A stretch of DNA of 64,000 nt from Syntrophales bacterium (GTDB lineage Bacteria; Desulfobacterota; Syntrophia; Syntrophales; PHBD01). The notes under the pieces were generated by a model. That model saw only the letters and a list, made by a program, of their open reading frames with translations. It had not been told where the DNA came from and made no database searches. The position numbers and the translations under genes are program-made. Position 1 is the first letter of the stretch. Each line of letters starts with the position of its first letter. The DNA is taken from positions 2,144,001-2,208,000 of the forward strand of contig OY764159.1 of NCBI GenBank assembly GCA_963668175.1. Direction: 5' to 3'. Below are positions 1-64,000 of the stretch, one piece after another.

Positions 1-1
1 T

Positions 2-892
2 GTTCGACATATCAAACAGGGCTATCTGAGCCAGTTTGATCGAAATGCGCCACAACCGACTCCGTTTGATGTTAAGTTCACCGATTCCGGCAAAACAGCC
101 ATCGTGACGGAAAACGGCAAGACATCCGTGTATAAGGCAGTTACGGGAAAGTCAAATACGACCTGGAAATATGTTCCGGTGGAGGGGGGCGGCATCGATG
201 CGGCGGTAGATGCCGGGATCTATACGGTCCAACGCGGCAATGTCCTTGGCGATATCGCAGCCAAATTTCATACCACCGTTCAACAAATCATGGAGGCGAA
301 TCCCGATATCAAGAATCCGGATTCGATCCGCCCCGGACAGCGAATCGTATTGCCGAAAAACGACCCCTCCGGCCCCGCCGACAACAAGAAGGACCCCGAT
401 CCCGACCGGCAGGGCGCGACAGACCGGGGAGGCGACAACGACCGGCAATCCCGGAACATCTCCCATGATGACGGATTTACAGTGATCGCCTCAAGCGGCG
501 GCCCGGATGTTAACGAAAACACAAGTGCTGCCGCTCCTGCCGCTGACGCGCCGGCCGGCTTTTCCGCCGATCCGTTGCGTCATGCGCTGGACGCGCTGGG
601 GGTGAAGCCCCGCGATGTGCAATTCACCCCGGCGGCGGACTACGGGAATATAAAACCGGACTCCTTCGATATGGTGGATAAGGGCACATCCGAAAAGATA
701 GGCTCTTGTTTGATGACTCCCGACGGCGGCGAGATGACCGCGGGCGACAGGAAGGTCGTGATGGACCGGATAAGCGGCAACGACATTCACCTGCAAACGT
801 ACGCCAAAAACGACGACGGAGAATATGAACTCGTTGGGACGACGCGAATCGGCGACAACGACGGGGTAACGGTGACAAGGCCGTTTGCATAA
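2..892 (+). CDS. LysM-containing protein with conserved C-terminal domain (putative effector 1); 5' end lies outside the window
   Basis: Frame is open from base 2 into ORF 104..892. LysM motif YTVQRGNVLGDIAAKFHTTVQQIMEANPDIKNPDSIRPGQRIVLP. C-terminal ~105 aa (572-892) is near-identical to those of 2594..3700 and 7897..9093. Confidence 0.85.
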   Translation, partial: VRHIKQGYLSQFDRNAPQPTPFDVKFTDSGKTAIVTENGKTSVYKAVTGKSNTTWKYVPVEGGGIDAAVDAGIYTVQRGNVLGDIAAKFHTTVQQIMEANPDIKNPDSIRPGQRIVLPKNDPSGPADNKKDPDPDRQGATDRGGDNDRQSRNISHDDGFTVIASSGGPDVNENTSAAAPAADAPAGFSADPLRHALDALGVKPRDVQFTPAADYGNIKPDSFDMVDKGTSEKIGSCLMTPDGGEMTAGDRKVVMDRISGNDIHLQTYAKNDDGEYELVGTTRIGDNDGVTVTRPFA

Positions 893-986
893 TATCGGCG
901 GGCCGACCAGCGCCGCGACGCGGCTGGGGGCGAAGCGGTCGCAACGGAAAGCAATGCCTGGGAAAGCGTCCCTGACAAGGGGACGG

Positions 987-1060
987 GTCCCCCGAATGGG
1001 GGAAGGTCCCCCGCATGGGGGAAAGTCCCCCGCATGGGGGAAAGTCCCCCGCATGGGGGA
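987..1060. repeat. Tandem array of four 19-bp palindromic units, GTCCCCCGCATGGGGGAAA
   Basis: Units start at 987, 1006, 1025 and 1044. Each forms a TCCCCC-N4-GGGGGA hairpin. Confidence 0.9.
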
Positions 1061-1113
1061 CGGTATCCTCAGAATTTCGTCAAAATTCCGACAACGGAGG
1101 TTAAAAGGTCAAT

Positions 1114-1815
1114 ATGGCGTCACATGATAACGATCCGGGAAGAAAGTACGGACGATCGAGGGAAGAAAGGGGCTGTGGATGCCGGGATGGCGGCGGCTCT
1201 CGTTCCGGCGGATGGCCTCGGTCGCAATTCGGGAAGACGATGCTGCGGGGCATGATCCTGGTCATCCTCCTCCTTTTCACACCGCAGGTCCTCATCGCCG
1301 GCGACATTGAGGATGGGTATGACGAAAACACGATCCGCCCGTCGGACATACCGGCCGACGCCCCCCGGTTTGAAGATTATCCGGCAAAGCTTTACACCGG
1401 GCGCAATGCGGCCCCGGACCTCAAAAGCCACCCGCAGTCGAGGCTGTATCGGACGCGGCTTAAAGAATGGTCGCGCGAGAAACCGAATTTCGCGGGGCAC
1501 TTCATCCTGGCCGCTTGGGGCTGTGGAACCGATTGCACACAGATAGCCATCATCGACGCGAAAACGGGGCGTATTTTTCATCCGCCCGGTGCAACTTACA
1601 ATGTCGCCGTTAACGTGCACGATGATCTGCTGCCAACTTGTGAGCATATTAGAGACAGCTGCGGATCCATTTTGCATCGTCCGGACAGCAGGCTTTTGGT
1701 TATGATCGGTCGGCCTGAAGATAGCGAAAGAGGAATCTGGTATTTTTTATGGGAAAAGAATCGCCTGGTTAAACTGCGTTTCATACCGAAACCCTACAAC
1801 TGGCATGATGATTAG
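1114..1815 (+). CDS. Secreted/periplasmic hypothetical protein (putative immunity protein, paralog A); alternative start at 1240
   Basis: Signal-peptide-like MLRGMILVILLLFTPQVLIA from 1240. PNFAGHFILAAWGCGTDC motif. Close paralog of 1856..2554. Confidence 0.8.
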   Translation: MASHDNDPGRKYGRSREERGCGCRDGGGSRSGGWPRSQFGKTMLRGMILVILLLFTPQVLIAGDIEDGYDENTIRPSDIPADAPRFEDYPAKLYTGRNAAPDLKSHPQSRLYRTRLKEWSREKPNFAGHFILAAWGCGTDCTQIAIIDAKTGRIFHPPGATYNVAVNVHDDLLPTCEHIRDSCGSILHRPDSRLLVMIGRPEDSERGIWYFLWEKNRLVKLRFIPKPYNWHDD

Positions 1816-1855
1816 GGCAAATTCACCAAGCACACGCTGATCATGGAGGAATGTT

Positions 1856-2554
1856 ATGGTATCGCATTATAAGAATCCGGGAATCAAGTGCGGACGATCA
1901 AGGAAAGAAAGGGGCTGTGAGTGCCCGGGTGGCGGCTCTCGTTCCGGCGGATGGCCTCGGTCGCAATTCGGGAAGACGATGCTGCGGATCACGATCCTGG
2001 TCATGCTCCTCCTTTTCACGCCGCAGGTCCTCATGGCCGACGACATTGCGGATGGGTATGACGAAAACACGATCCGCCCGTCGGACATACCGGCCGACGC
2101 CCCGCGGTTTGAAGATTATCCGGCAAAGCTTTATACCGGGCGCAATGCGGTGCCCGATCTCAAAAGCCACCCGAGGTCGAGGATGTATCGGACGCGGCTC
2201 AAAGAATGGTCGCGCGAGAAACCGAATTTCGCCGGGCGCTTCATCTTGGCCACTTGGGGCTGTGGAACCGATTGCACACAGATAGCCATCATCGACGCGA
2301 AAACGGGGCGCATTTTTCATCCGCCCGGTGCAACTTCCAATAGTGCCGTTAATGTGCACGATGCTCTGTTTCAACCCGGCAAGAGTATCTGGTACGGCTC
2401 CGGCGCTATCTGGTATCGGCTGGACAGCAGGCTTTTGGTTTTGATCGGCGGGCCTGAAGATAGCGAAAGAGGAATCTGGTATTTTTTATGGGAGAAGGAT
2501 CGCCTGGTTAAGTTGCGTTTCATACCGAAACCCTTCCACTGGAAAAATCCTTAA
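1856..2554 (+). CDS. Secreted/periplasmic hypothetical protein (putative immunity protein, paralog B); alternative start at 1979
   Basis: GGAGG RBS before 1856. Signal-peptide-like MLRITILVMLLLFTPQVLMA. Directly upstream of transglycosylase gene 2594..3700. Confidence 0.8.
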   Translation: MVSHYKNPGIKCGRSRKERGCECPGGGSRSGGWPRSQFGKTMLRITILVMLLLFTPQVLMADDIADGYDENTIRPSDIPADAPRFEDYPAKLYTGRNAVPDLKSHPRSRMYRTRLKEWSREKPNFAGRFILATWGCGTDCTQIAIIDAKTGRIFHPPGATSNSAVNVHDALFQPGKSIWYGSGAIWYRLDSRLLVLIGGPEDSERGIWYFLWEKDRLVKLRFIPKPFHWKNP

Positions 2555-2593
2555 CCCAAATTAACTGGACAATGTTAATCATGGAGGAATGTT

Positions 2594-3700
2594 ATGGCTT
2601 CGCATTACAATGATCCGGGAATCAAATACGGACACTCAAGGGAAAAAGGGGCTGTCGACGCCGATGTCGCGGAGAAAGTCAAACAGAAAATCGTCACCCA
2701 GGCCAGAGCCGCGCAGCGTCAGGGCGTCCCCATCACGCAAGACGATATCGCCAGGTTAGTGGCCTATGCTGATCTGGAATCAGGGTTCAATCCCGACGCG
2801 GCCAATAAGGACGAATCCCCATCCGGTGTGTTTCAAATTGCGGATGAGACCGCTAAAGACTTCTATAGTCGATTAAACGGTAAATCTTTGATCAACGGTT
2901 ACCAAGTTAAGGGCAATTACGAAGACTACAAGCGATTCGATCCCGATTCGAACATCGCCGTAGGTATCGGTGTCTACCTCGACAAGAAAAGGAAGGCGAA
3001 GTCCGACGATGTCAATAAAATATATAAACGTTGGAATCCAGGAGCCACACCGGCGGAGCAAAAGGCGCTACGGAAACTGTATGAAAAATACAAAAGCATG
3101 AAACTTTCCCTCGATGATTCCGGGAGCGACGCCGACAAAGTCGCCGAGGCGGCGGAGCGGGATTCCGGGCGGACAGCCCCGGCCGGGCAACCGGACGATA
3201 CGTATTCAACCGAAGACAGGAAGAGAAAAGACCTCGCTGCGGGAGACGACGCCGAAGCTGAGACGGCGCGAAGAGGCGACGATTCGGGCGAACGAGAGGC
3301 CGACGATTCCACGAACAATCAGGACGGCGCTTTCAAGGCTGCCGCGAACGGTTCCTCCCTCGGCATACCCGAAGCGCCATGGCGGCACGCGCTGGATGTG
3401 CTGGGCGTGAAGTTCGGCGATGTGCAATTAACCCCGGCGGAGGCGGACGAAGAGAACGAGACACCGGACTCTTTCGACATCAGAGATAACGACACAACGG
3501 AAAAAATCGGCTCTTATGCGGGAACACCCACCGGCTGCGAAATGACCGTGGGCGACAGGAAGGTCGTGATGGACCGGATAAGCGGCAACGACATTCATCT
3601 GCAAACATATGCGAAAAACGACGATGGAGATTTTGAACTCGTTGGGACGACAAGAATCGGCGACAACGACGGGGTCACGGTAAGAAGGACGTTTGTATAA
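2594..3700 (+). CDS. Lytic transglycosylase (SLT-like) domain + acidic linker + conserved C-terminal domain (putative effector 2)
   Basis: GGAGG RBS. LESGFNPDAAN (catalytic Glu), SGVFQI and FDPDSNIAVG motifs. No signal peptide. Shared C-terminal domain at 3377-3700. Confidence 0.85.
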   Translation: MASHYNDPGIKYGHSREKGAVDADVAEKVKQKIVTQARAAQRQGVPITQDDIARLVAYADLESGFNPDAANKDESPSGVFQIADETAKDFYSRLNGKSLINGYQVKGNYEDYKRFDPDSNIAVGIGVYLDKKRKAKSDDVNKIYKRWNPGATPAEQKALRKLYEKYKSMKLSLDDSGSDADKVAEAAERDSGRTAPAGQPDDTYSTEDRKRKDLAAGDDAEAETARRGDDSGEREADDSTNNQDGAFKAAANGSSLGIPEAPWRHALDVLGVKFGDVQLTPAEADEENETPDSFDIRDNDTTEKIGSYAGTPTGCEMTVGDRKVVMDRISGNDIHLQTYAKNDDGDFELVGTTRIGDNDGVTVRRTFV

Positions 3701-3797
3701 TATCGGCTGGCCGGTAACCGCCGCGAAGCAGGCAGGCGAAAAAGGGGGACCCGTGAAATCCGAAGGCCCGGACGGGTAGGGCGGGAAGGGAGGGCAG

Positions 3798-4007
3798 TTG
3801 GGCAAAACGCTGATAGGGAAGGATGAGATCAAGGCCTACACCCGCCGCTCGTGGCAGACGATCCAGGCCTGGATCGACACGGAGAACTTCCCGGCGCGGA
3901 AGATCGGGGGCATCTGGGAATCGAACAAGGACCTCGTGGACGAATGGCGCCGCAACAACATCCTCAAACGGCCGCTGGTGGGGAATTATCCAGATATCAT
4001 CAGTTGA
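3798..4007 (+). CDS. Small helix-turn-helix DNA-binding protein (AlpA/excisionase-like)
   Basis: LIGKDEIKAYTRRSWQTIQAWI...FPARKIGGIWES pattern typical of mobile-element HTH proteins. GGAGG precedes a TTG start. Confidence 0.65.
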   Translation: MGKTLIGKDEIKAYTRRSWQTIQAWIDTENFPARKIGGIWESNKDLVDEWRRNNILKRPLVGNYPDIIS

Positions 4008-4608
4008 TAACGCGTAAGCTGCTTTATTTGTCTAGTGTTGCGGGTAATCGGAAGCCTTTGAAAGCTCTTTGACCTTCCATAAGAAGTACAATTCATCTTG
4101 ACTGATCGTCTCTTTCTTGTCGCTCTTCGCCATGGTTTCTTCAATGACTTCCGCACCTATTTTAGTCGCTCCAAATGCAGCAGCGCCTGCCAGCGGCGTT
4201 GTAAAGATTCCAGTTAGAAAACCAACAGATATAGCACCCGTCCATCCTGCAATTTTGCGCACAACTCCCTTAAAAAGGGATTTATCAGCTTTGCTAATTT
4301 TAGCGCTCAGAGATGCTAAGCGTGGTTGAAGAATGTCCGCATAAACTGCTTGAGCATCTCTCTCTGTAAATGAGTCACCCGCTATCTTGTATTCTTCTAT
4401 CGCTTTGGTCAATGCTGCTCTGAACAAAATGAATGCTTCTTGTTCGCTATTTCGAAGTTTTATAAGGCTTTGTGCGTCAACAGATTCAACGAAAGGAAGA
4501 AGGCAGGTAAGATATTTTTGCATAAGCATTGTATGCCGCCTAGCTATCGGATCACCCGTTAAGTTCTTTATGAAATTAATTTCGAGATCACTATCAGTGG
4601 AGTTGCCC

Positions 4609-5457
4609 CTATTTCACCGGACACTGTTCTAACTTATTTTGATGTCTCCTATACTCCCTGGGCGACATCATTTTCAATCCCTTGTGCGGATGGTTTTCAT
4701 TGTAGTCTACGAACCATCCGGGCAGTTGCTTCATGACCGTTTCGGCATCAGTCAGGATATTCAGATGAACATAATCCCTCTTGAAGGTCTTGACAAAGGA
4801 TTCGGCCATGCCGTTCGATTCCGGGCTGTAGAACGGGGTCGTGCAAACCTCAAGCCCCATCATCTGCCCAAAGCTTTTCGTTTCCCTGGCGGTGTACGCA
4901 GGACCATTATCGCTCAGCCACTGGATTCTGTGAGGCAGCCGATTGATCATACCGAAACGGGCCTCAATGGCTTCCGCCATCAAGTCCCTGACCATGTCGC
5001 CGGATACGCCCCCTGTCGTGGCTACATAACTCATGATTTCCCTGTCGCAACAATCCATGCTGAACGCTACCCGGAGACGGTCCCCATTCCAGCAGGCAAT
5101 CTCAAACGCATCGGAACACCAACGAAGATCGCTCCGTCTCGTCGTGACCTTACCCTCGTGAAGCCTTGCCGGCCTACCCGTATGCCGCTGAAGAAGCAGA
5201 TTGTGCATCTTCATGAGACGATAAATCCGTTTGGGGTTAACTCCCGGATGCCCCTGACGTTCCAGAAACCTGTTGATTCTTGCCGTTACTCTCCGATAGC
5301 CGTAACTGGGACGATTATCAATAACCTGCCTGATCAGAAGAAGATATCTGCCATCGTCGCCTCTCCTGTAATGGCGGCTTCTCGAATCGGCTTCCTTCCC
5401 TTGCCTTTCGTACTGCCGGGAACGGGAAACGTCCAGCGTATCGACAACCGTCTTCAT
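4609..5457 (-). CDS. IS3-family transposase OrfB (DDE/rve core), probably fused to OrfA by -1 frameshift
   Basis: YGYRRV, WCSD, WLSDNG and SPESNGMAESFVKTFKRDY motifs. The -1 frame is open from the A8 run to the ATG. Confidence 0.93.
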   Translation of the reverse strand: MKTVVDTLDVSRSRQYERQGKEADSRSRHYRRGDDGRYLLLIRQVIDNRPSYGYRRVTARINRFLERQGHPGVNPKRIYRLMKMHNLLLQRHTGRPARLHEGKVTTRRSDLRWCSDAFEIACWNGDRLRVAFSMDCCDREIMSYVATTGGVSGDMVRDLMAEAIEARFGMINRLPHRIQWLSDNGPAYTARETKSFGQMMGLEVCTTPFYSPESNGMAESFVKTFKRDYVHLNILTDAETVMKQLPGWFVDYNENHPHKGLKMMSPREYRRHQNKLEQCPVK

Positions 5458-5831
5458 CGGGAATCGTCCTCCGGCAACAACGGCAACCGCGAGATCAGTT
5501 TTTTTTCACGGGCAATCCGGACAGCCTCTCTTAATATCTCCACCTCCATTGTCTTTTTGCCCAGAAGACGCTCCAACTCCCGGATCTGCTTCTTCAGTTC
5601 TCTGGCTTCCGATGCAGGAACGACGCCTTCATCTGCACCAACCGCCGACAGAGCCCCTTCTTCGGCAAGCCTGCGCCAGTGGAACAGTTGGTTCGGATGG
5701 ATGTCATACTTCCGGGCTACAGCCGAGATGCTCATTCCCGGCTGCTCCGCCTCCCGCACCGTCGACTTCTTCTCGGCAGCCGACCAGCGACGTCGCCTCT
5801 GTACACCGACGATCACTTCTACAGGAACCAT
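5454..5831 (-). CDS. IS3-family transposase OrfA (HTH)
   Basis: RRRWSAAEKKSTV...SISAVARKYDIHPNQLFHWRR, then leucine-zipper-like ELKKQIRELERLLGKKTMEVEIL. Confidence 0.92.
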   Translation of the reverse strand: MVPVEVIVGVQRRRRWSAAEKKSTVREAEQPGMSISAVARKYDIHPNQLFHWRRLAEEGALSAVGADEGVVPASEARELKKQIRELERLLGKKTMEVEILREAVRIAREKKLISRLPLLPEDDSR

Positions 5832-7186
5832 AAACACCTTCTTTCTGGTTGTAGTAATATCTCTATATCTATTCCTACAACTTATTTCCAGATTCAAAGT
5901 GTCCGGTTCAATTGGGGGCTACTTCAATCAGACAAGAATGATGTCTTCAGCAAATCAGCAACACCTAATTCAAAGGCGATATTGTGAATGAGCGGTGTGA
6001 AGGGTATGTTATGCGCCTTAAGCTTTTTAGCTTGATCTGTGGTTAGCTTAATTATTCCACATTTTTTGACCTGCTCTACAAGCCTTGGAGCTTTACTATA
6101 GATTTCGTCCTGGATAAGATAAGTATGACACCACAAACCATGAGGTAATATTGAATCTGGCCCAGAACTGATTAGTGTCATTTCGTCATTCTTATAAATG
6201 AGTGAGTATGCTACTTCCTTCAAAAACCTTCTACGTAACGCATCTGACAACACGTTATATCTTGGGTTCTTATCCTGCGATAGAGCATCTATACATAGAC
6301 AATGCGGACAAACATTGCCAAAAGAAACCATCTGGACTATGTCAGATTCAATTAAAGGCAGTAATTCACAAAATACAATCAAATCATCCAAGAATTTATA
6401 GCGGAAAAAGGCCTCTAAATTCGCTGGTTTTCTATCAGCATACGCAAGTAAGTCTGTAAAATAATTCTTGATGAAAACCTTATCACTGTATAAAGCGGCA
6501 AACTGTGTCAACTCTCTAATCTTTTCAATTCGGCATGAAGGACTGGAACATGGATATGAACTTCCACCCAAAGATGGCGCTGCGGCGTGAGAGAATATCG
6601 ACGGACTGGCATTTATATTGGTATAATGTGTTATATCGGTGGATTGTTGGCAAACATCAATAATATGGCTTGCCTTCAGTTTGCGAATATACTTTATGAT
6701 TGGTTTGCCATTTCTTATCAACCCGGCATTTTCAAACAAAGCCTTAAGAGGGTGTTCCATATTCTTTTATACCTATAAATTATTATCGTGACAGCCTCGT
6801 ATATGCCCTTTATTTACCAGCTGTTAACGGAACTATGAGGCAGTTTATTGTGTGTGTCAAGAAAAAATGGACGAAATTGCTAGAACTATCATTAGATATT
6901 TCGTCGCTTTAACATATTGAGTCCACGATAATTCCGGTACGCCTACATATTTTCCCCCTTTTCCCTCGGTCAGACACCGGCGGACTTGACGCTGGCGGCT
7001 ATCCGTCAAGCGCAATAAAAGGTCATTCTTCCGCTATACGCCCGAATCGGTAAATAATCATTATATAATACTATATTTATATTGCATTAGGCCGTTTATC
7101 GTTTATAATATCAGTATAATATCCTGACATGGCCGGATGGCGAGGGGGAGTTCGTAACCGTTTGATATTTTTATGCGAGGTGCATC

Positions 7187-7891
7187 ATGAATGAAAAGAG
7201 CCGTGAAGTAAAAAGAAGCGCCGCGACGATGAGCCGGAAGGACGATCGACCGGGCATCCGGTGCGCGACGATTCGATCCGCCTGCCTTCTTTTTATGGCC
7301 CTGTTCGTTTTGGCCTGGAGTCCGGGAGCATTCGCAGCGGAACCCGGCAGCCCCGCATTGTCCCAAGATAAGGAAGGTCAAGCCGCCGGGGAGAACGCAG
7401 GCGGGGAATTCAAAAAATATCGTGCCGTATTCAGCGAGCTGGTTTGCGGAGATGTCAAGGCATTGGCGGTAAGAATACGATCAGAGGAAGACAGCTTTCC
7501 TTTGATTGAAGCTGTTGACCAGAGAATATACTTTATCAACAAGACCGGCCGGATCAAGCTTGTCAAGGATTCATGGGATAACAAGTTGAATCGAAACAGG
7601 ATTAATTCTTCGGGATATATTTATCCCGCAGTATCCTGGGATTGTACGAGAGATAAGAGAGGAAAACCTTACATCATTATTTTCTCATGGTCCGGCGGTA
7701 ATTATCGGGGAGCCGAATGGACCGAAATCTATGATCTGGATGGCAGATTGGTGGCGAGCAACTATTCAGAAAAGATAAAGAATTTTCGACGCATCAATGA
7801 TTTGTTTGACAAGAAAATAGAAAAATTAGGAATTCGTTACGATTGGAGATCTGCAAAAAAAATCAGATTTAAAGAACAAGACGGGAGGTAA
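7187..7891 (+). CDS. Secreted hypothetical protein (putative immunity protein for 7897..9093)
   Basis: Hydrophobic signal CLLFMALFVLAWSPGAFA. Stop lies 5 nt before the next ATG, with that gene's GGAGG RBS at its 3' end. Confidence 0.78.
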   Translation: MNEKSREVKRSAATMSRKDDRPGIRCATIRSACLLFMALFVLAWSPGAFAAEPGSPALSQDKEGQAAGENAGGEFKKYRAVFSELVCGDVKALAVRIRSEEDSFPLIEAVDQRIYFINKTGRIKLVKDSWDNKLNRNRINSSGYIYPAVSWDCTRDKRGKPYIIIFSWSGGNYRGAEWTEIYDLDGRLVASNYSEKIKNFRRINDLFDKKIEKLGIRYDWRSAKKIRFKEQDGR

Positions 7892-7896
7892 GCTGG

Positions 7897-9093
7897 ATGC
7901 CGAAAGAAACAAATTACAATATCTTAATCGATAAAACGCCTGGCCGTTCTGCCGGGAACAGTCGAAAAGCAGGGGCTGCTCCATACGAAGTGAAGGTGAA
8001 AGCCGTGGAAGCGATCAGGAAGTATGCAGGTCTTTATGGATTCAATGAACATCAGACCAGCGAAGTCTTGAAAATCGTGGAACACGAATCTGGATTTAAT
8101 CCAGATGCTGCGAATCCAGACACAACTGCGTCCGGACTAGGACAGATGATGAATGACACGTTTGAGCAGTATGGGCCGCGTGGTGCGAATATTTTCGATC
8201 TGGATGCCAACGCAGAGGCAACAGTCAGATACTATCAACATTGCCTGAACAAAGCCGCAGAGAAAGGACTGACCGGAGAGAAGTTGGATACAGGTGCGTA
8301 TGCGTGTTATCATGACGGCCCGTGGAATTTTAAAGCCGGTAAGGATAAAAAAGGTGCGGATATTTATAAAAAGGTCATTAAAAAATTATCCGGTAAGCCC
8401 AAGGTTAGCAGTAACGAACGCTCCTCCAGCAACTCCGACAAGGTAGCCGAGGCGACGGAACGGGATTCCGAGCGGACAGCCGCGGCTGAGCAGCCGGACG
8501 ATGCTTATTCAACCGAAGACAGGAAGAGAAAAGACCTCGCGGGAGACGACGCCGAATCTGAAACGGCGTGGAGAGGCGGAAATTCAGATCGTCGAAGCAT
8601 ACCTAATTCATGGATAGCGGATGCCGGTAACGTGCTTTCAGATGTGTCCGGAAATGCTCTTCAAAGCGCCCTCCGCGAGGCAAGAAAGCCAACGGATGTC
8701 GAATCGGCCGCGAACACGATGACGCTTCGTGAGGCGCCGACCGATTTGCTTGCCGAACCGGGTTCTCCATTGCAGCACGTAATGGATGCGCTGGGGGTGT
8801 CGTCCGGCGATGTGCATTTAACCCCTGCGGAAGCGGACGATGAGAACGAGACACCGGACTCCTTCGATATTGTGGATAAGGGCACATCCGAAAAGATAGG
8901 CTCTTGTTTGACGACACCCGGCGGCTGCGAGATGACCGCAGGCGACCGGAAGGTCGTGATGGACCGGATAAGCGGTAATGACATTCACCTGCAAACGTAT
9001 GCCAAAAACGACGATGGAGATTTTGAGCTCGTTGGCACAACGCGAATCGGCGACAACGACGGGGTAACGGCAAGAAGGCCGTTTGCGGGTTAG
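7897..9093 (+). CDS. Lytic transglycosylase (SLT-like) domain + linker + conserved C-terminal domain (putative effector 3)
   Basis: HESGFNPDAAN, SGLGQM and AYACYHDGP SLT motifs. No signal peptide. Linker shared with 2594..3700. Shared C-terminal domain at 8767-9093. Confidence 0.87.
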   Translation: MPKETNYNILIDKTPGRSAGNSRKAGAAPYEVKVKAVEAIRKYAGLYGFNEHQTSEVLKIVEHESGFNPDAANPDTTASGLGQMMNDTFEQYGPRGANIFDLDANAEATVRYYQHCLNKAAEKGLTGEKLDTGAYACYHDGPWNFKAGKDKKGADIYKKVIKKLSGKPKVSSNERSSSNSDKVAEATERDSERTAAAEQPDDAYSTEDRKRKDLAGDDAESETAWRGGNSDRRSIPNSWIADAGNVLSDVSGNALQSALREARKPTDVESAANTMTLREAPTDLLAEPGSPLQHVMDALGVSSGDVHLTPAEADDENETPDSFDIVDKGTSEKIGSCLTTPGGCEMTAGDRKVVMDRISGNDIHLQTYAKNDDGDFELVGTTRIGDNDGVTARRPFAG

Positions 9094-9167
9094 CGAATGA
9101 GGCCGCTTCGTGATGCGATTACGAGAAGCGGTGCAGCGCACACAGACATTGACCGGAAGGATAACGC

Positions 9168-9536
9168 ATGCGAGATGAATTTTCTTTCTCTGAAGTCGAA
9201 CGGATTGTTCCGGCTATTAAAAGAAGCACCGCCCAGATGTGGGTCAAGGCTGGGATTATTGTGCCGAAAGAGAATCATGTGGGCCGAGGGGTGTCGCGGG
9301 TTTACTCTTTCGAAAATCTCATTGAGCTTTTTGCAGCTGCGGAATTATCCGGATGTTGGGGGATGGCCACGAAGGGCATAGAATCGCATCTGAAGCGTCC
9401 AAGGTTTAAGAGTGCCGTCAAAGAGAGAGGCGTCTATTGCCGTGTTCGCTATGGTAACGATGCAGACAGCGGCATTACATCGGCTGTGATAATATTCATT
9501 GGAGAAATTGCGGCGGAGATAGAAAGGCGGCTGTAA
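9168..9536 (+). CDS. MerR-type HTH DNA-binding protein
   Basis: FSFSEVERI...RSTAQMWVKAGIIVP...GRGVSRVYSFENL is a MerR-HTH pattern. Confidence 0.7.
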   Translation: MRDEFSFSEVERIVPAIKRSTAQMWVKAGIIVPKENHVGRGVSRVYSFENLIELFAAAELSGCWGMATKGIESHLKRPRFKSAVKERGVYCRVRYGNDADSGITSAVIIFIGEIAAEIERRL

Positions 9537-9667
9537 TATCGGCTCGATTAATTAGTCTTAGAAAAACCTTGACAGTCCCTATATTCCTCTATTAATAGAT
9601 ATACAATCTGCATAGGACGAATGGTTTATTAAAACACAGGCAGAGCAACACGCATTGTCGGCCTGCT

Positions 9668-10243
9668 ATGACATCCGCTTCCGATCAAACCGTTAATACT
9701 GCGCCGGAGTCGCTCACAAGCGATCATTATACAATCTTTCATTTAATCCTCCAGCTCGCTTTTGCCGCGCTGTTATTCTTTTTGAACGAACTCGATAGAA
9801 GGCTGAATCTCTATCTGCTGCTGGTTCCGCTCCTCCTTGTCCCGGCATTAGTAGTGGTGATTATCTGGCTGACCAGCGTCATAACAAACAGCATTAGAAA
9901 GAGGTGGCGTCGTCTCGCTTCCGCCGTCATTGCACCGGTGATCATTTTTTGCCTCATGGCCTCGCTTGCTCACTGGCGGATCGATGCGGATTGGGTACGC
10001 TTTCAGGCAAACCATCGACACTATGAAAAATCGGTACAGTTCCTCAAGGGGCCGCACCCCAGACATGTTACGTGGGATTGGGGCCATACCGGAGGCGCGG
10101 CGGTCGTCTGCATTGATTACGAACTCCACTACGACGAATCCGATTTAACAAAGCTCCGAGATGGAGAGAGGAAAGGGGGCGGTATCATCAGAGTCCGCGA
10201 TTTCGGAAACCACTTCTACCTCGTTACCGCCGTCTATCAATAG
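9668..10243 (+). CDS. Hypothetical membrane protein (about 3 TM plus soluble C-terminal domain)
   Basis: Three hydrophobic segments in the N-terminal half. 191-aa ORF. Confidence 0.7.
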   Translation: MTSASDQTVNTAPESLTSDHYTIFHLILQLAFAALLFFLNELDRRLNLYLLLVPLLLVPALVVVIIWLTSVITNSIRKRWRRLASAVIAPVIIFCLMASLAHWRIDADWVRFQANHRHYEKSVQFLKGPHPRHVTWDWGHTGGAAVVCIDYELHYDESDLTKLRDGERKGGGIIRVRDFGNHFYLVTAVYQ

Positions 10244-10325
10244 AATCCCGTCATATTCCGGGGACGGTATGTTTCCGGGGGAACCATCCCCCGGCCAGAG
10301 AATGCGTTACGTATTTTTCGATTTC

Positions 10326-11237
10326 TTATTTATGAAATAATTCAAATCTCCGCAAATGAAGATTGAGACTTCTCGCAAATCCATCGAGACCTGGAAACAA
10401 GGTCGACGGATTGACATTCATTTCATGAAGGTCATATAACGCTTCTTTATGAATATCTCTTGATATGACTATTTTCAATATCGCAACATCTCGGAAATCA
10501 AACTCTTCTAATCGGGCCGTCTCAATTTGCGTCGCATCGGCGCTTGATAATTCATCAAAAGTTATCTCAAATGCAGCGCATAGATTCTTTTCGAAGGACG
10601 ACTGTCTATTGCATGGGAATAAAAAAATACCCTGTTGCATCCAGAGACGAGTATGTTGGAGGAAAGGGTCGATTAACAAGACAGAGTTTTCACTCTCTTC
10701 TTTTGAATTCAGGCATTCGTTTGCCCTGTCTTTGTGCGCTTTGACTATTTCTCTGTATGGATGAGAGTATGGCGACATGCCGCCAATTTCTACCGAATCT
10801 ATAAGCATGTTTATGTTAATGGCCCAAACGGCCGAATCGTCCGTTGAATTTTCCATAGCAAAGAACGCTGCTATAAAGAAGGAATCCGTAAAATCCAAGA
10901 GCCTCGTACTCCCGCCGTAGTGCTGCAAGAAAGATAGCCATTCGATGCTGTTATTTAATTCCGGAAGTTTATGCTCGAAGAGATGAGCTCGACGTTGAAA
11001 TTCGCTAAGCATATACAATTCTGTATTTTGATAGTGGTATTTAGTGCATTGGTATTGCTCGGCGTCTCTCTCGAATCTCGTTGATAAAGGCCACTCTTTA
11101 TCTCCCTGGCCACGAAATGCCCAAATAGGAGCCCCGGCTTTCATGCACGAGAGAAGCTTTCCTCGGTCATTCCAGGAGTCAATTGCTATTTCACAAAATT
11201 TATGTGAATCCGTCTTCAAATGATTTCCCTTAGCCAA
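10326..11237 (-). CDS. FRG domain-containing protein
   Basis: WAFRGQ, LQHYGGSTRLLDFT and RLWMQQGIF motifs, ending in STLFPGLDGFAR. AT-rich. Confidence 0.9.
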   Translation of the reverse strand: MAKGNHLKTDSHKFCEIAIDSWNDRGKLLSCMKAGAPIWAFRGQGDKEWPLSTRFERDAEQYQCTKYHYQNTELYMLSEFQRRAHLFEHKLPELNNSIEWLSFLQHYGGSTRLLDFTDSFFIAAFFAMENSTDDSAVWAININMLIDSVEIGGMSPYSHPYREIVKAHKDRANECLNSKEESENSVLLIDPFLQHTRLWMQQGIFLFPCNRQSSFEKNLCAAFEITFDELSSADATQIETARLEEFDFRDVAILKIVISRDIHKEALYDLHEMNVNPSTLFPGLDGFARSLNLHLRRFELFHK

Positions 11238-11333
11238 GGATATTTCTTAACGACGCAATTTATCCGCTTGTTGGATGAATTCCTGTGAAACCATTCGGAA
11301 TGATGTAGAAGGCAACAACCCGCGCAATCCGCT

Positions 11334-11789
11334 TCAGCCCGGGAACCAGAGCATCTTGAGTTTGACGATGCCTTCCATACCGCGCGCAAGCGCGATGCAG
11401 AAGATTCCCCATGCGAAGAAAGCGAGTTGAAATTTGAACCTGCGGCTGAACTTGATTTCCAGCTCCGCGAAGATCGTGTTCAGCCTGTCGATGCCTTCGA
11501 CGGCGGTCAGCAGCGTATCGGGCGGGATGTTCTTCTGTTCCAGGATCGTTCTGGCCCTGTCCGCCTCCCATGCCCGGAAGAAGAGGTGCTGGACGTTCCA
11601 GGCGTTCATGACCGCAATGACCAGCGACAAGAGAAGCAGGAGCCATCCCGCAAGCTCGAGCAGGAGGCCGTACTTGCCGAGGCTTCCGAACTTGGCCGTC
11701 TGCACCACGGCCCCGAGGAGCGCCACGACGATGCCGATAAAGACGTGGTGGAACTTTTGCTGCGATTCGATGTTCTTGATGTCCGCCAT
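11334..11789 (-). CDS. Hypothetical membrane protein
   Basis: 151 aa with three hydrophobic helices and host-like codon usage. Confidence 0.7.
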   Translation of the reverse strand: MADIKNIESQQKFHHVFIGIVVALLGAVVQTAKFGSLGKYGLLLELAGWLLLLLSLVIAVMNAWNVQHLFFRAWEADRARTILEQKNIPPDTLLTAVEGIDRLNTIFAELEIKFSRRFKFQLAFFAWGIFCIALARGMEGIVKLKMLWFPG

Positions 11790-12618
11790 CTGTGCTCCGG
11801 ACGAATACCGTATTTGCCGTTTTTCCCGTCGGCGGCGGGGCAGGTGTCAGCGCGCCGTTCTTTCGGGAGCAGGAAAGCGCGGACCGGCCCCCGTGAAAAA
11901 TACCGGGCGGCGCGTTCGCGGCATGCCGCGGCCGATGCGGCCCGCCCCGCTTTACCGTTCCTCAAGGCGACGATGATCGAAGGACTCCTCTTTCTTGCCA
12001 CGATCGCCGCCAACATGTCAATACGAATCAGAAAAAAAGACGGTCCCGCGGACAGCCTTCCCGCCGGCTGCCGTGTATCGGTATAATGATACGACCCCGC
12101 GGCCGCCCGCACCCGCAAGTTGTCATTTTCAAAGGACAACACCCATTTTCCGCAGAAGGCGGTCCGCCGGCGGACGCTGCCGCCGGGGATGCCTTCGCGG
12201 CGCCGCCGGTTACATATATGGAACACTGCCGGCGCAGCCGGGCGCGGTTGCGGCAGCCGTTCCCGGAAACGGCGCGAGGGTCTTTTCCTGCCGGGGTTTC
12301 CCGCCCGGAGCGCATTTTTACCGCCCCGGCGTCCGGCCGGGCCGGGGAAAGGTTTTCCGCTCCGGCTTCGCCGGGCGGGTTCGTGGTTCTGCGGCGATTT
12401 GCGCGGCAAGTCCCCGATGCGCCGCATCATTCCCTTTGACTTATGAAAATGGCCTGTCTTATACTCCGGGTGCCGGGTGGTGTCGTCTTCTCATAAAGCA
12501 GCCGCCTGAAACACGAAGCGGGCAGGGCGGCCGGCCGCCGGGCCGGGTCGCGCCGGGATTGCCGCCGCGCGGCGGTCGAACAAATCATTTCGGAACAAGA
12601 CAATACGGGAGGCAGGCT

Positions 12619-12858
12619 ATGGACGTTCGGGACATGAAGGGCGATCCGTCGATGTGGGAAAGGCTCGCGTGGGCGGATCTCAGCCCCAGGGAAAGGGAGC
12701 TGTGGACCGTCCTCGGCTGGCGGGAATCGAAGTGGGACCGGAACGACCCGCCCCCCAGCGCGGGCAAGGATTGGATAAACCTGAGCTTCGACGAGCAGTA
12801 TGCGGCGGCCGAACTCGGCTTCACCAATTCCCTGTGGGACAGCTTTGAAGACCAGTAG
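12619..12858 (+). CDS. Small Trp-rich hypothetical protein with an internal two-fold repeat
   Basis: GGGAGG RBS, ATG at 12619. WADLSPRERELWTVLGWRESKWD and WINLSFDEQYAAAELGFTNSLWD. Confidence 0.75.
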   Translation: MDVRDMKGDPSMWERLAWADLSPRERELWTVLGWRESKWDRNDPPPSAGKDWINLSFDEQYAAAELGFTNSLWDSFEDQ

Positions 12859-12876
12859 CGCCGCCGGGGAACCGAC

Positions 12877-13533
12877 ATGAAGCTCTTCGTCATCAGCGAC
12901 ATCCACGGGGCGACGAGGCCCGTCGAAAGCGCCGCCGCGCTCATCCGCGACGCCGACGCCGTCGTCGTCGCCGGGGACATCACGCGCGGCAGAACGCGGG
13001 CCGAGGCGGCGGACGTCATCGCCTGCATCGAGCAGTTCTCGACGCGCATCCTCGCCGTCCACGGCAACTGGGACAGGCGGGAGGTCGGGGACCTCCTGGA
13101 AGAGAAGGGCTACTCCCTGCACGGGACGGGCCGGGTCCTGGACGGGACGGGGTTCTTCGGCGCCGGAGGGTCGTCGCCGACGCCCATGGGCACGGCCACG
13201 GAATACACGGAGGAGGAAATCGCCCGGATTTTGGCGGCGGGATACGAATGCGTGAAGGAGGCCCCCCGCGCCGTCCTGATCTCCCATGGTCCGCCGCGCG
13301 GCGTCCGGGACCGGACCTACCTCGGAATGCGGGGCGGCAGCCGCAGCGTCCGGGCTTTTCTCGAAACCAACCCGATAAGCCTCTGCCTCTGCGGCCACAT
13401 CCACGAGGCGCACGGCCTCGAACGTTTTCACGATACGCTGGTCGCCAATGCGGGGAGCTTCAAGCGGGGACGCTATATTTCCGTCGACATCGGCGCGGAT
13501 ATATCGGCGACGCCCGGCCGCGTCGAAACCTGA
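12877..13533 (+). CDS. Metallophosphoesterase (calcineurin-like/Icc family)
   Basis: SDIHG, AGDI, HGNWD, SHGPP and CGHIHE motifs. Confidence 0.92.
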   Translation: MKLFVISDIHGATRPVESAAALIRDADAVVVAGDITRGRTRAEAADVIACIEQFSTRILAVHGNWDRREVGDLLEEKGYSLHGTGRVLDGTGFFGAGGSSPTPMGTATEYTEEEIARILAAGYECVKEAPRAVLISHGPPRGVRDRTYLGMRGGSRSVRAFLETNPISLCLCGHIHEAHGLERFHDTLVANAGSFKRGRYISVDIGADISATPGRVET

Positions 13534-13660
13534 TTCGCCGCCCGCCGAAGCGCCGCCGGCGACAGGCGCGGAGACGATTGCAAACCGCGGCTTCTTTCTG
13601 TACGCAATAACAATGATTTCTTCATCGATATGCAATCTTTCGATTGTTCATCTGCAATTG

Positions 13661-13698
13661 AAAAAAGAAAGGCAGAGCCCGCAGACCCTGCCTTCTTC
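13661..13698. terminator. Probable bidirectional intrinsic terminator
   Basis: AAGGCAG...CTGCCTT stem with an A-rich left flank, between convergent genes. Confidence 0.55.
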
Positions 13699-13741
13699 AA
13701 AGAGAAAAAAAATGGTTACTGTAAAATCTGTTTAATCAAGA

Positions 13742-14692
13742 TTATTTTCCGAACTTCCTTCTTGCGCGCCTCCTGCAGGGGGCAACCGCAACACCTGCCA
13801 AGCCGAAACCAAGAAGCAGCATGGTACCCGGTTCAGGAACGGGTGTCGAACTCTGCATGTTCCCAATGAATCCATGGACATTTTGTTCGGCATCTTGGTA
13901 ATATCCCACGATCTGGCCGTTGTCGTTGATGCCGGTAAGAAAGGTGCCGCCCACACCATCCGGGTTGTCAATGATCGTGCAATCCGAATCACTGCAAAGG
14001 AACCCGTGCGTGATTCCGTCTTGATAGAAATACCCGACGATTTGCATTGAATTGTTGATTCCCGTTGCGTACGTTTCGACCGCTCCCGGATATTGGACTG
14101 CCCGGACCACTGTTTTAGTCGGCCAGGAATAGATTCTGCTTATCTCCAGCAAACCGTTGTAAACCGCAATGTCGCCTTTGTTATTAATTGCATAAGCGAG
14201 TACATTGTCTTGTATGTGCCATATTTTTGCCTCGGTGGTATTGTAAAGGAAAGCATACTGGCTCAATATTCCCGTGTAATATCCGACAATGTCGCCGTTG
14301 TCGTTGATTCCGGAAGGCCTCATCGAAAAATTACCATAGTAGATCCATCTCAACTCCGTTCCGTCAGTGCTGCGAACGAAACCGTCCGTGTGGTCATTTT
14401 TTATTCCTGTACCGACAATCTGACCGCTATTATTGATGCCCGTCAAAAAGGTGTTGCCATCGCCGACCTTAACAGTCGTGTAAGTCCCTCCACTGTCTCG
14501 CACGAAACCAGAGTACCCTTCGCCCGGGACTGCAAAACTGCCGACGACCTCGCCGGAATTATTGATCCCATTTGCGTAGGTAAGAGTAGCGCCCGGAACA
14601 TCGATAGCGGTAAACGTATAGTCGGCATGAGCTACATTAAATCCTATGACTAAAAAAAGCGTTGGGAGTAATGCTGCAAAAGCCTTTTTCAT
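13742..14692 (-). CDS. PEP-CTERM surface protein with HAF-like extracellular repeats
   Basis: Signal peptide. Repeated GINNSG(E/Q)(V/I)VG motifs. C-terminal VPEPGTMLLLGFGLAGVAV plus basic tail. Confidence 0.9.
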   Translation of the reverse strand: MKKAFAALLPTLFLVIGFNVAHADYTFTAIDVPGATLTYANGINNSGEVVGSFAVPGEGYSGFVRDSGGTYTTVKVGDGNTFLTGINNSGQIVGTGIKNDHTDGFVRSTDGTELRWIYYGNFSMRPSGINDNGDIVGYYTGILSQYAFLYNTTEAKIWHIQDNVLAYAINNKGDIAVYNGLLEISRIYSWPTKTVVRAVQYPGAVETYATGINNSMQIVGYFYQDGITHGFLCSDSDCTIIDNPDGVGGTFLTGINDNGQIVGYYQDAEQNVHGFIGNMQSSTPVPEPGTMLLLGFGLAGVAVAPCRRRARRKFGK

Positions 14693-14726
14693 TTCAAATC
14701 TCCTAAGGCAAATGGTTATTGTGAAT

Positions 14727-14861
14727 TTACTTCCTGAACTTCCTCCTCGCGCGCCCCCGTGCAGGGGGCAACCGCAACGCCTGCTAAGCCGAGGCCAAGA
14801 ATGAGCGTAGTGGTGGGTTCGGGGACAGAAGAGGGATCGACAAAAGTCCGGATTTTCTCAT
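14727..14861 (-). pseudogene. Internally deleted PEP-CTERM gene remnant
   Basis: RBS and MRKSGLLSIPLL start are joined out of frame to VPEPTTTLILGLGLAGVAVA. The ARRKFRK-stop tail is frameshifted again. Confidence 0.75.
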
Positions 14862-14893
14862 ATCCCCCTCTTATTTTATTTTCCCGAATCGTC

Positions 14894-15087
14894 GCAAATT
14901 GCATACCAAGATGATAAGCAGCTGTATTCATGAATTAATTCCCATGGCCTCAGGTTTCCGATCTTCATTAAATGTAAAGAAATGTTACACAAATATTCGC
15001 TGAGAGTACATGGTATAGGTATAGTATAATATTATCCACAGGTTGAATGGCTGGAATCTTCTGGGTAGATTGTCGGAATTATTTACA
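14894..15087 (-). promoter_or_regulatory. Sigma-54 promoter with two TGT-N11-ACA enhancer boxes
   Basis: TGGTATGCAATTTGC (GG-N10-GC, 14894-14908 on -). TGTAAAGAAATGTTACA at 14973-14989. TGTCGGAATTATTTACA at 15071-15087. Confidence 0.7.
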
Positions 15088-15808
15088 CCAGGCCGTGGGG
15101 CCACTGGGATATCGAAGCGTATGCGCAGTTATCAGTGACCGTCTTTCAGACGGTTATCGATAATCTTCGAATGAACACGAATGAGAAGATAGTAGGTGTA
15201 AGCGACGGGCAAGGCAGAGCCTGTCCTGACGGGGGCTGCAATGTCGCGTATCGGCCGGGGCGATGAATGCGGTTGTCGTCGTCGCCCGCCTTCCGGCGGC
15301 GTTAAACGGGATTTCGGCGGTGCGGGAGGTCTTGTCGGAAGCGGATTGACGGGAATAACCCGCCCCGGGTTCCGGCTGATGTCTGAAATGCGATCTGTCA
15401 ATATCTGCGCGGTTCCGTGCCGAAGTCCCCATGTCCGGGAAGGGGCGCTTTCCCGATAGTTTCATTATTACGGATAGATGGCCTGATAGTCGTCTGGCCG
15501 GCTGTTTTAAGCCGGCCGTCTGCACAAAATCGATGCGGAAAAGCAGTACGAAAGTCAGCCTGACAATAGTATTCTCTGGATTATTATCGGCATCGATTTA
15601 TCAGCGATGTTCAAAAAAAATGTCCGGAAGTCTTTACATAATAGGTAAATAATGATATATACCATAGTTATATATTGACTGATAAATGTACCTGATCTCC
15701 GCCCGCTACAACCGACCTGAGTAACATACGGGATCGGGACAGATGTGATAAGCGGTATCTGTTTAAAATTGTTCGATTAATGATAAATTGCCCGTTTCAT
15801 GCTCAGCC

Positions 15809-15823
15809 TGGCATGAATAAAGC
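15809..15823 (+). promoter_or_regulatory. Candidate sigma-54 promoter of PEP-CTERM gene 15863
   Basis: TGGCATGAATAAAGC (GG-N10-GC). TGT-N12-ACA box at 15621-15638. Confidence 0.55.
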
Positions 15824-15862
15824 GGCCTTTCGCAGTCAATCATTAGCTGATGAGGAGGAATA

Positions 15863-16483
15863 ATGAAAAAGATCTTACTGACACTCTGCATGACATTCAT
15901 TCTTTTTACGGCTCCGGTCCAGGCGGCCAATGTCACCCTGATCGACCAGGGTGCGACATGGAACTATTCGGTTCTTAGCACGGACCTGTGGTCCAATTGG
16001 TCGGCGGCCGGATACGCATCGTTCAACTGGGCCGATGCCGCGTGGTCGACCGGTAACGCCGCGTTCGGCAACGCCTCATTTACGTTGCCCTATCAGACTT
16101 ATTGGGGGGCAAATACCGATCTGGCGCTTCAGAAAGTTTTCACCATCAACGGTACGCTTTCCGGGCCTTTAACGCTTAACGTCGCCGCCGATAACGGGTT
16201 CATCGTCTTCATCAACGGTCACGAGGTAGCCAAACGGAATGCGGAAGGAATTACCAATTACTGGCAATATACGTTGCAGCTTTCTTCACTCGATTTCATC
16301 GCTCCGGGCAGCAATACCATTCAGGTGCTGGCGGAAGATCACGGCATCATGACGTTCTTTGACTTGAAATTGACGGGAAACGTCGACCCTGTCCTTAACC
16401 CTGTTCCAGAGCCCGTTACGATTCTGCTGCTCGGCCTCGGACTGACAGGTGTCGCTGTTGCAAGGAGAAAATGCAACCGATAG
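15863..16483 (+). CDS. PEP-CTERM surface protein
   Basis: GAGGAGG RBS. Signal peptide. C-terminal VPEPVTILLLGLGLTGVAVARRK. Confidence 0.9.
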   Translation: MKKILLTLCMTFILFTAPVQAANVTLIDQGATWNYSVLSTDLWSNWSAAGYASFNWADAAWSTGNAAFGNASFTLPYQTYWGANTDLALQKVFTINGTLSGPLTLNVAADNGFIVFINGHEVAKRNAEGITNYWQYTLQLSSLDFIAPGSNTIQVLAEDHGIMTFFDLKLTGNVDPVLNPVPEPVTILLLGLGLTGVAVARRKCNR

Positions 16484-16508
16484 ATTTTTGTCTGGAGAGC
16501 ATAATCAG

Positions 16509-16540
16509 AAGGCAGCGTCTATAGACGCTGCCTTTTTTTA
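16509..16540 (+). terminator. Intrinsic terminator
   Basis: AAGGCAGCGTCT-AT-AGACGCTGCCTT followed by a T-tract. Confidence 0.8.
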
Positions 16541-16798
16541 TTTGAACACAAACTTCATTGTCGAAGCCTTCGGTTGCTGCTTTTCGGCTAGTCGTTCCCG
16601 CCGCCGCGGCGCCTTCCGTCTTTACAAAAGTTATTGGTCTTCTCCCCGACAGCCGGTCGTGGATTATCCCATGAAACGTGCTCGCAGCCGGAATGACCGA
16701 ACCGTCCGGCGGACGGCATGTGGTCGCCGCCGGACGGGCTGCTGAAGAACCTTGATCCTGCGCCTTCCCGGAAGCCCGCGAAGGCGACTATGCCGCAA

Positions 16799-19036
<2,238 letters not shown>

Positions 19037-19311
19037 CTATGAGCAGCCGCGTTTCGCCGCCCGTCCGGTTAAGCATCCGTCGCTTTTGCCGGTCGTGTTA
19101 TCGCGTTTATACAAGTCCGCTTTGCTTCATCTCCTGAATCGTCGGCATTTTCGCCTTCGCAGCCTGTCGGGAATGATTCCGTCTGATATAAACATCCGCT
19201 TTTAGATATTATCACCGATACGTAATGGACCCGGCGGATGAAGGCAATGAGCAATAATCGAGAGAGGAATAAGAGGTGCATCCTCCCCCTCCGCCGCCGG
19301 TCACGGCCTTC

Positions 19312-19334
19312 TTATTCGGAATCATTCCAGATAA
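19312..19334. promoter_or_regulatory. Candidate Fur/PerR-family operator upstream of katG
   Basis: TTATTCGGAATCATTCCAGATAA. Similar boxes at 19847-19869 and 19168-19181. Confidence 0.6.
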
Positions 19335-19384
19335 CAAACCAAAAAAAATGACATGAAAACAAACCCGTTCCTGAAAGCATCGAA

Positions 19385-19834
19385 CTAATTGCCGCCGCCA
19401 AGCTTCCTTCCTTTGCCTTTCGCGCAATCTCCGCATCGGCCGTAATACTCGAGCCTGTTGCCGGTGATTGTGAAGCCCGTGTTTTTGGCCACCTCCCTCC
19501 GATCGAGGGAAACGGGGGCGTCGTAGTCGACGATCTTTCCGCACGCTTCGCAGATGAGGTTGAAGTGCTCTTCGAGGTTCGCCTCGCAGCGGTTCTCGCT
19601 GCCGTCGAACTCAAGCGATTTGATGATGCCGTGCCGGCACAACTCTTTGATGTTTTCGTAGACCGACGACAGGCTTAATCCGGCGCCCTTCTTTCTCGCT
19701 TCGTCGTAAATGAAGCGCGCGCCGGGATGGAGGTGCCCCTTCTTCACCAGCACGTCGACGATGGCGAGCCTCTGCGGGGTGATTCTCAATCCTTTATCTC
19801 TCAGCCTGCGGACGATGGATTCTTTGGTCATCAT
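19385..19834 (-). CDS. Fur-family transcriptional regulator (PerR-like, next to katG)
   Basis: LRITPQRLAI, HP.A..IY and SLSSVY motifs. CEAC and CGDC zinc ligands. Confidence 0.9.
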   Translation of the reverse strand: MMTKESIVRRLRDKGLRITPQRLAIVDVLVKKGHLHPGARFIYDEARKKGAGLSLSSVYENIKELCRHGIIKSLEFDGSENRCEANLEEHFNLICEACGKIVDYDAPVSLDRREVAKNTGFTITGNRLEYYGRCGDCAKGKGRKLGGGN

Positions 19835-19846
19835 AGCGTATTCATC

Positions 19847-19869
19847 TTATTCGGAACCATTCCGAATTA
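19847..19869. promoter_or_regulatory. Candidate autoregulatory operator of the Fur-family gene
   Basis: ATTCGGAACCATTCCGAAT, a near-perfect 9-1-9 palindrome, inside this box 13 bp upstream of the start. Confidence 0.6.
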
Positions 19870-20128
19870 CGTTTTAATGTAAACATTGCTTCATCGGCTG
19901 TCAAGGCGTTTTATTGTTCATATGGAAAGTGATCACGAGAACGCGGCGTCATGCCGCACGGACGGGAATATGAACGGAAACGACACGCTGACAGGGGACA
20001 TATGCGAAACGGAATGCGGCTCATGTCGCGCCGCTGACGGCAAGACGAAGTTCGGATGCAGAGGCGTTTAGCGCTCCACACCGGATTTGAAGGTCCGCCA
20101 TGAAAGGCTGTCCGGTTCTGACGGCATT

Positions 20129-20163
20129 AAAAAAAGGCAGAGGCGCTTCCGCCCCTGCCTTCT
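20129..20163 (-). terminator. Intrinsic terminator of the PEP-CTERM gene
   Basis: AAGGCAGAGGCG...CGCCCCTGCCTT stem with a T-tract on the - strand. Confidence 0.65.
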
Positions 20164-20188
20164 CCATATTCAAAATCCGAATGGATAT

Positions 20189-20872
20189 TTATTTCCGAAA
20201 TCTCTTCCTGGCAACCGCAACGCCGGCCAGACCCAGACCGAGGAGCAGCATTGTCGCGGGCTCAGGTGCCGGTACGATGGAGATGTCATCGATATATTGG
20301 GTCAGCGAACGGCATTCCGCAGCGTCTCGTGTAATTAAGATGTCGATGGTGTGTTGCCCTGCGGACACAAAAGCGTCGAAATCCAACTCGCCGCGCTGTA
20401 CGGTTCCGGCAACGATTGAGCCGACAGAGAAGGTGTCGAGAAGTATGCCGTCCAGCAGAAGGGAAAATGTTCCGCCATCCAAATTGTAGCCGCCGTAGAG
20501 CGTGGAATTATTGACCGCCACGTTGGCATGCAGGGATATCCACCCTCCGGAAAAATTCACGGACTGCCTGATGCCGCCGCCCTCGGTTGGCATGGGGCAA
20601 TAATATCCGGGAACTGAACAGGGGGCTATGTGGTATCCCACGCTCACGGCCAGGGCCGGAGAACTGACGCCGGAGCCGGCAACGTCAAAATTTGATACGG
20701 TTGGGAGGTTTGTTCCCAGAGTGCCATTGGTTGTGGTATAGGTCGTCCACGGATCCAGATTGCCCGTCTCAAAATCCCCGTTGACGAGCGCTGCTTGTGC
20801 GGTGCCTAAAGAAAGAACAATCATCAACAGAACGAGGCCAACTTGTCTTAGAAACACATCGCGTCGATTCAT
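20189..20872 (-). CDS. PEP-CTERM surface protein
   Basis: Signal peptide. LVNGDFETG motif. C-terminal APEPATMLLLGLGLAGVAVARKRFRK. Confidence 0.9.
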   Translation of the reverse strand: MNRRDVFLRQVGLVLLMIVLSLGTAQAALVNGDFETGNLDPWTTYTTTNGTLGTNLPTVSNFDVAGSGVSSPALAVSVGYHIAPCSVPGYYCPMPTEGGGIRQSVNFSGGWISLHANVAVNNSTLYGGYNLDGGTFSLLLDGILLDTFSVGSIVAGTVQRGELDFDAFVSAGQHTIDILITRDAAECRSLTQYIDDISIVPAPEPATMLLLGLGLAGVAVARKRFRK

Positions 20873-21231
20873 AGGACCCCCCGGTTCCCCCATTATTTCG
20901 CAAGTGGTTTACTCCCCTGCTTTTGCCATATATTCCTATAAATAGCAAATATTATTCTAATATTTTTTAAAAACAATATAGATATTAAGCCCTTAATAAC
21001 CATATAACGTCACTCCACTTATCATGCCGAGGTGACGCGGAAAGGTGAGGGTAAGTATGTGTAGCCGACATCACACTCCCTGTCCCTGCTTCCCCTCCAA
21101 CTGAACAGAAGCATACCGCTTGACGCTGACTCTCCCGGCATGATCCGTCAGAGTCACTATCTGAAACGTGGAATGGATTAAATGATGAAGCGAACCGAGA
21201 CTTCAGGAAGATATCTGCATAACGCGCCGTT

Positions 21232-22614
21232 TTACAGCACCAGCTCTTCGATGAAGGCGATGAGCTGGTTGACGTTGCCGCAGACGCGGACTTCGTGGCA
21301 GTGCCGGGCGTAGGTGTAGATTTCGCTGTCGGCCGTGCCCCAGAGGTTCTCCGCCTCGGGGTTCAGCCAGATGACGCGTCGGCAACGGTCCCGCATCTCG
21401 CCCAGGATCGCGTCCTCGGGGTGCGTATAGTTCCCCCGCCCGTCGCCGACGACGATGAGCGTCGTCCTCTTCGTGAGCAGCTCCATGTACGACCGCTTGA
21501 AGTGGCGGAAGGTCTCGCCGTAATCGGTCTGCGCGTTGTAGCGGACGTCCGCGTTCTTCGTGACGATGCCGATCGCCTCTTCGATGCCGTGTTCCGCGAA
21601 GATGTCCGTCACATCCGTCAGCCTGTCGACGAAGACGAAGCTGTTCACCTTGTCGAAGCAGTCCTGGAGGGAGTAGAGGAGGTTGAGCATGAAGCGGGCC
21701 GCCGTCCAGACGGAGCTGGACACGTCGCACAGCGTGACGATGCGGCTTTTGCGCAGGGCCTTCCGGCGGTACCGGATCTCGATGGGGACGCCGGTGTACT
21801 TGGCCGCCGACCGCAGCGTCTTCTTGACGTCCAGGTTGCCCCGGTCGCGCACCGCGAAGCGGCGGCTGACGACGTTCCGGAGTTTCCTCACCAGCTTGTC
21901 GACGGCCTCCCGCATCTCCTCGACTTCCCCGCGCGTGAAGGACGAGAAGTCCTTCTCCCCCAGCTCCTTCAGGCGCTGTTCGTGGGTCTGGACGGTCCGC
22001 GTCCCGGTGTCGCTGCCCGGTTCGTACATCAGGATGGAGCGGGCGGAGGCCAGCCGTTCGTCGACGTGGGCGGCAAGCTCGCGGCGCTGCGTGGGAGCCA
22101 TGCTCAGATCGTCGCTATCCAGGAGGGCCGAGGCGGCGGAGGCGGTCCGGATGATCTGCATGAGGACGTTCATGCGGCTCGCGAGCGGCCCGAAATTGAA
22201 CCGGGCCGATGCCTCCGGGGCATCCGACTCCTGGTGGATGCGGCGCATTTCGGCGAGGAGCGGCAGCGGATTGCCCGCCACGAAGTCCACCACCGCGCCG
22301 TAGACCGGGTTGTCGTCGGGCTTCTCCCTGAGGAGCTTCGCCGCCTTCCGGATGTGCTCGGCCTGATCGGCGGCCTGCCGCATATCGCCCGCGTTCACGC
22401 GCATTTCATGGAAGAAGAGACGGTAGAGGCGGTCGAAGTGAGGAATCTCCCGGACGCTCTTGGCAAAGTTGGCGCGGAGCAGCGCCCTGAACTGCAGTTC
22501 GTCCGTCGGGTCGATCAGTTCCATCTGCCGGAAGCTGTCGAGGACCTCCGCGGTGGAGATGCGCAGGCCGGAGGCCCGGCAGCAGGAAGCGAATTGCTGG
22601 ATAAGCTTGACCAT
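21232..22614 (-). CDS. VWA domain protein (CoxE-like)
   Basis: LDVKKTLR, LCDVSSSV, TDYG, VVGDGRGN and WLNPE motifs. Downstream of a MoxR ATPase. Confidence 0.9.
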   Translation of the reverse strand: MVKLIQQFASCCRASGLRISTAEVLDSFRQMELIDPTDELQFRALLRANFAKSVREIPHFDRLYRLFFHEMRVNAGDMRQAADQAEHIRKAAKLLREKPDDNPVYGAVVDFVAGNPLPLLAEMRRIHQESDAPEASARFNFGPLASRMNVLMQIIRTASAASALLDSDDLSMAPTQRRELAAHVDERLASARSILMYEPGSDTGTRTVQTHEQRLKELGEKDFSSFTRGEVEEMREAVDKLVRKLRNVVSRRFAVRDRGNLDVKKTLRSAAKYTGVPIEIRYRRKALRKSRIVTLCDVSSSVWTAARFMLNLLYSLQDCFDKVNSFVFVDRLTDVTDIFAEHGIEEAIGIVTKNADVRYNAQTDYGETFRHFKRSYMELLTKRTTLIVVGDGRGNYTHPEDAILGEMRDRCRRVIWLNPEAENLWGTADSEIYTYARHCHEVRVCGNVNQLIAFIEELVL

Positions 22615-22660
22615 GAATCAGAGACTTTCATATGACAGGCCGCGCCCCCCGCATGGGGGG

Positions 22661-22839
22661 TGTTGAAAAACGCCCATCTGTTACTTGCCCCCTTCAGGGG
22701 GGGCTTTTGCGCGTCCCCTAAAGGGGATAAATCACCTAAAGGTGACAAGCCTTGCATCTGGACATTTTTGAACCCCCTGAAGGGGGCGAGCAACCTGCGT
22801 TCCCCCTGCATAGGGGGTTCAAAAGCGAGTTTTTCAACA
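22661..22839. mobile_element. MITE/REP-like non-autonomous element with nested short palindromes
   Basis: Perfect 11-bp terminal IR TGTTGAAAAAC / GTTTTTCAACA. No credible ORF. Five internal 12-16-bp palindromes. Confidence 0.65.
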
Positions 22840-22880
22840 AGCTGTTAAATCCCGATAGCTCCGGCGGCGCCCCCCGCCTG

Positions 22881-23789
22881 TCAGGGGACGACGCGGTCCA
22901 TGTGCTTGCGCACCTTCTCCATGTCCGCCCGGTACTTGCAGATGACGTTCAGCGTCTCCGAAACGACCTCAGGCGTCAGCTCCGCGATTTGCAGGGCCAG
23001 GAGCGACTGCGCCCAGTCCAGCGTTTCCGAGATGCTGGGGCTCTTCTTGAGATCGAGGCCGCGGATTTTGCGGATGGCGGAAACCAGCGCGGCGCAAAGC
23101 TTTGCCTCGATGCCGGGGATCTTCAGGCGGACGATGGCGATCTCCGTATCCTCGGCGGGGTAGTCGATGTAGAGGTGGACGCAGCGGCGCTTGAGGGCGT
23201 CGCTCATGTCTCGGTAGTTGTTGGACGTAAGGAGCACGAAGGGGATCTTCACGGCCTTGCGGGTGCCCAGCTCCGGGATGGACACCTGGAAGTCGCTTAA
23301 AAGCTCAAGAAGGAAGGCCTCGAACTCCGGGTCGGACTTGTCGACTTCGTCCAGAAGCAGCACCACCGGCTCCTTCGAGCTGATCGCCTGCAGGAGCGGG
23401 CGCGGCTGGATGAAGCGGTCGGAGAAGAAGGCGTCCTCCTGGGCGCCGATCTGGTCCACCGCCTCCGTCAGGGTCGCCGTGGGGGCGATGATGTCGTTGA
23501 TGCGGTCTTTCACCATCTGCGTGTAGAGGAGCTGCTTCGCGTACTCCCATTCGTAGAGGGCCTTGGCCTCGTCCAGCCCCTCGTAGCACTGGAGGCGGAT
23601 CAGCTCGCGGCCGAGGCTCCGGGCGACGGCCTTGGCCAGTTCCGTCTTGCCGACGCCCGCCGGCCCTTCGATCAGGACGGGCTTCTGCGTCGCCTGCGCC
23701 AGGAAGACGACCGTCGCGATCTCCCGCGACGGAATATAGCCCGCCTCCGCGAGCCTCTTCTCCACATCGTCGACACTCCGGTAATCCAT
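22881..23789 (-). CDS. MoxR-family AAA+ ATPase (CoxD-like)
   Basis: Walker A GPAGVGKT, IRLQCYEG, Walker B LLLDEVDK, and LTSN...SDALKRRC. Confidence 0.93.
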   Translation of the reverse strand: MDYRSVDDVEKRLAEAGYIPSREIATVVFLAQATQKPVLIEGPAGVGKTELAKAVARSLGRELIRLQCYEGLDEAKALYEWEYAKQLLYTQMVKDRINDIIAPTATLTEAVDQIGAQEDAFFSDRFIQPRPLLQAISSKEPVVLLLDEVDKSDPEFEAFLLELLSDFQVSIPELGTRKAVKIPFVLLTSNNYRDMSDALKRRCVHLYIDYPAEDTEIAIVRLKIPGIEAKLCAALVSAIRKIRGLDLKKSPSISETLDWAQSLLALQIAELTPEVVSETLNVICKYRADMEKVRKHMDRVVP

Positions 23790-24156
23790 GAATAACGTCG
23801 TCCTTTCCTTGCGATACATATCCGGCGGCACGTGCCCGGGTACAGGGCGCAAGACCGCGCCGTCGCCTGCCGCCTGAGGATACCACCGGGGCCGCCGGAT
23901 GCCCAGCAAAATCTATCTCTTGGAAAAACGGGGGGTTAACGGGGCGGACAGATGCCAATCCGGAGAAAGTGCGGGCCTCGGAGGGATATCAAAAAAACGG
24001 ACGGAAAGCGGGCGGAAACGGAAAGACGAGACCGGTTGGCGAATCATGGGCGTCGGGATAATTCCGGGGACACCACACTTAATTATTATAATAAAATAAA
24101 GTGAACCGTCGCCGTTGCCGCCCGGCCGGAAACACCCTTCCCCGGAACCCTTTCCC

Positions 24157-24837
24157 CTAACGCACGGGCTGGTTTTCAGGGCGTATCCATTGGGGGAGGA
24201 TGGATTTCTCGATCCTGACCTTCTGCAATGCGGGGTATTCGGAAAGGTACAGCTTCATATCCTCCTCGAATCTATCTTCGGCAACAACATCGTAAGTCCC
24301 CGTGGAAGCGCCGACCACCGCCTGATCGATCAGCGGTACGACTTTTCCCGCTCTTTCTTCGCTGTCGCTTTTCCTTTCCCGCAGCACGACGTCAAGATGT
24401 CCCAGGTAGATCACGGCGTTCGGTTTGATCTCCAGTTTATAATTCAGCGGAACGGAGCCGCCGCCGGTAATCGGGAAATGATCGTATGCCGCGCCGATGC
24501 TGTGAAAGGTGTACGCGCCTCCCGCAAGCTCAAAACTCAGCAGGTATTCGTTGAAGCTGTTCTCCACGCTTTTTATCCGGTAAGGAATGTCGGCCCTGTA
24601 GAAGCTGCTCCTCGACCCGTGGTCGCATCGCTCCGATTGCGGGCAGATAAGCGCGCCCATGATATCCAGCTGGTAGCCCGGCTTGTGCTGGTTCGCAATC
24701 TTGACCGAAAGCAGGGCCAGCGATTTTTTGGAGACGTCAATGTCCGTCTGGCCCTTGGTGAGCGCCATGTTGCCGCCCGCGCAACCCGCCATGACGAAGA
24801 CGGAACACAAGACGATAAGAAACCTTCGACTGATCAT
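24157..24837 (-). CDS. Hypothetical lipoprotein (repeat-flanked cassette)
   Basis: GGAGG RBS. MISRRFLIVLCSVFVMAGC lipobox. Confidence 0.82.
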   Translation of the reverse strand: MISRRFLIVLCSVFVMAGCAGGNMALTKGQTDIDVSKKSLALLSVKIANQHKPGYQLDIMGALICPQSERCDHGSRSSFYRADIPYRIKSVENSFNEYLLSFELAGGAYTFHSIGAAYDHFPITGGGSVPLNYKLEIKPNAVIYLGHLDVVLRERKSDSEERAGKVVPLIDQAVVGASTGTYDVVAEDRFEEDMKLYLSEYPALQKVRIEKSILPQWIRPENQPVR

Positions 24838-25007
24838 AACCCCTCCCGGCCAACGCCTCATCCATGATATCGGGGAATTCGTGAATTCGGGGGGCACCAC
24901 ACTCATTTAACAAAATTCCCCTGCCTGGCGGTTAATAATTAAGTATGACGTCCCCGGAATTACGACTGCCTGGCGGTTTATAATTAAGTATGGTGTCCCT
25001 GAATTGA

Positions 25008-25491
25008 CGATCTGGTCCACCGCCTCCGTCAGGGTCGCGGTGGGGGCGATGATGTCGTTGATGCGGTCCTTCACCATCTGCGTGTAGAGGAGCTGCTTGG
25101 CGTACTCCCATTCGTAGAGGGCCTTGGCCTCGTCCAGCCCCTCGTAGCACTGGAGGCGGATCAGCTCGCGGCCGAGGCTCCGGGCGACGGCCTTGGCCAG
25201 CTCCGTCTTGCCGACGCCCGCCGGCCCCTCGATCAGGACGGGCTTCTGCGTCGCCTGCGCCAGGAAGACGACCGTCGCAATCTCCCGCGAGGGGATGTAG
25301 CCCGCCTCCGTCAGCCTCTTCTCCACATCGTCGACACTCCGGTAATCCATGAATAACGTCGTCCTTTCCCTGCGATACATATCCGGCGGCACAAGCCCGG
25401 TTACAGGGCGCACAACCGCGCCGCCGCCTGCCGCCTGAGGATACCACCGGGGCCGCCGGATGCCCAGCAAAATATATCATTGGGAAAAACG
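25008..25491 (-). pseudogene. Partial duplicate of the moxR 5' end and upstream region (copy of 23447-23930), bounded by repeats
   Basis: Colinear 484-bp copy without indels. The reading frame runs into the repeat after ...EAVDQI. Confidence 0.93.
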
Positions 25492-25603
25492 TCTGAATTT
25501 GGGGGACACCACGCTCATTTATCAGAATTCCCCTGCATGGCGGTTTATAATTAAGTATGGTGTCCCCCGAATTACGTTTGCGCCTGATTGCTGTGCGGCG
25601 ATA

Positions 25604-26134
25604 TTAGTAACGGCGCCGACGTATATTAACGCAGAGCCAGCAATTATTTTGATGTTGTACCAACTCAATCTTGAAATGGGGACTTCTTCGGATGCCGAAT
25701 CTATAAGGATAGAATTTGAATTCACGTGCCATTTGGGGAAAACGAAGTTTTAGACCGTCGACATACCGAGTGACACTTGGCTTATCAAGCCACGGACCAG
25801 TTTGTGGGTGTGGATCTTTGTATACGATGACTTGCCCTTTGGAGTCTCTGTAAATCGCAGTGGCACTATCTGGAAGAGATGCTGGAAATACGTCGTAAGG
25901 GCCACAAATTCTGTGGTGGGTAGTTGATGCCCTGAAATATGGTGCATCCTCAAAGAATACCTTTGTGCCATCTTCATAAGCAGTGAAACCTTCGCCTGAT
26001 TTTGTAAGCAATGGAAGGTGCTTTTCTGTCAGTCCAAAAAGTTGTTCTTTATCGCATTCCTCCCAAAACCATGTGCGCCAGTAATCATGACCATTCCTAC
26101 TGACAACGGAGGCTTCATATGACCAAGGCATCAT
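25604..26134 (-). CDS. Hypothetical protein (AT-rich, repeat-flanked cassette)
   Basis: AAGGAG RBS. The ORF fills the interval between two repeats. Confidence 0.7.
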   Translation of the reverse strand: MMPWSYEASVVSRNGHDYWRTWFWEECDKEQLFGLTEKHLPLLTKSGEGFTAYEDGTKVFFEDAPYFRASTTHHRICGPYDVFPASLPDSATAIYRDSKGQVIVYKDPHPQTGPWLDKPSVTRYVDGLKLRFPQMAREFKFYPYRFGIRRSPHFKIELVQHQNNCWLCVNIRRRRY

Positions 26135-26305
26135 CAATCTCCTTTTCTGGAAAGTTCAAGCACTTTCCAATTAATATTACAAACAAATGGTGCAAATGAC
26201 GGAATTCGGGAATTCGGGGAACATCCATATTCATTTGTCTGAATTCCCCTGCCTGGCGGTTAATAATTAAGTATGACGTCCCCGGAATTGTGCTGTGGTT
26301 GGGAT

Positions 26306-26857
26306 TTAATAAAATCTTTTGTTCATAGCTTTCTTATAAACGTTCTCTAGATCAAACGTTACAGGATCTCTCTCCCCATCATCTGTTGAATTATCAATTA
26401 AATTGAACGCTATACCACCATTTTCAATTTCACCCAAAAAGCACAATTCTTTTTTTGAGGCTCTTCTGGCTAAGGCAAACTCTCCATGATCGCCTAAATA
26501 ATTATCCTTAAAGTCATCATCCCATTCGGGAACTGCTAGAACATAGACTTTATATTTGTTTTGCTGTGGGGATCCTATTATTAAAAGATATTTTTTATTA
26601 GTTTGCCGACTAAATACTTCTATTTTTTTATCATCATGCCATTCATATCCGTCAGGTTTTATTTCTATCCAACAACTGTAATCAGGGAGATAAAAATCAG
26701 GTAAGTACCATGTACCATCAATATCAAATCCTTCAACTTCATATTGATATTCTATTTCGAGTTCATCAAAGAACACCGCCCAGCGCGCTTCTAATCTACT
26801 ACGAAATTTGATGCCGTTATAATTTGTTTCAATAGTTTTTATCATTTTCCATCCCAA
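26306..26857 (-). CDS. Putative PD-(D/E)XK nuclease-like protein (repeat-flanked cassette)
   Basis: FRSRLEARWAVFFD...YLPDFYLP...WIEIKP motif. AT-rich. Confidence 0.8.
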   Translation of the reverse strand: MGWKMIKTIETNYNGIKFRSRLEARWAVFFDELEIEYQYEVEGFDIDGTWYLPDFYLPDYSCWIEIKPDGYEWHDDKKIEVFSRQTNKKYLLIIGSPQQNKYKVYVLAVPEWDDDFKDNYLGDHGEFALARRASKKELCFLGEIENGGIAFNLIDNSTDDGERDPVTFDLENVYKKAMNKRFY

Positions 26858-26932
26858 CGATTAATATACCAACTTGGTTTATGCGATTTCCGGAGGCAAT
26901 ATTACGTCCCTGAATTGTTCGGAATTGGCAAG

Positions 26933-27469
26933 TCATTTTTTAATAATGCATCTTTGTAGATGCTCTTGAACTTCTCTCGGAAATTCATTGGCAGCTATTG
27001 AATCATCAAATAGCCACTTAAAATAAATAACCACTATATATCGTAGATCCCACATTGAAAAAATTGAATTATCAATTTCAATGTAAATTTCTGGTTTATT
27101 ATCGAAATATGATCTCCAGTCGCCCACTATAGGCGGGTAGGTTTTCTTCACCGGTGTTTTCTCATAATTTTTTTTTCGTAGAATCATATGCTTACTACCA
27201 TTGGTTAAATCTTTAAAAGCTTTTAACAACACCTGCATTTCAGATGTAGTACGTCCTTTTTTTTGACGAGCTAATCTGGGGCGATTCTGATCTTCGTCAA
27301 TCCAGTCATCATATAAGTGCCATGCAGTCACGAAAAAATTAAAACAATCATAAGGATTGCATTCCTCGCTCAATTTTTTATCTTCATAGAGCAGCTTCAT
27401 CAACATATCGTAACTACTACTTATTCCATAATCAAAATGTGGCGTATTATTTTCTATCAAGTCATTCAT
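26933..27469 (-). CDS. Hypothetical protein, possibly HEPN-like (repeat-flanked cassette)
   Basis: FNFFVTAWHLYDDW and KDLTNGSKH, which resembles the HEPN Rx4-6H pattern. AT-rich. Confidence 0.72.
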   Translation of the reverse strand: MNDLIENNTPHFDYGISSSYDMLMKLLYEDKKLSEECNPYDCFNFFVTAWHLYDDWIDEDQNRPRLARQKKGRTTSEMQVLLKAFKDLTNGSKHMILRKKNYEKTPVKKTYPPIVGDWRSYFDNKPEIYIEIDNSIFSMWDLRYIVVIYFKWLFDDSIAANEFPREVQEHLQRCIIKK

Positions 27470-27636
27470 ATGATTTATAAATTCTATGCCATACAGAATT
27501 CGGGGGACACATACTCATTTATCTGAATTCTCCTGAATGGCGGTTAATCATTAAGTATGGACGTCCCCTGAATTGGCGCACTTTTCAGAATAAACACATC
27601 AGCAATATCATAAACGCAAGGGCTTAAATTCCGCGT

Positions 27637-27909
27637 TTACTTCACGAAGTCTCTTAGTGCCTTACCGGCTTTGAACGTAGGAACTTTCTTGGCCGCAATT
27701 TTAATTGTTTTTCCAGTCTGTGGATTTCTTCCTTCTCTGGCCTTTCGCTTTGCAACAGAGTATGTGCCGAAACCAACAATCGTCACGGCGCTATCTCTTT
27801 TCATTGCGCCTTGAATGGCCTGATGATAACAATCAATGCAGCGGCTGGCCTGGGCTTTCGTAACTCCGGCACAACCAGCCACAAATGAAACGACATCTGC
27901 TTTATTCAT
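27637..27909 (-). CDS. hup: HU-family histone-like DNA-binding protein
   Basis: MNKADVV...VGFGTYSVAKRKAREGRNPQTGKTIKIAAKKVPTFKAGKALRD. Confidence 0.92.
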   Translation of the reverse strand: MNKADVVSFVAGCAGVTKAQASRCIDCYHQAIQGAMKRDSAVTIVGFGTYSVAKRKAREGRNPQTGKTIKIAAKKVPTFKAGKALRDFVK

Positions 27910-28516
27910 TTTTGCCCCTCCCCTTTTCGCTCTGCAACTGGAATTTGAGAGCCGCGATTTCTCTATCCCGCCGATCAATCTCCGCTTTCGATTGTTCAAT
28001 TTGTGATTTCAGCAAATACACTTCTCTTTTCAAATCGTTATTGGAAGGCTTAATATAATTCACATAGGCCCACGCGGACGAAGCGACGACCGCAACAACG
28101 GATACAGTGAACGTAGCCAGCTTCCACGGTTTGGCTTTCTTCGCCTCCAATATGTCAAGCCTTTCTTTCGTTGACAGCACGCCTGTGAGCTCCCAATGAT
28201 GCCTGCATTTCACCGGCATGTTTTCGGGATCTTTTAAATAGCCTCCCAGGCAAGTCCGCTTCACAGCCTTACGTATCAGAGACGTATCGCACTCTTCGCC
28301 GTTGTCGAATTTGGCAATTTCATCTTCTATAATCTTCTGGTCCTCGCGATCCAGAGTTTCTATAGAGTGGTCTTCGACGTACAAGTAGCAATTGTTCAAG
28401 CAATTTGGCAAGAATGGCCTCCTGGTACCTTCAGGAAACTGGTTCAACGCGAACGCGAGAGATAGGAAATGCAGTGAGATGTGAAAAACTTTGAACCGAT
28501 TTATGAGGCTTGTCAA
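27902..28516 (-). CDS. Hypothetical protein with one TM helix and a C-terminal coiled coil (start uncertain)
   Basis: TM LATFTVSVVAVVASSAWAYV. Stop overlaps the HU start. Confidence 0.65.
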   Translation of the reverse strand: MTSLINRFKVFHISLHFLSLAFALNQFPEGTRRPFLPNCLNNCYLYVEDHSIETLDREDQKIIEDEIAKFDNGEECDTSLIRKAVKRTCLGGYLKDPENMPVKCRHHWELTGVLSTKERLDILEAKKAKPWKLATFTVSVVAVVASSAWAYVNYIKPSNNDLKREVYLLKSQIEQSKAEIDRRDREIAALKFQLQSEKGRGKNE

Positions 28517-28844
28517 GATGAAATATCAGTAAAATCAATAAAAAGATATGCAATCAGCCTCTAGTAATCTTGCGGGCGGGGATATGAGGGGAGGAAGAAG
28601 AAAAGAGGTTTTAAGAAACGGACATGGTGAAACATAGATCATTTATTCACGACTATTAATTGGCATCAACAAGATACTCGACGGAGGTGATTAATGACTA
28701 CAGGAAAAATCCTTGATTCGCGATGGGGTTTGCGGCTGCCGTCGGGAATGTCTTATTTCCGGCAAGGGACGCATGGTCCCGCCGGTCTTTCCCTCCCGCC
28801 GGCCGCCGGCCTGGCCCGGCGCGGTCGCCGTTCCCGGCTGCCGT

Positions 28845-30203
28845 TCAGTTCCGCATGCTGGTGACGGGGGCGGGGAGCCTGCCGCCCCGCTTGAGGAAGT
28901 CTTTCGCGGAGTAGGGATTCACCTTCATGATCGGCGCTTCCCCGAGAAGCCCGCCGAAATCGACCGACTCGCCCGCAACCTTCCCCGGGACGGGGATGAT
29001 GCGGACGGCCGTCGTCTTGTTGTTCACGATCCCTATCGCCAGTTCGTCCGCGATAATGGCGTTGATGGTCTCCGCCGGGGTGTCGCCGGGCACGGCGAAC
29101 ATGTCGAGGCCGACGGAACACACGGCGCTCAGCGATTCGAGCTTGTCCAGGCCGAGGGAGCCCCGCCTGACCGCGTCGATCATGTTCCGGTCTTCGCTTA
29201 CGGGGATGAACGTGCCGCTTAAGCCGCCCACGTTCCCGCTCGCCATCGCGCCGCCCTTCTTCACGGCGTCCATCAGGAGGGCGACCGCCAGGGTCGTGCC
29301 GTGCGCCCCCGTCGATTCGATGCCGAAGGCCTCGACGATGCCGGCCACCGAATCCCCGGCGGCGGTCGTCGGCGCGAGGGAGATGTCCACGATCCCGAAG
29401 GGGACGTCCATGTTCCGCGCGAGTTCCCGGCCGACAAGCTCCCCGCTTCTCGTGATCTTGAAGACGGTCCTTTTGATGACCTCGGCAAGCTCCGTCAGGT
29501 CGCACGACCGGTTCTTCTCCACGACGCTCCGGACGACGCCCGGCCCGCTGATGCCGACGTTGAGCGACATGTCCGGCTCGCCCATGCCGTGATACGCGCC
29601 CGCCATGAAGGGGTTGTCCTCCGGGGCGTTCACGAAGACGACGAACTTCGCGCAGCCGACGGCGTCCTTCGTGAGGGAGGCCGTCCGCTTGAGCATCGGG
29701 CCGATGAGGTTCACCGCATCCAGGTTCATTCCCGCCGTGTTCGCGCCCACGTTGAGAAACGAGCACACCCTTTCCGTGGCCGCGAGGACCTCGGGCAGGG
29801 ATTCGATCAGCACTTTTTCGGAACGGGTGATGCCCTTGTGCACCAGCGCGCCGAAGCCGCCGATGAAGTCGATTCCCGCGTCCGCCGCCGCACGGTCAAG
29901 GGCCTTCGCCATGGCCACGTACTTCTCCGCCGTGGCGTGCGTCTCCATGACGATGCTGACAGGGGTGATGGAAACCCTCTTGTTGACGACGGGGATGCCG
30001 TACTTCGCTTCGAGTTTCTTCGCCTCGTCCACGAGCTTCTTCGCGTTCGCGCGGATCTTGCCGTAGACCTTGTCCGTGAAGGCCCCGAAGTCGGAATCGA
30101 TGCAGTCCTTGAGATTGATGCCGAGCGTCGTCGTCCTGATATCGAGGTTCTGATACAGGATCATGCTGGCCGTTTCGAATATTTCTTCGACCGATAGGGC
30201 CAT
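28845..30203 (-). CDS. UPF0210 / DUF711 (PFL-like) family protein
   Basis: LDIRTTTLGINL, GIPVVNKRVSITP, NPFMAGAYHG and CSVGLDM motifs. Paired with an ACT protein. Confidence 0.93.
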   Translation of the reverse strand: MALSVEEIFETASMILYQNLDIRTTTLGINLKDCIDSDFGAFTDKVYGKIRANAKKLVDEAKKLEAKYGIPVVNKRVSITPVSIVMETHATAEKYVAMAKALDRAAADAGIDFIGGFGALVHKGITRSEKVLIESLPEVLAATERVCSFLNVGANTAGMNLDAVNLIGPMLKRTASLTKDAVGCAKFVVFVNAPEDNPFMAGAYHGMGEPDMSLNVGISGPGVVRSVVEKNRSCDLTELAEVIKRTVFKITRSGELVGRELARNMDVPFGIVDISLAPTTAAGDSVAGIVEAFGIESTGAHGTTLAVALLMDAVKKGGAMASGNVGGLSGTFIPVSEDRNMIDAVRRGSLGLDKLESLSAVCSVGLDMFAVPGDTPAETINAIIADELAIGIVNNKTTAVRIIPVPGKVAGESVDFGGLLGEAPIMKVNPYSAKDFLKRGGRLPAPVTSMRN

Positions 30204-30206
30204 CGC

Positions 30207-30485
30207 CTACACCCTGTGCATCGTCTTGAAGATATTCTCGTGCTGGATCTGGACGAGGACCCCGAGTTCGCCGCCGATCCTTTCCAGGCCCGTCCTGACG
30301 CTCTCCAGCGGGATCGTGGAATCCTTCATATCCACGAGCATCGCCATGACGAAGTAGGACTCCATGATCTTTTGATTGATATCCAGGATGTTGATGTTGG
30401 ACTCGTAGAGAAAGGTGGACACCTTGGCCACGATCCCCTTCTTGTCTTCCCCGATGACCGTTACGATGAGATGTTCCTTGTCCAT
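30207..30485 (-). CDS. ACT domain protein (UPF0237)
   Basis: VTVIGEDKKGIVAKVS...NILDINQ...QHENIFKTMHRV. Confidence 0.92.
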   Translation of the reverse strand: MDKEHLIVTVIGEDKKGIVAKVSTFLYESNINILDINQKIMESYFVMAMLVDMKDSTIPLESVRTGLERIGGELGVLVQIQHENIFKTMHRV

Positions 30486-30646
30486 GATTCCGCCTGTGGC
30501 TTTCCGGATATGAGAGATGCGCCCCGTATGAACGCCATGCCTTCTTCCTTATCCGCTCAACGGGAAACCTACATAAATCGTTTTGAAATGTCTACCGCTT
30601 CTTCCGGAGGAGGGCATGGAGCAGCCGTGCCTTCCCGCCGTTCCCT

Positions 30647-31234
30647 TCATTCCTTGCCTGCGCCGGCCCCTTCCGTTTGCGCCGCGTCGGCGGCCTGTTT
30701 CCGGACATGGCCGGGGTACCAACTGGTGAAGGCGGCCGTTGCGATCATCAGGGTGTAGCTGACGAGCTCGTAACCCAGTTCGGTCAGGAGGAATTTCTCC
30801 ATCTTGCCCCAGGCCAGGAGCGCGTTGATCGTGAAGGTGAGGCCCCAGGCCGAGGTCAGGATCGTGTTGGTCCTGACGAAGCTCGGGCTCGTCCATAGGG
30901 ACGGATCGACGTGTTCCCTGGCGTAATCCATCGTGAACGGCTTGCCGATGACGACGGTCAGCCAGGTGCTGACGGCGAGAATCCCGGAAGCCGCGATACC
31001 CATATGTTTAACGGCCCACATGCTTTCGAAGGCGACCACGGCGACGGAGGCGCACGAAAAGAAGACCAGCCCCACCCATAAAATGATGCCCCTGTGCAGT
31101 TTGGCCACGCCCATGCCGATGCTCAGGACCAGCGCGACGATCAATCCCAGCTTGAGGCGAAACAGGCTGCCGTGGGCGATCACCAGAAAGGCGAGCCACG
31201 GCGCGAACGCCAGGATCAGCTTCAAGAATAACAT
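30647..31234 (-). CDS. Integral membrane protein
   Basis: About 6 TM helices. KPFTMDYARE...FVRTNTILTSAWG motif. Confidence 0.8.
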   Translation of the reverse strand: MLFLKLILAFAPWLAFLVIAHGSLFRLKLGLIVALVLSIGMGVAKLHRGIILWVGLVFFSCASVAVVAFESMWAVKHMGIAASGILAVSTWLTVVIGKPFTMDYAREHVDPSLWTSPSFVRTNTILTSAWGLTFTINALLAWGKMEKFLLTELGYELVSYTLMIATAAFTSWYPGHVRKQAADAAQTEGAGAGKE

Positions 31235-31315
31235 ATTCCACTCCTTAGTTTGAGGTATCCTGCTTCATATCTTTCCCGGCGCCTTCAGGCCTGCCCGCCG
31301 GCAAACCGCCCGAGG

Positions 31316-31912
31316 TCATCCCAGGAACAGCAGCGAGACGACTTTGGGGTGGCCCTCCACGGGAAAGGTCAGTTCGATGCCGGCCCGGGCGCAGGTGGCC
31401 ACGGCGTTGATGCCGATGGCCTCCACGGAGCCTCGCCGTTTCGACGGGAACCGGCACTCGGTATAGTCGTCCACGCACTCCTTGCACCAGGGGCAGGAAC
31501 CGACGCCGAAGGCCAGGCTGAAGGGCAGGCCGAGCCCGAAGGCCGCCCGCTCCAGTTCCAGAAGTTTATCGTACAGGACGCGTTTCCACGAATACCATTC
31601 CTGCCAGAACTTCTCCACCTCGGGGTCCTTCTTGGCCGCCGAAAGGCTCATGAGACAGCGGCTCTTTTCAAGGCCGATGCTCGCGGGGCACGAGAACGTC
31701 ATGAGAAGCGCCTGGTCGTACTCCGCCGCGAATTCCTCCGCCCGGGGGGCCTTGGGCGGGCATGTGAGCTGCCTGCCGTATTCGCCGCAGCCGAACTGGC
31801 ACAAGAGGTTTGCCCGTTTCTCGATGACGATGTCGTGTTTTGTGTCGATGAGGACGGCGTCGTTGGCCCCGCGCTCCCTGGCGGCGGCGATGAGCGAATC
31901 GAACTTACCCAT
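31316..31912 (-). CDS. DUF2284-like Cys-rich metal-binding protein
   Basis: CQFGCGEYG...CPP, GSCPWCKEC...CRFP and SVEAIGIN motifs. Confidence 0.85.
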   Translation of the reverse strand: MGKFDSLIAAARERGANDAVLIDTKHDIVIEKRANLLCQFGCGEYGRQLTCPPKAPRAEEFAAEYDQALLMTFSCPASIGLEKSRCLMSLSAAKKDPEVEKFWQEWYSWKRVLYDKLLELERAAFGLGLPFSLAFGVGSCPWCKECVDDYTECRFPSKRRGSVEAIGINAVATCARAGIELTFPVEGHPKVVSLLFLG

Positions 31913-32224
31913 ACGTGTCCCTCCTGTCGTGTCCGGATGTTCAATGGTTGTTCCCCCGGCGCGATACCGCCGCCGTAACATCGCCGCATGCGACATCGAA
32001 GCTGTTTTTCAGCCTGCATCTTATACCTGCCTTTTTTATCATAGGTGCCGATAAATAAGAAGACTATCTTTCGCGGCGCCGGTCGATTTGAAGATCAAAG
32101 ACCGGATTTGCAGGGTTGGCTTTCGGCGGTGCGGGCCGCCGGAGGGAGGCGGGCGGCCCGGGCATCTTCTTCGCCGGAAAACGCAGGCGGCGGGCTGAGC
32201 GGGGATATCACACGGCGTTGGACG

Positions 32225-32277
32225 GGGGGGCGCAGGGTATCAGGCGGCAGCGGGGGGCGCAGGGTATCAGGCGGCAG
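32225..32277. repeat. 27-bp tandem duplication
   Basis: GGGGGGCGCAGGGTATCAGGCGGCAG occurs twice. Confidence 0.8.
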
Positions 32278-32289
32278 CCGGGGCCGCCG

Positions 32290-32730
32290 TTACGCCGGAT
32301 TTTTATGCCGGCGCAGAAACTCGATAACGAAACCGATATTAAACGTTATGGCTTCGCAGGTCAATGCCTCGCAGAGATGGGGCGGATTGCTTTCGTGAAA
32401 GCCTTCCGGGCGCAGTTCCCTGCAGAGCAGGGATTTGAACCGGTCCTCGAACCGGCGCGCATATTCGGCGCAGGCGTCCACGACGATTTCGTCGGCAATG
32501 CCCCTGGCCCTTCCCACGATCCCGATGAACATCAGGTTGCCTTCCACCAGGCCGCACTGCGCCCCGTGGCCACCGGCGCCGTGCATGCCGAGGGCCGCAT
32601 CGACGACCTGGCTGGAGAGATCGACGGAAAACAGTTCCGACAGGATCTTCAGGTTCGCCGTGGCGCAGTTGATGTCGTCCCGCCAGTAGTATTTATTCAC
32701 CCGGCCCTTAACGAAGTCGTCCATTTTCAT
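32290..32730 (-). CDS. C-GCAxxG-C-C family putative redox protein
   Basis: NCA, GAQCGLVEG, LLCRELRP and LCE motifs. Confidence 0.85.
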   Translation of the reverse strand: MKMDDFVKGRVNKYYWRDDINCATANLKILSELFSVDLSSQVVDAALGMHGAGGHGAQCGLVEGNLMFIGIVGRARGIADEIVVDACAEYARRFEDRFKSLLCRELRPEGFHESNPPHLCEALTCEAITFNIGFVIEFLRRHKNPA

Positions 32731-32972
32731 CCTGCTGCCTGTGCTGGGGCCAGCAACGCGCCTCCCACGAGCCCGCCCCGCCGTGCTTCCGGAAGCATTA
32801 TACCGAGTTCCGGGAACACGTGGTTCATGGTTGTTCCTCCCCGTCTCAAGGCCGCGGTGCAACTGCCGCCGCCCGAAGGAGGGGGCTTTTCCCGGCCGGA
32901 AGAATGCGCCGCCGGGCTATCGGACCGTTCCGTCGAAGGCCGTCCAATCGCGCTCAACCTTAACAGAGGGCA

Positions 32973-33431
32973 TCACCTGGGACAGCTCAGGGTTATCTGC
33001 TTGTTAAAACCGGCTTCAGGCGGAACCGAGGTCCTGTGGACCCTTTCGTCGCCGCCGCATCGCCATTCGGCCACGTAATCCTTTCCGCACCCCACGGCGG
33101 GATCGCCTATCGTCACATAGCTGATCGTGTAGACGCAGTTACTCTTGTTGTTGCAGGCCTGGGCCAGGTGGTCCGTTTTGTTCCCGTAAGACGCGCCGCA
33201 GTTCTTTCCGTAAGTTCCGGCAACGACGACGATGGCGCCTCGCCGCGATGAGGACGCGGCGATGTCTCCCTGAAAATCGATGCTTTTGATATTGCGGGCC
33301 GGCTGGTCGAGTCTGAAAATCTGCGATGAACCGTCATTGAATATGACCGTCAGGCTGTCTTCGGCATTGGCCATAATGGCCCCGGTCAAGAACAAACAAA
33401 TCGCGAGCAACGAGGTAAAAAATCTTTTCAT
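32973..33431 (-). CDS. Secreted protein with a SUEL/galactose-rhamnose lectin-like domain
   Basis: Signal peptide. IVVVAGTYG..C...C....C....GDPAVGCGKDY...WRC pattern. Confidence 0.75.
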   Translation of the reverse strand: MKRFFTSLLAICLFLTGAIMANAEDSLTVIFNDGSSQIFRLDQPARNIKSIDFQGDIAASSSRRGAIVVVAGTYGKNCGASYGNKTDHLAQACNNKSNCVYTISYVTIGDPAVGCGKDYVAEWRCGGDERVHRTSVPPEAGFNKQITLSCPR

Positions 33432-33565
33432 AGTCTTCCGCCCCTTTCCTGGATGTGTAATGTGAATGGTTTGTATAGCTTAAAACCCTGAAGGCCCGAT
33501 TTTTCTACGAACACCCCCGGCGGGAACCGGCGTGCCGGGCCGATTTCGCCTTTTCCCTGCAATGT

Positions 33566-33856
33566 TCAGCCGTCCTTTTCGATTGTGTCCCTCAGTTCCG
33601 TCAGCAGTTGCACTGTTTTCTCCGTTCGCCGCCGATTTCCGCTAAGGCCCATATCCACGGTTTCAATGTCCCATAGGTACCTGAACAAATCATGTTCCGA
33701 TGTGCGGCGAATGAGTTGACCGCAAATGTGAGCGACATAGGAATCATACTCACCATGTGCCTCAGAAATGCCGGATACGCTGATCGGGTCCCATTCCCTC
33801 ATCAGGATTTCGCGGATGGCGAGTTGATACTCGCGGACTCGTTTAGAGTAATGCAT
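33566..33856 (-). CDS. Hypothetical protein (WDPI...EYDSY motif)
   Basis: ILMREWDPISV...EYDSYV motif. Start uncertain. Confidence 0.7.
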   Translation of the reverse strand: MHYSKRVREYQLAIREILMREWDPISVSGISEAHGEYDSYVAHICGQLIRRTSEHDLFRYLWDIETVDMGLSGNRRRTEKTVQLLTELRDTIEKDG

Positions 33857-34030
33857 CCTGCCCAACCTTCTCCGTCCGGGGTGCACAGCCGGGACGCAAT
33901 TTTTCCCGTCCTTGTTGTTGGAGTTGTTCATGTCGCAAGCCCTTTCGCCGCCCAAGCCGATATAAACGCCCCAGGCTGAATGCGACGTGTCCCGGTAAGA
34001 TATCGGAAAGGCCGATGTCCTGTCACGCGA

Positions 34031-34669
34031 TCAGTCCGGCCTCCTGCGGCCGGTCATGAGAAATACGGAAAAACGCCTCGTTTCCCCGTCGCTCCCCGGT
34101 TTCACGACTTCTGTGGCGCGCGCGTCCCGGATGTCGTCGAATCCCGCTTTCGCAAAGATCCTGCGCAGCGCCTCCCGGTCGAATCCGGCATGGAATACGC
34201 CGGTCTTGTCTTCGTGAAAACGGCCGCCTTCCAGGTCCAGATCGGCGACGCACAGATGGCCGCCGGGCGCGGCGACGTTATGGAATTGCGCGAAAAGGGG
34301 TTCGATCTTCTTGATATGGTGAAGGGTCATGTTGCACAGGACAAGATCGTAACGTCCCGTCAGGACATCTCCCCGGTCGAGATCGGCCAGTTGCGCACGG
34401 ACGTTGTTCGACCCCAGCTTGGCGGCCTTCGCCTTGAAGACGTCGAGCATGCCCTGCGAACTGTCCACCCCCGTCACGGAACGGACAAGGGGCTGCAGCC
34501 GGAATGTCACGAGTCCCGTGCCGCAGCCGAAATCCATCACGTCCATGCCGGGCGTCAGGGCGATCCTTTCCGACACGGCCCGGGCGATGTCGTCCGCCAG
34601 GCGGACCCTGCCCGGATTTTCGTCCCAGGAGGCGGCCGCCTTATCGAAGTCGCGTTTTTCCGTGCTCAT
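34031..34669 (-). CDS. Class I SAM-dependent methyltransferase
   Basis: MDFGCGTG, GVDSSQGML and MTLHHI motifs. Confidence 0.92.
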   Translation of the reverse strand: MSTEKRDFDKAAASWDENPGRVRLADDIARAVSERIALTPGMDVMDFGCGTGLVTFRLQPLVRSVTGVDSSQGMLDVFKAKAAKLGSNNVRAQLADLDRGDVLTGRYDLVLCNMTLHHIKKIEPLFAQFHNVAAPGGHLCVADLDLEGGRFHEDKTGVFHAGFDREALRRIFAKAGFDDIRDARATEVVKPGSDGETRRFSVFLMTGRRRPD

Positions 34670-34780
34670 CGTAAGGACTCCTTTGTTCCGTTACTGTTCC
34701 CTTATCCTGTACCGCCGCAACGCGCACAACGAGGAGACTCAGCCGCGAAACGAACCGGCCGCCTGCACACGGCGGGACGG

Positions 34781-34874
34781 CGGGACTTTCGATCGTACGG
34801 GAACGCTACCCGGCAAGCTCCGCCGGGACTTTCGATCGTACGGGAACGCTTCCCGGCAAGCTCCGCCGGGACTT
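34781..34874. repeat. 43-bp tandem repeat (2.2 copies), intergenic
   Basis: CGGGACTTTCGATCGTACGGGAACGCTWCCCGGCAAGCTCCGC at 34781 and 34824, partial at 34867. Confidence 0.85.
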
Positions 34875-34917
34875 CCCCCCGCGTGAAACGCATGTATCGT
34901 TTTCAGCCTTGCTCAAT

Positions 34918-35952
34918 CTATTTGACGCCGGAGACGCAGCAATCGCTTCTATTGGCCGGGGGCACGGAATTCTTAAGCCAGCAGCGGGCGGAAGGCCCCT
35001 GGACGCCGGGCTTGACGTATGTCCAGGCCCTGCAGTTGCGTTCCTCCGCGCAGGCCGCCATGCATAATTCCGGGTTGGCCCTCTGGAGGTCGAAGTTCCT
35101 GAAGTCCATTCCGGGGCGGTCCGTGTCGAATTCCATATCCGTGCGGGATACCTGTCGATTCTTGACGCCGGAGACGCAGCAATCGCTTCTATTGGCCGGG
35201 GGCACGGAATTCTTAAGCCAGCAGCGGGCGGAAGGCCCCTGGACGCCGGGCTTGACGTATGTCCAGGCCCTGCAGTTGCGTTCCTCCGCGCAGGCCGCCA
35301 TGCATAATTCCGGGTTGGCCCTCTGGAGGTCGAAGTTCCTGAAGTCCATTCCGGGGCGGTCCGTGTCGAATTCCATATCCGTGCGGGACACCTGTCGATT
35401 CTTGACGCCGGAGACGCAGCAATCGCTTCTTGTGGCCGGGGGCACGGAATTCTTAAGCCAGCAGCGGGCGGAAGGCCCCTGGACGCCGGGCTTGACGTAT
35501 GTCCAGGCCTTGCAGTTGCGTTCCTCCGCGCAGGCCGCCATGCACAATTCCGGGTTGGCCCTTTGGAGATCGAAGTTCCTGAAGTCCATTCCGGGGCGGT
35601 CCGTGTCGAATTCCATATCCGTGCGGGATACCTGTCGATTCTTGACGCCGGAGACGCAGCAATCGCTTCTTGTGGCTGAGGGCACGGAATTCTTAAGCCA
35701 GCATCGGGCGGAAGGTCCCTGGACGCCGGGCTTGACGTATGTCCAGGCCTTGCAGTTGCGTTCCTCCGCGCAGGCCGCCATGCACAATTCCGGGTTGGCC
35801 CTTTGGAGATCGAAGTTCCTGAAGTCCATTCCGGGGCGGTCCGTGTCGTACTCCATGTCGCTCGATCTTCTATCGGCTGACGCCCCTGGACAGGATAGGC
35901 TCAACAACAATAAGATCAGAATGACTACCTTGAGCGTAAATATCTTCTTCAT
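34918..35952 (-). CDS. Secreted protein with four tandem PAN/Apple domains
   Basis: Signal peptide. 80-aa unit DTDRPGMDFRNF...CMAAC....C.AWTYVKPG...CWLK...CCVSGVK, four copies. Confidence 0.92.
   Translation of the reverse strand: MKKIFTLKVVILILLLLSLSCPGASADRRSSDMEYDTDRPGMDFRNFDLQRANPELCMAACAEERNCKAWTYVKPGVQGPSARCWLKNSVPSATRSDCCVSGVKNRQVSRTDMEFDTDRPGMDFRNFDLQRANPELCMAACAEERNCKAWTYVKPGVQGPSARCWLKNSVPPATRSDCCVSGVKNRQVSRTDMEFDTDRPGMDFRNFDLQRANPELCMAACAEERNCRAWTYVKPGVQGPSARCWLKNSVPPANRSDCCVSGVKNRQVSRTDMEFDTDRPGMDFRNFDLQRANPELCMAACAEERNCRAWTYVKPGVQGPSARCWLKNSVPPANRSDCCVSGVK
34922..35857. repeat. 240-bp intragenic tandem repeat x4
   Basis: Near-identical blocks with 240-bp period starting at 34922, 35162, 35402 and 35642. 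Confidence 0.95.
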
Positions 35953-36327
35953 CCCTTCCTCCTTTGCTTGTCCGGTTTCGCATTGGCCCGTTGTTTCGCC
36001 CGGTTTTATTAAAGTTTCTCCCAACGGCGTTTGTACCGAATGAAATCGACCCGCCCGCGAATCGTGTACCATATTTGGAGCAAGGATTCTATGTTTACCT
36101 TATGGCGGGCTTATCGATAATCGGCTGAAATGCTTGCGTCTGACTGAAATTGCGGTTCATCGACTATGGGAGGAATACGGGAGAAAGGCCCCTGTTGGCT
36201 TCAGCTACGAATCGTTGAAATACATGACAAAATTGCAGCGTAGATTACAGCTTGAAAGCGCGGGGAAGACAAGCATGCAGAGCCAAAGATGATCCTGCCT
36301 TCTTGTCTTCAAAATTCTAAATGGATA

Positions 36328-37272
36328 TTATTTACGAAACTTATGCCTTGCCGACACCACAATCCCCAAGCCGAGGCCGAGAAGCAATACGGTCGCAGGT
36401 TCCGGGACGGGGGCGGTGCTGAGACCGCTTTCGCTTGTAAATATGATATTCGGGTCCAAAGAAGTCGTAAGTACGGTAAAAGGATCGGTGGCGTCTACAA
36501 ATCCTCCGTTGACGACTGAGCCGATACCAGTAAGAGAGGTAAAAGTGAGACCGGCATAAGCTGTAAAGAGTGCATCGTAGGAGAAGTAAACAGTGTCGCC
36601 TTCAATTTTAATGGTCACAGGTATGTAGGTTGTGCCCAGAAGCGTCGTTCCGTTAAAGTGTTCCAGGCTTGCAGATGCCTCAACGAATCCGGGACGGCCT
36701 TCTTCTGACAGGCGGAAATAAAAACTGTAACTCTCCGAGCCGCTGTTAAATTGATAGAGGGCACCGATTGTGGCTCCACTCATCAGGCCTAAGGAGCCGT
36801 GCTGCCGTAGACTTACTGAAACGGGAACCCCCTGTGACGGCAGCGATGTCGCACAACTCAGCGGGGAAGTGCAACTCCATGTATCCTGATACCAGGAACC
36901 TGATACCCCCTGTCTCACATAGTCGGGTTCCCTGTAAACCGTGCTGATGGCCAAACCGGCCTGGATAATAGTGTAAGACTTGTCGGTCGCAGCATCGTAA
37001 TAGATGCCGTTTTGCACGTAAGACTTTGCATAATTATCGGTGTTGAGCGTGTATGAACTGCTCGCTGTGTCATGCTCATCTAAGTACGTCTGGGACGATC
37101 CAACAAGGTAGCTGTGACTGCTGCCGTTGCCGGCCGTCGCCGTTACCGGCAATACGAGAAACGCAATATGCGTCGGCAAGAGTGTGAGCATGATGAGGAT
37201 TGATGAGAAGAATTTTACCCGCCATTTGCCGCGACTATCCATTAAGATCGATAACTCGGTTTTTCTTGTCAT
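36328..37272 (-). CDS. PEP-CTERM surface protein
   Basis: N-terminal hydrophobic segment. C-terminal VPEPATVLLLGLGLGIVVSARHKFRK. Confidence 0.88.
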   Translation of the reverse strand: MTRKTELSILMDSRGKWRVKFFSSILIMLTLLPTHIAFLVLPVTATAGNGSSHSYLVGSSQTYLDEHDTASSSYTLNTDNYAKSYVQNGIYYDAATDKSYTIIQAGLAISTVYREPDYVRQGVSGSWYQDTWSCTSPLSCATSLPSQGVPVSVSLRQHGSLGLMSGATIGALYQFNSGSESYSFYFRLSEEGRPGFVEASASLEHFNGTTLLGTTYIPVTIKIEGDTVYFSYDALFTAYAGLTFTSLTGIGSVVNGGFVDATDPFTVLTTSLDPNIIFTSESGLSTAPVPEPATVLLLGLGLGIVVSARHKFRK

Positions 37273-37312
37273 TTCACGCCCCCCCTGAAGGATATTTCGC
37301 AACGAAAGATTA

Positions 37313-37507
37313 GCAATATAAATGCCATGATTGATCTTGCTGATATGCATGCGGTTTTTTCTCTGACGCCCTTGGGGTGTGTCTTCTTGTTGTAAAGAAT
37401 ATTAACAGTTCTCATTGCGATGAAACATATATCAAAACAAATACAATGCTTCATTCATAAATAATAAATATTTAAATAAATATAATATTATGTAAAAATA
37501 TCCTACA
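37313..37507 (-). promoter_or_regulatory. Sigma-54 promoter with two TGT-N11-ACA boxes
   Basis: TGGCATTTATATTGC (37313-37327 on -). TGTAAAGAATATTAACA at 37391-37407. TGTAAAAATATCCTACA at 37491-37507. Confidence 0.75.
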
Positions 37508-37777
37508 TAATGAAAGTTAATATCACACTTCGGGTTTCCCTTTTCTCCAATAGTCCGTGTTGGCTTCAAGTTTACCTTTCGCATATCACTCAACGCGGTC
37601 CCTTCTGTCATGAACCATAGGCGTATCTATTTGAAATGTGGAAAGGATTATATATGATGATAACCAAGACTTCAGGAAGTTATCGGTAAGACGCCCGCTG
37701 TCCGATTCGTCTGCTGTTTCTCGCCGCGGTGCGATCCCGGGGGGGCGAGGGTAACGATTTTTAAGCAACCTGAATGA

Positions 37778-38848
37778 TCATCCGAGGCAGCCGCCGAGGA
37801 CCCGCAGGAAATTGCCGCCGACGTAGGCGGCGATGTCGCTTTGGGTCAGGCCCGCCTCCCTCATGGCGGCCACCAGTTTCGGAAGGGAGAGAATGGAATC
37901 CCAGCCGGCCACGACGTTGGGGAGCGAGCCGCCGCCGTCGGTGCCGAGGCCGCAATGCTCGATGCCCAGGCGGTTTTTCATCAGCAGGATCTCCGCGGCC
38001 CAATCCTTCAGCGTCGTTCTCTGCAGCGTACCCCTGGATACCGCATACGGCCACGTGCAGACGAGCCCCCCATGCTTCGCGATCGTTTCCATCTCCGGCC
38101 ATGTCCTCAGCCGCTGGGAGTTCTTCGTCTCATAGCCGTAGGGAAGGGGGCTGGTGTGGGAATCGACGACGGGGGCCCGGCTCGCCTCGACGATGCTCGC
38201 AAGCGTCCCGGTTTTGGCATGGGCGACGTCGATCAGGATGCCCCGCTCGTTCATCCGTTCCACCACCTTCACGCCGAAGGGCGTTAAAGGGCCGTCGTTT
38301 TGGGACCGCTGGTTGAAGCCGATGGCGTTGTTGTGGTCGTGCATCAGGGTGATCATCCGGACGCCGTAATCGTAAAGCCTGTCCAGGTTTTCCATCCTGC
38401 CCTCCAGGGCGTCGGCCCCCTCGACGGCCATGACGGCTCCCGTGGCGTTGCCCGGCGCCGTGACGGATTTGAGGTCCGCCGCCGAAAGAACCCGCTTCAC
38501 CTTCCCTTCGTCCTCCAGGCCCTTGACCATCCGGAGCTGGCCCACGGTATCGGCGAAAGGCAGGCCGAAGCGGTTCGGGTAGAGCGTCAGGTCCCCCACC
38601 GCCGAAAAGGAGCACACCGCCATCCCGACCTTCTTCATCATGTCCACGGTCGGCGTCGTGGCGTCGCGCCGGTTGACGCCGAAGAGCTGGTAGGGGTGGG
38701 CATGGGCGTCGGCGATTGTCAAACCGCGCAGCTCGCTCATGTCTTCCCGTGAGAAGGCGCTTCCCGGCAGCAGGCAGGAAGCGAAGCCGCAGGCTCCGGC
38801 GGCAAGTGCCGCCCGCACACCATATTGCAGAAATTCCCTCCGTTTCAT
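37778..38848 (-). CDS. Membrane dipeptidase (peptidase M19 family) with Tat signal
   Basis: MKRREFL Tat motif. DAHAH, AVEG, IDVAH, DSHT and GLGTDGGG motifs. Confidence 0.9.
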   Translation of the reverse strand: MKRREFLQYGVRAALAAGACGFASCLLPGSAFSREDMSELRGLTIADAHAHPYQLFGVNRRDATTPTVDMMKKVGMAVCSFSAVGDLTLYPNRFGLPFADTVGQLRMVKGLEDEGKVKRVLSAADLKSVTAPGNATGAVMAVEGADALEGRMENLDRLYDYGVRMITLMHDHNNAIGFNQRSQNDGPLTPFGVKVVERMNERGILIDVAHAKTGTLASIVEASRAPVVDSHTSPLPYGYETKNSQRLRTWPEMETIAKHGGLVCTWPYAVSRGTLQRTTLKDWAAEILLMKNRLGIEHCGLGTDGGGSLPNVVAGWDSILSLPKLVAAMREAGLTQSDIAAYVGGNFLRVLGGCLG

Positions 38849-39226
38849 ATCGCTCCTCGTCAGTCCATGGATGCCGGACAGCGGCTTGCGCCGCGTGCTT
38901 CGCACCGCCGTCCGCGATCCGCCTTATGGTCCTCTGCGCGACGGACGGCTTCACGCCGGGGCCGCGATCGCCGGAATCTGCGGCATGTTTTCCCGGCAGG
39001 ATTCCGGGAAGCGGATTATACCATATTTCAACTTGTCCCGCGACTGTCCCGCCGGAGAACGCGGGCCGGGGAAGCGCGGGGCCGGAGAGGGGGTCCCGGC
39101 GCATACATCCGGGAACGGACGGTTTTCAGAATATCGCCTGGCGAAAAACTTGCAAATTCGAGGGAGAACACGTTAAAGTGTGCTTACAGCAAACACAAAT
39201 TCCTTTGTAAGGGGAGGGCCGGCGCC

Positions 39227-40180
39227 ATGATATCTTCCAGCAGGGAGACAAGCGTTCAAGTCGCGGTGGTCCAGGCCGCCGCAGTGCCGTTCGACACCGA
39301 TGCCTGTGTCGAGAAGGCGATACGGCTGATTGCGGAAGCCGCCGCCGCGGGTGCAAAAGTCATCGTCTTTCCGGAGGCGTTCATTGTCGGATATCCGAAG
39401 GGCCTGAGCTACGGACTCGTTGTCGGGGCGCGCGATCCCGTCGGGCGCGAAGAGTTCAGGCTTTACCTCGACGCGGCCATCGAGGTTCCGGGCCCGCATA
39501 CAGAGCGGCTCGGCGAGGCCGCGGCGGCGCATGGATGTTACGTCGTCATGGGCGTGATCGAACGCGAACAGGGCACGTGTTACTGCACGGTGCTTTTCTT
39601 CGGCCCGGACGGGCGGCTGCTGGGCAGGCACCGCAAGCTCATGCCGACGGCTTTGGAGCGGATGATCTGGGGCTTCGGCGACGGCTCGACGCTGACGGCG
39701 GTCGACAGCCCCTACGGGCGCATCGGCTCGGTGATCTGCTGGGAGAACTACATGCCGATGCTCCGGATGGCGATGTATGCAAAGGGCGTCGCGCTGTATT
39801 GCGCCCCCACCGCCGACGACAGGGACACGTGGCTCGCGTCCATGCAGCACATCGCCCTGGAAGGGCGCTGCTTCGTCCTGACTGCATGCCAGTTCATCCG
39901 CAAAAAGGATTTCCCGGATACCGTGCGCGTTTTCCTCGGCGATTCCCCCGACTCGGTGTTGATGCGCGGCGGAAGCGCCATCGTCAGCCCGCTGGGGAAG
40001 GTGCTCGCGGGGCCTCACTTCGGGGGCGAGACCATCCTGACCGCGACGCTCGATCTCGGCGAGATAGCCCGCGGGAAGTTCGATCTTGACGTTGTCGGCC
40101 ATTACAGCCGGCCGGATATCTTTCGGCTGCACGTGAACGAAGCGCCCATGCGCCCGGTCGTTGCGAAAACGGAAGACTAG
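39227..40180 (+). CDS. Nitrilase (carbon-nitrogen hydrolase)
   Basis: FPEAF, HRKLMPT and ICWENYMP form the E-K-C triad. Confidence 0.93.
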   Translation: MISSSRETSVQVAVVQAAAVPFDTDACVEKAIRLIAEAAAAGAKVIVFPEAFIVGYPKGLSYGLVVGARDPVGREEFRLYLDAAIEVPGPHTERLGEAAAAHGCYVVMGVIEREQGTCYCTVLFFGPDGRLLGRHRKLMPTALERMIWGFGDGSTLTAVDSPYGRIGSVICWENYMPMLRMAMYAKGVALYCAPTADDRDTWLASMQHIALEGRCFVLTACQFIRKKDFPDTVRVFLGDSPDSVLMRGGSAIVSPLGKVLAGPHFGGETILTATLDLGEIARGKFDLDVVGHYSRPDIFRLHVNEAPMRPVVAKTED

Positions 40181-40327
40181 CTCTGCCGGTGGGGCCTCGC
40201 GCCTCGTCGCACGGCGCGCTCCCGACAGCCGCGCCGCAACGGGAGCCGGGATTCCGGATTGAACGCGGCGCCCGGATCGGCCGGAAGGCCGGTTGGCCGT
40301 CGTGAATAAATCGCCGGCTCTCCGGCA

Positions 40328-41215
40328 TCACGCGCCGGCCTGCGCCGTGTGCTTCGCGATAGCGTCCACGATCTGCGCCCAGACCCCCTGCGGCATGTCG
40401 TGCCCCATGCCCTCGACGATCAGGAGTTTCGCCCCCGGTATCGACTTCGCCGTGTCTTCCCCTCCCGCGACGGGTATCAAGGGATCGTCGGCCCCGTGGA
40501 TGACAAGCGTCGGGGCCTTGACGGACGCGAGCTTCGGCCTCCGGTCGCCGCCGGCGATGATGGCTGCGTTCTGGCGCGCCATGCCCTGCGGGCAATAGGA
40601 CCGGTCGTAGCTCTTCTCCATGAACTTCCGGATGTTCTCTTCCTCGAACGGAAACCCGGGGCTCCATATGCGCCGCCATACGTTCACGTAATGCTCGGCG
40701 TACGCCCCGCGTTCCTCGGGCGCGGGCGCCAGGAGGGCGGCGATGGCGTCCTGCCTCCCGAAGGGCAGGGCGGGATTGCCCGTCGTCGACATCATGGACG
40801 TCAGGCTGAGGACATGCTCCGGATGGCGGAACGCGACGATCTGGGCGATCATGCCGCCCATGGAGGCGCCGCAGATATGGGCCTTTGCAATGCCCAGGGC
40901 GTCGAGGAGGCCGGCGGCGTCGTCCGCCATGTCGTCGAGGGTGTAGGCCGTCTCCACCTTGCGGCCCAGCATGGCGGCCTGGAAGACGGCCATGAGATCG
41001 GGCGCGCCCGCCTCGTCGAACTTGGTCGAAAGGCCGACGTCCCGGTTGTCGAAACGGATGACGTAGAGGCCCCTCTTCGCCAGCAAGTTGCAGAACCCGG
41101 AATCCCAGACGATCATCTGGGCGCCGTTTCCGGCAATCAGCAGCAGCGCGGGGGCGGAGCGATCTCCGAAGGTGTCGTATTCGATTTGGATTCCATTCGC
41201 CGTCACGTTAGGCAT
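40328..41215 (-). CDS. Alpha/beta fold hydrolase
   Basis: RFDNRDVGLS, GASMGG, HGADDPL and GMGHD motifs. Confidence 0.92.
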   Translation of the reverse strand: MPNVTANGIQIEYDTFGDRSAPALLLIAGNGAQMIVWDSGFCNLLAKRGLYVIRFDNRDVGLSTKFDEAGAPDLMAVFQAAMLGRKVETAYTLDDMADDAAGLLDALGIAKAHICGASMGGMIAQIVAFRHPEHVLSLTSMMSTTGNPALPFGRQDAIAALLAPAPEERGAYAEHYVNVWRRIWSPGFPFEEENIRKFMEKSYDRSYCPQGMARQNAAIIAGGDRRPKLASVKAPTLVIHGADDPLIPVAGGEDTAKSIPGAKLLIVEGMGHDMPQGVWAQIVDAIAKHTAQAGA

Positions 41216-41459
41216 GGCTTGCTCCTTTTCCTGTTCGTATGATGGATTCGACGTCCGGCCCGGTTTTTCTGCGGACATCCATAGAAGCGTACATGATTTC
41301 GGCGGAATTGGAAAGGGCATATAACGGGCGGGACGATGCCCGTATCCTATGGCTGCAAGGATACGGGAACGGAAGACAGGGACGGCGCCGTGTCGAAAAG
41401 GCGCGGGGGATTTTTCCCTTGCGGAATCGCCGGGCTGAAAAGCGGGGCGGATGCCGCCG

Positions 41460-44400
41460 TCAGGCGTTGTATTGGATCGGAATCCTGACGGTAAAGGTTG
41501 TTCCTGTCCCTGCCGTGCTGTCCACGGCAATGGTGCCGCGGTGCTTCTCGATGATGCTGTAGGCGACGTGCAATCCCAGGCCGGTTCCCTTGCCCACCTC
41601 CTTCGTGGTGAAGAAGGGGTCGAAGAGCTTCGGCAGATTTTCCGGCGGTATCCCCACGCCCGTGTCGGAAATCCCGATCTCGATGTATCCGCCGTCGGAC
41701 TTTGTCGAAATCCGGATTTCCCCTTTATCCGGGATCGCCTGGGCCGCGTTGACCAGGAGGTTCATGAAGACCTGGTTGAGCTGCTGCGGATATCCCAGAA
41801 TGCGGGGGATGTCGCCGTAATCCTTGCGCACGACCGCCTTGTACTTCAGCTCGTTCCAGACGATGTTGAGCGTCGATTCGATGTTTTCGTTGACGTTGAA
41901 AGCGGTCTCTTTTTCTTCGCCGGGGTGGGCGAAGTTCTTCAGGTCCTGGACGATGCGGGATATCCTCCCCGTTCCCTCCTGCGATTCGCCGATCAGAGCG
42001 ACGGCGTCCTCGTGGATGTCGTCTATTCTCACCCTGGCCTCGAATTCTTCGATCTGCCGCACCCGGTCGCCGATCGCCGCGGGAATGTCGTCTCCCGGGT
42101 TCATACCCCTCAGGGACGACAACAATGCCTTGTATTGGCCGCCGACGCCGATCATGTCCTTCACATACTCGGACAGCGTGTTCAGATTGCTGCTGACGAA
42201 GGCCGTCGGGTTGTTGATCTCGTGGGCCACACCCGCGGCGAGCTTGCCGATGGAGGCCATCTTTTCCGCCTGGAGCAGCTGGATATGGGACATCTTCTTG
42301 TCGGTTATGTCTTCGAAGATGGCGACGGTTTTATCGCCGGCGGTCTTCCCGGTCCGGCTGGACGTCACCTTGCAGACGATGTTTCTTCCGTCCCGGCGGA
42401 GGCAGTGGATTTCCGTTTCACTGCGGGGCGAGGATTCGCTTGCGGTCTCCGCGAGGAGCAGGCTCATCATGTCGCGGCATTCGTTCTTGTGCTGGCAGAA
42501 AATGTCGAGCGTGTTTCCGATAAGCTCCTCCGGCTTCCAGCCGAAGACGTCCTCCGCCGCGTCGTTGACGAAGAGGATGCGGTCGTTCTGAAGGCCGACC
42601 ACCACATGCGGGATGGCCGACATGATGGAGGATTCCAGCGCCTGTATCTCCTCAAGGCGGGTTTGCGATTCCTTGAGATCGGTCACATCCAGGGCATTGC
42701 CGAGGATGGCCGGGCGGCCTTCGTGGACGATGGGGGTGAGAATCTGGGAAATCCATCGGATCAGGTTCTCCCTGGTGACGATGCGGTACTCGTAGGCGGT
42801 CGTGCGCGTCCCGTTGAGCATTTCCCTTGCGTATGCAGCGCACATGGCCCTGTCCTCGGGATAAATCATGAAATCGGCGTCGCGGCCCCGGAGGTCCTCC
42901 ATGTAGCCCGTGTAGGCGATGGCGTGTTTGTTGATAAAGCGGAACTTGCCGTCCTGCACGATGAAGACCACCCCCACGGAGCTTTCCGTAAGAATCCGGT
43001 AGAGCATCTCGGAACGCTTGCGTTCGGTGATGTCGCGGACCGTCGATTGCAGGATCGTTTCCCCGCCGTACGCAAAAGAAGAGAGCAGGACCTCGGCATG
43101 AAATTCCTCGCCGCTTTGCCGCCGGTGGACCCAGTCGAACCGTTCATGCCCGTTGGCGTAGGCCGCCCGCATATGCGCCGACGCGGCTTCCCGGGAATCC
43201 CGCCCGTCGGGCTGCGTCGGGGGCGAAACGTCGTAAACGCTCATTTCGAGAAATTCGCCCCTCTCCCGGATGCCGAATATTTCCAGGGTGCGGTCGTTGC
43301 AGTCGATATACCTTTTCTCGTCATGGAGCATGATCGCATCGTTGGAGCCTTCGTAGATGGCGCGGAATCTTCCTTCGCTCTCCTTCAACTCGGCCGTGCG
43401 CTCCTGGATACGGTCCTCCAGCTCTTCGTTGGCGCGCTGCAGGTCCCGTCTCGCCTTGTCGCGTTCCCGCTCCCTCTCTTCCAGTTCTCCGGCCATATCG
43501 TCGAAGGAACGGGCCAGGCGGCCGAGTTCGTCGTCCGTATGGGGCAGCTCGGTCCGGGCGTTCAACTGGCCTTCGCCGATGCGGTTTGCCGCCGAGACCA
43601 GCGTCCGTACGGGATTCAGGATGGTGAAGCGGAACAGTAACAGGGCGGCAGCCACCGTGGCGCAGGCCAGGGAGGCCATGATCAGGAATTGCAGGGCCAT
43701 ATGGCGGTTGACCGCCTCGGACAAGGCGGCTTCGCTCGTGCCCACGGCGATGAAGCAATACGGGGGTCCGTTTTCCCGGAGGCTCAGGCGCTTGAATGCG
43801 TTGACGCGCCGGATGCCGTCGCTGCTCATCTGCCGGTAGACGCCCTGATCGGCCTTCCCGTTCATGACGGCCATGGCGTTTTCGGCCAGCGGCATGCCGG
43901 GCATGGCGTCTTTGTGCTCCGGCCAGCGGAACAGGCGCACCCCGCGGTGGTCGGCGATGGCAACGGCGGCATCCTTCGGCAGTTTCAACTGCTTGATGAA
44001 TTCTTCGTAGCCCCCGATCTTGAAGGCGACGATGACGACGGCCGACAGCTTCCCGTCCGCGTCGACGACGGGATAGGTGAAATTAAGGGACGGCGTTTTG
44101 GAGAGCCGGCCCACGACATACTCGCCGACGGAAAGATCGAGCGTCCTGAGGACGTCCCGGAAATGCTTCCTGTCCTTGAGATTGATGCTGCCCGGCGCGA
44201 AGGGCTGGGAGGCGGCGATCAGGATGCCGTCGGGGCGGGCGAGGCTGATGTTGGTGTATTGGGGGTTCTTGGCGATCAGCCTGGCGAAAAGCTCGTTGCA
44301 GGCCTTGACGTTCATCTTTTTGACCTCGGGGTATTCGGCGATGGTGTTGAGGATCTGCCGGATGGCCGCCGTATTCTCCTCCTGCTGGCTGGCCAGGGAC

Positions 44401-44564
44401 TGGGCTACGATCAGCATCTCCTTTTCCGCCGCCTCGATCCTGCTGTCGCGCTCGTGAAACCCCGCCAGCGCAATGATGACGAGCGCCGGCAGCAAAACGC
44501 ACAAAATCAGCAGGATGGCCTTCGTGCGGAGCCCCCAGTTGAATTTTCTTATCGGGTTGGCCAT
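41460..44564 (-). CDS. Sensor histidine kinase (Cache, HAMP, three PAS, HisKA, HATPase)
   Basis: Two TM helices. [25 protein letters not shown]-box. PFFTTK and GTGLGL. Confidence 0.93.
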
Positions 44565-44730
44565 GGGTCGTCCTTTCGGGAAACGGTTGCTATCGGAACG
44601 GATGAATCTGCTTAATCAACGCCTGTGCGGTCTTTTCGAAATCGACGGATTGCCTTGTGCATGCGGATGATGACATTTTCCGGGTTATATTGAGCAGCTC
44701 CGATTGGAAGTTATCTTCGGAGTTAGAACA

Positions 44731-44896
44731 GCAATATCCATGCCCTGTTCGCGCCATGTCCCGATAACAGAAAAAACCTATTCATATCTTGATGTTATCT
44801 AATCATGTGTCCGTGGCGCGCCGTGACCGGTCCTGACGGACAGGAGTCCTATTCTTCTGTGACCGGAACATGTCCGGGAATCCGGACATATTCCGG
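44731..44896 (-). promoter_or_regulatory. Candidate sigma-54 promoter and upstream palindromic activator site
   Basis: GGGCATGGATATTGC (44731-44745 on -). Palindrome CCGGAACATGTCCGG-GAAT-CCGGACATATTCCGG at 44863-44896. Confidence 0.5.
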
Positions 44897-45143
44897 GTGC
44901 GATGTGCATGCCCGGCATACGGTCCGCAGCATTCCGCATGCGGACTTCGAGAGAAGTGCGGGAGATAAGGCGTAAGAAGGCACGGCGATGCCGTTTGTCT
45001 CCGATAGTCAAGCGGCGCATCGCGGGCTTTCGCCGCTTTTCCTGACATTATCTTTACGGTTTCCCTTTCGACTTTTACACCTTTTTGACGGTTGCCGGCT
45101 TATATTATAAGCGGATGAAAGAATCCGGAAAGGCGGTGCGGCG

Positions 45144-46103
45144 ATGGACGGCGAAAAGCAGGAAAGCAAACCGGCGAATAGCGCTTCCAGGCGAAGGAGA
45201 TGGGGCGTTGCCCTGGGGCTGGCGTTTTGTATCGTATTGGCGGCATTGCTGTATTGGTACGGTCCGGCGTTCTTCGGGCCGGGCGGCCGATCCGGGAGCG
45301 TCTTTGCCGTCTCGGCGAAGAAGGCGGAAATCGTGCCCCGGATGCGGACGAACCTGCTCAAATCGGTCGAATACGAGAAAAGCGCCGTCATGGCCGTCAC
45401 CGACGAGGAATCGAAGGCCTTTGCGGACCTGTCGAAGAAGTCGGCGGACGACGTAGATCGGGATTTCCGCGAACTGAGGGCGCTCGTCGGCCGGGAGGGA
45501 ACGGACCGGGAGCAGAAGCTTTTGGGCGATTTCGACGCCTGCTGGCAGCATTTCAGGAAGATCGACGAGGTGCTTTTGCCTCTCTCCGTCGAGAACACGA
45601 ACCTGAAAGCGGCAAGCCTGTCGCAGACGAAGGGGTTCGCGGCGGCCCAAAAATTCGGCAGGGCGCTTGCCAAGGCGATAGGTGCCGGCGGCATGCCGGA
45701 CCGGGCGGATGCCCGGGCGGCAAGGCTTGCCTACCGGGCCCTCAATGCCGTCTTCACGATCTACAGCCTCCAGGGACCGCACATCAGCGAGGCGGAGGAC
45801 AGGAAGATGGACGAGATGGAGGCGGTCATGAGAGCGAACGCCGCAGAAGCGAAGCGGTCGCTTGCCGCCCTTGCGGCGCTTGTCGGCAGGGAGGGGAAGG
45901 CTTCCCTCGAAGAGGCCGACGCGGCCTTCGCGGATTTCATGGCCGTGCATGCGGAGGTGGTCAGGCTGTCGCGTGTGAACAGCAACGTCAAGTCGCTGGA
46001 GCTCTCCCTGGGTGAGAAGCGCAAGGTGACCGCCCAGTGCGACGACATCCTGAACGCGCTGCAGGAGGCCATATGGAACAGGGCTTCCAGGGCCACCCGG
46101 TAG
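45144..46103 (+). CDS. Membrane-anchored protein with MCP-like four-helix-bundle ligand-binding domains
   Basis: One N-terminal TM. Two helical repeats ending VLLPLSVENTNLKA and VVRLSRVNSNVKS. Confidence 0.7.
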   Translation: MDGEKQESKPANSASRRRRWGVALGLAFCIVLAALLYWYGPAFFGPGGRSGSVFAVSAKKAEIVPRMRTNLLKSVEYEKSAVMAVTDEESKAFADLSKKSADDVDRDFRELRALVGREGTDREQKLLGDFDACWQHFRKIDEVLLPLSVENTNLKAASLSQTKGFAAAQKFGRALAKAIGAGGMPDRADARAARLAYRALNAVFTIYSLQGPHISEAEDRKMDEMEAVMRANAAEAKRSLAALAALVGREGKASLEEADAAFADFMAVHAEVVRLSRVNSNVKSLELSLGEKRKVTAQCDDILNALQEAIWNRASRATR

Positions 46104-46112
46104 CGTCTGCCG

Positions 46113-48128
46113 CTACTTCTTCTTGACGAATCCCAGCTTGAACGAGAATCTCCCGGCCGGGCCCGCGGCGTTGAGCTTGTCGGCGTCGTAGGTCTCCCCG
46201 GGATGCAGGCACCAGCGCTGCGAGTACGAGAACGCGGCGAGCTTCGCCTTCAGGGCGTCGCCCGTGATCTCATACTGGTACGACATCAGGCCGCTCTCCT
46301 TGCCGCCGTTCAGGTAGAAGGGGTTCTTGTACGCCAGGGGGACGTCCTTGAGCGTATAGGTATAGCTGAAGCTGTCGCGTTTATCGGGCAGGTCCCAGCA
46401 CTCGCTCGCGTAGGCGACCGGCTTCCCCTTCCATTCGAGATGCACGGTGATTTCCCTGATCGCCGCGCCCGCCGGGTCGATGCTCCCCGTCGCGGTCAGC
46501 TTGTAGTCCCCCGGCCACCAGTCGCTGCCGTACGGCATGGGGAACGAGGCCATGTACGGGAAGTTCGTGCGGTGCGACGCATCCAGGTGCGCCGTGCCCG
46601 AGAATGCGAATTTTACGCCCTCCCAGGTCAGCTTGGCGTTTTGGAAGACGTCGGTCATGGCGTTGATCTTCGCAATGGGTGCATCCGGTCTCGTCAGTTT
46701 CGGATCGAGGAATTTCGGCGAGACCTCGGCGCTGAAGTTGATCATGACGCCCTCGGCCCCGGCGGGCGTGTCGGCGCCGGGACGTTCGGCCTTCGCGTCC
46801 TTCTGGGCCGGGGATGCGACGGACGTTTCGACCGCCGCGTACTGGAGGTCGGGAACGGACGACGAAGCGACGGCCTCCATCTTCAGGACGCACGTCGGGC
46901 CTTCCGCCTTAAGCTTCCACTCCTTCGTTTGGGCGGCGCCCCCGGCGGGGATTGTGCCGAGCTGCTGGACGGGGCTTTCGGAAACGATGGCGCATCCCGT
47001 CGGGACGAGCTGCGCTTCCGCCTGGCTCATGGTGCCGTTTCCGCGGTTCCGGACCGTGCCCCTGGCGACGATAAAACCGTCCTTCCCGGCCGCCTCTATT
47101 GTCGGATCCAGGGCGGAAAAGGACGCCCGCCACATGGTGTAGACGGCCAGGATCGCGCGGTTGACCATCGGCTGGGGATCGTCGAAATACTTCGTCAGAT
47201 CGGCCCGGCACGCCGCCGCCGCCGCTTTCGCCTGATCGGCCGCCTGCGCGCCCTGGACGTCCGCGGCGCCCTTCCAGGCCGGCTTCCCGTTCTTCCAGCC
47301 GCCGTCGAAGCCGTTAAGGTTGTAGGGGCCGGGGTTGATGGTCACCTCCCAGGCTATATGGCTGGGGGTCTGGGTATGGAGGCCCGCGTCGCCGTTGTAG
47401 TACCACGGGTCGAACCAGTCCACGCCCGCGGCGAAGAATCGGTCGATCTCCGTCCGGAAGTCGTTGCTCAGGAATTTGACGGGCGTCAGGTAGCCGAGCT
47501 TGACGGAGCCCTTGACGTCGTCGTCGAGATATACGTGGCCCTCGTACTTGGTCCCCTTGTAATGCTCGAGCTGCTGCGCCAGGATTTTCTTCGCCGTCTC
47601 CAGGGTGGCGCCGTTGACGTGGTAGGGGCAGTGCATATCCGCGAGGAAGTGTGCGCTCCAGGCCCCCGCCTTCGGCAGGACCTCCTTCTTCCCGGTCAGC
47701 ATGCCCTCGGCCAGATAGCGGTAATGTCGCCGGACCGCGTCCGGCCCTCCGCCTTCGCCGGTTTTCGGGTTGTAGTAGTGCCACGAGAAGGGCGAATTCC
47801 CCTTGGCGTCGGGCCCGGGTCCGTCGAGGAGGCTGATGTCGGGCAATATGCCGTAGCCCGCGCCCGTGTACTGGGCCGTGCCCCAATAGACGCCTTCGTG
47901 CTTCATCATGTCGTCGAGCGTGGGAAATTTCCTCGGATCGAAGGCGGGGTCGGCCTGCAGGAGCCGGTAGGCCTCCTTCATGATGTGCTGGTGCGTGGTG
48001 GCCGGCGCGAGGACGCCCCAGGCGTGGGCCCTGCCGGACGTAAAAGGCAAGGCGAGCCATACCGCAAGAAGGAGTACAAGACAGGGGTATCCCCGGCGAA
48101 TCCGCATAAGGCTTCTCGTCGTCGTCAT
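46113..48128 (-). CDS. Secreted protein with N-terminal zinc-dependent phospholipase C / S1-P1 nuclease-like domain
   Basis: AHA-W mature start, THQHI, WHYY, HFLADMHCPYH and HIAWE zinc-ligand pattern. Confidence 0.78.
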   Translation of the reverse strand: MTTTRSLMRIRRGYPCLVLLLAVWLALPFTSGRAHAWGVLAPATTHQHIMKEAYRLLQADPAFDPRKFPTLDDMMKHEGVYWGTAQYTGAGYGILPDISLLDGPGPDAKGNSPFSWHYYNPKTGEGGGPDAVRRHYRYLAEGMLTGKKEVLPKAGAWSAHFLADMHCPYHVNGATLETAKKILAQQLEHYKGTKYEGHVYLDDDVKGSVKLGYLTPVKFLSNDFRTEIDRFFAAGVDWFDPWYYNGDAGLHTQTPSHIAWEVTINPGPYNLNGFDGGWKNGKPAWKGAADVQGAQAADQAKAAAAACRADLTKYFDDPQPMVNRAILAVYTMWRASFSALDPTIEAAGKDGFIVARGTVRNRGNGTMSQAEAQLVPTGCAIVSESPVQQLGTIPAGGAAQTKEWKLKAEGPTCVLKMEAVASSSVPDLQYAAVETSVASPAQKDAKAERPGADTPAGAEGVMINFSAEVSPKFLDPKLTRPDAPIAKINAMTDVFQNAKLTWEGVKFAFSGTAHLDASHRTNFPYMASFPMPYGSDWWPGDYKLTATGSIDPAGAAIREITVHLEWKGKPVAYASECWDLPDKRDSFSYTYTLKDVPLAYKNPFYLNGGKESGLMSYQYEITGDALKAKLAAFSYSQRWCLHPGETYDADKLNAAGPAGRFSFKLGFVKKK

Positions 48129-48196
48129 GCGTCAAGACCTCTCGACCGTTTATTGGTTTTCGATGCCGTGAATATAGGGCAGGGGGCTTTCCCCTG

Positions 48197-50731
48197 TCAA
48201 AGGATATTTGGCGTCTCTCGCGAAAGCGTTCCCGGATGGACGATCTCTTTTACCGCCAGGGCAAGGTCTTTCAGGGAAACGGGTTTCATGAGCAGTCTGC
48301 GGACGCCGATTCTCCGGATTTCCTCGTCGTTGAGCCGGTGGCTGAAGCCTGTGGTCAGGATGATCGGCGTTTCGGGGCGGATTTTCAGGATTTCCCGCGA
48401 CAGGGTGGTGCCCGTCATGTGCGGCATCGTCATGTCGGTGATCACGAGATCGAACCGATCCGGATGCGTCCGGAAGGCTTCCAGGGCGTCGCCGCCGCTC
48501 AGGCGGACGGTGACGTCGTAGCCCAGGGAGGAGAGCATATCCCTGCCGAGAAAGGCGATGGGCTCCTCGTCGTCGACGTAGAGGATGCGGCCGGCTCCCC
48601 GGGGGAGGACCGCCGGCTCTCTTCCTTTCAGGCGTTCGGCGGCGTCGATCAAAGGCAGGTAAACGGTGAAGACGGCTCCGCCGCCCGGTTCGCTTTCCAC
48701 ACAGACGGACCCGCCGTGGTCCTTCACGATGCCGTAAACGACGGACAGCCCGAGCCCCGTTCCCTCGCCCGCCGCCTTGGTCGTGAAGAACGGGTCGAAA
48801 ATATTGTCCCGGATGGCCGGATCGATCCCTTCGCCGGTGTCGGTCACGGAGAGCTGCAGATAAGCGCCGGGCTCCGTTTCCGGACTGCACGCCGGATCGT
48901 CGGGGGTCAGCATGTGCCGGGAAAGATGCACGGCGAGGACGCCCGATTCGTTTTCCCGCATGGCGTGGACCGCGTTGGTGCAGAGGTTCATCAGTATCTG
49001 GTGGATCTGGGTGGGGTCGGCCAGGACGGTATCGTGCGGGGCGTCGAACGCTGTTTCGATATCGACGGTCGTGGGAATGGAGGAACGCAGCAGCTTCAGC
49101 GCCTCTTTGACGATCGGCGTCACGGCCACCGGAATCTTCTCCTTTTCCCGCTGGCGGCTGAAGGTGAGAATCTGCGTGACCAGGTCCCGGGAGCGGTTGC
49201 AGGCGTTGAGGATCTGATCCATATAGGGATGGACCTTGTCGTCCGACGTCCTGAATTTCGCCAGCTCCGCGTAACCCATCATGGCCGAAAGGATGTTGTT
49301 GAAATCGTGCGCGATGCCTCCCGCCAGGGTGCCGATGGCCTCCATCTTCTGCGCCTGGCGCAGATGCGTTTCGAGCCTGACCGCCTCCGTGACGTCCCTC
49401 TTCAGCGACACATAGCCCACGAGTTTGCCGGACGCCGTGAGGAGCGGGCTGATGGTCGCGTCCTCCTGATAGAGGGTGCCGTCCTTGCGGCGGTTCGTGA
49501 AGCGCCCGGTCCAGACCTTGCCCTCCTTGATCGTATTCCAGAGATTTTCGTAGAACGCCGGTCCGTGGACGCCGCTCTTGAGCAGCCTGGGCGTCCTGCC
49601 TATCGCGTCCTCGGCGGCGTATCCCGTGATCTTTTCGAAGGCCGGATTGACGTATTGGATGACGCCCTCCCGGTCGGTGACGATGATGTTTTCGGCGGCC
49701 TGTTCTACGGCGATGCTCAGACGCACCAGGTCTTCCTCCGCTTTCCGGCGGTCGGTAATGTCCAGCGCCGTCCCGATGAGGGCGGGCTTCCCCTTGTATT
49801 GGGTCAGGGACCCGTAGATTTCGACGTTTTTGACCTTGCCGTCCCTGGTCCGGGCGCGGAATTCGTAGCGCCGGGCTTTCTCTTCCCCTTGCAGCCGCTT
49901 GCGGTTGTTCTCTTCCACCAGCGGCAGGTCTTCCGGATGGATGATGGCCGAAAGAGGCAGGCGGTCCACGATCTCTTCGGGCGTATAGCCCAGCGTCTCG
50001 GCGAATTCCGAATTGACATACCTGAAGAGGCCGTCCTGGTACAGGTAGATGCCCACCATCGACTTTTCCGCCAGGTCGCGGAATTTTCCCTCCGACTCCT
50101 TCAGGGCTTCCTCCGCCTTCTTGCGTTCCGTGACGTCCAGAAGGACGCCGTGATGAAGGATGCGCCCTTCTTCCCGTTGCGGCGTCGATATCCCGTGGAA
50201 CCACAGCAACTCGCCGCCGGGTTTGACGAAGCGGCCCTCGAACCGCCATGGGCGGCCTTTGGCTGCGGCATCCTGGAGCGAGTCCCGGAAGCGGTTGCGG
50301 TCGTCGTCGGCAATCCGCTCCGTGAAGGAGGCGAGGAACGACCCGGGATCGACGGGCAGCGCGAACATGTCCGGTGACTTTTCGCTCACGTAGGTCATGC
50401 CGTATGCCCCGTCATTCGAGACGTACATCTGAAATATGACGCCCGGCACGTTCTTGGCGATGTTCTGCAGGAAGGCTTCACGAGCCTGGAGGGTCCGGTT
50501 GATCTCCATCAGCCGGTTCAAATATCTCCGGATGAGGATATAGAGGAGGGACGACGTGACGACGATGAAGAGAAAGCCCTTGACGATGGCGATCTCGGTC
50601 ATGACGGCGGGGTCCTGGACGAGCCAGCCGAGGATGGTGTCGGAGAAGTATATCCACAGCCCGCTGACAAGGGCATAGATGCCCACGATCTTCAATATGG
50701 TGAATTCGTTTGCGTTATGCCGGCCGTTCAT
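48197..50731 (-). CDS. Hybrid sensor histidine kinase (three PAS, HisKA, HATPase, REC)
   Basis: AHDFNNIL H-box, PFFTTK, and receiver motifs ILYVDDE...TDMTMP...KP. Confidence 0.93.
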
Positions 50732-51081
50732 GGCGATTCTTTCGATGTTCCCTGAAATCCGCAACAATGCCGGTAGGGGTTGGGTTTATCCGCGGGATGC
50801 TCCGCACGACACTTCTCCTCCGGACCGCTGGTTTTGCCGTATGCATCGCCGAGCCGTCTTACTTGATCAACCAATAATCGTGCCAGGGACGGTACGGGAA
50901 GGGTATGAACGGATAAATGCTTAATAATCGGATGCTTGCATGAGTGTAAAGGGCGGTCCGGGCCCGCGCGGAATCCATCGGCGCCGGATTCCGCGTCCGT
51001 TCAGCCCGGGATGTATCCGGGACGGCGGGAGAGGCGGGGCGGGCGGCCGGACTCTGCCGGTAAGGCTCCGGTTCGACCGGG

Positions 51082-51645
51082 CTAGATATTGATTTCCCTG
51101 ATGTGGATTTCCATGCGGTCGGCGATGTCCACGATGGAGGATTCGTATTTGACGGGATAGCCGAGGGAGGCGAAGACCCGCTTCATCCCTTCGTTCCGGT
51201 AATCGAAGGCGATTTCCATGACGGCAATCCCCTTGGTCCTGGCGACGGCGACGACTTTCGCGGCCATGAGGGACCCCAGGCCCTTCCTCTGCCAGTCGTC
51301 ACGGAGCGTGACCGTCAACTCGGCGCGGTCCGTGCCCTCCGTGACGATGTAGCGGCAGGTGCCGACAATGGCTTCCTCTCCGCCTTCCGTCACGACGGCG
51401 GCGAGGCCGAAGTGGGTGACATAGTCGATCTCCACGAGATTTTTGAGCATTTCGGGACGCAGATGTTCCAGGTGGGTCAGGAAGCGGAAATAGATGGTCT
51501 CGGGCGAGAGCCTCCGGAAGAGATCGAGGATGAGCGGGCCGTCGGACGGTTTGATCGGCCGCAGGAAGACCCGTGAGCCGTCTTTCAGGACGATCCGTTC
51601 CTCATGTTCGGCGGGATAGGGATGGCCGGTCTGCGTGGGCTGCAT
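51082..51645 (-). CDS. GNAT N-acetyltransferase
   Basis: LRPIKPSD...LSPETIYFRF and WQRKGLGS motifs. Confidence 0.88.
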   Translation of the reverse strand: MQPTQTGHPYPAEHEERIVLKDGSRVFLRPIKPSDGPLILDLFRRLSPETIYFRFLTHLEHLRPEMLKNLVEIDYVTHFGLAAVVTEGGEEAIVGTCRYIVTEGTDRAELTVTLRDDWQRKGLGSLMAAKVVAVARTKGIAVMEIAFDYRNEGMKRVFASLGYPVKYESSIVDIADRMEIHIREINI

Positions 51646-51812
51646 TTCGGCGGACACTCCTGCAACGTTCGGCGGCGTATCTTAAGAAGCCAACCAATCC
51701 TTCATGTTCGAAATACAATCAGGTCGAGGGCGAGAAAGAAGTATCTGATCGGACGAAATGCCGTTGGGATGATTGATATGATGATAAACAAAAACGTCAG
51801 CGTCGTCAATTC

Positions 51813-52820
51813 TTATGGACCGGCCCTGTAAGCCACGGGCGGACCGATTTTTACCATTTCTTCTTTGGCAAGGCGTATGGCCTCGTCTATCTGCATCTGC
51901 GTCATGGACTTCGAGTTTATCTTCATGCCTTCCTGCGCATTCTTGTCTCCTGATTGCGCGGCGATATAGAACCACTTATATCCCTGCACATCGTCCTGCT
52001 TGACGCCTGCGCCTTTGGCATAGCATATCCCCAGCATGACCTGCGCGTTCGTAACGCCTTTCAGCGCCGCCTTACGATACCACTCGGCCGCTTTTTTCTC
52101 ATCGCGCTCGACGCCTTGGCCGTCGTAATATTTTCCGGCGAGGTTAAACATCGCTATGGCATCGCCTTGATCTGCCGCCTTTCGATACCACCCGACGGCC
52201 TGGTCGTGATCCTCCGGCACGCCGCGGCCTTTAGAGTACATCATGCCAAGGTTGTTCTGGGCGCCTGCATGGCCTTGATTCGCCGCCTTCCGATACCATT
52301 TCACCGCCTCCAGGTCATCCCGTGGGACGCCTAGGCCTTCAGCAAAACATATCCCGAGATTATACTGGGCATCGGCAAAGTTCTGCTCTGCCGCCTTTCT
52401 GAACCACGCCACACCCTCTTTGGGATCGGCCGGCACACCTCGACCCTTGACATAGGACACGCCAAGGTCGTACTGGGCCTTGGCATTGCCCTGCTCCGCC
52501 GCCTTGCGGAACCACTTGATGGCCTCTTCGTAATTGACCGGTGTGCCCAGGCCCTGCGCATGCAGGGCGCCCAGAAAATGTTGTGCATCGGCATCGCCCT
52601 TCTCGGCCAGCGGCAGCAACTCCCTGCGAGCAGCATCGTAGTCTCTCTTTTCCAGCATGGACATGTAGCCGGGCTTCTGCGGCTGATCCGTTTTTGGAGC
52701 GGTGCCCTGAACCGACTGTTGGCTATCGCATGATGAACAGAACAAAATGACCAGGATCGTGAGGGCGAAGAACGGGGCGTGAGTTATTCCGCGATGTCGT
52801 GAACGTGCAGGTTTATGCAT
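51813..52820 (-). CDS. Sel1-like (TPR) repeat protein, exported
   Basis: Repeated AQYNLG..Y..G.GV..D...A..W.RKAA.QG units. Confidence 0.93.
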   Translation of the reverse strand: MHKPARSRHRGITHAPFFALTILVILFCSSCDSQQSVQGTAPKTDQPQKPGYMSMLEKRDYDAARRELLPLAEKGDADAQHFLGALHAQGLGTPVNYEEAIKWFRKAAEQGNAKAQYDLGVSYVKGRGVPADPKEGVAWFRKAAEQNFADAQYNLGICFAEGLGVPRDDLEAVKWYRKAANQGHAGAQNNLGMMYSKGRGVPEDHDQAVGWYRKAADQGDAIAMFNLAGKYYDGQGVERDEKKAAEWYRKAALKGVTNAQVMLGICYAKGAGVKQDDVQGYKWFYIAAQSGDKNAQEGMKINSKSMTQMQIDEAIRLAKEEMVKIGPPVAYRAGP

Positions 52821-52918
52821 GGTCTCGTCTCTTTCTTTGGGAAATATTCAGGGAATCCATATACAATCACGGAACGCACTGCCGGTGCGTCATCGTTTTT
52901 TCCTGCGCGTCTCCCGCC

Positions 52919-53425
52919 TCAAAGCCAGCGGCGGACGCGCGCCTTGTAGCGGAGGTATTCCTCGCCGAACCTCCGTTCCAGGTAACGTTCCTCGCCCGCG
53001 ATGACATAGAAGTTGATAATCGCGACGGCGGCGGGAAGCAGGACCAGCGCCCAGAAGATATCGAACCAGAGGGCGAACGCGGCGTGGAGAAGGGCGAGGC
53101 TCACGTACATGGGGTTGCGGGTGAAGCGGTACGGCCCGTCGGTGGCGAGGGCGGTTGTCGGCCGGATGGGAAGCGCGCTGGTGCCGCGGCGGCCGAACGC
53201 GGCAAAGCTCGATGCGGCAAGCAACGCCGCCACGCCTGCGCAGAGACCTGCCACGATCCGTGCCGCCGCCTCCGGAAGCACATGGACCGGAATCCATTTC
53301 TGCATGACGAAGCCCGCGGCGAAAACAGCCATGTAGATCAACGGCGGCGGTATCCGCGCGCGTCCGTGATAAGCGCTGTCGCCTGTGTCGGCTGAGCTAT
53401 TATTCCGTGAATCGCTGCTTTCCAT
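52919..53425 (-). CDS. Isoprenylcysteine carboxylmethyltransferase (ICMT/PEMT) family membrane protein
   Basis: GPYRFTRNPMY and EERYLERRFGEEYLRY...VRRWL. Confidence 0.92.
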   Translation of the reverse strand: MESSDSRNNSSADTGDSAYHGRARIPPPLIYMAVFAAGFVMQKWIPVHVLPEAAARIVAGLCAGVAALLAASSFAAFGRRGTSALPIRPTTALATDGPYRFTRNPMYVSLALLHAAFALWFDIFWALVLLPAAVAIINFYVIAGEERYLERRFGEEYLRYKARVRRWL

Positions 53426-53434
53426 TGACGACGC

Positions 53435-54394
53435 TCACTTCATTTTGTTCAGTTTTTTGACTTCCTTCCAATAGACGCTTTCGCTCAGTTGCTTGCGGAA
53501 TTCTTTAAGGAACTTGTCTTTCCCCTGTATAGCCGGCGGCCACGCCTCATGGAACAAATCCCGGGCCGCCCGCGCGTTGCCGCTGTAGATGAGGTCCAGC
53601 ATCGTTTCCCAGAGCAAAACGGGAGGCCCGTCTTTTTTCCACGCTTCATCGCTCCGTATCCGGGCAATCGCATCGGACAGGAAGGATGGAATGGGCGCCG
53701 GCTTCACCATCAGTTCCCGCGCGAATCCGTACTTGCCGTTCTTGTAGCGAAGATAGACTTGGGGCGCAGGCGATGCCGCGAAACTCGCGTTCCAGTAGGC
53801 AAATGCGAAATCCCAGGTGGCGAAAACCAGCCCCTTCTCTCCTTCGACTTCCCGAAAAACGGAATTCTCTCCGTGTGCGGCGTCGATGGTCGCGATCTTG
53901 CGAAACCTCTTGCCTATTTCGAAGACATGATAATAGTAGCAGCAATGCGCGCCGCCGGACCACTCGCTTATGACCAGATTCGGGACACCCCGGCCCGTTA
54001 TGTCCCTGCCCATGGCTATCAGGTCGGCGTTGATGGGCGGTTCATCGGAAGCCGCGTCCTGGTCTTCCCGCTTTTCCCGGACGCCGTCGAGGATATGGCC
54101 GACATTGAAATTGTGCCCTTTTTTTCTATAGAGGGCTTTGCCGTTACGGAGGATTTCGAAATACCCCTCGTCGGTGTCTTGGTGATAAAGAAAGATGCGG
54201 ACCGTGTAACGCCCATAAGACTCTTCATCGTGGAATCCGTATACGCTCTTTCCCGAGGCAAGCGCTTGTCCGTAGAATAGAGCCGGCATCAGGAAAAGGG
54301 CGATGCTAATCATCCATAGACGATGCGATGAAGCGGAGCGCCGGTTGCAGCAGCCTTGCAGCCGAGTTCGAGTGTATATGGAATCCCTGCGCAT
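53435..54394 (-). CDS. Hypothetical exported protein
   Basis: ATG at 54394 with a purine-rich RBS. Hydrophobic segment. DITGRGVPNLVISEWSGGAHCC motif. Confidence 0.7.
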   Translation of the reverse strand: MRRDSIYTRTRLQGCCNRRSASSHRLWMISIALFLMPALFYGQALASGKSVYGFHDEESYGRYTVRIFLYHQDTDEGYFEILRNGKALYRKKGHNFNVGHILDGVREKREDQDAASDEPPINADLIAMGRDITGRGVPNLVISEWSGGAHCCYYYHVFEIGKRFRKIATIDAAHGENSVFREVEGEKGLVFATWDFAFAYWNASFAASPAPQVYLRYKNGKYGFARELMVKPAPIPSFLSDAIARIRSDEAWKKDGPPVLLWETMLDLIYSGNARAARDLFHEAWPPAIQGKDKFLKEFRKQLSESVYWKEVKKLNKMK

Positions 54395-54419
54395 GTTTCC
54401 TCTTCCTGTTTTCACCGCC

Positions 54420-55424
54420 TCAATAGGCCGTCTTGGGTTTCGCGTCCTCCACGATGACCGTGTAATCCACGGGTACGAAGGTATAGGTGTCCTTCCCGTC
54501 GGCCCGGATGTGGCCGATGCCGGGGAAGGGCAGGTGCATGCCGGCGATGAGGGCCTTGTTCGCGGCGGCCTTTTTGAAGAGCGCAAGCCTCGCCTCGACG
54601 GCCTGCTTCGGGTTCGTGTCGAAGCTGATCGCCACCCTGGGGCGGGCGAACTGGACCGCCGTGTCGTGGACCATGTCGCCGGTGACGAGGAGCGACGCCT
54701 TGCCGTCGCCGATTTCATAGGCCGTGTGCCCCGGCGTGTGCCCCGGGATGGGGATCGACTTGATGCCGGGCACCGGCGAATCGCCGTTTCCGAAGGTCTT
54801 CCATGTGCCCGCCGCGACAAACGGAGCCGCCAGATCGCGCGCCATTTTGAAGAACTTCTTGAATTCGGCCGGCGCCTTCTCCTCCGAGGCGGGGTCGATC
54901 CAGAAGTCGCTTTCCGCCTTGGCGACATAGACGACCGCGTTCGGGAAGGCAGGCTTCCCTGCCGCATCGAGGAGCCCGCCCACATGGTCGCCGTGCAGGT
55001 GGGTGATGACGACGGCATCGACCTGGGCCGGGTCGTAGCCCGCCGCCCTGAGGTTGCCCATCGCCCTTCCCATCGTCGGGCCGAAGACGCCGCCCGCGCC
55101 CGTATCGACCAGCACCAGCTTCGAGCCGGTATTGACGAGGTACGTGTTCACGGAGGTCTGCGCCCCGGGGGCGATGAACATGCGGTTGTGGAGCTTTTGG
55201 ATTTCCTGTTCCGTTGCGTTTTTCATGAGCTTATCGTTCAGCGCGACGTAGCCGTCGTAAAGGGCCGTCACCTCGAACGATCCCACCATGAGGCGGTAGA
55301 AGCCCGGCGCCTGCGTCTTGACCATGGGGGCTTCGGCCCCGGCGAATGAAGATAGACAGAAGATCAACAGGCCGGCCCATACGATGCCCGACCGCTTCCG
55401 TGTGACGGATGATATGCTTTTCAT
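54420..55424 (-). CDS. MBL-fold metallo-hydrolase (MPH/lactonase-like), exported
   Basis: THLHGDH, GHTPGH, GDMVH and GMHLPFPG motifs. Signal peptide. Confidence 0.92.
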   Translation of the reverse strand: MKSISSVTRKRSGIVWAGLLIFCLSSFAGAEAPMVKTQAPGFYRLMVGSFEVTALYDGYVALNDKLMKNATEQEIQKLHNRMFIAPGAQTSVNTYLVNTGSKLVLVDTGAGGVFGPTMGRAMGNLRAAGYDPAQVDAVVITHLHGDHVGGLLDAAGKPAFPNAVVYVAKAESDFWIDPASEEKAPAEFKKFFKMARDLAAPFVAAGTWKTFGNGDSPVPGIKSIPIPGHTPGHTAYEIGDGKASLLVTGDMVHDTAVQFARPRVAISFDTNPKQAVEARLALFKKAAANKALIAGMHLPFPGIGHIRADGKDTYTFVPVDYTVIVEDAKPKTAY

Positions 55425-55629
55425 CCCATACCTCCTGTTGGATTGGTTATATTTTGCTTATGCTTCGCGAACTATAGGGAAGACGGGGCGGCGTGTCAAC
55501 CGGAATTCTGGACGTGGACGGACGGCGATCCGGAAGCGAAAAATAAGGCTTGGGCGCGCGGACGGCAAATGTGGTATGGAAATCCGCCGCCCAGGCGGCG
55601 ATCAATCCGAGACGAAAGACGGAGGGCTT

Positions 55630-56370
55630 ATGAACGGACTCGTATTGCGGAAAGACGACAACGGCTTGTGCACCCTGACCCTGAACCGCCCCGACAAGAT
55701 GAACGCGCTGAACATCGAACTGTTCCGGGAATTGCGCGGCCATGTCGACGACCTGGCCCGGCAGAACGACGTTATCGGCTGCGTCGTCCTGCGGGGGAGC
55801 GGCCCGTGTTTCTCGGCGGGGAACGACCTCAACATCGTGGGCCCCTACGCGGACCCCCTGATGAAGCGCTTCCGGGCGGAGACGGTCACCGCCCTGGCGA
55901 ACCTGCCCCAGCCGGTCATTGCGGCGGTCCACAGCCATTGCTACACGGGCGCCCTGGAACTGGCCCTGGCGGCGGACCTCATCGTCGCGGCCCGGTCGGC
56001 CAGGTTCGGCGACACCCACGCCAAATGGGCCGTGACGCCTTACTGGGGGATGAGCCAGCGCCTGCCGCGGCGCATCGGCGTGTCCAAGGCGAAGGAGATG
56101 ACGTTCACGGCGAAGACGTATTCGGGGGAGGAAGCGGCGGCCATGGGCCTCGCCGATATGTGCTTCCCGGACGAGAGCTTCGACGCGGAGATCGCGTCCC
56201 TGGCCCGGACGATCCTCGCCAATTCGTGGTTCACCCACCGGGCCTTCAAAAGGCTCTTCGAATATACCGACGGCATGTCCCTGAACGACGGCCTGCGCTA
56301 CGAATTCGACAATAACGAGGGCCCGGGGCCCGACGCGGCGGAACGGCTCGACGCCTTCCTGAAGAAATAG
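55630..56370 (+). CDS. Enoyl-CoA hydratase/isomerase family protein
   Basis: LNRPDKMNAL, FSAGNDL and PVIAAV...GALELALAAD motifs. Confidence 0.92.
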   Translation: MNGLVLRKDDNGLCTLTLNRPDKMNALNIELFRELRGHVDDLARQNDVIGCVVLRGSGPCFSAGNDLNIVGPYADPLMKRFRAETVTALANLPQPVIAAVHSHCYTGALELALAADLIVAARSARFGDTHAKWAVTPYWGMSQRLPRRIGVSKAKEMTFTAKTYSGEEAAAMGLADMCFPDESFDAEIASLARTILANSWFTHRAFKRLFEYTDGMSLNDGLRYEFDNNEGPGPDAAERLDAFLKK

Positions 56371-56445
56371 GCGGAGAAGTGCGGCGCCGCTTGACGGGCA
56401 GGCGATGCATTTAACATTATCGCCGACCGGCCGCCGAAGAGGGGC

Positions 56446-56775
56446 TCAGCCCCCTTCCCAGCCTTTGAAGCCCTTCAGCGTCGCCGTGAGCCGGGGATAA
56501 TGGTAGACTTCGTAGACCGTCTCCGTTCCCAGGATCTGGTCGATCCTCTTCTGGATCTCCGCCCGTTCCGGCGATTTCAGCCACTGCTCCCAGGACTCCA
56601 GGCTGTCCCACGAACTGACGACCAGGTATTCCGGAACGTCCGCCCTCCTCAGGGTTTCGCTGGACACGTATCCGGGGCAGGAAGCCACCCTGGAGCGGAG
56701 CTGGTTGATGAGCCCCAGTAAATCCTGTTCCTTTTCCTCCTCCACCTTCCGCCTGATAAGGACTTTCACCGACAT
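56446..56775 (-). CDS. Antibiotic biosynthesis monooxygenase (ABM) family protein
   Basis: PGYVSSETL...YLVVSSWDSLESWEQW. GGAGG RBS. Confidence 0.85.
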   Translation of the reverse strand: MSVKVLIRRKVEEEKEQDLLGLINQLRSRVASCPGYVSSETLRRADVPEYLVVSSWDSLESWEQWLKSPERAEIQKRIDQILGTETVYEVYHYPRLTATLKGFKGWEGG

Positions 56776-57039
56776 GTCGCACCTCCCTGACGGTCTGGGT
56801 CGCAAGCGGCGCCTGCGCGGCCGGATACGGGCGGGTTTCGGGTCGACCTGCGCGGAGGTCCCGCCCGCCGCCTTCCGGCGATGCGCGATTGCCCCTGGTT
56901 CATGGTTGGTTGCCCGGTTGCCGGTCCGGCCTCCGCCTCGTTTTCGTTGCGAAGCGGTGCGGCCCCTGCACGGAAAGCCTGACTGCCTTTTATGATGCTG
57001 GATACGCGTTGACCCTGTTCACGGCGGCTTGCGGCCGCT

Positions 57040-57202
57040 CGACTATCGCGGCTGGTCCCGGTCTGGAAGGTTGGTTGATGCGGTTTGACTTGACGGCCCT
57101 CGCCTTCGGGCAGGCGGGCTTGCTTTTGCCGTGTCCGGAGATGCGCTCCGCGGCGGCAAACATGCGTCTGCATGCTTCGCATCGATATTCATGCGTTGCC
57201 AT
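57040..57202 (-). pseudogene. Frameshifted FmdB-type zinc-ribbon protein (3' end approximate)
   Basis: MATHEYRCEAC...CPK, with the expected EGRQVK...TFQTGTSR continuation in another frame. Confidence 0.6.
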
Positions 57203-57354
57203 GGGGTCCCTCCTTTTCTGCAAAACGGCGGTTTCCCGCGGGACGGAACGGCGTGTTGACCATGAATACGCGGCGATCACGCTTTACGGCTTTATTATAA
57301 GGCAGGCGGGCGCGGCTGTCAATGCGGCGGGAAGAACACTGTCAATTCGTCATA

Positions 57355-57906
57355 TCAATACCCGTAATTCTTGATCATCAGGATCTCCGACTGCTTTTCA
57401 CAATCGTATATGACCAGGATGTAGTGCATTTTTGTAGCCATCATTCTTTGCATTACGACGTTCAAGCATTGAGGGTGGTCCATGAGGGACGATTTATACA
57501 TGAGCGTCTTTCCATTATCCAGAAGCCACAGATTGCCGTACTCCCGGAATTCTTTTCGGCGCTTGTTTCCGTATGGCTGCAAATCGTTCTCGGATAAAAT
57601 CCGGCGACACTCGCTCGATACTTCCGGGCTCGTATAGCCCGGTTTCGGCGTCATCCGAAGATAATTAGAGCTGCGGGTGTGTGCTTTTATAAAGACGAGG
57701 AAGAGATAGGACAGAATAAGGAAAGCCGGAACAAGAAGCGCTATAAAGACCTTAATGGTCCTTCTTATTCCCGGACGTTTGTTCTCCGGGGCATCTTGGA
57801 TTCGATCCATCGCAATTGTCCGTGCCTCTTGAGGTGCAGTACTTATCCCTGTGTACCCGACAAAACGCATCACAATATTATGAACAAGTATCATAATTGT
57901 ACGCAT
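57355..57906 (-). CDS. Hypothetical single-TM protein (start uncertain)
   Basis: TM VFIALLVPAFLILSYLFLVFI. Lower GC than the backbone. Confidence 0.6.
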   Translation of the reverse strand: MRTIMILVHNIVMRFVGYTGISTAPQEARTIAMDRIQDAPENKRPGIRRTIKVFIALLVPAFLILSYLFLVFIKAHTRSSNYLRMTPKPGYTSPEVSSECRRILSENDLQPYGNKRRKEFREYGNLWLLDNGKTLMYKSSLMDHPQCLNVVMQRMMATKMHYILVIYDCEKQSEILMIKNYGY

Positions 57907-58113
57907 AAATCAATGTCAGTTTCTATATGATATCCTGCCTTTGAATGAGGACGGTGGCGCGTCGGATTTGGACGGGGGATCCATTGGCCGGTGAGGATAA
58001 CATTGCGGAGTATGCAAAACACACGGGGGATGCTGGAGGCAACGCAACCATCGCGATGCGCCAAGACGGGCTTGCGGGCGTGGCGCGGATGTTGAGGGCG
58101 TCGCGTGCCGCCG

Positions 58114-58437
58114 TCAGCGGGTTTTCTTCTTGTAAGCGATACCCCAGGAGGCCAGGGCGTCGAGGACCGGCTTCAGGCTGTAGCCCGTTTCGGTCAGGGT
58201 GTACTCCACCCGCGGCGGCACCTCGGCGTAGACGGTGCGCGTCAGAAGCCCGCAGGCCTCCATGGTGCGGAGCTGGGCGGTCAGGACCTTCTGCGAAACG
58301 CTGCCGACGGACTTTCTCAGTTCGCCGAAACGCTTCGTGCCCTCCATCAGATCCCTTAAAACCAGGACCTTCCACTTGTCGCCGATGAGCATCAGGGTCG
58401 TCTCGACGGGGCAGGCGGGCCATCTTTTTTCTTCCAT
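58114..58437 (-). CDS. HxlR-family transcriptional regulator
   Basis: CPVETTL..IGDKWK...SQKVLT.QLR...YAEVPPRVEYTLT. Confidence 0.93.
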   Translation of the reverse strand: MEEKRWPACPVETTLMLIGDKWKVLVLRDLMEGTKRFGELRKSVGSVSQKVLTAQLRTMEACGLLTRTVYAEVPPRVEYTLTETGYSLKPVLDALASWGIAYKKKTR

Positions 58438-58468
58438 AGCGAACCTCCAACATGTCAATACCGCTTAA

Positions 58469-58510
58469 TAGTATCTGAAAGGATACTACAGCACAAACTT
58501 GTGCCTACTT
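58469..58510. promoter_or_regulatory. Candidate HxlR operator palindromes
   Basis: TAGTATC-N6-GATACTA and GCAC-N6-GTGC between the divergent regulator and its neighbour. Confidence 0.55.
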
Positions 58511-58591
58511 TACAAAAACTCTGTACAGACATATCGTACCTTCAACGGCCGGCATTTGCAAGCCGAAACATCAGCCAAGGAGGCAACCACT

Positions 58592-58993
58592 ATGAAAGAA
58601 GTCGTAAAATTTTTGAAAGAGAACCCCGTCCAGTACCTCGCGACCGTCGGCCGCGACGGCCGCGCGAAGTGCCGCCCCTTCATGTTCTGCTTCGAGCGGG
58701 AGGGCAGGCTCTGGTTCTGCACCGGCACGATGAAGGACGTCTACCGGGACATGCAGGCGAACCCCCATGTCGAGGTCTGCGTCGCAAGCCCGGCCTACGC
58801 CTGGATGCGCCTGAGCGGGAAGGCCGTGTTCGAGGACAACCGGGCCGTGAAGGAGGCGTGTATGGAGAACCCCATCGTGAAGGGCGTGTACGGCGACGCG
58901 GGGAATCCCGTCTTTGCCGTATTCTTCCTGGCCGATGCAAAGGCCGTCATCGCCGACTTCTCCGGCAAACCGCCGGCGGAGTATGCCTTGTGA
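58592..58993 (+). CDS. Pyridoxamine 5'-phosphate oxidase-like FMN-binding protein
   Basis: YLATV...KCRPF...WFCT...KDVYRDMQANPHVEVC. AAGGAGG RBS. Confidence 0.9.
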   Translation: MKEVVKFLKENPVQYLATVGRDGRAKCRPFMFCFEREGRLWFCTGTMKDVYRDMQANPHVEVCVASPAYAWMRLSGKAVFEDNRAVKEACMENPIVKGVYGDAGNPVFAVFFLADAKAVIADFSGKPPAEYAL

Positions 58994-59113
58994 ACCTGCC
59001 GGCGGCCGCAAAAAGAAAGTCCCGGAACGCGATCCGTTCCGGGGCCGGTCCGGTTTCTCTCTCTTTCCGCGCGCCGCGCCGTATGCGGTTTTTACGGCAT
59101 TCCCCGCGGAAAT

Positions 59114-59500
59114 TCACCTCTCTTTGCGGGGGTAAAACAGCCGGGGCGCAAGGAGAATCCAGAGGAGGAAGATGACCCAGACGCGGCCCGCAGAGAGATC
59201 GTAGTCGCGGAGAACGGCGGCGAGGGGCTTGCCGGCCAGGACAAGGCCCATGAAGAATTCGAACGCCACGGTGAGCAAAAGCCAGACGGCCCCGATCATA
59301 AGTGCATAGCGCCGCGACAGCGGCGGCCACCGGCGGACGACGAAACGGATGAAAAGGCCCATGAGCGCCGATCCGATGAGTGTCGAGAGCTGGTGGGCGC
59401 GAAGCTCGGGCATGGCCTTGGCAAAGGTGAATTGGCGCAACGCGCCGTTCGCAATCGCGATGGCCAGCATGGCGAACCAGGCCAGGATATAGCGAAGCAC
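59114..59500 (-). CDS. Hypothetical 4-TM membrane protein
   Basis: IANGALR and LTVAFEF motifs. Four hydrophobic segments. Confidence 0.8.
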   Translation of the reverse strand: MLRYILAWFAMLAIAIANGALRQFTFAKAMPELRAHQLSTLIGSALMGLFIRFVVRRWPPLSRRYALMIGAVWLLLTVAFEFFMGLVLAGKPLAAVLRDYDLSAGRVWVIFLLWILLAPRLFYPRKER

Positions 59501-59551
59501 GGGGAATCTCCTTAAGGAGCGTGTTTCGTCGATGCGTGCGACGTTCCGTCT

Positions 59552-60445
59552 CTATTCCGGAAGGGACGCGGCCTTGCGGCTTTTCCCCGGCGGGGCGGGA
59601 ATCTTCGCTTCGCAGGGGACGCCCGCCTGACAGAAGCCGCAGCCGTAGCCGTCGAAGCCGTAATGGACCGCCGTATATTCGGCGGTCTTCACGAGGTAGT
59701 CCATGCATTTCTTCTTGTCGTGGCCTTCCGGGCCGATCGCCCCGGCGGGGCAGCGCTTGATGCACTTTCCGCAGCGGCCCTTCCCCGAGAAGAAGAGGCA
59801 GTAGGCGCGATGGTCCGTGTAGGGGCGCGGCGTCGGCGGGACGTCGATGCGGGCGATGACCGACCCGCAGCGGTGGGAGATGCCCCGGGCCGTGATGAGG
59901 GCGTCGTTCAGGGAGAAGGTGCCGAGGCCCGCCGCGTAGGCGGCGTGACGCTCCGACCAGACGGAGGCGTAAGGGTACCGCGTCAGGATGTCCGTGTATT
60001 TCATGTGCCAGTGGGGCGAAAGGAGCGGGGCCATGGCCTCGAAGCCCGCGGCCGCCAGCGTCTCCACGACGTGCCGGCGGAGCTTCGCGTTCACCTGCTC
60101 GCCGAAGATGCGAGCCCGGACCCAGCTCTCCGGGGGATCGGCCTTCGCCTTCCGGATTGCGGAGCGGGTCTTTTCCGTGTGGGGCAGGACCCAGCTTACG
60201 ACCGTCAGCTCCTTGGCTTCCGCCTGCGAGCGGGGGAAGGCCAGGCCGAACCACTCCCGGGGCGTCCAGTGGAACGGGCCGACGACGTCCTTGTACGTCG
60301 CATAGAGGGGATCGTCTCCCCGGGAGAACCCCACGAGCGGGTCGTCCCAGGCCCGGTCGTTCTCCCTGTTTTGAAGGGTGTTCTCCGGAGAACTGCCGAT
60401 GAAATCCCGGATCGTCCCCTCCAGCCATGCCGCGCGGTCGTCCAT
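59552..60445 (-). CDS. Epoxyqueuosine reductase-like (QueG-like) 4Fe-4S protein
   Basis: WSERHAAYAAGLGTF, CGKCIKRCPAGAI and CGFCQAGVPC motifs. Confidence 0.85.
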   Translation of the reverse strand: MDDRAAWLEGTIRDFIGSSPENTLQNRENDRAWDDPLVGFSRGDDPLYATYKDVVGPFHWTPREWFGLAFPRSQAEAKELTVVSWVLPHTEKTRSAIRKAKADPPESWVRARIFGEQVNAKLRRHVVETLAAAGFEAMAPLLSPHWHMKYTDILTRYPYASVWSERHAAYAAGLGTFSLNDALITARGISHRCGSVIARIDVPPTPRPYTDHRAYCLFFSGKGRCGKCIKRCPAGAIGPEGHDKKKCMDYLVKTAEYTAVHYGFDGYGCGFCQAGVPCEAKIPAPPGKSRKAASLPE

Positions 60446-60627
60446 GTGCGTCTGTTCCCTTCCCGTCGATGGGGGCATCATACGCCTTTTGACTTTCCGT
60501 TTCAACCGGGGCGTGTCTGTCAGCCGCAGGACGGGGCAGCGCTGCGTTTTCGGGGGGGTATCCCGGAAAAAGACGGCGGCCGCGAAATCGGCGGTCCTTG
60601 CGCGGGACGGCGGCGGGGAAGGAATGC

Positions 60628-61674
60628 TCAGCGGGCCTTGAAGAGCATGACCAGTTTTTCGAAGAGCTCTTTCTGGAGGCTGTGGGGGACCAACTGGTCC
60701 CGCATGGCCTTCAGGGCTTCGAAGGAGGGCATGGCTTTCTTGTAGGGGCGCTTGGCCGTCATGGCGTCGAAGATATCGGCGATGGCGCAGATCCGGCCGT
60801 AGATGTGGATGTCGTCCCCTTCCAGGCCGTAGGGATACCCGCCGCCGGCGATCTTTTCGTGGTGCTGCAGGACGATCAGCTTGAGCTCGTCGGTCGTCTG
60901 CCGGGCGTCTTCGAGGAGGCTGAAGCCCATGGAGGGATGCTGCTTCATGACCGCCATCTCCTCGTCGGTCAGTTTGCCCGGCTTGTTGATGATGTCCAGG
61001 TCGACGTGGACCTTGCCTAGGTCGTGGAGGAAGTACCCCGCGCCCAGGGCGTGGAGGTCGTGGGCGTCCGATTGGCCGAAGACGCTTTTGGAGAGCGCGA
61101 CGGCAAGGATGCCCACGGACACCGAGTGGATGTAGGTGGTATAGTCGTGGCTCGAAATATTGATCAGGTGGAAGGTCGTGGCGTCGTCCCGGAGGATCAT
61201 GTCCACCAGGTCGGTCGTCGCCTTCTTGACGGTCTGGATGTTGGTGGCGGTGGGCTGCTCCAGGAGCCGCTGCATCATGGTGACGGAATATTCCCGGACG
61301 AGGGTGGCCTTCTTCTCCGGCTCCAGGCGCCGGTCGTGGATGACCTCCGGGAGTTCGTCGGGGACGACGGGTGCGGGTGCGGGCTTGGGCGCCTCCACGG
61401 CCGCCTCCACGGCCGCCCGGACGGCTTCCTTCGGTTCTTCCCGCAGTTCCACCCGGAGGGCGGGCTTGGGCTGCGGGGACGGTTCGGATTCGAAGATACT
61501 CCGGTCGGGATCGATCTGGACGGTCCTCAGCCCCAGGCTCCTGAGCCTTTCGATGTCAGCCTCGGACGCAATGATAAAGCGGTTCTTGAGGAAGGGATGC
61601 CGGAGCCACCCCAGGTCGAGCATGACGTACATCCCGACTTTCAATTTACTCAAAGGAACGCTTTTCGTCGTCAT
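60628..61674 (-). CDS. HD-GYP phosphodiesterase with DUF3391-like N-terminus
   Basis: LKVGMYV...WLRHPF, HDLGK and HHEK...GYPYG motifs. Confidence 0.92.
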   Translation of the reverse strand: MTTKSVPLSKLKVGMYVMLDLGWLRHPFLKNRFIIASEADIERLRSLGLRTVQIDPDRSIFESEPSPQPKPALRVELREEPKEAVRAAVEAAVEAPKPAPAPVVPDELPEVIHDRRLEPEKKATLVREYSVTMMQRLLEQPTATNIQTVKKATTDLVDMILRDDATTFHLINISSHDYTTYIHSVSVGILAVALSKSVFGQSDAHDLHALGAGYFLHDLGKVHVDLDIINKPGKLTDEEMAVMKQHPSMGFSLLEDARQTTDELKLIVLQHHEKIAGGGYPYGLEGDDIHIYGRICAIADIFDAMTAKRPYKKAMPSFEALKAMRDQLVPHSLQKELFEKLVMLFKAR

Positions 61675-62068
61675 CGGGAGGCACCGTACTCATTATGGCG
61701 GCCGCGCCCGGGATCTGCTCCGGGATATGCCGCCGGGGCCGGGGATGTTCCGCTTCCCCGGCGCGTTGCGCCCATTGGCGCGGACCCGATGCCGTCAAGA
61801 AGGACGCCGTTATGTCCGTGAAAGCCCCGCCGACGCGTCGAACGGCGTCTATATGCTCCAACCCCCGGTGTCGATCCAAACATGCCTTATTTTAAGGTCG
61901 CCCGCTGCCGTTGTCAATCGGTAACTCGTGAAGCCGCACCGGATGCCGCTTCAGGGGCGCGTAACGGCGGCGGAGGACCGGCCGGTAAACGAAAATGAGG
62001 CTCCCCGGAGCCCGTCGTTTCCGATCGTAATATCGAATAAGGTTTTTCCGCTTCCAGCAGCGCCGGTT

Positions 62069-63355
62069 TTACGTACCGTGCTCGCCGATGATCGGCAGTC
62101 TGATGGTGAATGTCGTGCCGCGCCCCGGTTCGCTCTGCACGTCGATGTTGCCCTCGTGGCTTTCGATGATGCGATACACGATGGATAATCCCATCCCCAG
62201 GCCCTTGCCGACATCCCGCGTGGTGAAGAACGGATTGAATATGTCCTTGATGACGTCCGCCGGGATGCCCACGCCGTCGTCCGAAATCGCGATATTGATG
62301 AAATTGTCCACCGCTTCGGTCGTTATGGCGATGGTCCCGTCGGGCTTTATCGCCTGGCTTGCGTTGAGGATCAGGTTGAGAAACAGCTGCCTCAATTGCC
62401 TGGGATTCGCGAACGTCATCGGGATGCTGCCGAGGTTGTCGACGACGCGGCCTTTCTTGCGGAGTTCCTCATCGAGCAGCACCAGGGCCGTTTTTATCTC
62501 CACATTCACGTCGACCATGCTGTGCTCGCTTGCGCTGGACTGGGCGAACTCCCGCAGCCTGGAGACGATGTCCTTGATCCGGTTCAGGCCGCTCACCGAA
62601 TCCTCGATGACTTCCGGCAGGTCGGATTTCAGGTAACGGTAATCGTCGCTGCGTATGATGTCCTGCAGCCCCTCGAGGATGCCGTGCGGCCCCGACTCCC
62701 CTTGCGCGGTGGCCGTCACCAGCTTCTCCATCGCGTCGATATAGCCGACAAGATCGGCGACATACTGCCGCATAGTGCCCAGGTTGCTCAAGATGAAGGC
62801 CGCCGGATTGTTGATCTCATGGGCCACTCCTGCGGCAAGATGGCCGATGCCCGCCAGCTTTTCGGCGCGGACGAGCTGGTTCTGGGCCTGCTTCAGCTTT
62901 TCCATCGCTTCTTTCAGATCGTCCAGCGCCTTTTCCCTGTCCTCGACGATTCTGCACAGCTCGATTCCCGCGACGATTTCCCCTTCCTTATTCCGGAGGA
63001 CGGACGCGATATTCTCGAAACGGAAGGGAATGCCGTCTTTCGTGATTCCTACCCGCAGCGCCTTGGATATGTGTCCGGTCCGATAGGACTCGACGATCGG
63101 ACAGCCTTCGCATACGGCGTCCCGCTTCTCGTAGATCTTGTAGCAGTGCTCCCCGACGTGCGCTCCGAAGTTGTCGATCATGAACCGGTTCTGGTAGACG
63201 ATCCTCATGTCCCGGTCCTGGATGCTGAGGCCGTCTCCCAAAGATTCCATGATGTTGTCCAGGATGCCCGCCGGGTTTTCCAATAATTCTTTGGCCGCAT
63301 TGAAGCAGTCGTTCCGGTCCGTCTCGCTCAGCAGGCACTCGATATGCTTACTCAT
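62069..63355 (-). CDS. PAS-domain sensor histidine kinase (cytoplasmic)
   Basis: PAS domain with CY...C..CP. AHEINNP, PFFTTR and GLGMGL motifs. Confidence 0.92.
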   Translation of the reverse strand: MSKHIECLLSETDRNDCFNAAKELLENPAGILDNIMESLGDGLSIQDRDMRIVYQNRFMIDNFGAHVGEHCYKIYEKRDAVCEGCPIVESYRTGHISKALRVGITKDGIPFRFENIASVLRNKEGEIVAGIELCRIVEDREKALDDLKEAMEKLKQAQNQLVRAEKLAGIGHLAAGVAHEINNPAAFILSNLGTMRQYVADLVGYIDAMEKLVTATAQGESGPHGILEGLQDIIRSDDYRYLKSDLPEVIEDSVSGLNRIKDIVSRLREFAQSSASEHSMVDVNVEIKTALVLLDEELRKKGRVVDNLGSIPMTFANPRQLRQLFLNLILNASQAIKPDGTIAITTEAVDNFINIAISDDGVGIPADVIKDIFNPFFTTRDVGKGLGMGLSIVYRIIESHEGNIDVQSEPGRGTTFTIRLPIIGEHGT

Positions 63356-63777
63356 GGGTTTCGTTCCTCCTGGAATACAGGCCGGGCGGCGGATAAAATA
63401 AGGAAGACCGCAGGTTAACATGCGCAGCCCGGATTGCCGTACGATTGACTGGAATCGTCTCGTCGACGATATTCAAACGTGATTTAAAAAATAAGCAAAT
63501 TCTATTCCCGAACCAGGACCCGGACATTTGATTCCGGGGGCGGCATCCTGGACGGGAACCACGCGTCCGGACCGCATGCCATACGCGCCCGGCCCGGAAA
63601 ATCGTCTGAAATGACAAGGCCGGACAGGCTTTTCCGTCGATCCGTGCCGTCATAGGCGGACTCGGCGATTATTCTTTATAATCGCGTATCTGTGACGGAT
63701 AGTTCTTCAGGGAGATCGTCGCGGAGGCGGATGCGGCCGGGGCTGGATGCGGACCGGGGGGCGGCGGGACCGAAGAT

Positions 63778-63817
63778 AAAAAAGAGGCGCCGGGACGGTC
63801 CGGTCCCCGGCGCCTTC
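63778..63817 (-). terminator. Intrinsic terminator
   Basis: AGGCGCCGGG...CCCGGCGCCT stem with a T-tract on the - strand. Confidence 0.75.
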
Positions 63818-63843
63818 TTATAAACGGCGTATCTTAAAACGGT

Positions 63844-64000
<157 letters not shown>

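Follow-up and report, generated by a model that had tools for sequence, protein, structure and literature searches.

A diverged copy of the 5' end of moxR between palindromic repeats in a Syntrophales-like bacterium: a candidate scar of DNA exchange between related lineages

The described systems closest to the locus reported here are the scars of homology-facilitated illegitimate recombination (HFIR) and of Campbell-type integration, loci that retain displaced gene pieces, integron cassette arrays, and MITEs. HFIR is reportedly treated by de Vries and Wackernagel (2002) and by Prudhomme et al. (2002). Integron attC sites carry an R'' box (RYYYAAC) and an R' box (GTTRRRY) at the ends of a palindrome, and clusters of attC sites without an integrase are, by definition, CALINs. 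For integrons, the first formation of cassettes from chromosomal DNA is still unexplained, and a piece of a host gene with both ends at repeat termini would open it to testing. In the relevant section of PMC3240628, HFIR and the single crossover of circularised DNA are both documented mechanisms. For T6SS effector-immunity and Rhs loci, where the 5' anchor is conserved and the orphans are 3' ends and immunity genes, it has been proposed that sequential displacement leaves old pieces beside the new allele and so forms arrays with no integrase; in the part of PMC5361080 that deals with these arrays, the authors contrast them with integrons. Among MITEs, the TIMEs are given in the pertinent passages of PMC4133298 as elements of 262 bp with 38-bp Tn3-type ends and target duplications of 5-6 bp.

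The DNA analysed here, called the window throughout, is a stretch of 64 kb from a Syntrophales/Smithellaceae-like bacterium with a GC content of about 0.6; database entries place its proteins on a contig of 4,567,304 nt. It contains an intact moxR gene, referred to as the resident copy, whose ATG lies at 23789 on the minus strand. Its product has 8000 homologues, the best of which (99% and 95% identity) are named MoxR ATPase, and the named MoxR homologues come from Smithella, Smithellaceae and Syntrophaceae bins. The name moxR, given to the gene in a preliminary description of this DNA, is well founded: the protein has AAA_5 and AAA domains, Walker A (GPAGVGKT) is found in both copies described below, and a gene for the VWA partner lies downstream. 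The moxR-VWA pairing is conserved in the 23 closest loci, and among 13 neighbouring proteins that were compared for synteny the VWA protein alone is found near moxR in relatives. The nearest moxR loci among 185,579 species genomes reach at most 91% amino-acid identity, and in these loci the DNA upstream of moxR is not alignable and shares nothing with the window.

Upstream of moxR lies an island (about 24060-28700) with a GC content of 0.33-0.56, in which small minus-strand genes are interspersed with repeats (Table 1). The ORFs between the repeats are all on the minus strand, and the repeats follow their stop codons by 9-64 nt. The lipoprotein-like gene has 204 homologues, of which the named ones belong to Syntrophales (most of them), Smithellaceae and one Nitrospirota record; the best non-self match reaches 77%, and no match was obtained in Pfam, PHROG, NCBIfam or PADLOC. 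c2 aligns with its family over its full length, the best match spanning residues 3-170 of 177 of the query, and c3 matches phage nuclease families over its N-terminal half only. When the whole island was compared by BLASTN with plasmids and phages, the matches were confined to the moxR piece and part of c3. The 129-bp spacer between the resident copy and the island has no second copy within the window. A scan for promoters and terminators at both moxR copies gave nothing useful.

Table 1. Features of the moxR locus and the adjoining low-GC island (positions within the window)
Feature	Position	Strand	Basis
VWA CoxE-like partner gene of moxR	21232-22614	-	Pfam VWA_CoxE
Resident moxR, MoxR-family AAA+ ATPase, 302 aa, intact	22881..23789	-	Pfam AAA_5 5e-13, AAA 2e-11
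H, source copy: moxR codons 1-114 and 141 nt upstream	23447..23930	-	BLASTN alignment
Unique spacer of 129 bp upstream of the resident copy	23931..24059	.	host-like GC 0.60
R0: single arm, inverted, without centre or second arm	24060..24092	-	nhmmer profile positions 54-84, E 1.9e-5
Lipoprotein-like gene, 226 aa, signal peptide with Cys, GC 0.56	24157..24837	-	ORF
R1: full imperfect palindrome, right flank ACGA	24882..24965	+	repeat search; nhmmer E 3e-28
Fragment ORF: 114 aa of MoxR including Walker A (GPAGVGKT), then 33 aa through R1b/R1 to the stop	24910..25350	-	translation
R1b: right half only (centre and right arm), abuts fragment codon 114	24966..25007	+	nhmmer profile positions 42-84 of 85, E 3e-9
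H', diverged moxR 5' copy: 141 nt upstream and 114 codons	25008..25491	-	BLASTN, per-site list
R2: full copy, separated by 2 bp from the fragment's upstream end	25494..25577	+	nhmmer E 1e-27
c2, complete small gene, GC 0.44	25604..26137	-	58 cluster representatives match
R3: full repeat	26210..26293	+	nhmmer E 3e-27
c3, PD-(D/E)XK nuclease-like, GC 0.33	26306..26857	-	PHROG 21138 2e-28; PHROG 9019 (Holliday junction resolvase) 6e-13
c4, GC 0.33	26933..27469	-	ORF; look-alikes are unnamed clusters only
R4: full repeat, last in the window	27494..27580	+	nhmmer E 2e-25
HU/IHF-type DNA-binding protein, GC 0.46, far side of the repeat cluster	27637..27909	-	Pfam Bac_DNA_binding 2e-29; PHROG 379
ORF, 204 aa	27902-28516	-	ORF list

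The repeats are imperfect palindromes of about 80 nt, present as four full (R1-R4) and two partial copies (R0 and R1b). All six lie within 24060-27580 (about 3.5 kb), and no further copy was found in the remaining 60 kb of the 64-kb window. Pairwise identity between the full copies is 84-89% by BLASTN, with 64-86% ungapped identity to R1 in the repeat search; the nhmmer profile of the family was built from these four. Terminal inverted repeats are present, as arms of about 27-30 nt that are 81-93% complementary. The consensus hairpin has 27 pairs, one of which is changed on both sides in a comparison of four sequences only, and R2 folds as single-stranded DNA (z = -4.6). R0 is 90-93% complementary to the right arms of R1, R2 and R3. 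The right half that makes up R1b matches R1 at 40 of 44 positions and R2 at 41 of 44; it is near-equally close to both, and the proposal that it is the orthologue of the right half of R2 was dropped.

This family appears undescribed in the collections searched. Rfam, queried at E up to 1 over 20000-32000, returned four chance-level matches, none on the repeats, and the 22-nt core of the repeat had no exact match in the 185,579 species genomes. The profile gave nothing below E 4.8 in 80 moxR loci of relatives, and BLASTN found no match to the family in plasmid and phage records. Repeats that do occur near moxR in two relatives (L006 and L020) belong to unrelated families.

The segment at issue lies between R1b and R2. 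As the preliminary description had reported, it is a 484-bp copy of the first 114 codons of moxR and the DNA upstream of them: BLASTN of the two regions aligns 23447-23930 with 25008-25491 on the same strand, in a single ungapped alignment with 462 of 484 positions identical. The copies stand in direct orientation with a start-to-start spacing of 1561 bp, and the bases flanking the alignment differ between them on both sides. The order is H, then 1077 bp, then H', and only one copy runs on into a whole gene. The coding part of the fragment comprises 343 nt, that is, 114 codons and one base, and contains no frameshift, stop or indel; together with a repeat-encoded tail it forms an open frame of 147 aa that retains the promoter region, the start codon and Walker A. 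Among 5.8 billion proteins, a search for the repeat-encoded tail peptide yielded six candidates, of which only the window's own 168-aa protein (P0121) carries it.

The two copies differ at 22 positions in the per-site list, 11 coding and 11 within the upstream 141 nt, which corresponds to an overall divergence of 4.5%. The coding differences are the 10 synonymous changes and single Ala/Thr replacement counted by hand in the preliminary description, the replacement being at codon 14 (GCG, Ala, in the resident copy and ACG, Thr, in the fragment). Counted over 83.2 synonymous and 258.8 non-synonymous sites, these differences give a dS of 0.131, a dN of 0.0039 and a dN/dS of 0.03; the upstream divergence is 0.082. 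At least 10 of 11 changes would be synonymous with a probability of 6e-6 to 4e-5 if all changes were unconstrained, the range reflecting transition bias, and with a probability of 6e-4 to 2e-3 if the resident were perfectly constrained and the fragment alone were decaying. Neutral decay of a local duplicate is accordingly rejected at P of about 6e-4 to 2e-3.

Polarisation of the changes against 19 Smithella-group moxR genes (69-84% nucleotide identity) leads in the same direction. At nt 40, in codon 14, 17 of the 19 outgroups have A, and at nt 252 all 19 have C; at both sites the fragment is ancestral and the resident derived. The single amino-acid change therefore occurred on the lineage of the resident and is not a product of decay in the fragment. 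The other nine coding sites receive no polarisation from outgroups that are only 69-84% identical. Thr14 is found in 6 of 14 aligned database homologues and Ala14 in one alone, P0001, an independent record that is 99% identical to the resident over 302 aa. Over the 20 upstream residues that the P0001 record covers, its translation differs from the resident at one and from the fragment at four. The resident 5' type is thus common to the window and P0001, and both types look like population alleles.

From the substitution pattern and the absence of frameshifts, stops and indels, the fragment looks like a frozen working allele and not like a pseudogene formed in place. The dN/dS of 0.03, the rejection of decay and the ancestral bases kept in the fragment together indicate that the copies diverged as working alleles in separate lineages, a conclusion drawn from the sequences themselves. 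The earlier view that the fragment diverged as a functional gene is upheld in this respect. Its further proposal of an origin in a sister lineage stands in part: the copies are alleles of separate lineages, but the fragment is not thereby marked as the immigrant. Either copy may be the immigrant; the closest database relative, P0001, carries the resident type. The divergence is also unevenly distributed, with differences at 3 of 192 sites in codons 51-114 and at 19 of 292 elsewhere (Fisher P 0.013).

The joints of the fragment are exact to within a few nucleotides. On the left, the partial repeat closes with an AATT that ends at 25005, and GA separates it from the copy; on the right, TC separates the last base of the copy, 25491, from the full repeat, which starts at 25494. 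The proximity to repeat ends that had been noted earlier thus amounts to 2 bp on each side, whereas real genes in the island keep 16-72 nt of flanks of their own. The reverse complement of 25008-25018 is GGACCAGATCG. To their right, R1 is flanked by AATTACGA and R1b by AATTGACGA, and the moxR sequence is CCGATC; the CGA at 25008-25010 can therefore be read either as repeat flank or as moxR, an overlap of 3 nt that is too short for statistics. In R1 and R2 the palindrome extends a little further, to CGT...GAATTY...GAATTACG, with a conserved CGT on the left and ACG on the right. ACG is found at both junctions of the fragment, and at 25489-25491 it belongs to the DNA upstream of moxR as well as to the left flank of R2. 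Each junction overlaps repeat-flank sequence by at most 3 nt. An ambiguity of 2-3 nt at both joints is typical of illegitimate joining, and a short site-specific core may fit equally well. In all, arm ends meet unrelated DNA at three joints: R0 with the 129-bp spacer, R2 with position -141, and R1b with codon 114.

The reading that we favour, and to which we give about an even chance of being correct, is that the fragment is the scar of a DNA exchange between closely related lineages and not a cassette of a dedicated system. By analogy it would be classed with HFIR or Campbell-type integration scars, a class assignment that draws on one genome. In the parental arrangements that we infer, one lineage would have carried moxR with the 129 bp, R0, the lipoprotein gene and R1/R1b upstream as its native island edge, and the other would have carried moxR with R2 and the low-GC genes abutting position -141 as its own. 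Transfer in one direction or the other could then have followed either of two routes. Linear DNA may have recombined through homology at one end and by illegitimate joining at the other, as in HFIR, or a 1561-bp circle may have integrated by a single crossover inside the 484-bp homology, as in Campbell-type integration. Both routes would leave the homologous segment twice, in direct orientation, around an insert: H, 1077 bp, H'. The single non-homologous joint would lie at 25007-25010, in the CGA overlap of the repeat flank AATTACGA with moxR codon 114.

Long palindromes are known points of breakage and slippage, which would explain why this joint sits at a repeat flank; to judge from its position, the breakpoint may have been determined by breaks or pairing at the long palindrome. 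The direct, ungapped 484-bp repeat with its 1561-bp period, forming a duplication around an insert in which one copy alone continues into the gene, supports a recombination scar, as does the allelic nature of the copies, which belong to different lineages (dN/dS 0.03; polarised sites). Moreover, only the joint between R1b and codon 114 need be new. The lipoprotein gene, with its GC of 0.56 and its homologues in Syntrophales, would be the kind of cargo that a sister strain brings.

Several observations stand against a scar of exchange. At either end of the fragment the outer end of a repeat arm is only 2 bp away, and the probability that a random joint falls within 3 bp of an arm end is, by a rough estimate, about 2%, which suggests that the repeat ends are active sites. 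The presence of R2 at -141 in one lineage must be assumed, the truncated R1b directly after R1 is left unexplained, and neither parental arrangement was found among the 185,579 species genomes. The protein database contains a 99% relative of moxR, yet for the lipoprotein gene nothing closer than 77%. Short-read contigs often break at such repeats, and a contig break could explain the missing relative of the lipoprotein gene. Nor does the simple model predict the uneven divergence, though gene conversion at a later stage, or crossing over within H, could account for it.

The preliminary description had instead seen in this position a cassette slot, served by machinery that mobilises the DNA adjacent to it. 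The repeats would then be the recombination sites of a cassette- or transposon-type system encoded elsewhere, and the moxR 5' piece would have been excised from a sister lineage through secondary sites next to the array and inserted here as a nascent cassette. We regard this as unlikely, although it accounts directly for the position of both fragment ends 2 bp from the outer arm ends. The array-like clustering of the repeats within the window also speaks for it, together with the single orientation of the inter-repeat ORFs, each followed by a repeat and three of them with a GC of 0.33-0.44 in a host of about 0.6. The three joints between arm ends and unrelated DNA are as expected if arm ends are cut sites, and the conserved CGT/ACG flanks of R1 and R2, with ACG again at the fragment joints, are compatible with such cutting. 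A precedent comes from MITE pairs, which can mobilise the DNA between them (TIMEs, in the passages of PMC4133298 concerned).

The machinery itself was not encountered in the window, and in this respect the idea of a cassette slot is not supported. A regular-expression search of both strands of 24000-28700 at spacings of 40-160 nt found no RYYYAAC...GTTRRRY pair, the one isolated R-box being inside R1 only, and Pfam gave no tyrosine recombinase or Phage_integrase-type match in 120 ORFs (17 + 35 + 68) across the 64 kb. The sole mobile-element enzyme in the window is an IS3-type rve transposase (4609-5457) with an upstream orfA, 19 kb away. This element was rejected as the source of the repeats: its right end is dissimilar to the arms (P 0.27-0.98, 10 arms) and its left end weakly resembles 4 of 10. 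A scan for target-site duplications returned only AATT, itself part of the palindrome; with 156 offsets tried, chance alone would yield the one 4-nt ACGT match seen at R2, and R4 had none.

The anatomy of the fragment argues against capture as well. It has no complete site of its own, only the half-repeat R1b at its 3' side, and its register differs from that of the real genes, with spacers of 2 bp against 16-72 nt. No second fragment of a host gene was seen in the other slots, where c2, the one gene tested for completeness, is full-length. The absence of the repeat family from Rfam, from plasmid and phage records and from the relatives' loci, and of its core from the species genomes, is also unfavourable to a mobile system. 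In a more specific version, which we hold to be quite improbable, Smithellaceae would possess a cassette system of an undescribed, non-integron kind that uses the GAATTC-ended palindromes as its sites; its recombinase, encoded elsewhere on the 4.57 Mb chromosome, would cut each palindrome at the ACG flank. On that view the moxR piece would be a cassette in the making, cut from host DNA beside the array through secondary sites in one strain and re-inserted in another.

Duplication in place is similarly improbable. It would have to be followed either by replacement of the resident 5' allele from a sister lineage or by purifying selection on the truncated 147-aa product. Homologous allele replacement is common in bacteria, the single amino-acid change is derived on the resident side, and the promoter region, start codon, Walker A and open frame kept by the fragment would be in line with selection. 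However, a tandem event gives H-V-H-V, where V is the 1077 bp, and the second V is absent, so that the model needs an extra precise deletion or two illegitimate joints. The truncated form with its repeat tail, moreover, has no homologue beyond the window's own protein among the six candidates, and the N-terminal third of MoxR without Walker B presumably has no known function.

Finally, an assembly artefact that strung the moxR upstream regions of two co-existing strains into one contig is very improbable, even though the related records are all metagenome-assembled genomes, the copies differ at a strain-level divergence of 4.5% and multi-copy repeats lie at the joints, because a graph misjoin needs a shared k-mer, whereas 25007|25008 links a repeat end to mid-coding sequence with at most 3 shared bases and must exist in some real molecule, and because the contig of 4,567,304 nt suggests long reads, which would span 1.5 kb.

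If the reading as a recombination scar is right, the locus offers a clean natural example of an exchange between sister strains that left a displaced promoter and gene start beside the working gene, with long palindromic repeats marking the breakpoints, in a poorly studied syntrophic lineage represented mostly by metagenome bins. It would help in interpreting strain-level recombination in such genomes and would not be surprising. Should the repeats prove to be the sites of a dedicated system, the locus would matter much more, and if an unknown site-specific system exists, the fragment would offer an uncommon glimpse of host DNA being turned into a cassette.

The layout of the repeats, with a palindrome behind every gene or gene pair, resembles both a sedentary cassette array and a cluster of MITEs. 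As in integron arrays and CALINs (PMC4889954), the units all run in one direction, with an imperfect palindrome of 80-90 nt after each, the composition of the cargo is not that of the host, and breakpoints lie at the outer end of the palindrome; the repeat identity of 74-88% resembles that of sedentary arrays. Unlike integrons and CALINs, the locus has no AAC/GTT R-boxes and no integrase, its repeats have GAATTC-like ends, one terminal copy is a single inverted arm, and the fragment is without a complete site. An integron cassette or attC array was rejected for the lack of attC boxes, of an integrase and of a complete site, although units in the same orientation with palindromes are present.

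Like MITEs and TIMEs, as far as they are treated in the passages of PMC4133298 concerned, the repeats are short, bounded by inverted repeats and without a transposase of their own, and they flank genomic DNA with junctions at their ends. In contrast to TIMEs, the locus shows no clear target duplication, its copies all lie in one cluster, and the fragment has one complete element and one half element at its sides; within the 64-kb window neither copies outside the cluster nor a transposase whose ends match the arms were found.

With the T6SS and Rhs loci, to judge from the portion of PMC5361080 devoted to them, the island shares an array-like organisation without an integrase, in which a new allele would have been inserted with linked cargo and an older piece retained. 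Here, however, the piece retained is a promoter with the 5' third of the gene for a housekeeping-type ATPase, outside any toxin system. HFIR and Campbell-type integration offer the nearest likeness. This case differs from those on record in that it is inferred from one genome, that the joint lies at the flank of a long palindrome and that neither parental arrangement was found in the species genomes searched; it agrees with them, as presented in the applicable part of PMC3240628, in having a homologous anchor and what would be one non-homologous joint with a very short overlap, in the presence of the anchor on both sides and in a donor that would be a close relative.

Two of the minus-strand reading frames in the repeat cluster, c3 and c4 (GC 0.33 each), lie together in a single repeat-bounded unit, between the imperfect palindromes R3 and R4. 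The product of c3 resembles PD-(D/E)XK nucleases (PHROG 21138 and 9019) and its gene matches a Vibrio phage gene at 72% at the DNA level, while c4 encodes 178 aa for which the only look-alikes are unnamed clusters. The pair may constitute a two-gene defence or addiction module. The remaining frame, c2, gave no family in Pfam, PHROG, NCBIfam or PADLOC and no match in the Atlas; it belongs to a small-protein family of which 58 cluster representatives match, 15 having E values below 1e-30.

A weak match to the nhmmer profile built from the palindromes (E 0.054) is located directly ahead of the gene at 1114, and may be due to chance. Three neighbouring paralogous genes resemble one another over their first 82 nt, and a 300-nt stretch is 94% identical between two of these genes. 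The 3' ends of LysM/SLT-domain genes consist of three 300-nt copies (70-84% identical). The region with these two sets looks paralogue-rich and variable in GC. An IS3-family insertion sequence is also present in the window, and may be flanked by ATT on either side.

A repeated 3' end common to several genes encodes PEP-CTERM sorting signals (the window has four PEP-CTERM proteins). The PAN_4 gene contains four tandem 240-nt repeats, 74-99% identical.

Coordinates of the features discussed
Feature	Sequence	Position	Strand	Remark
c2	window	25604-26137	minus	
c3	window	26306-26857	minus	
c4	window	26933-27469	minus	
Repeat-profile match	window	1055-1126		
Paralogous genes	window	1113-2674		
LysM/SLT 3'-end copies	window	569-868, 3377-3676, 8767-9066		
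IS3-family element	window	4600-5923		
orfA	window	5454-5897	minus	
orfB	window	4609-5457	minus	rve domain
Terminal inverted repeats of IS3-family element	window	4600-4625, 5898-5923		~26 nt
PEP-CTERM-encoding 3' ends	window	13769-13840, 14755-14826, 20198-20269, 36368-36408		
PAN_4 gene	window	34918-36072	minus	four PAN_4 domains
Tandem repeats of PAN_4 gene	window	34922-35941		
~100-nt element copies	L006	2501-2604, 4378-4476, 6480-6583		

In L006, the moxR locus of a related bin, a ~100-nt element of a different family from the palindromic repeats of the window is present in three copies (81-87% identical, one inverted). These are located in a low-GC stretch, 3.4-7.4 kb upstream of moxR, which suggests that variability of the region upstream of this gene may extend to relatives.
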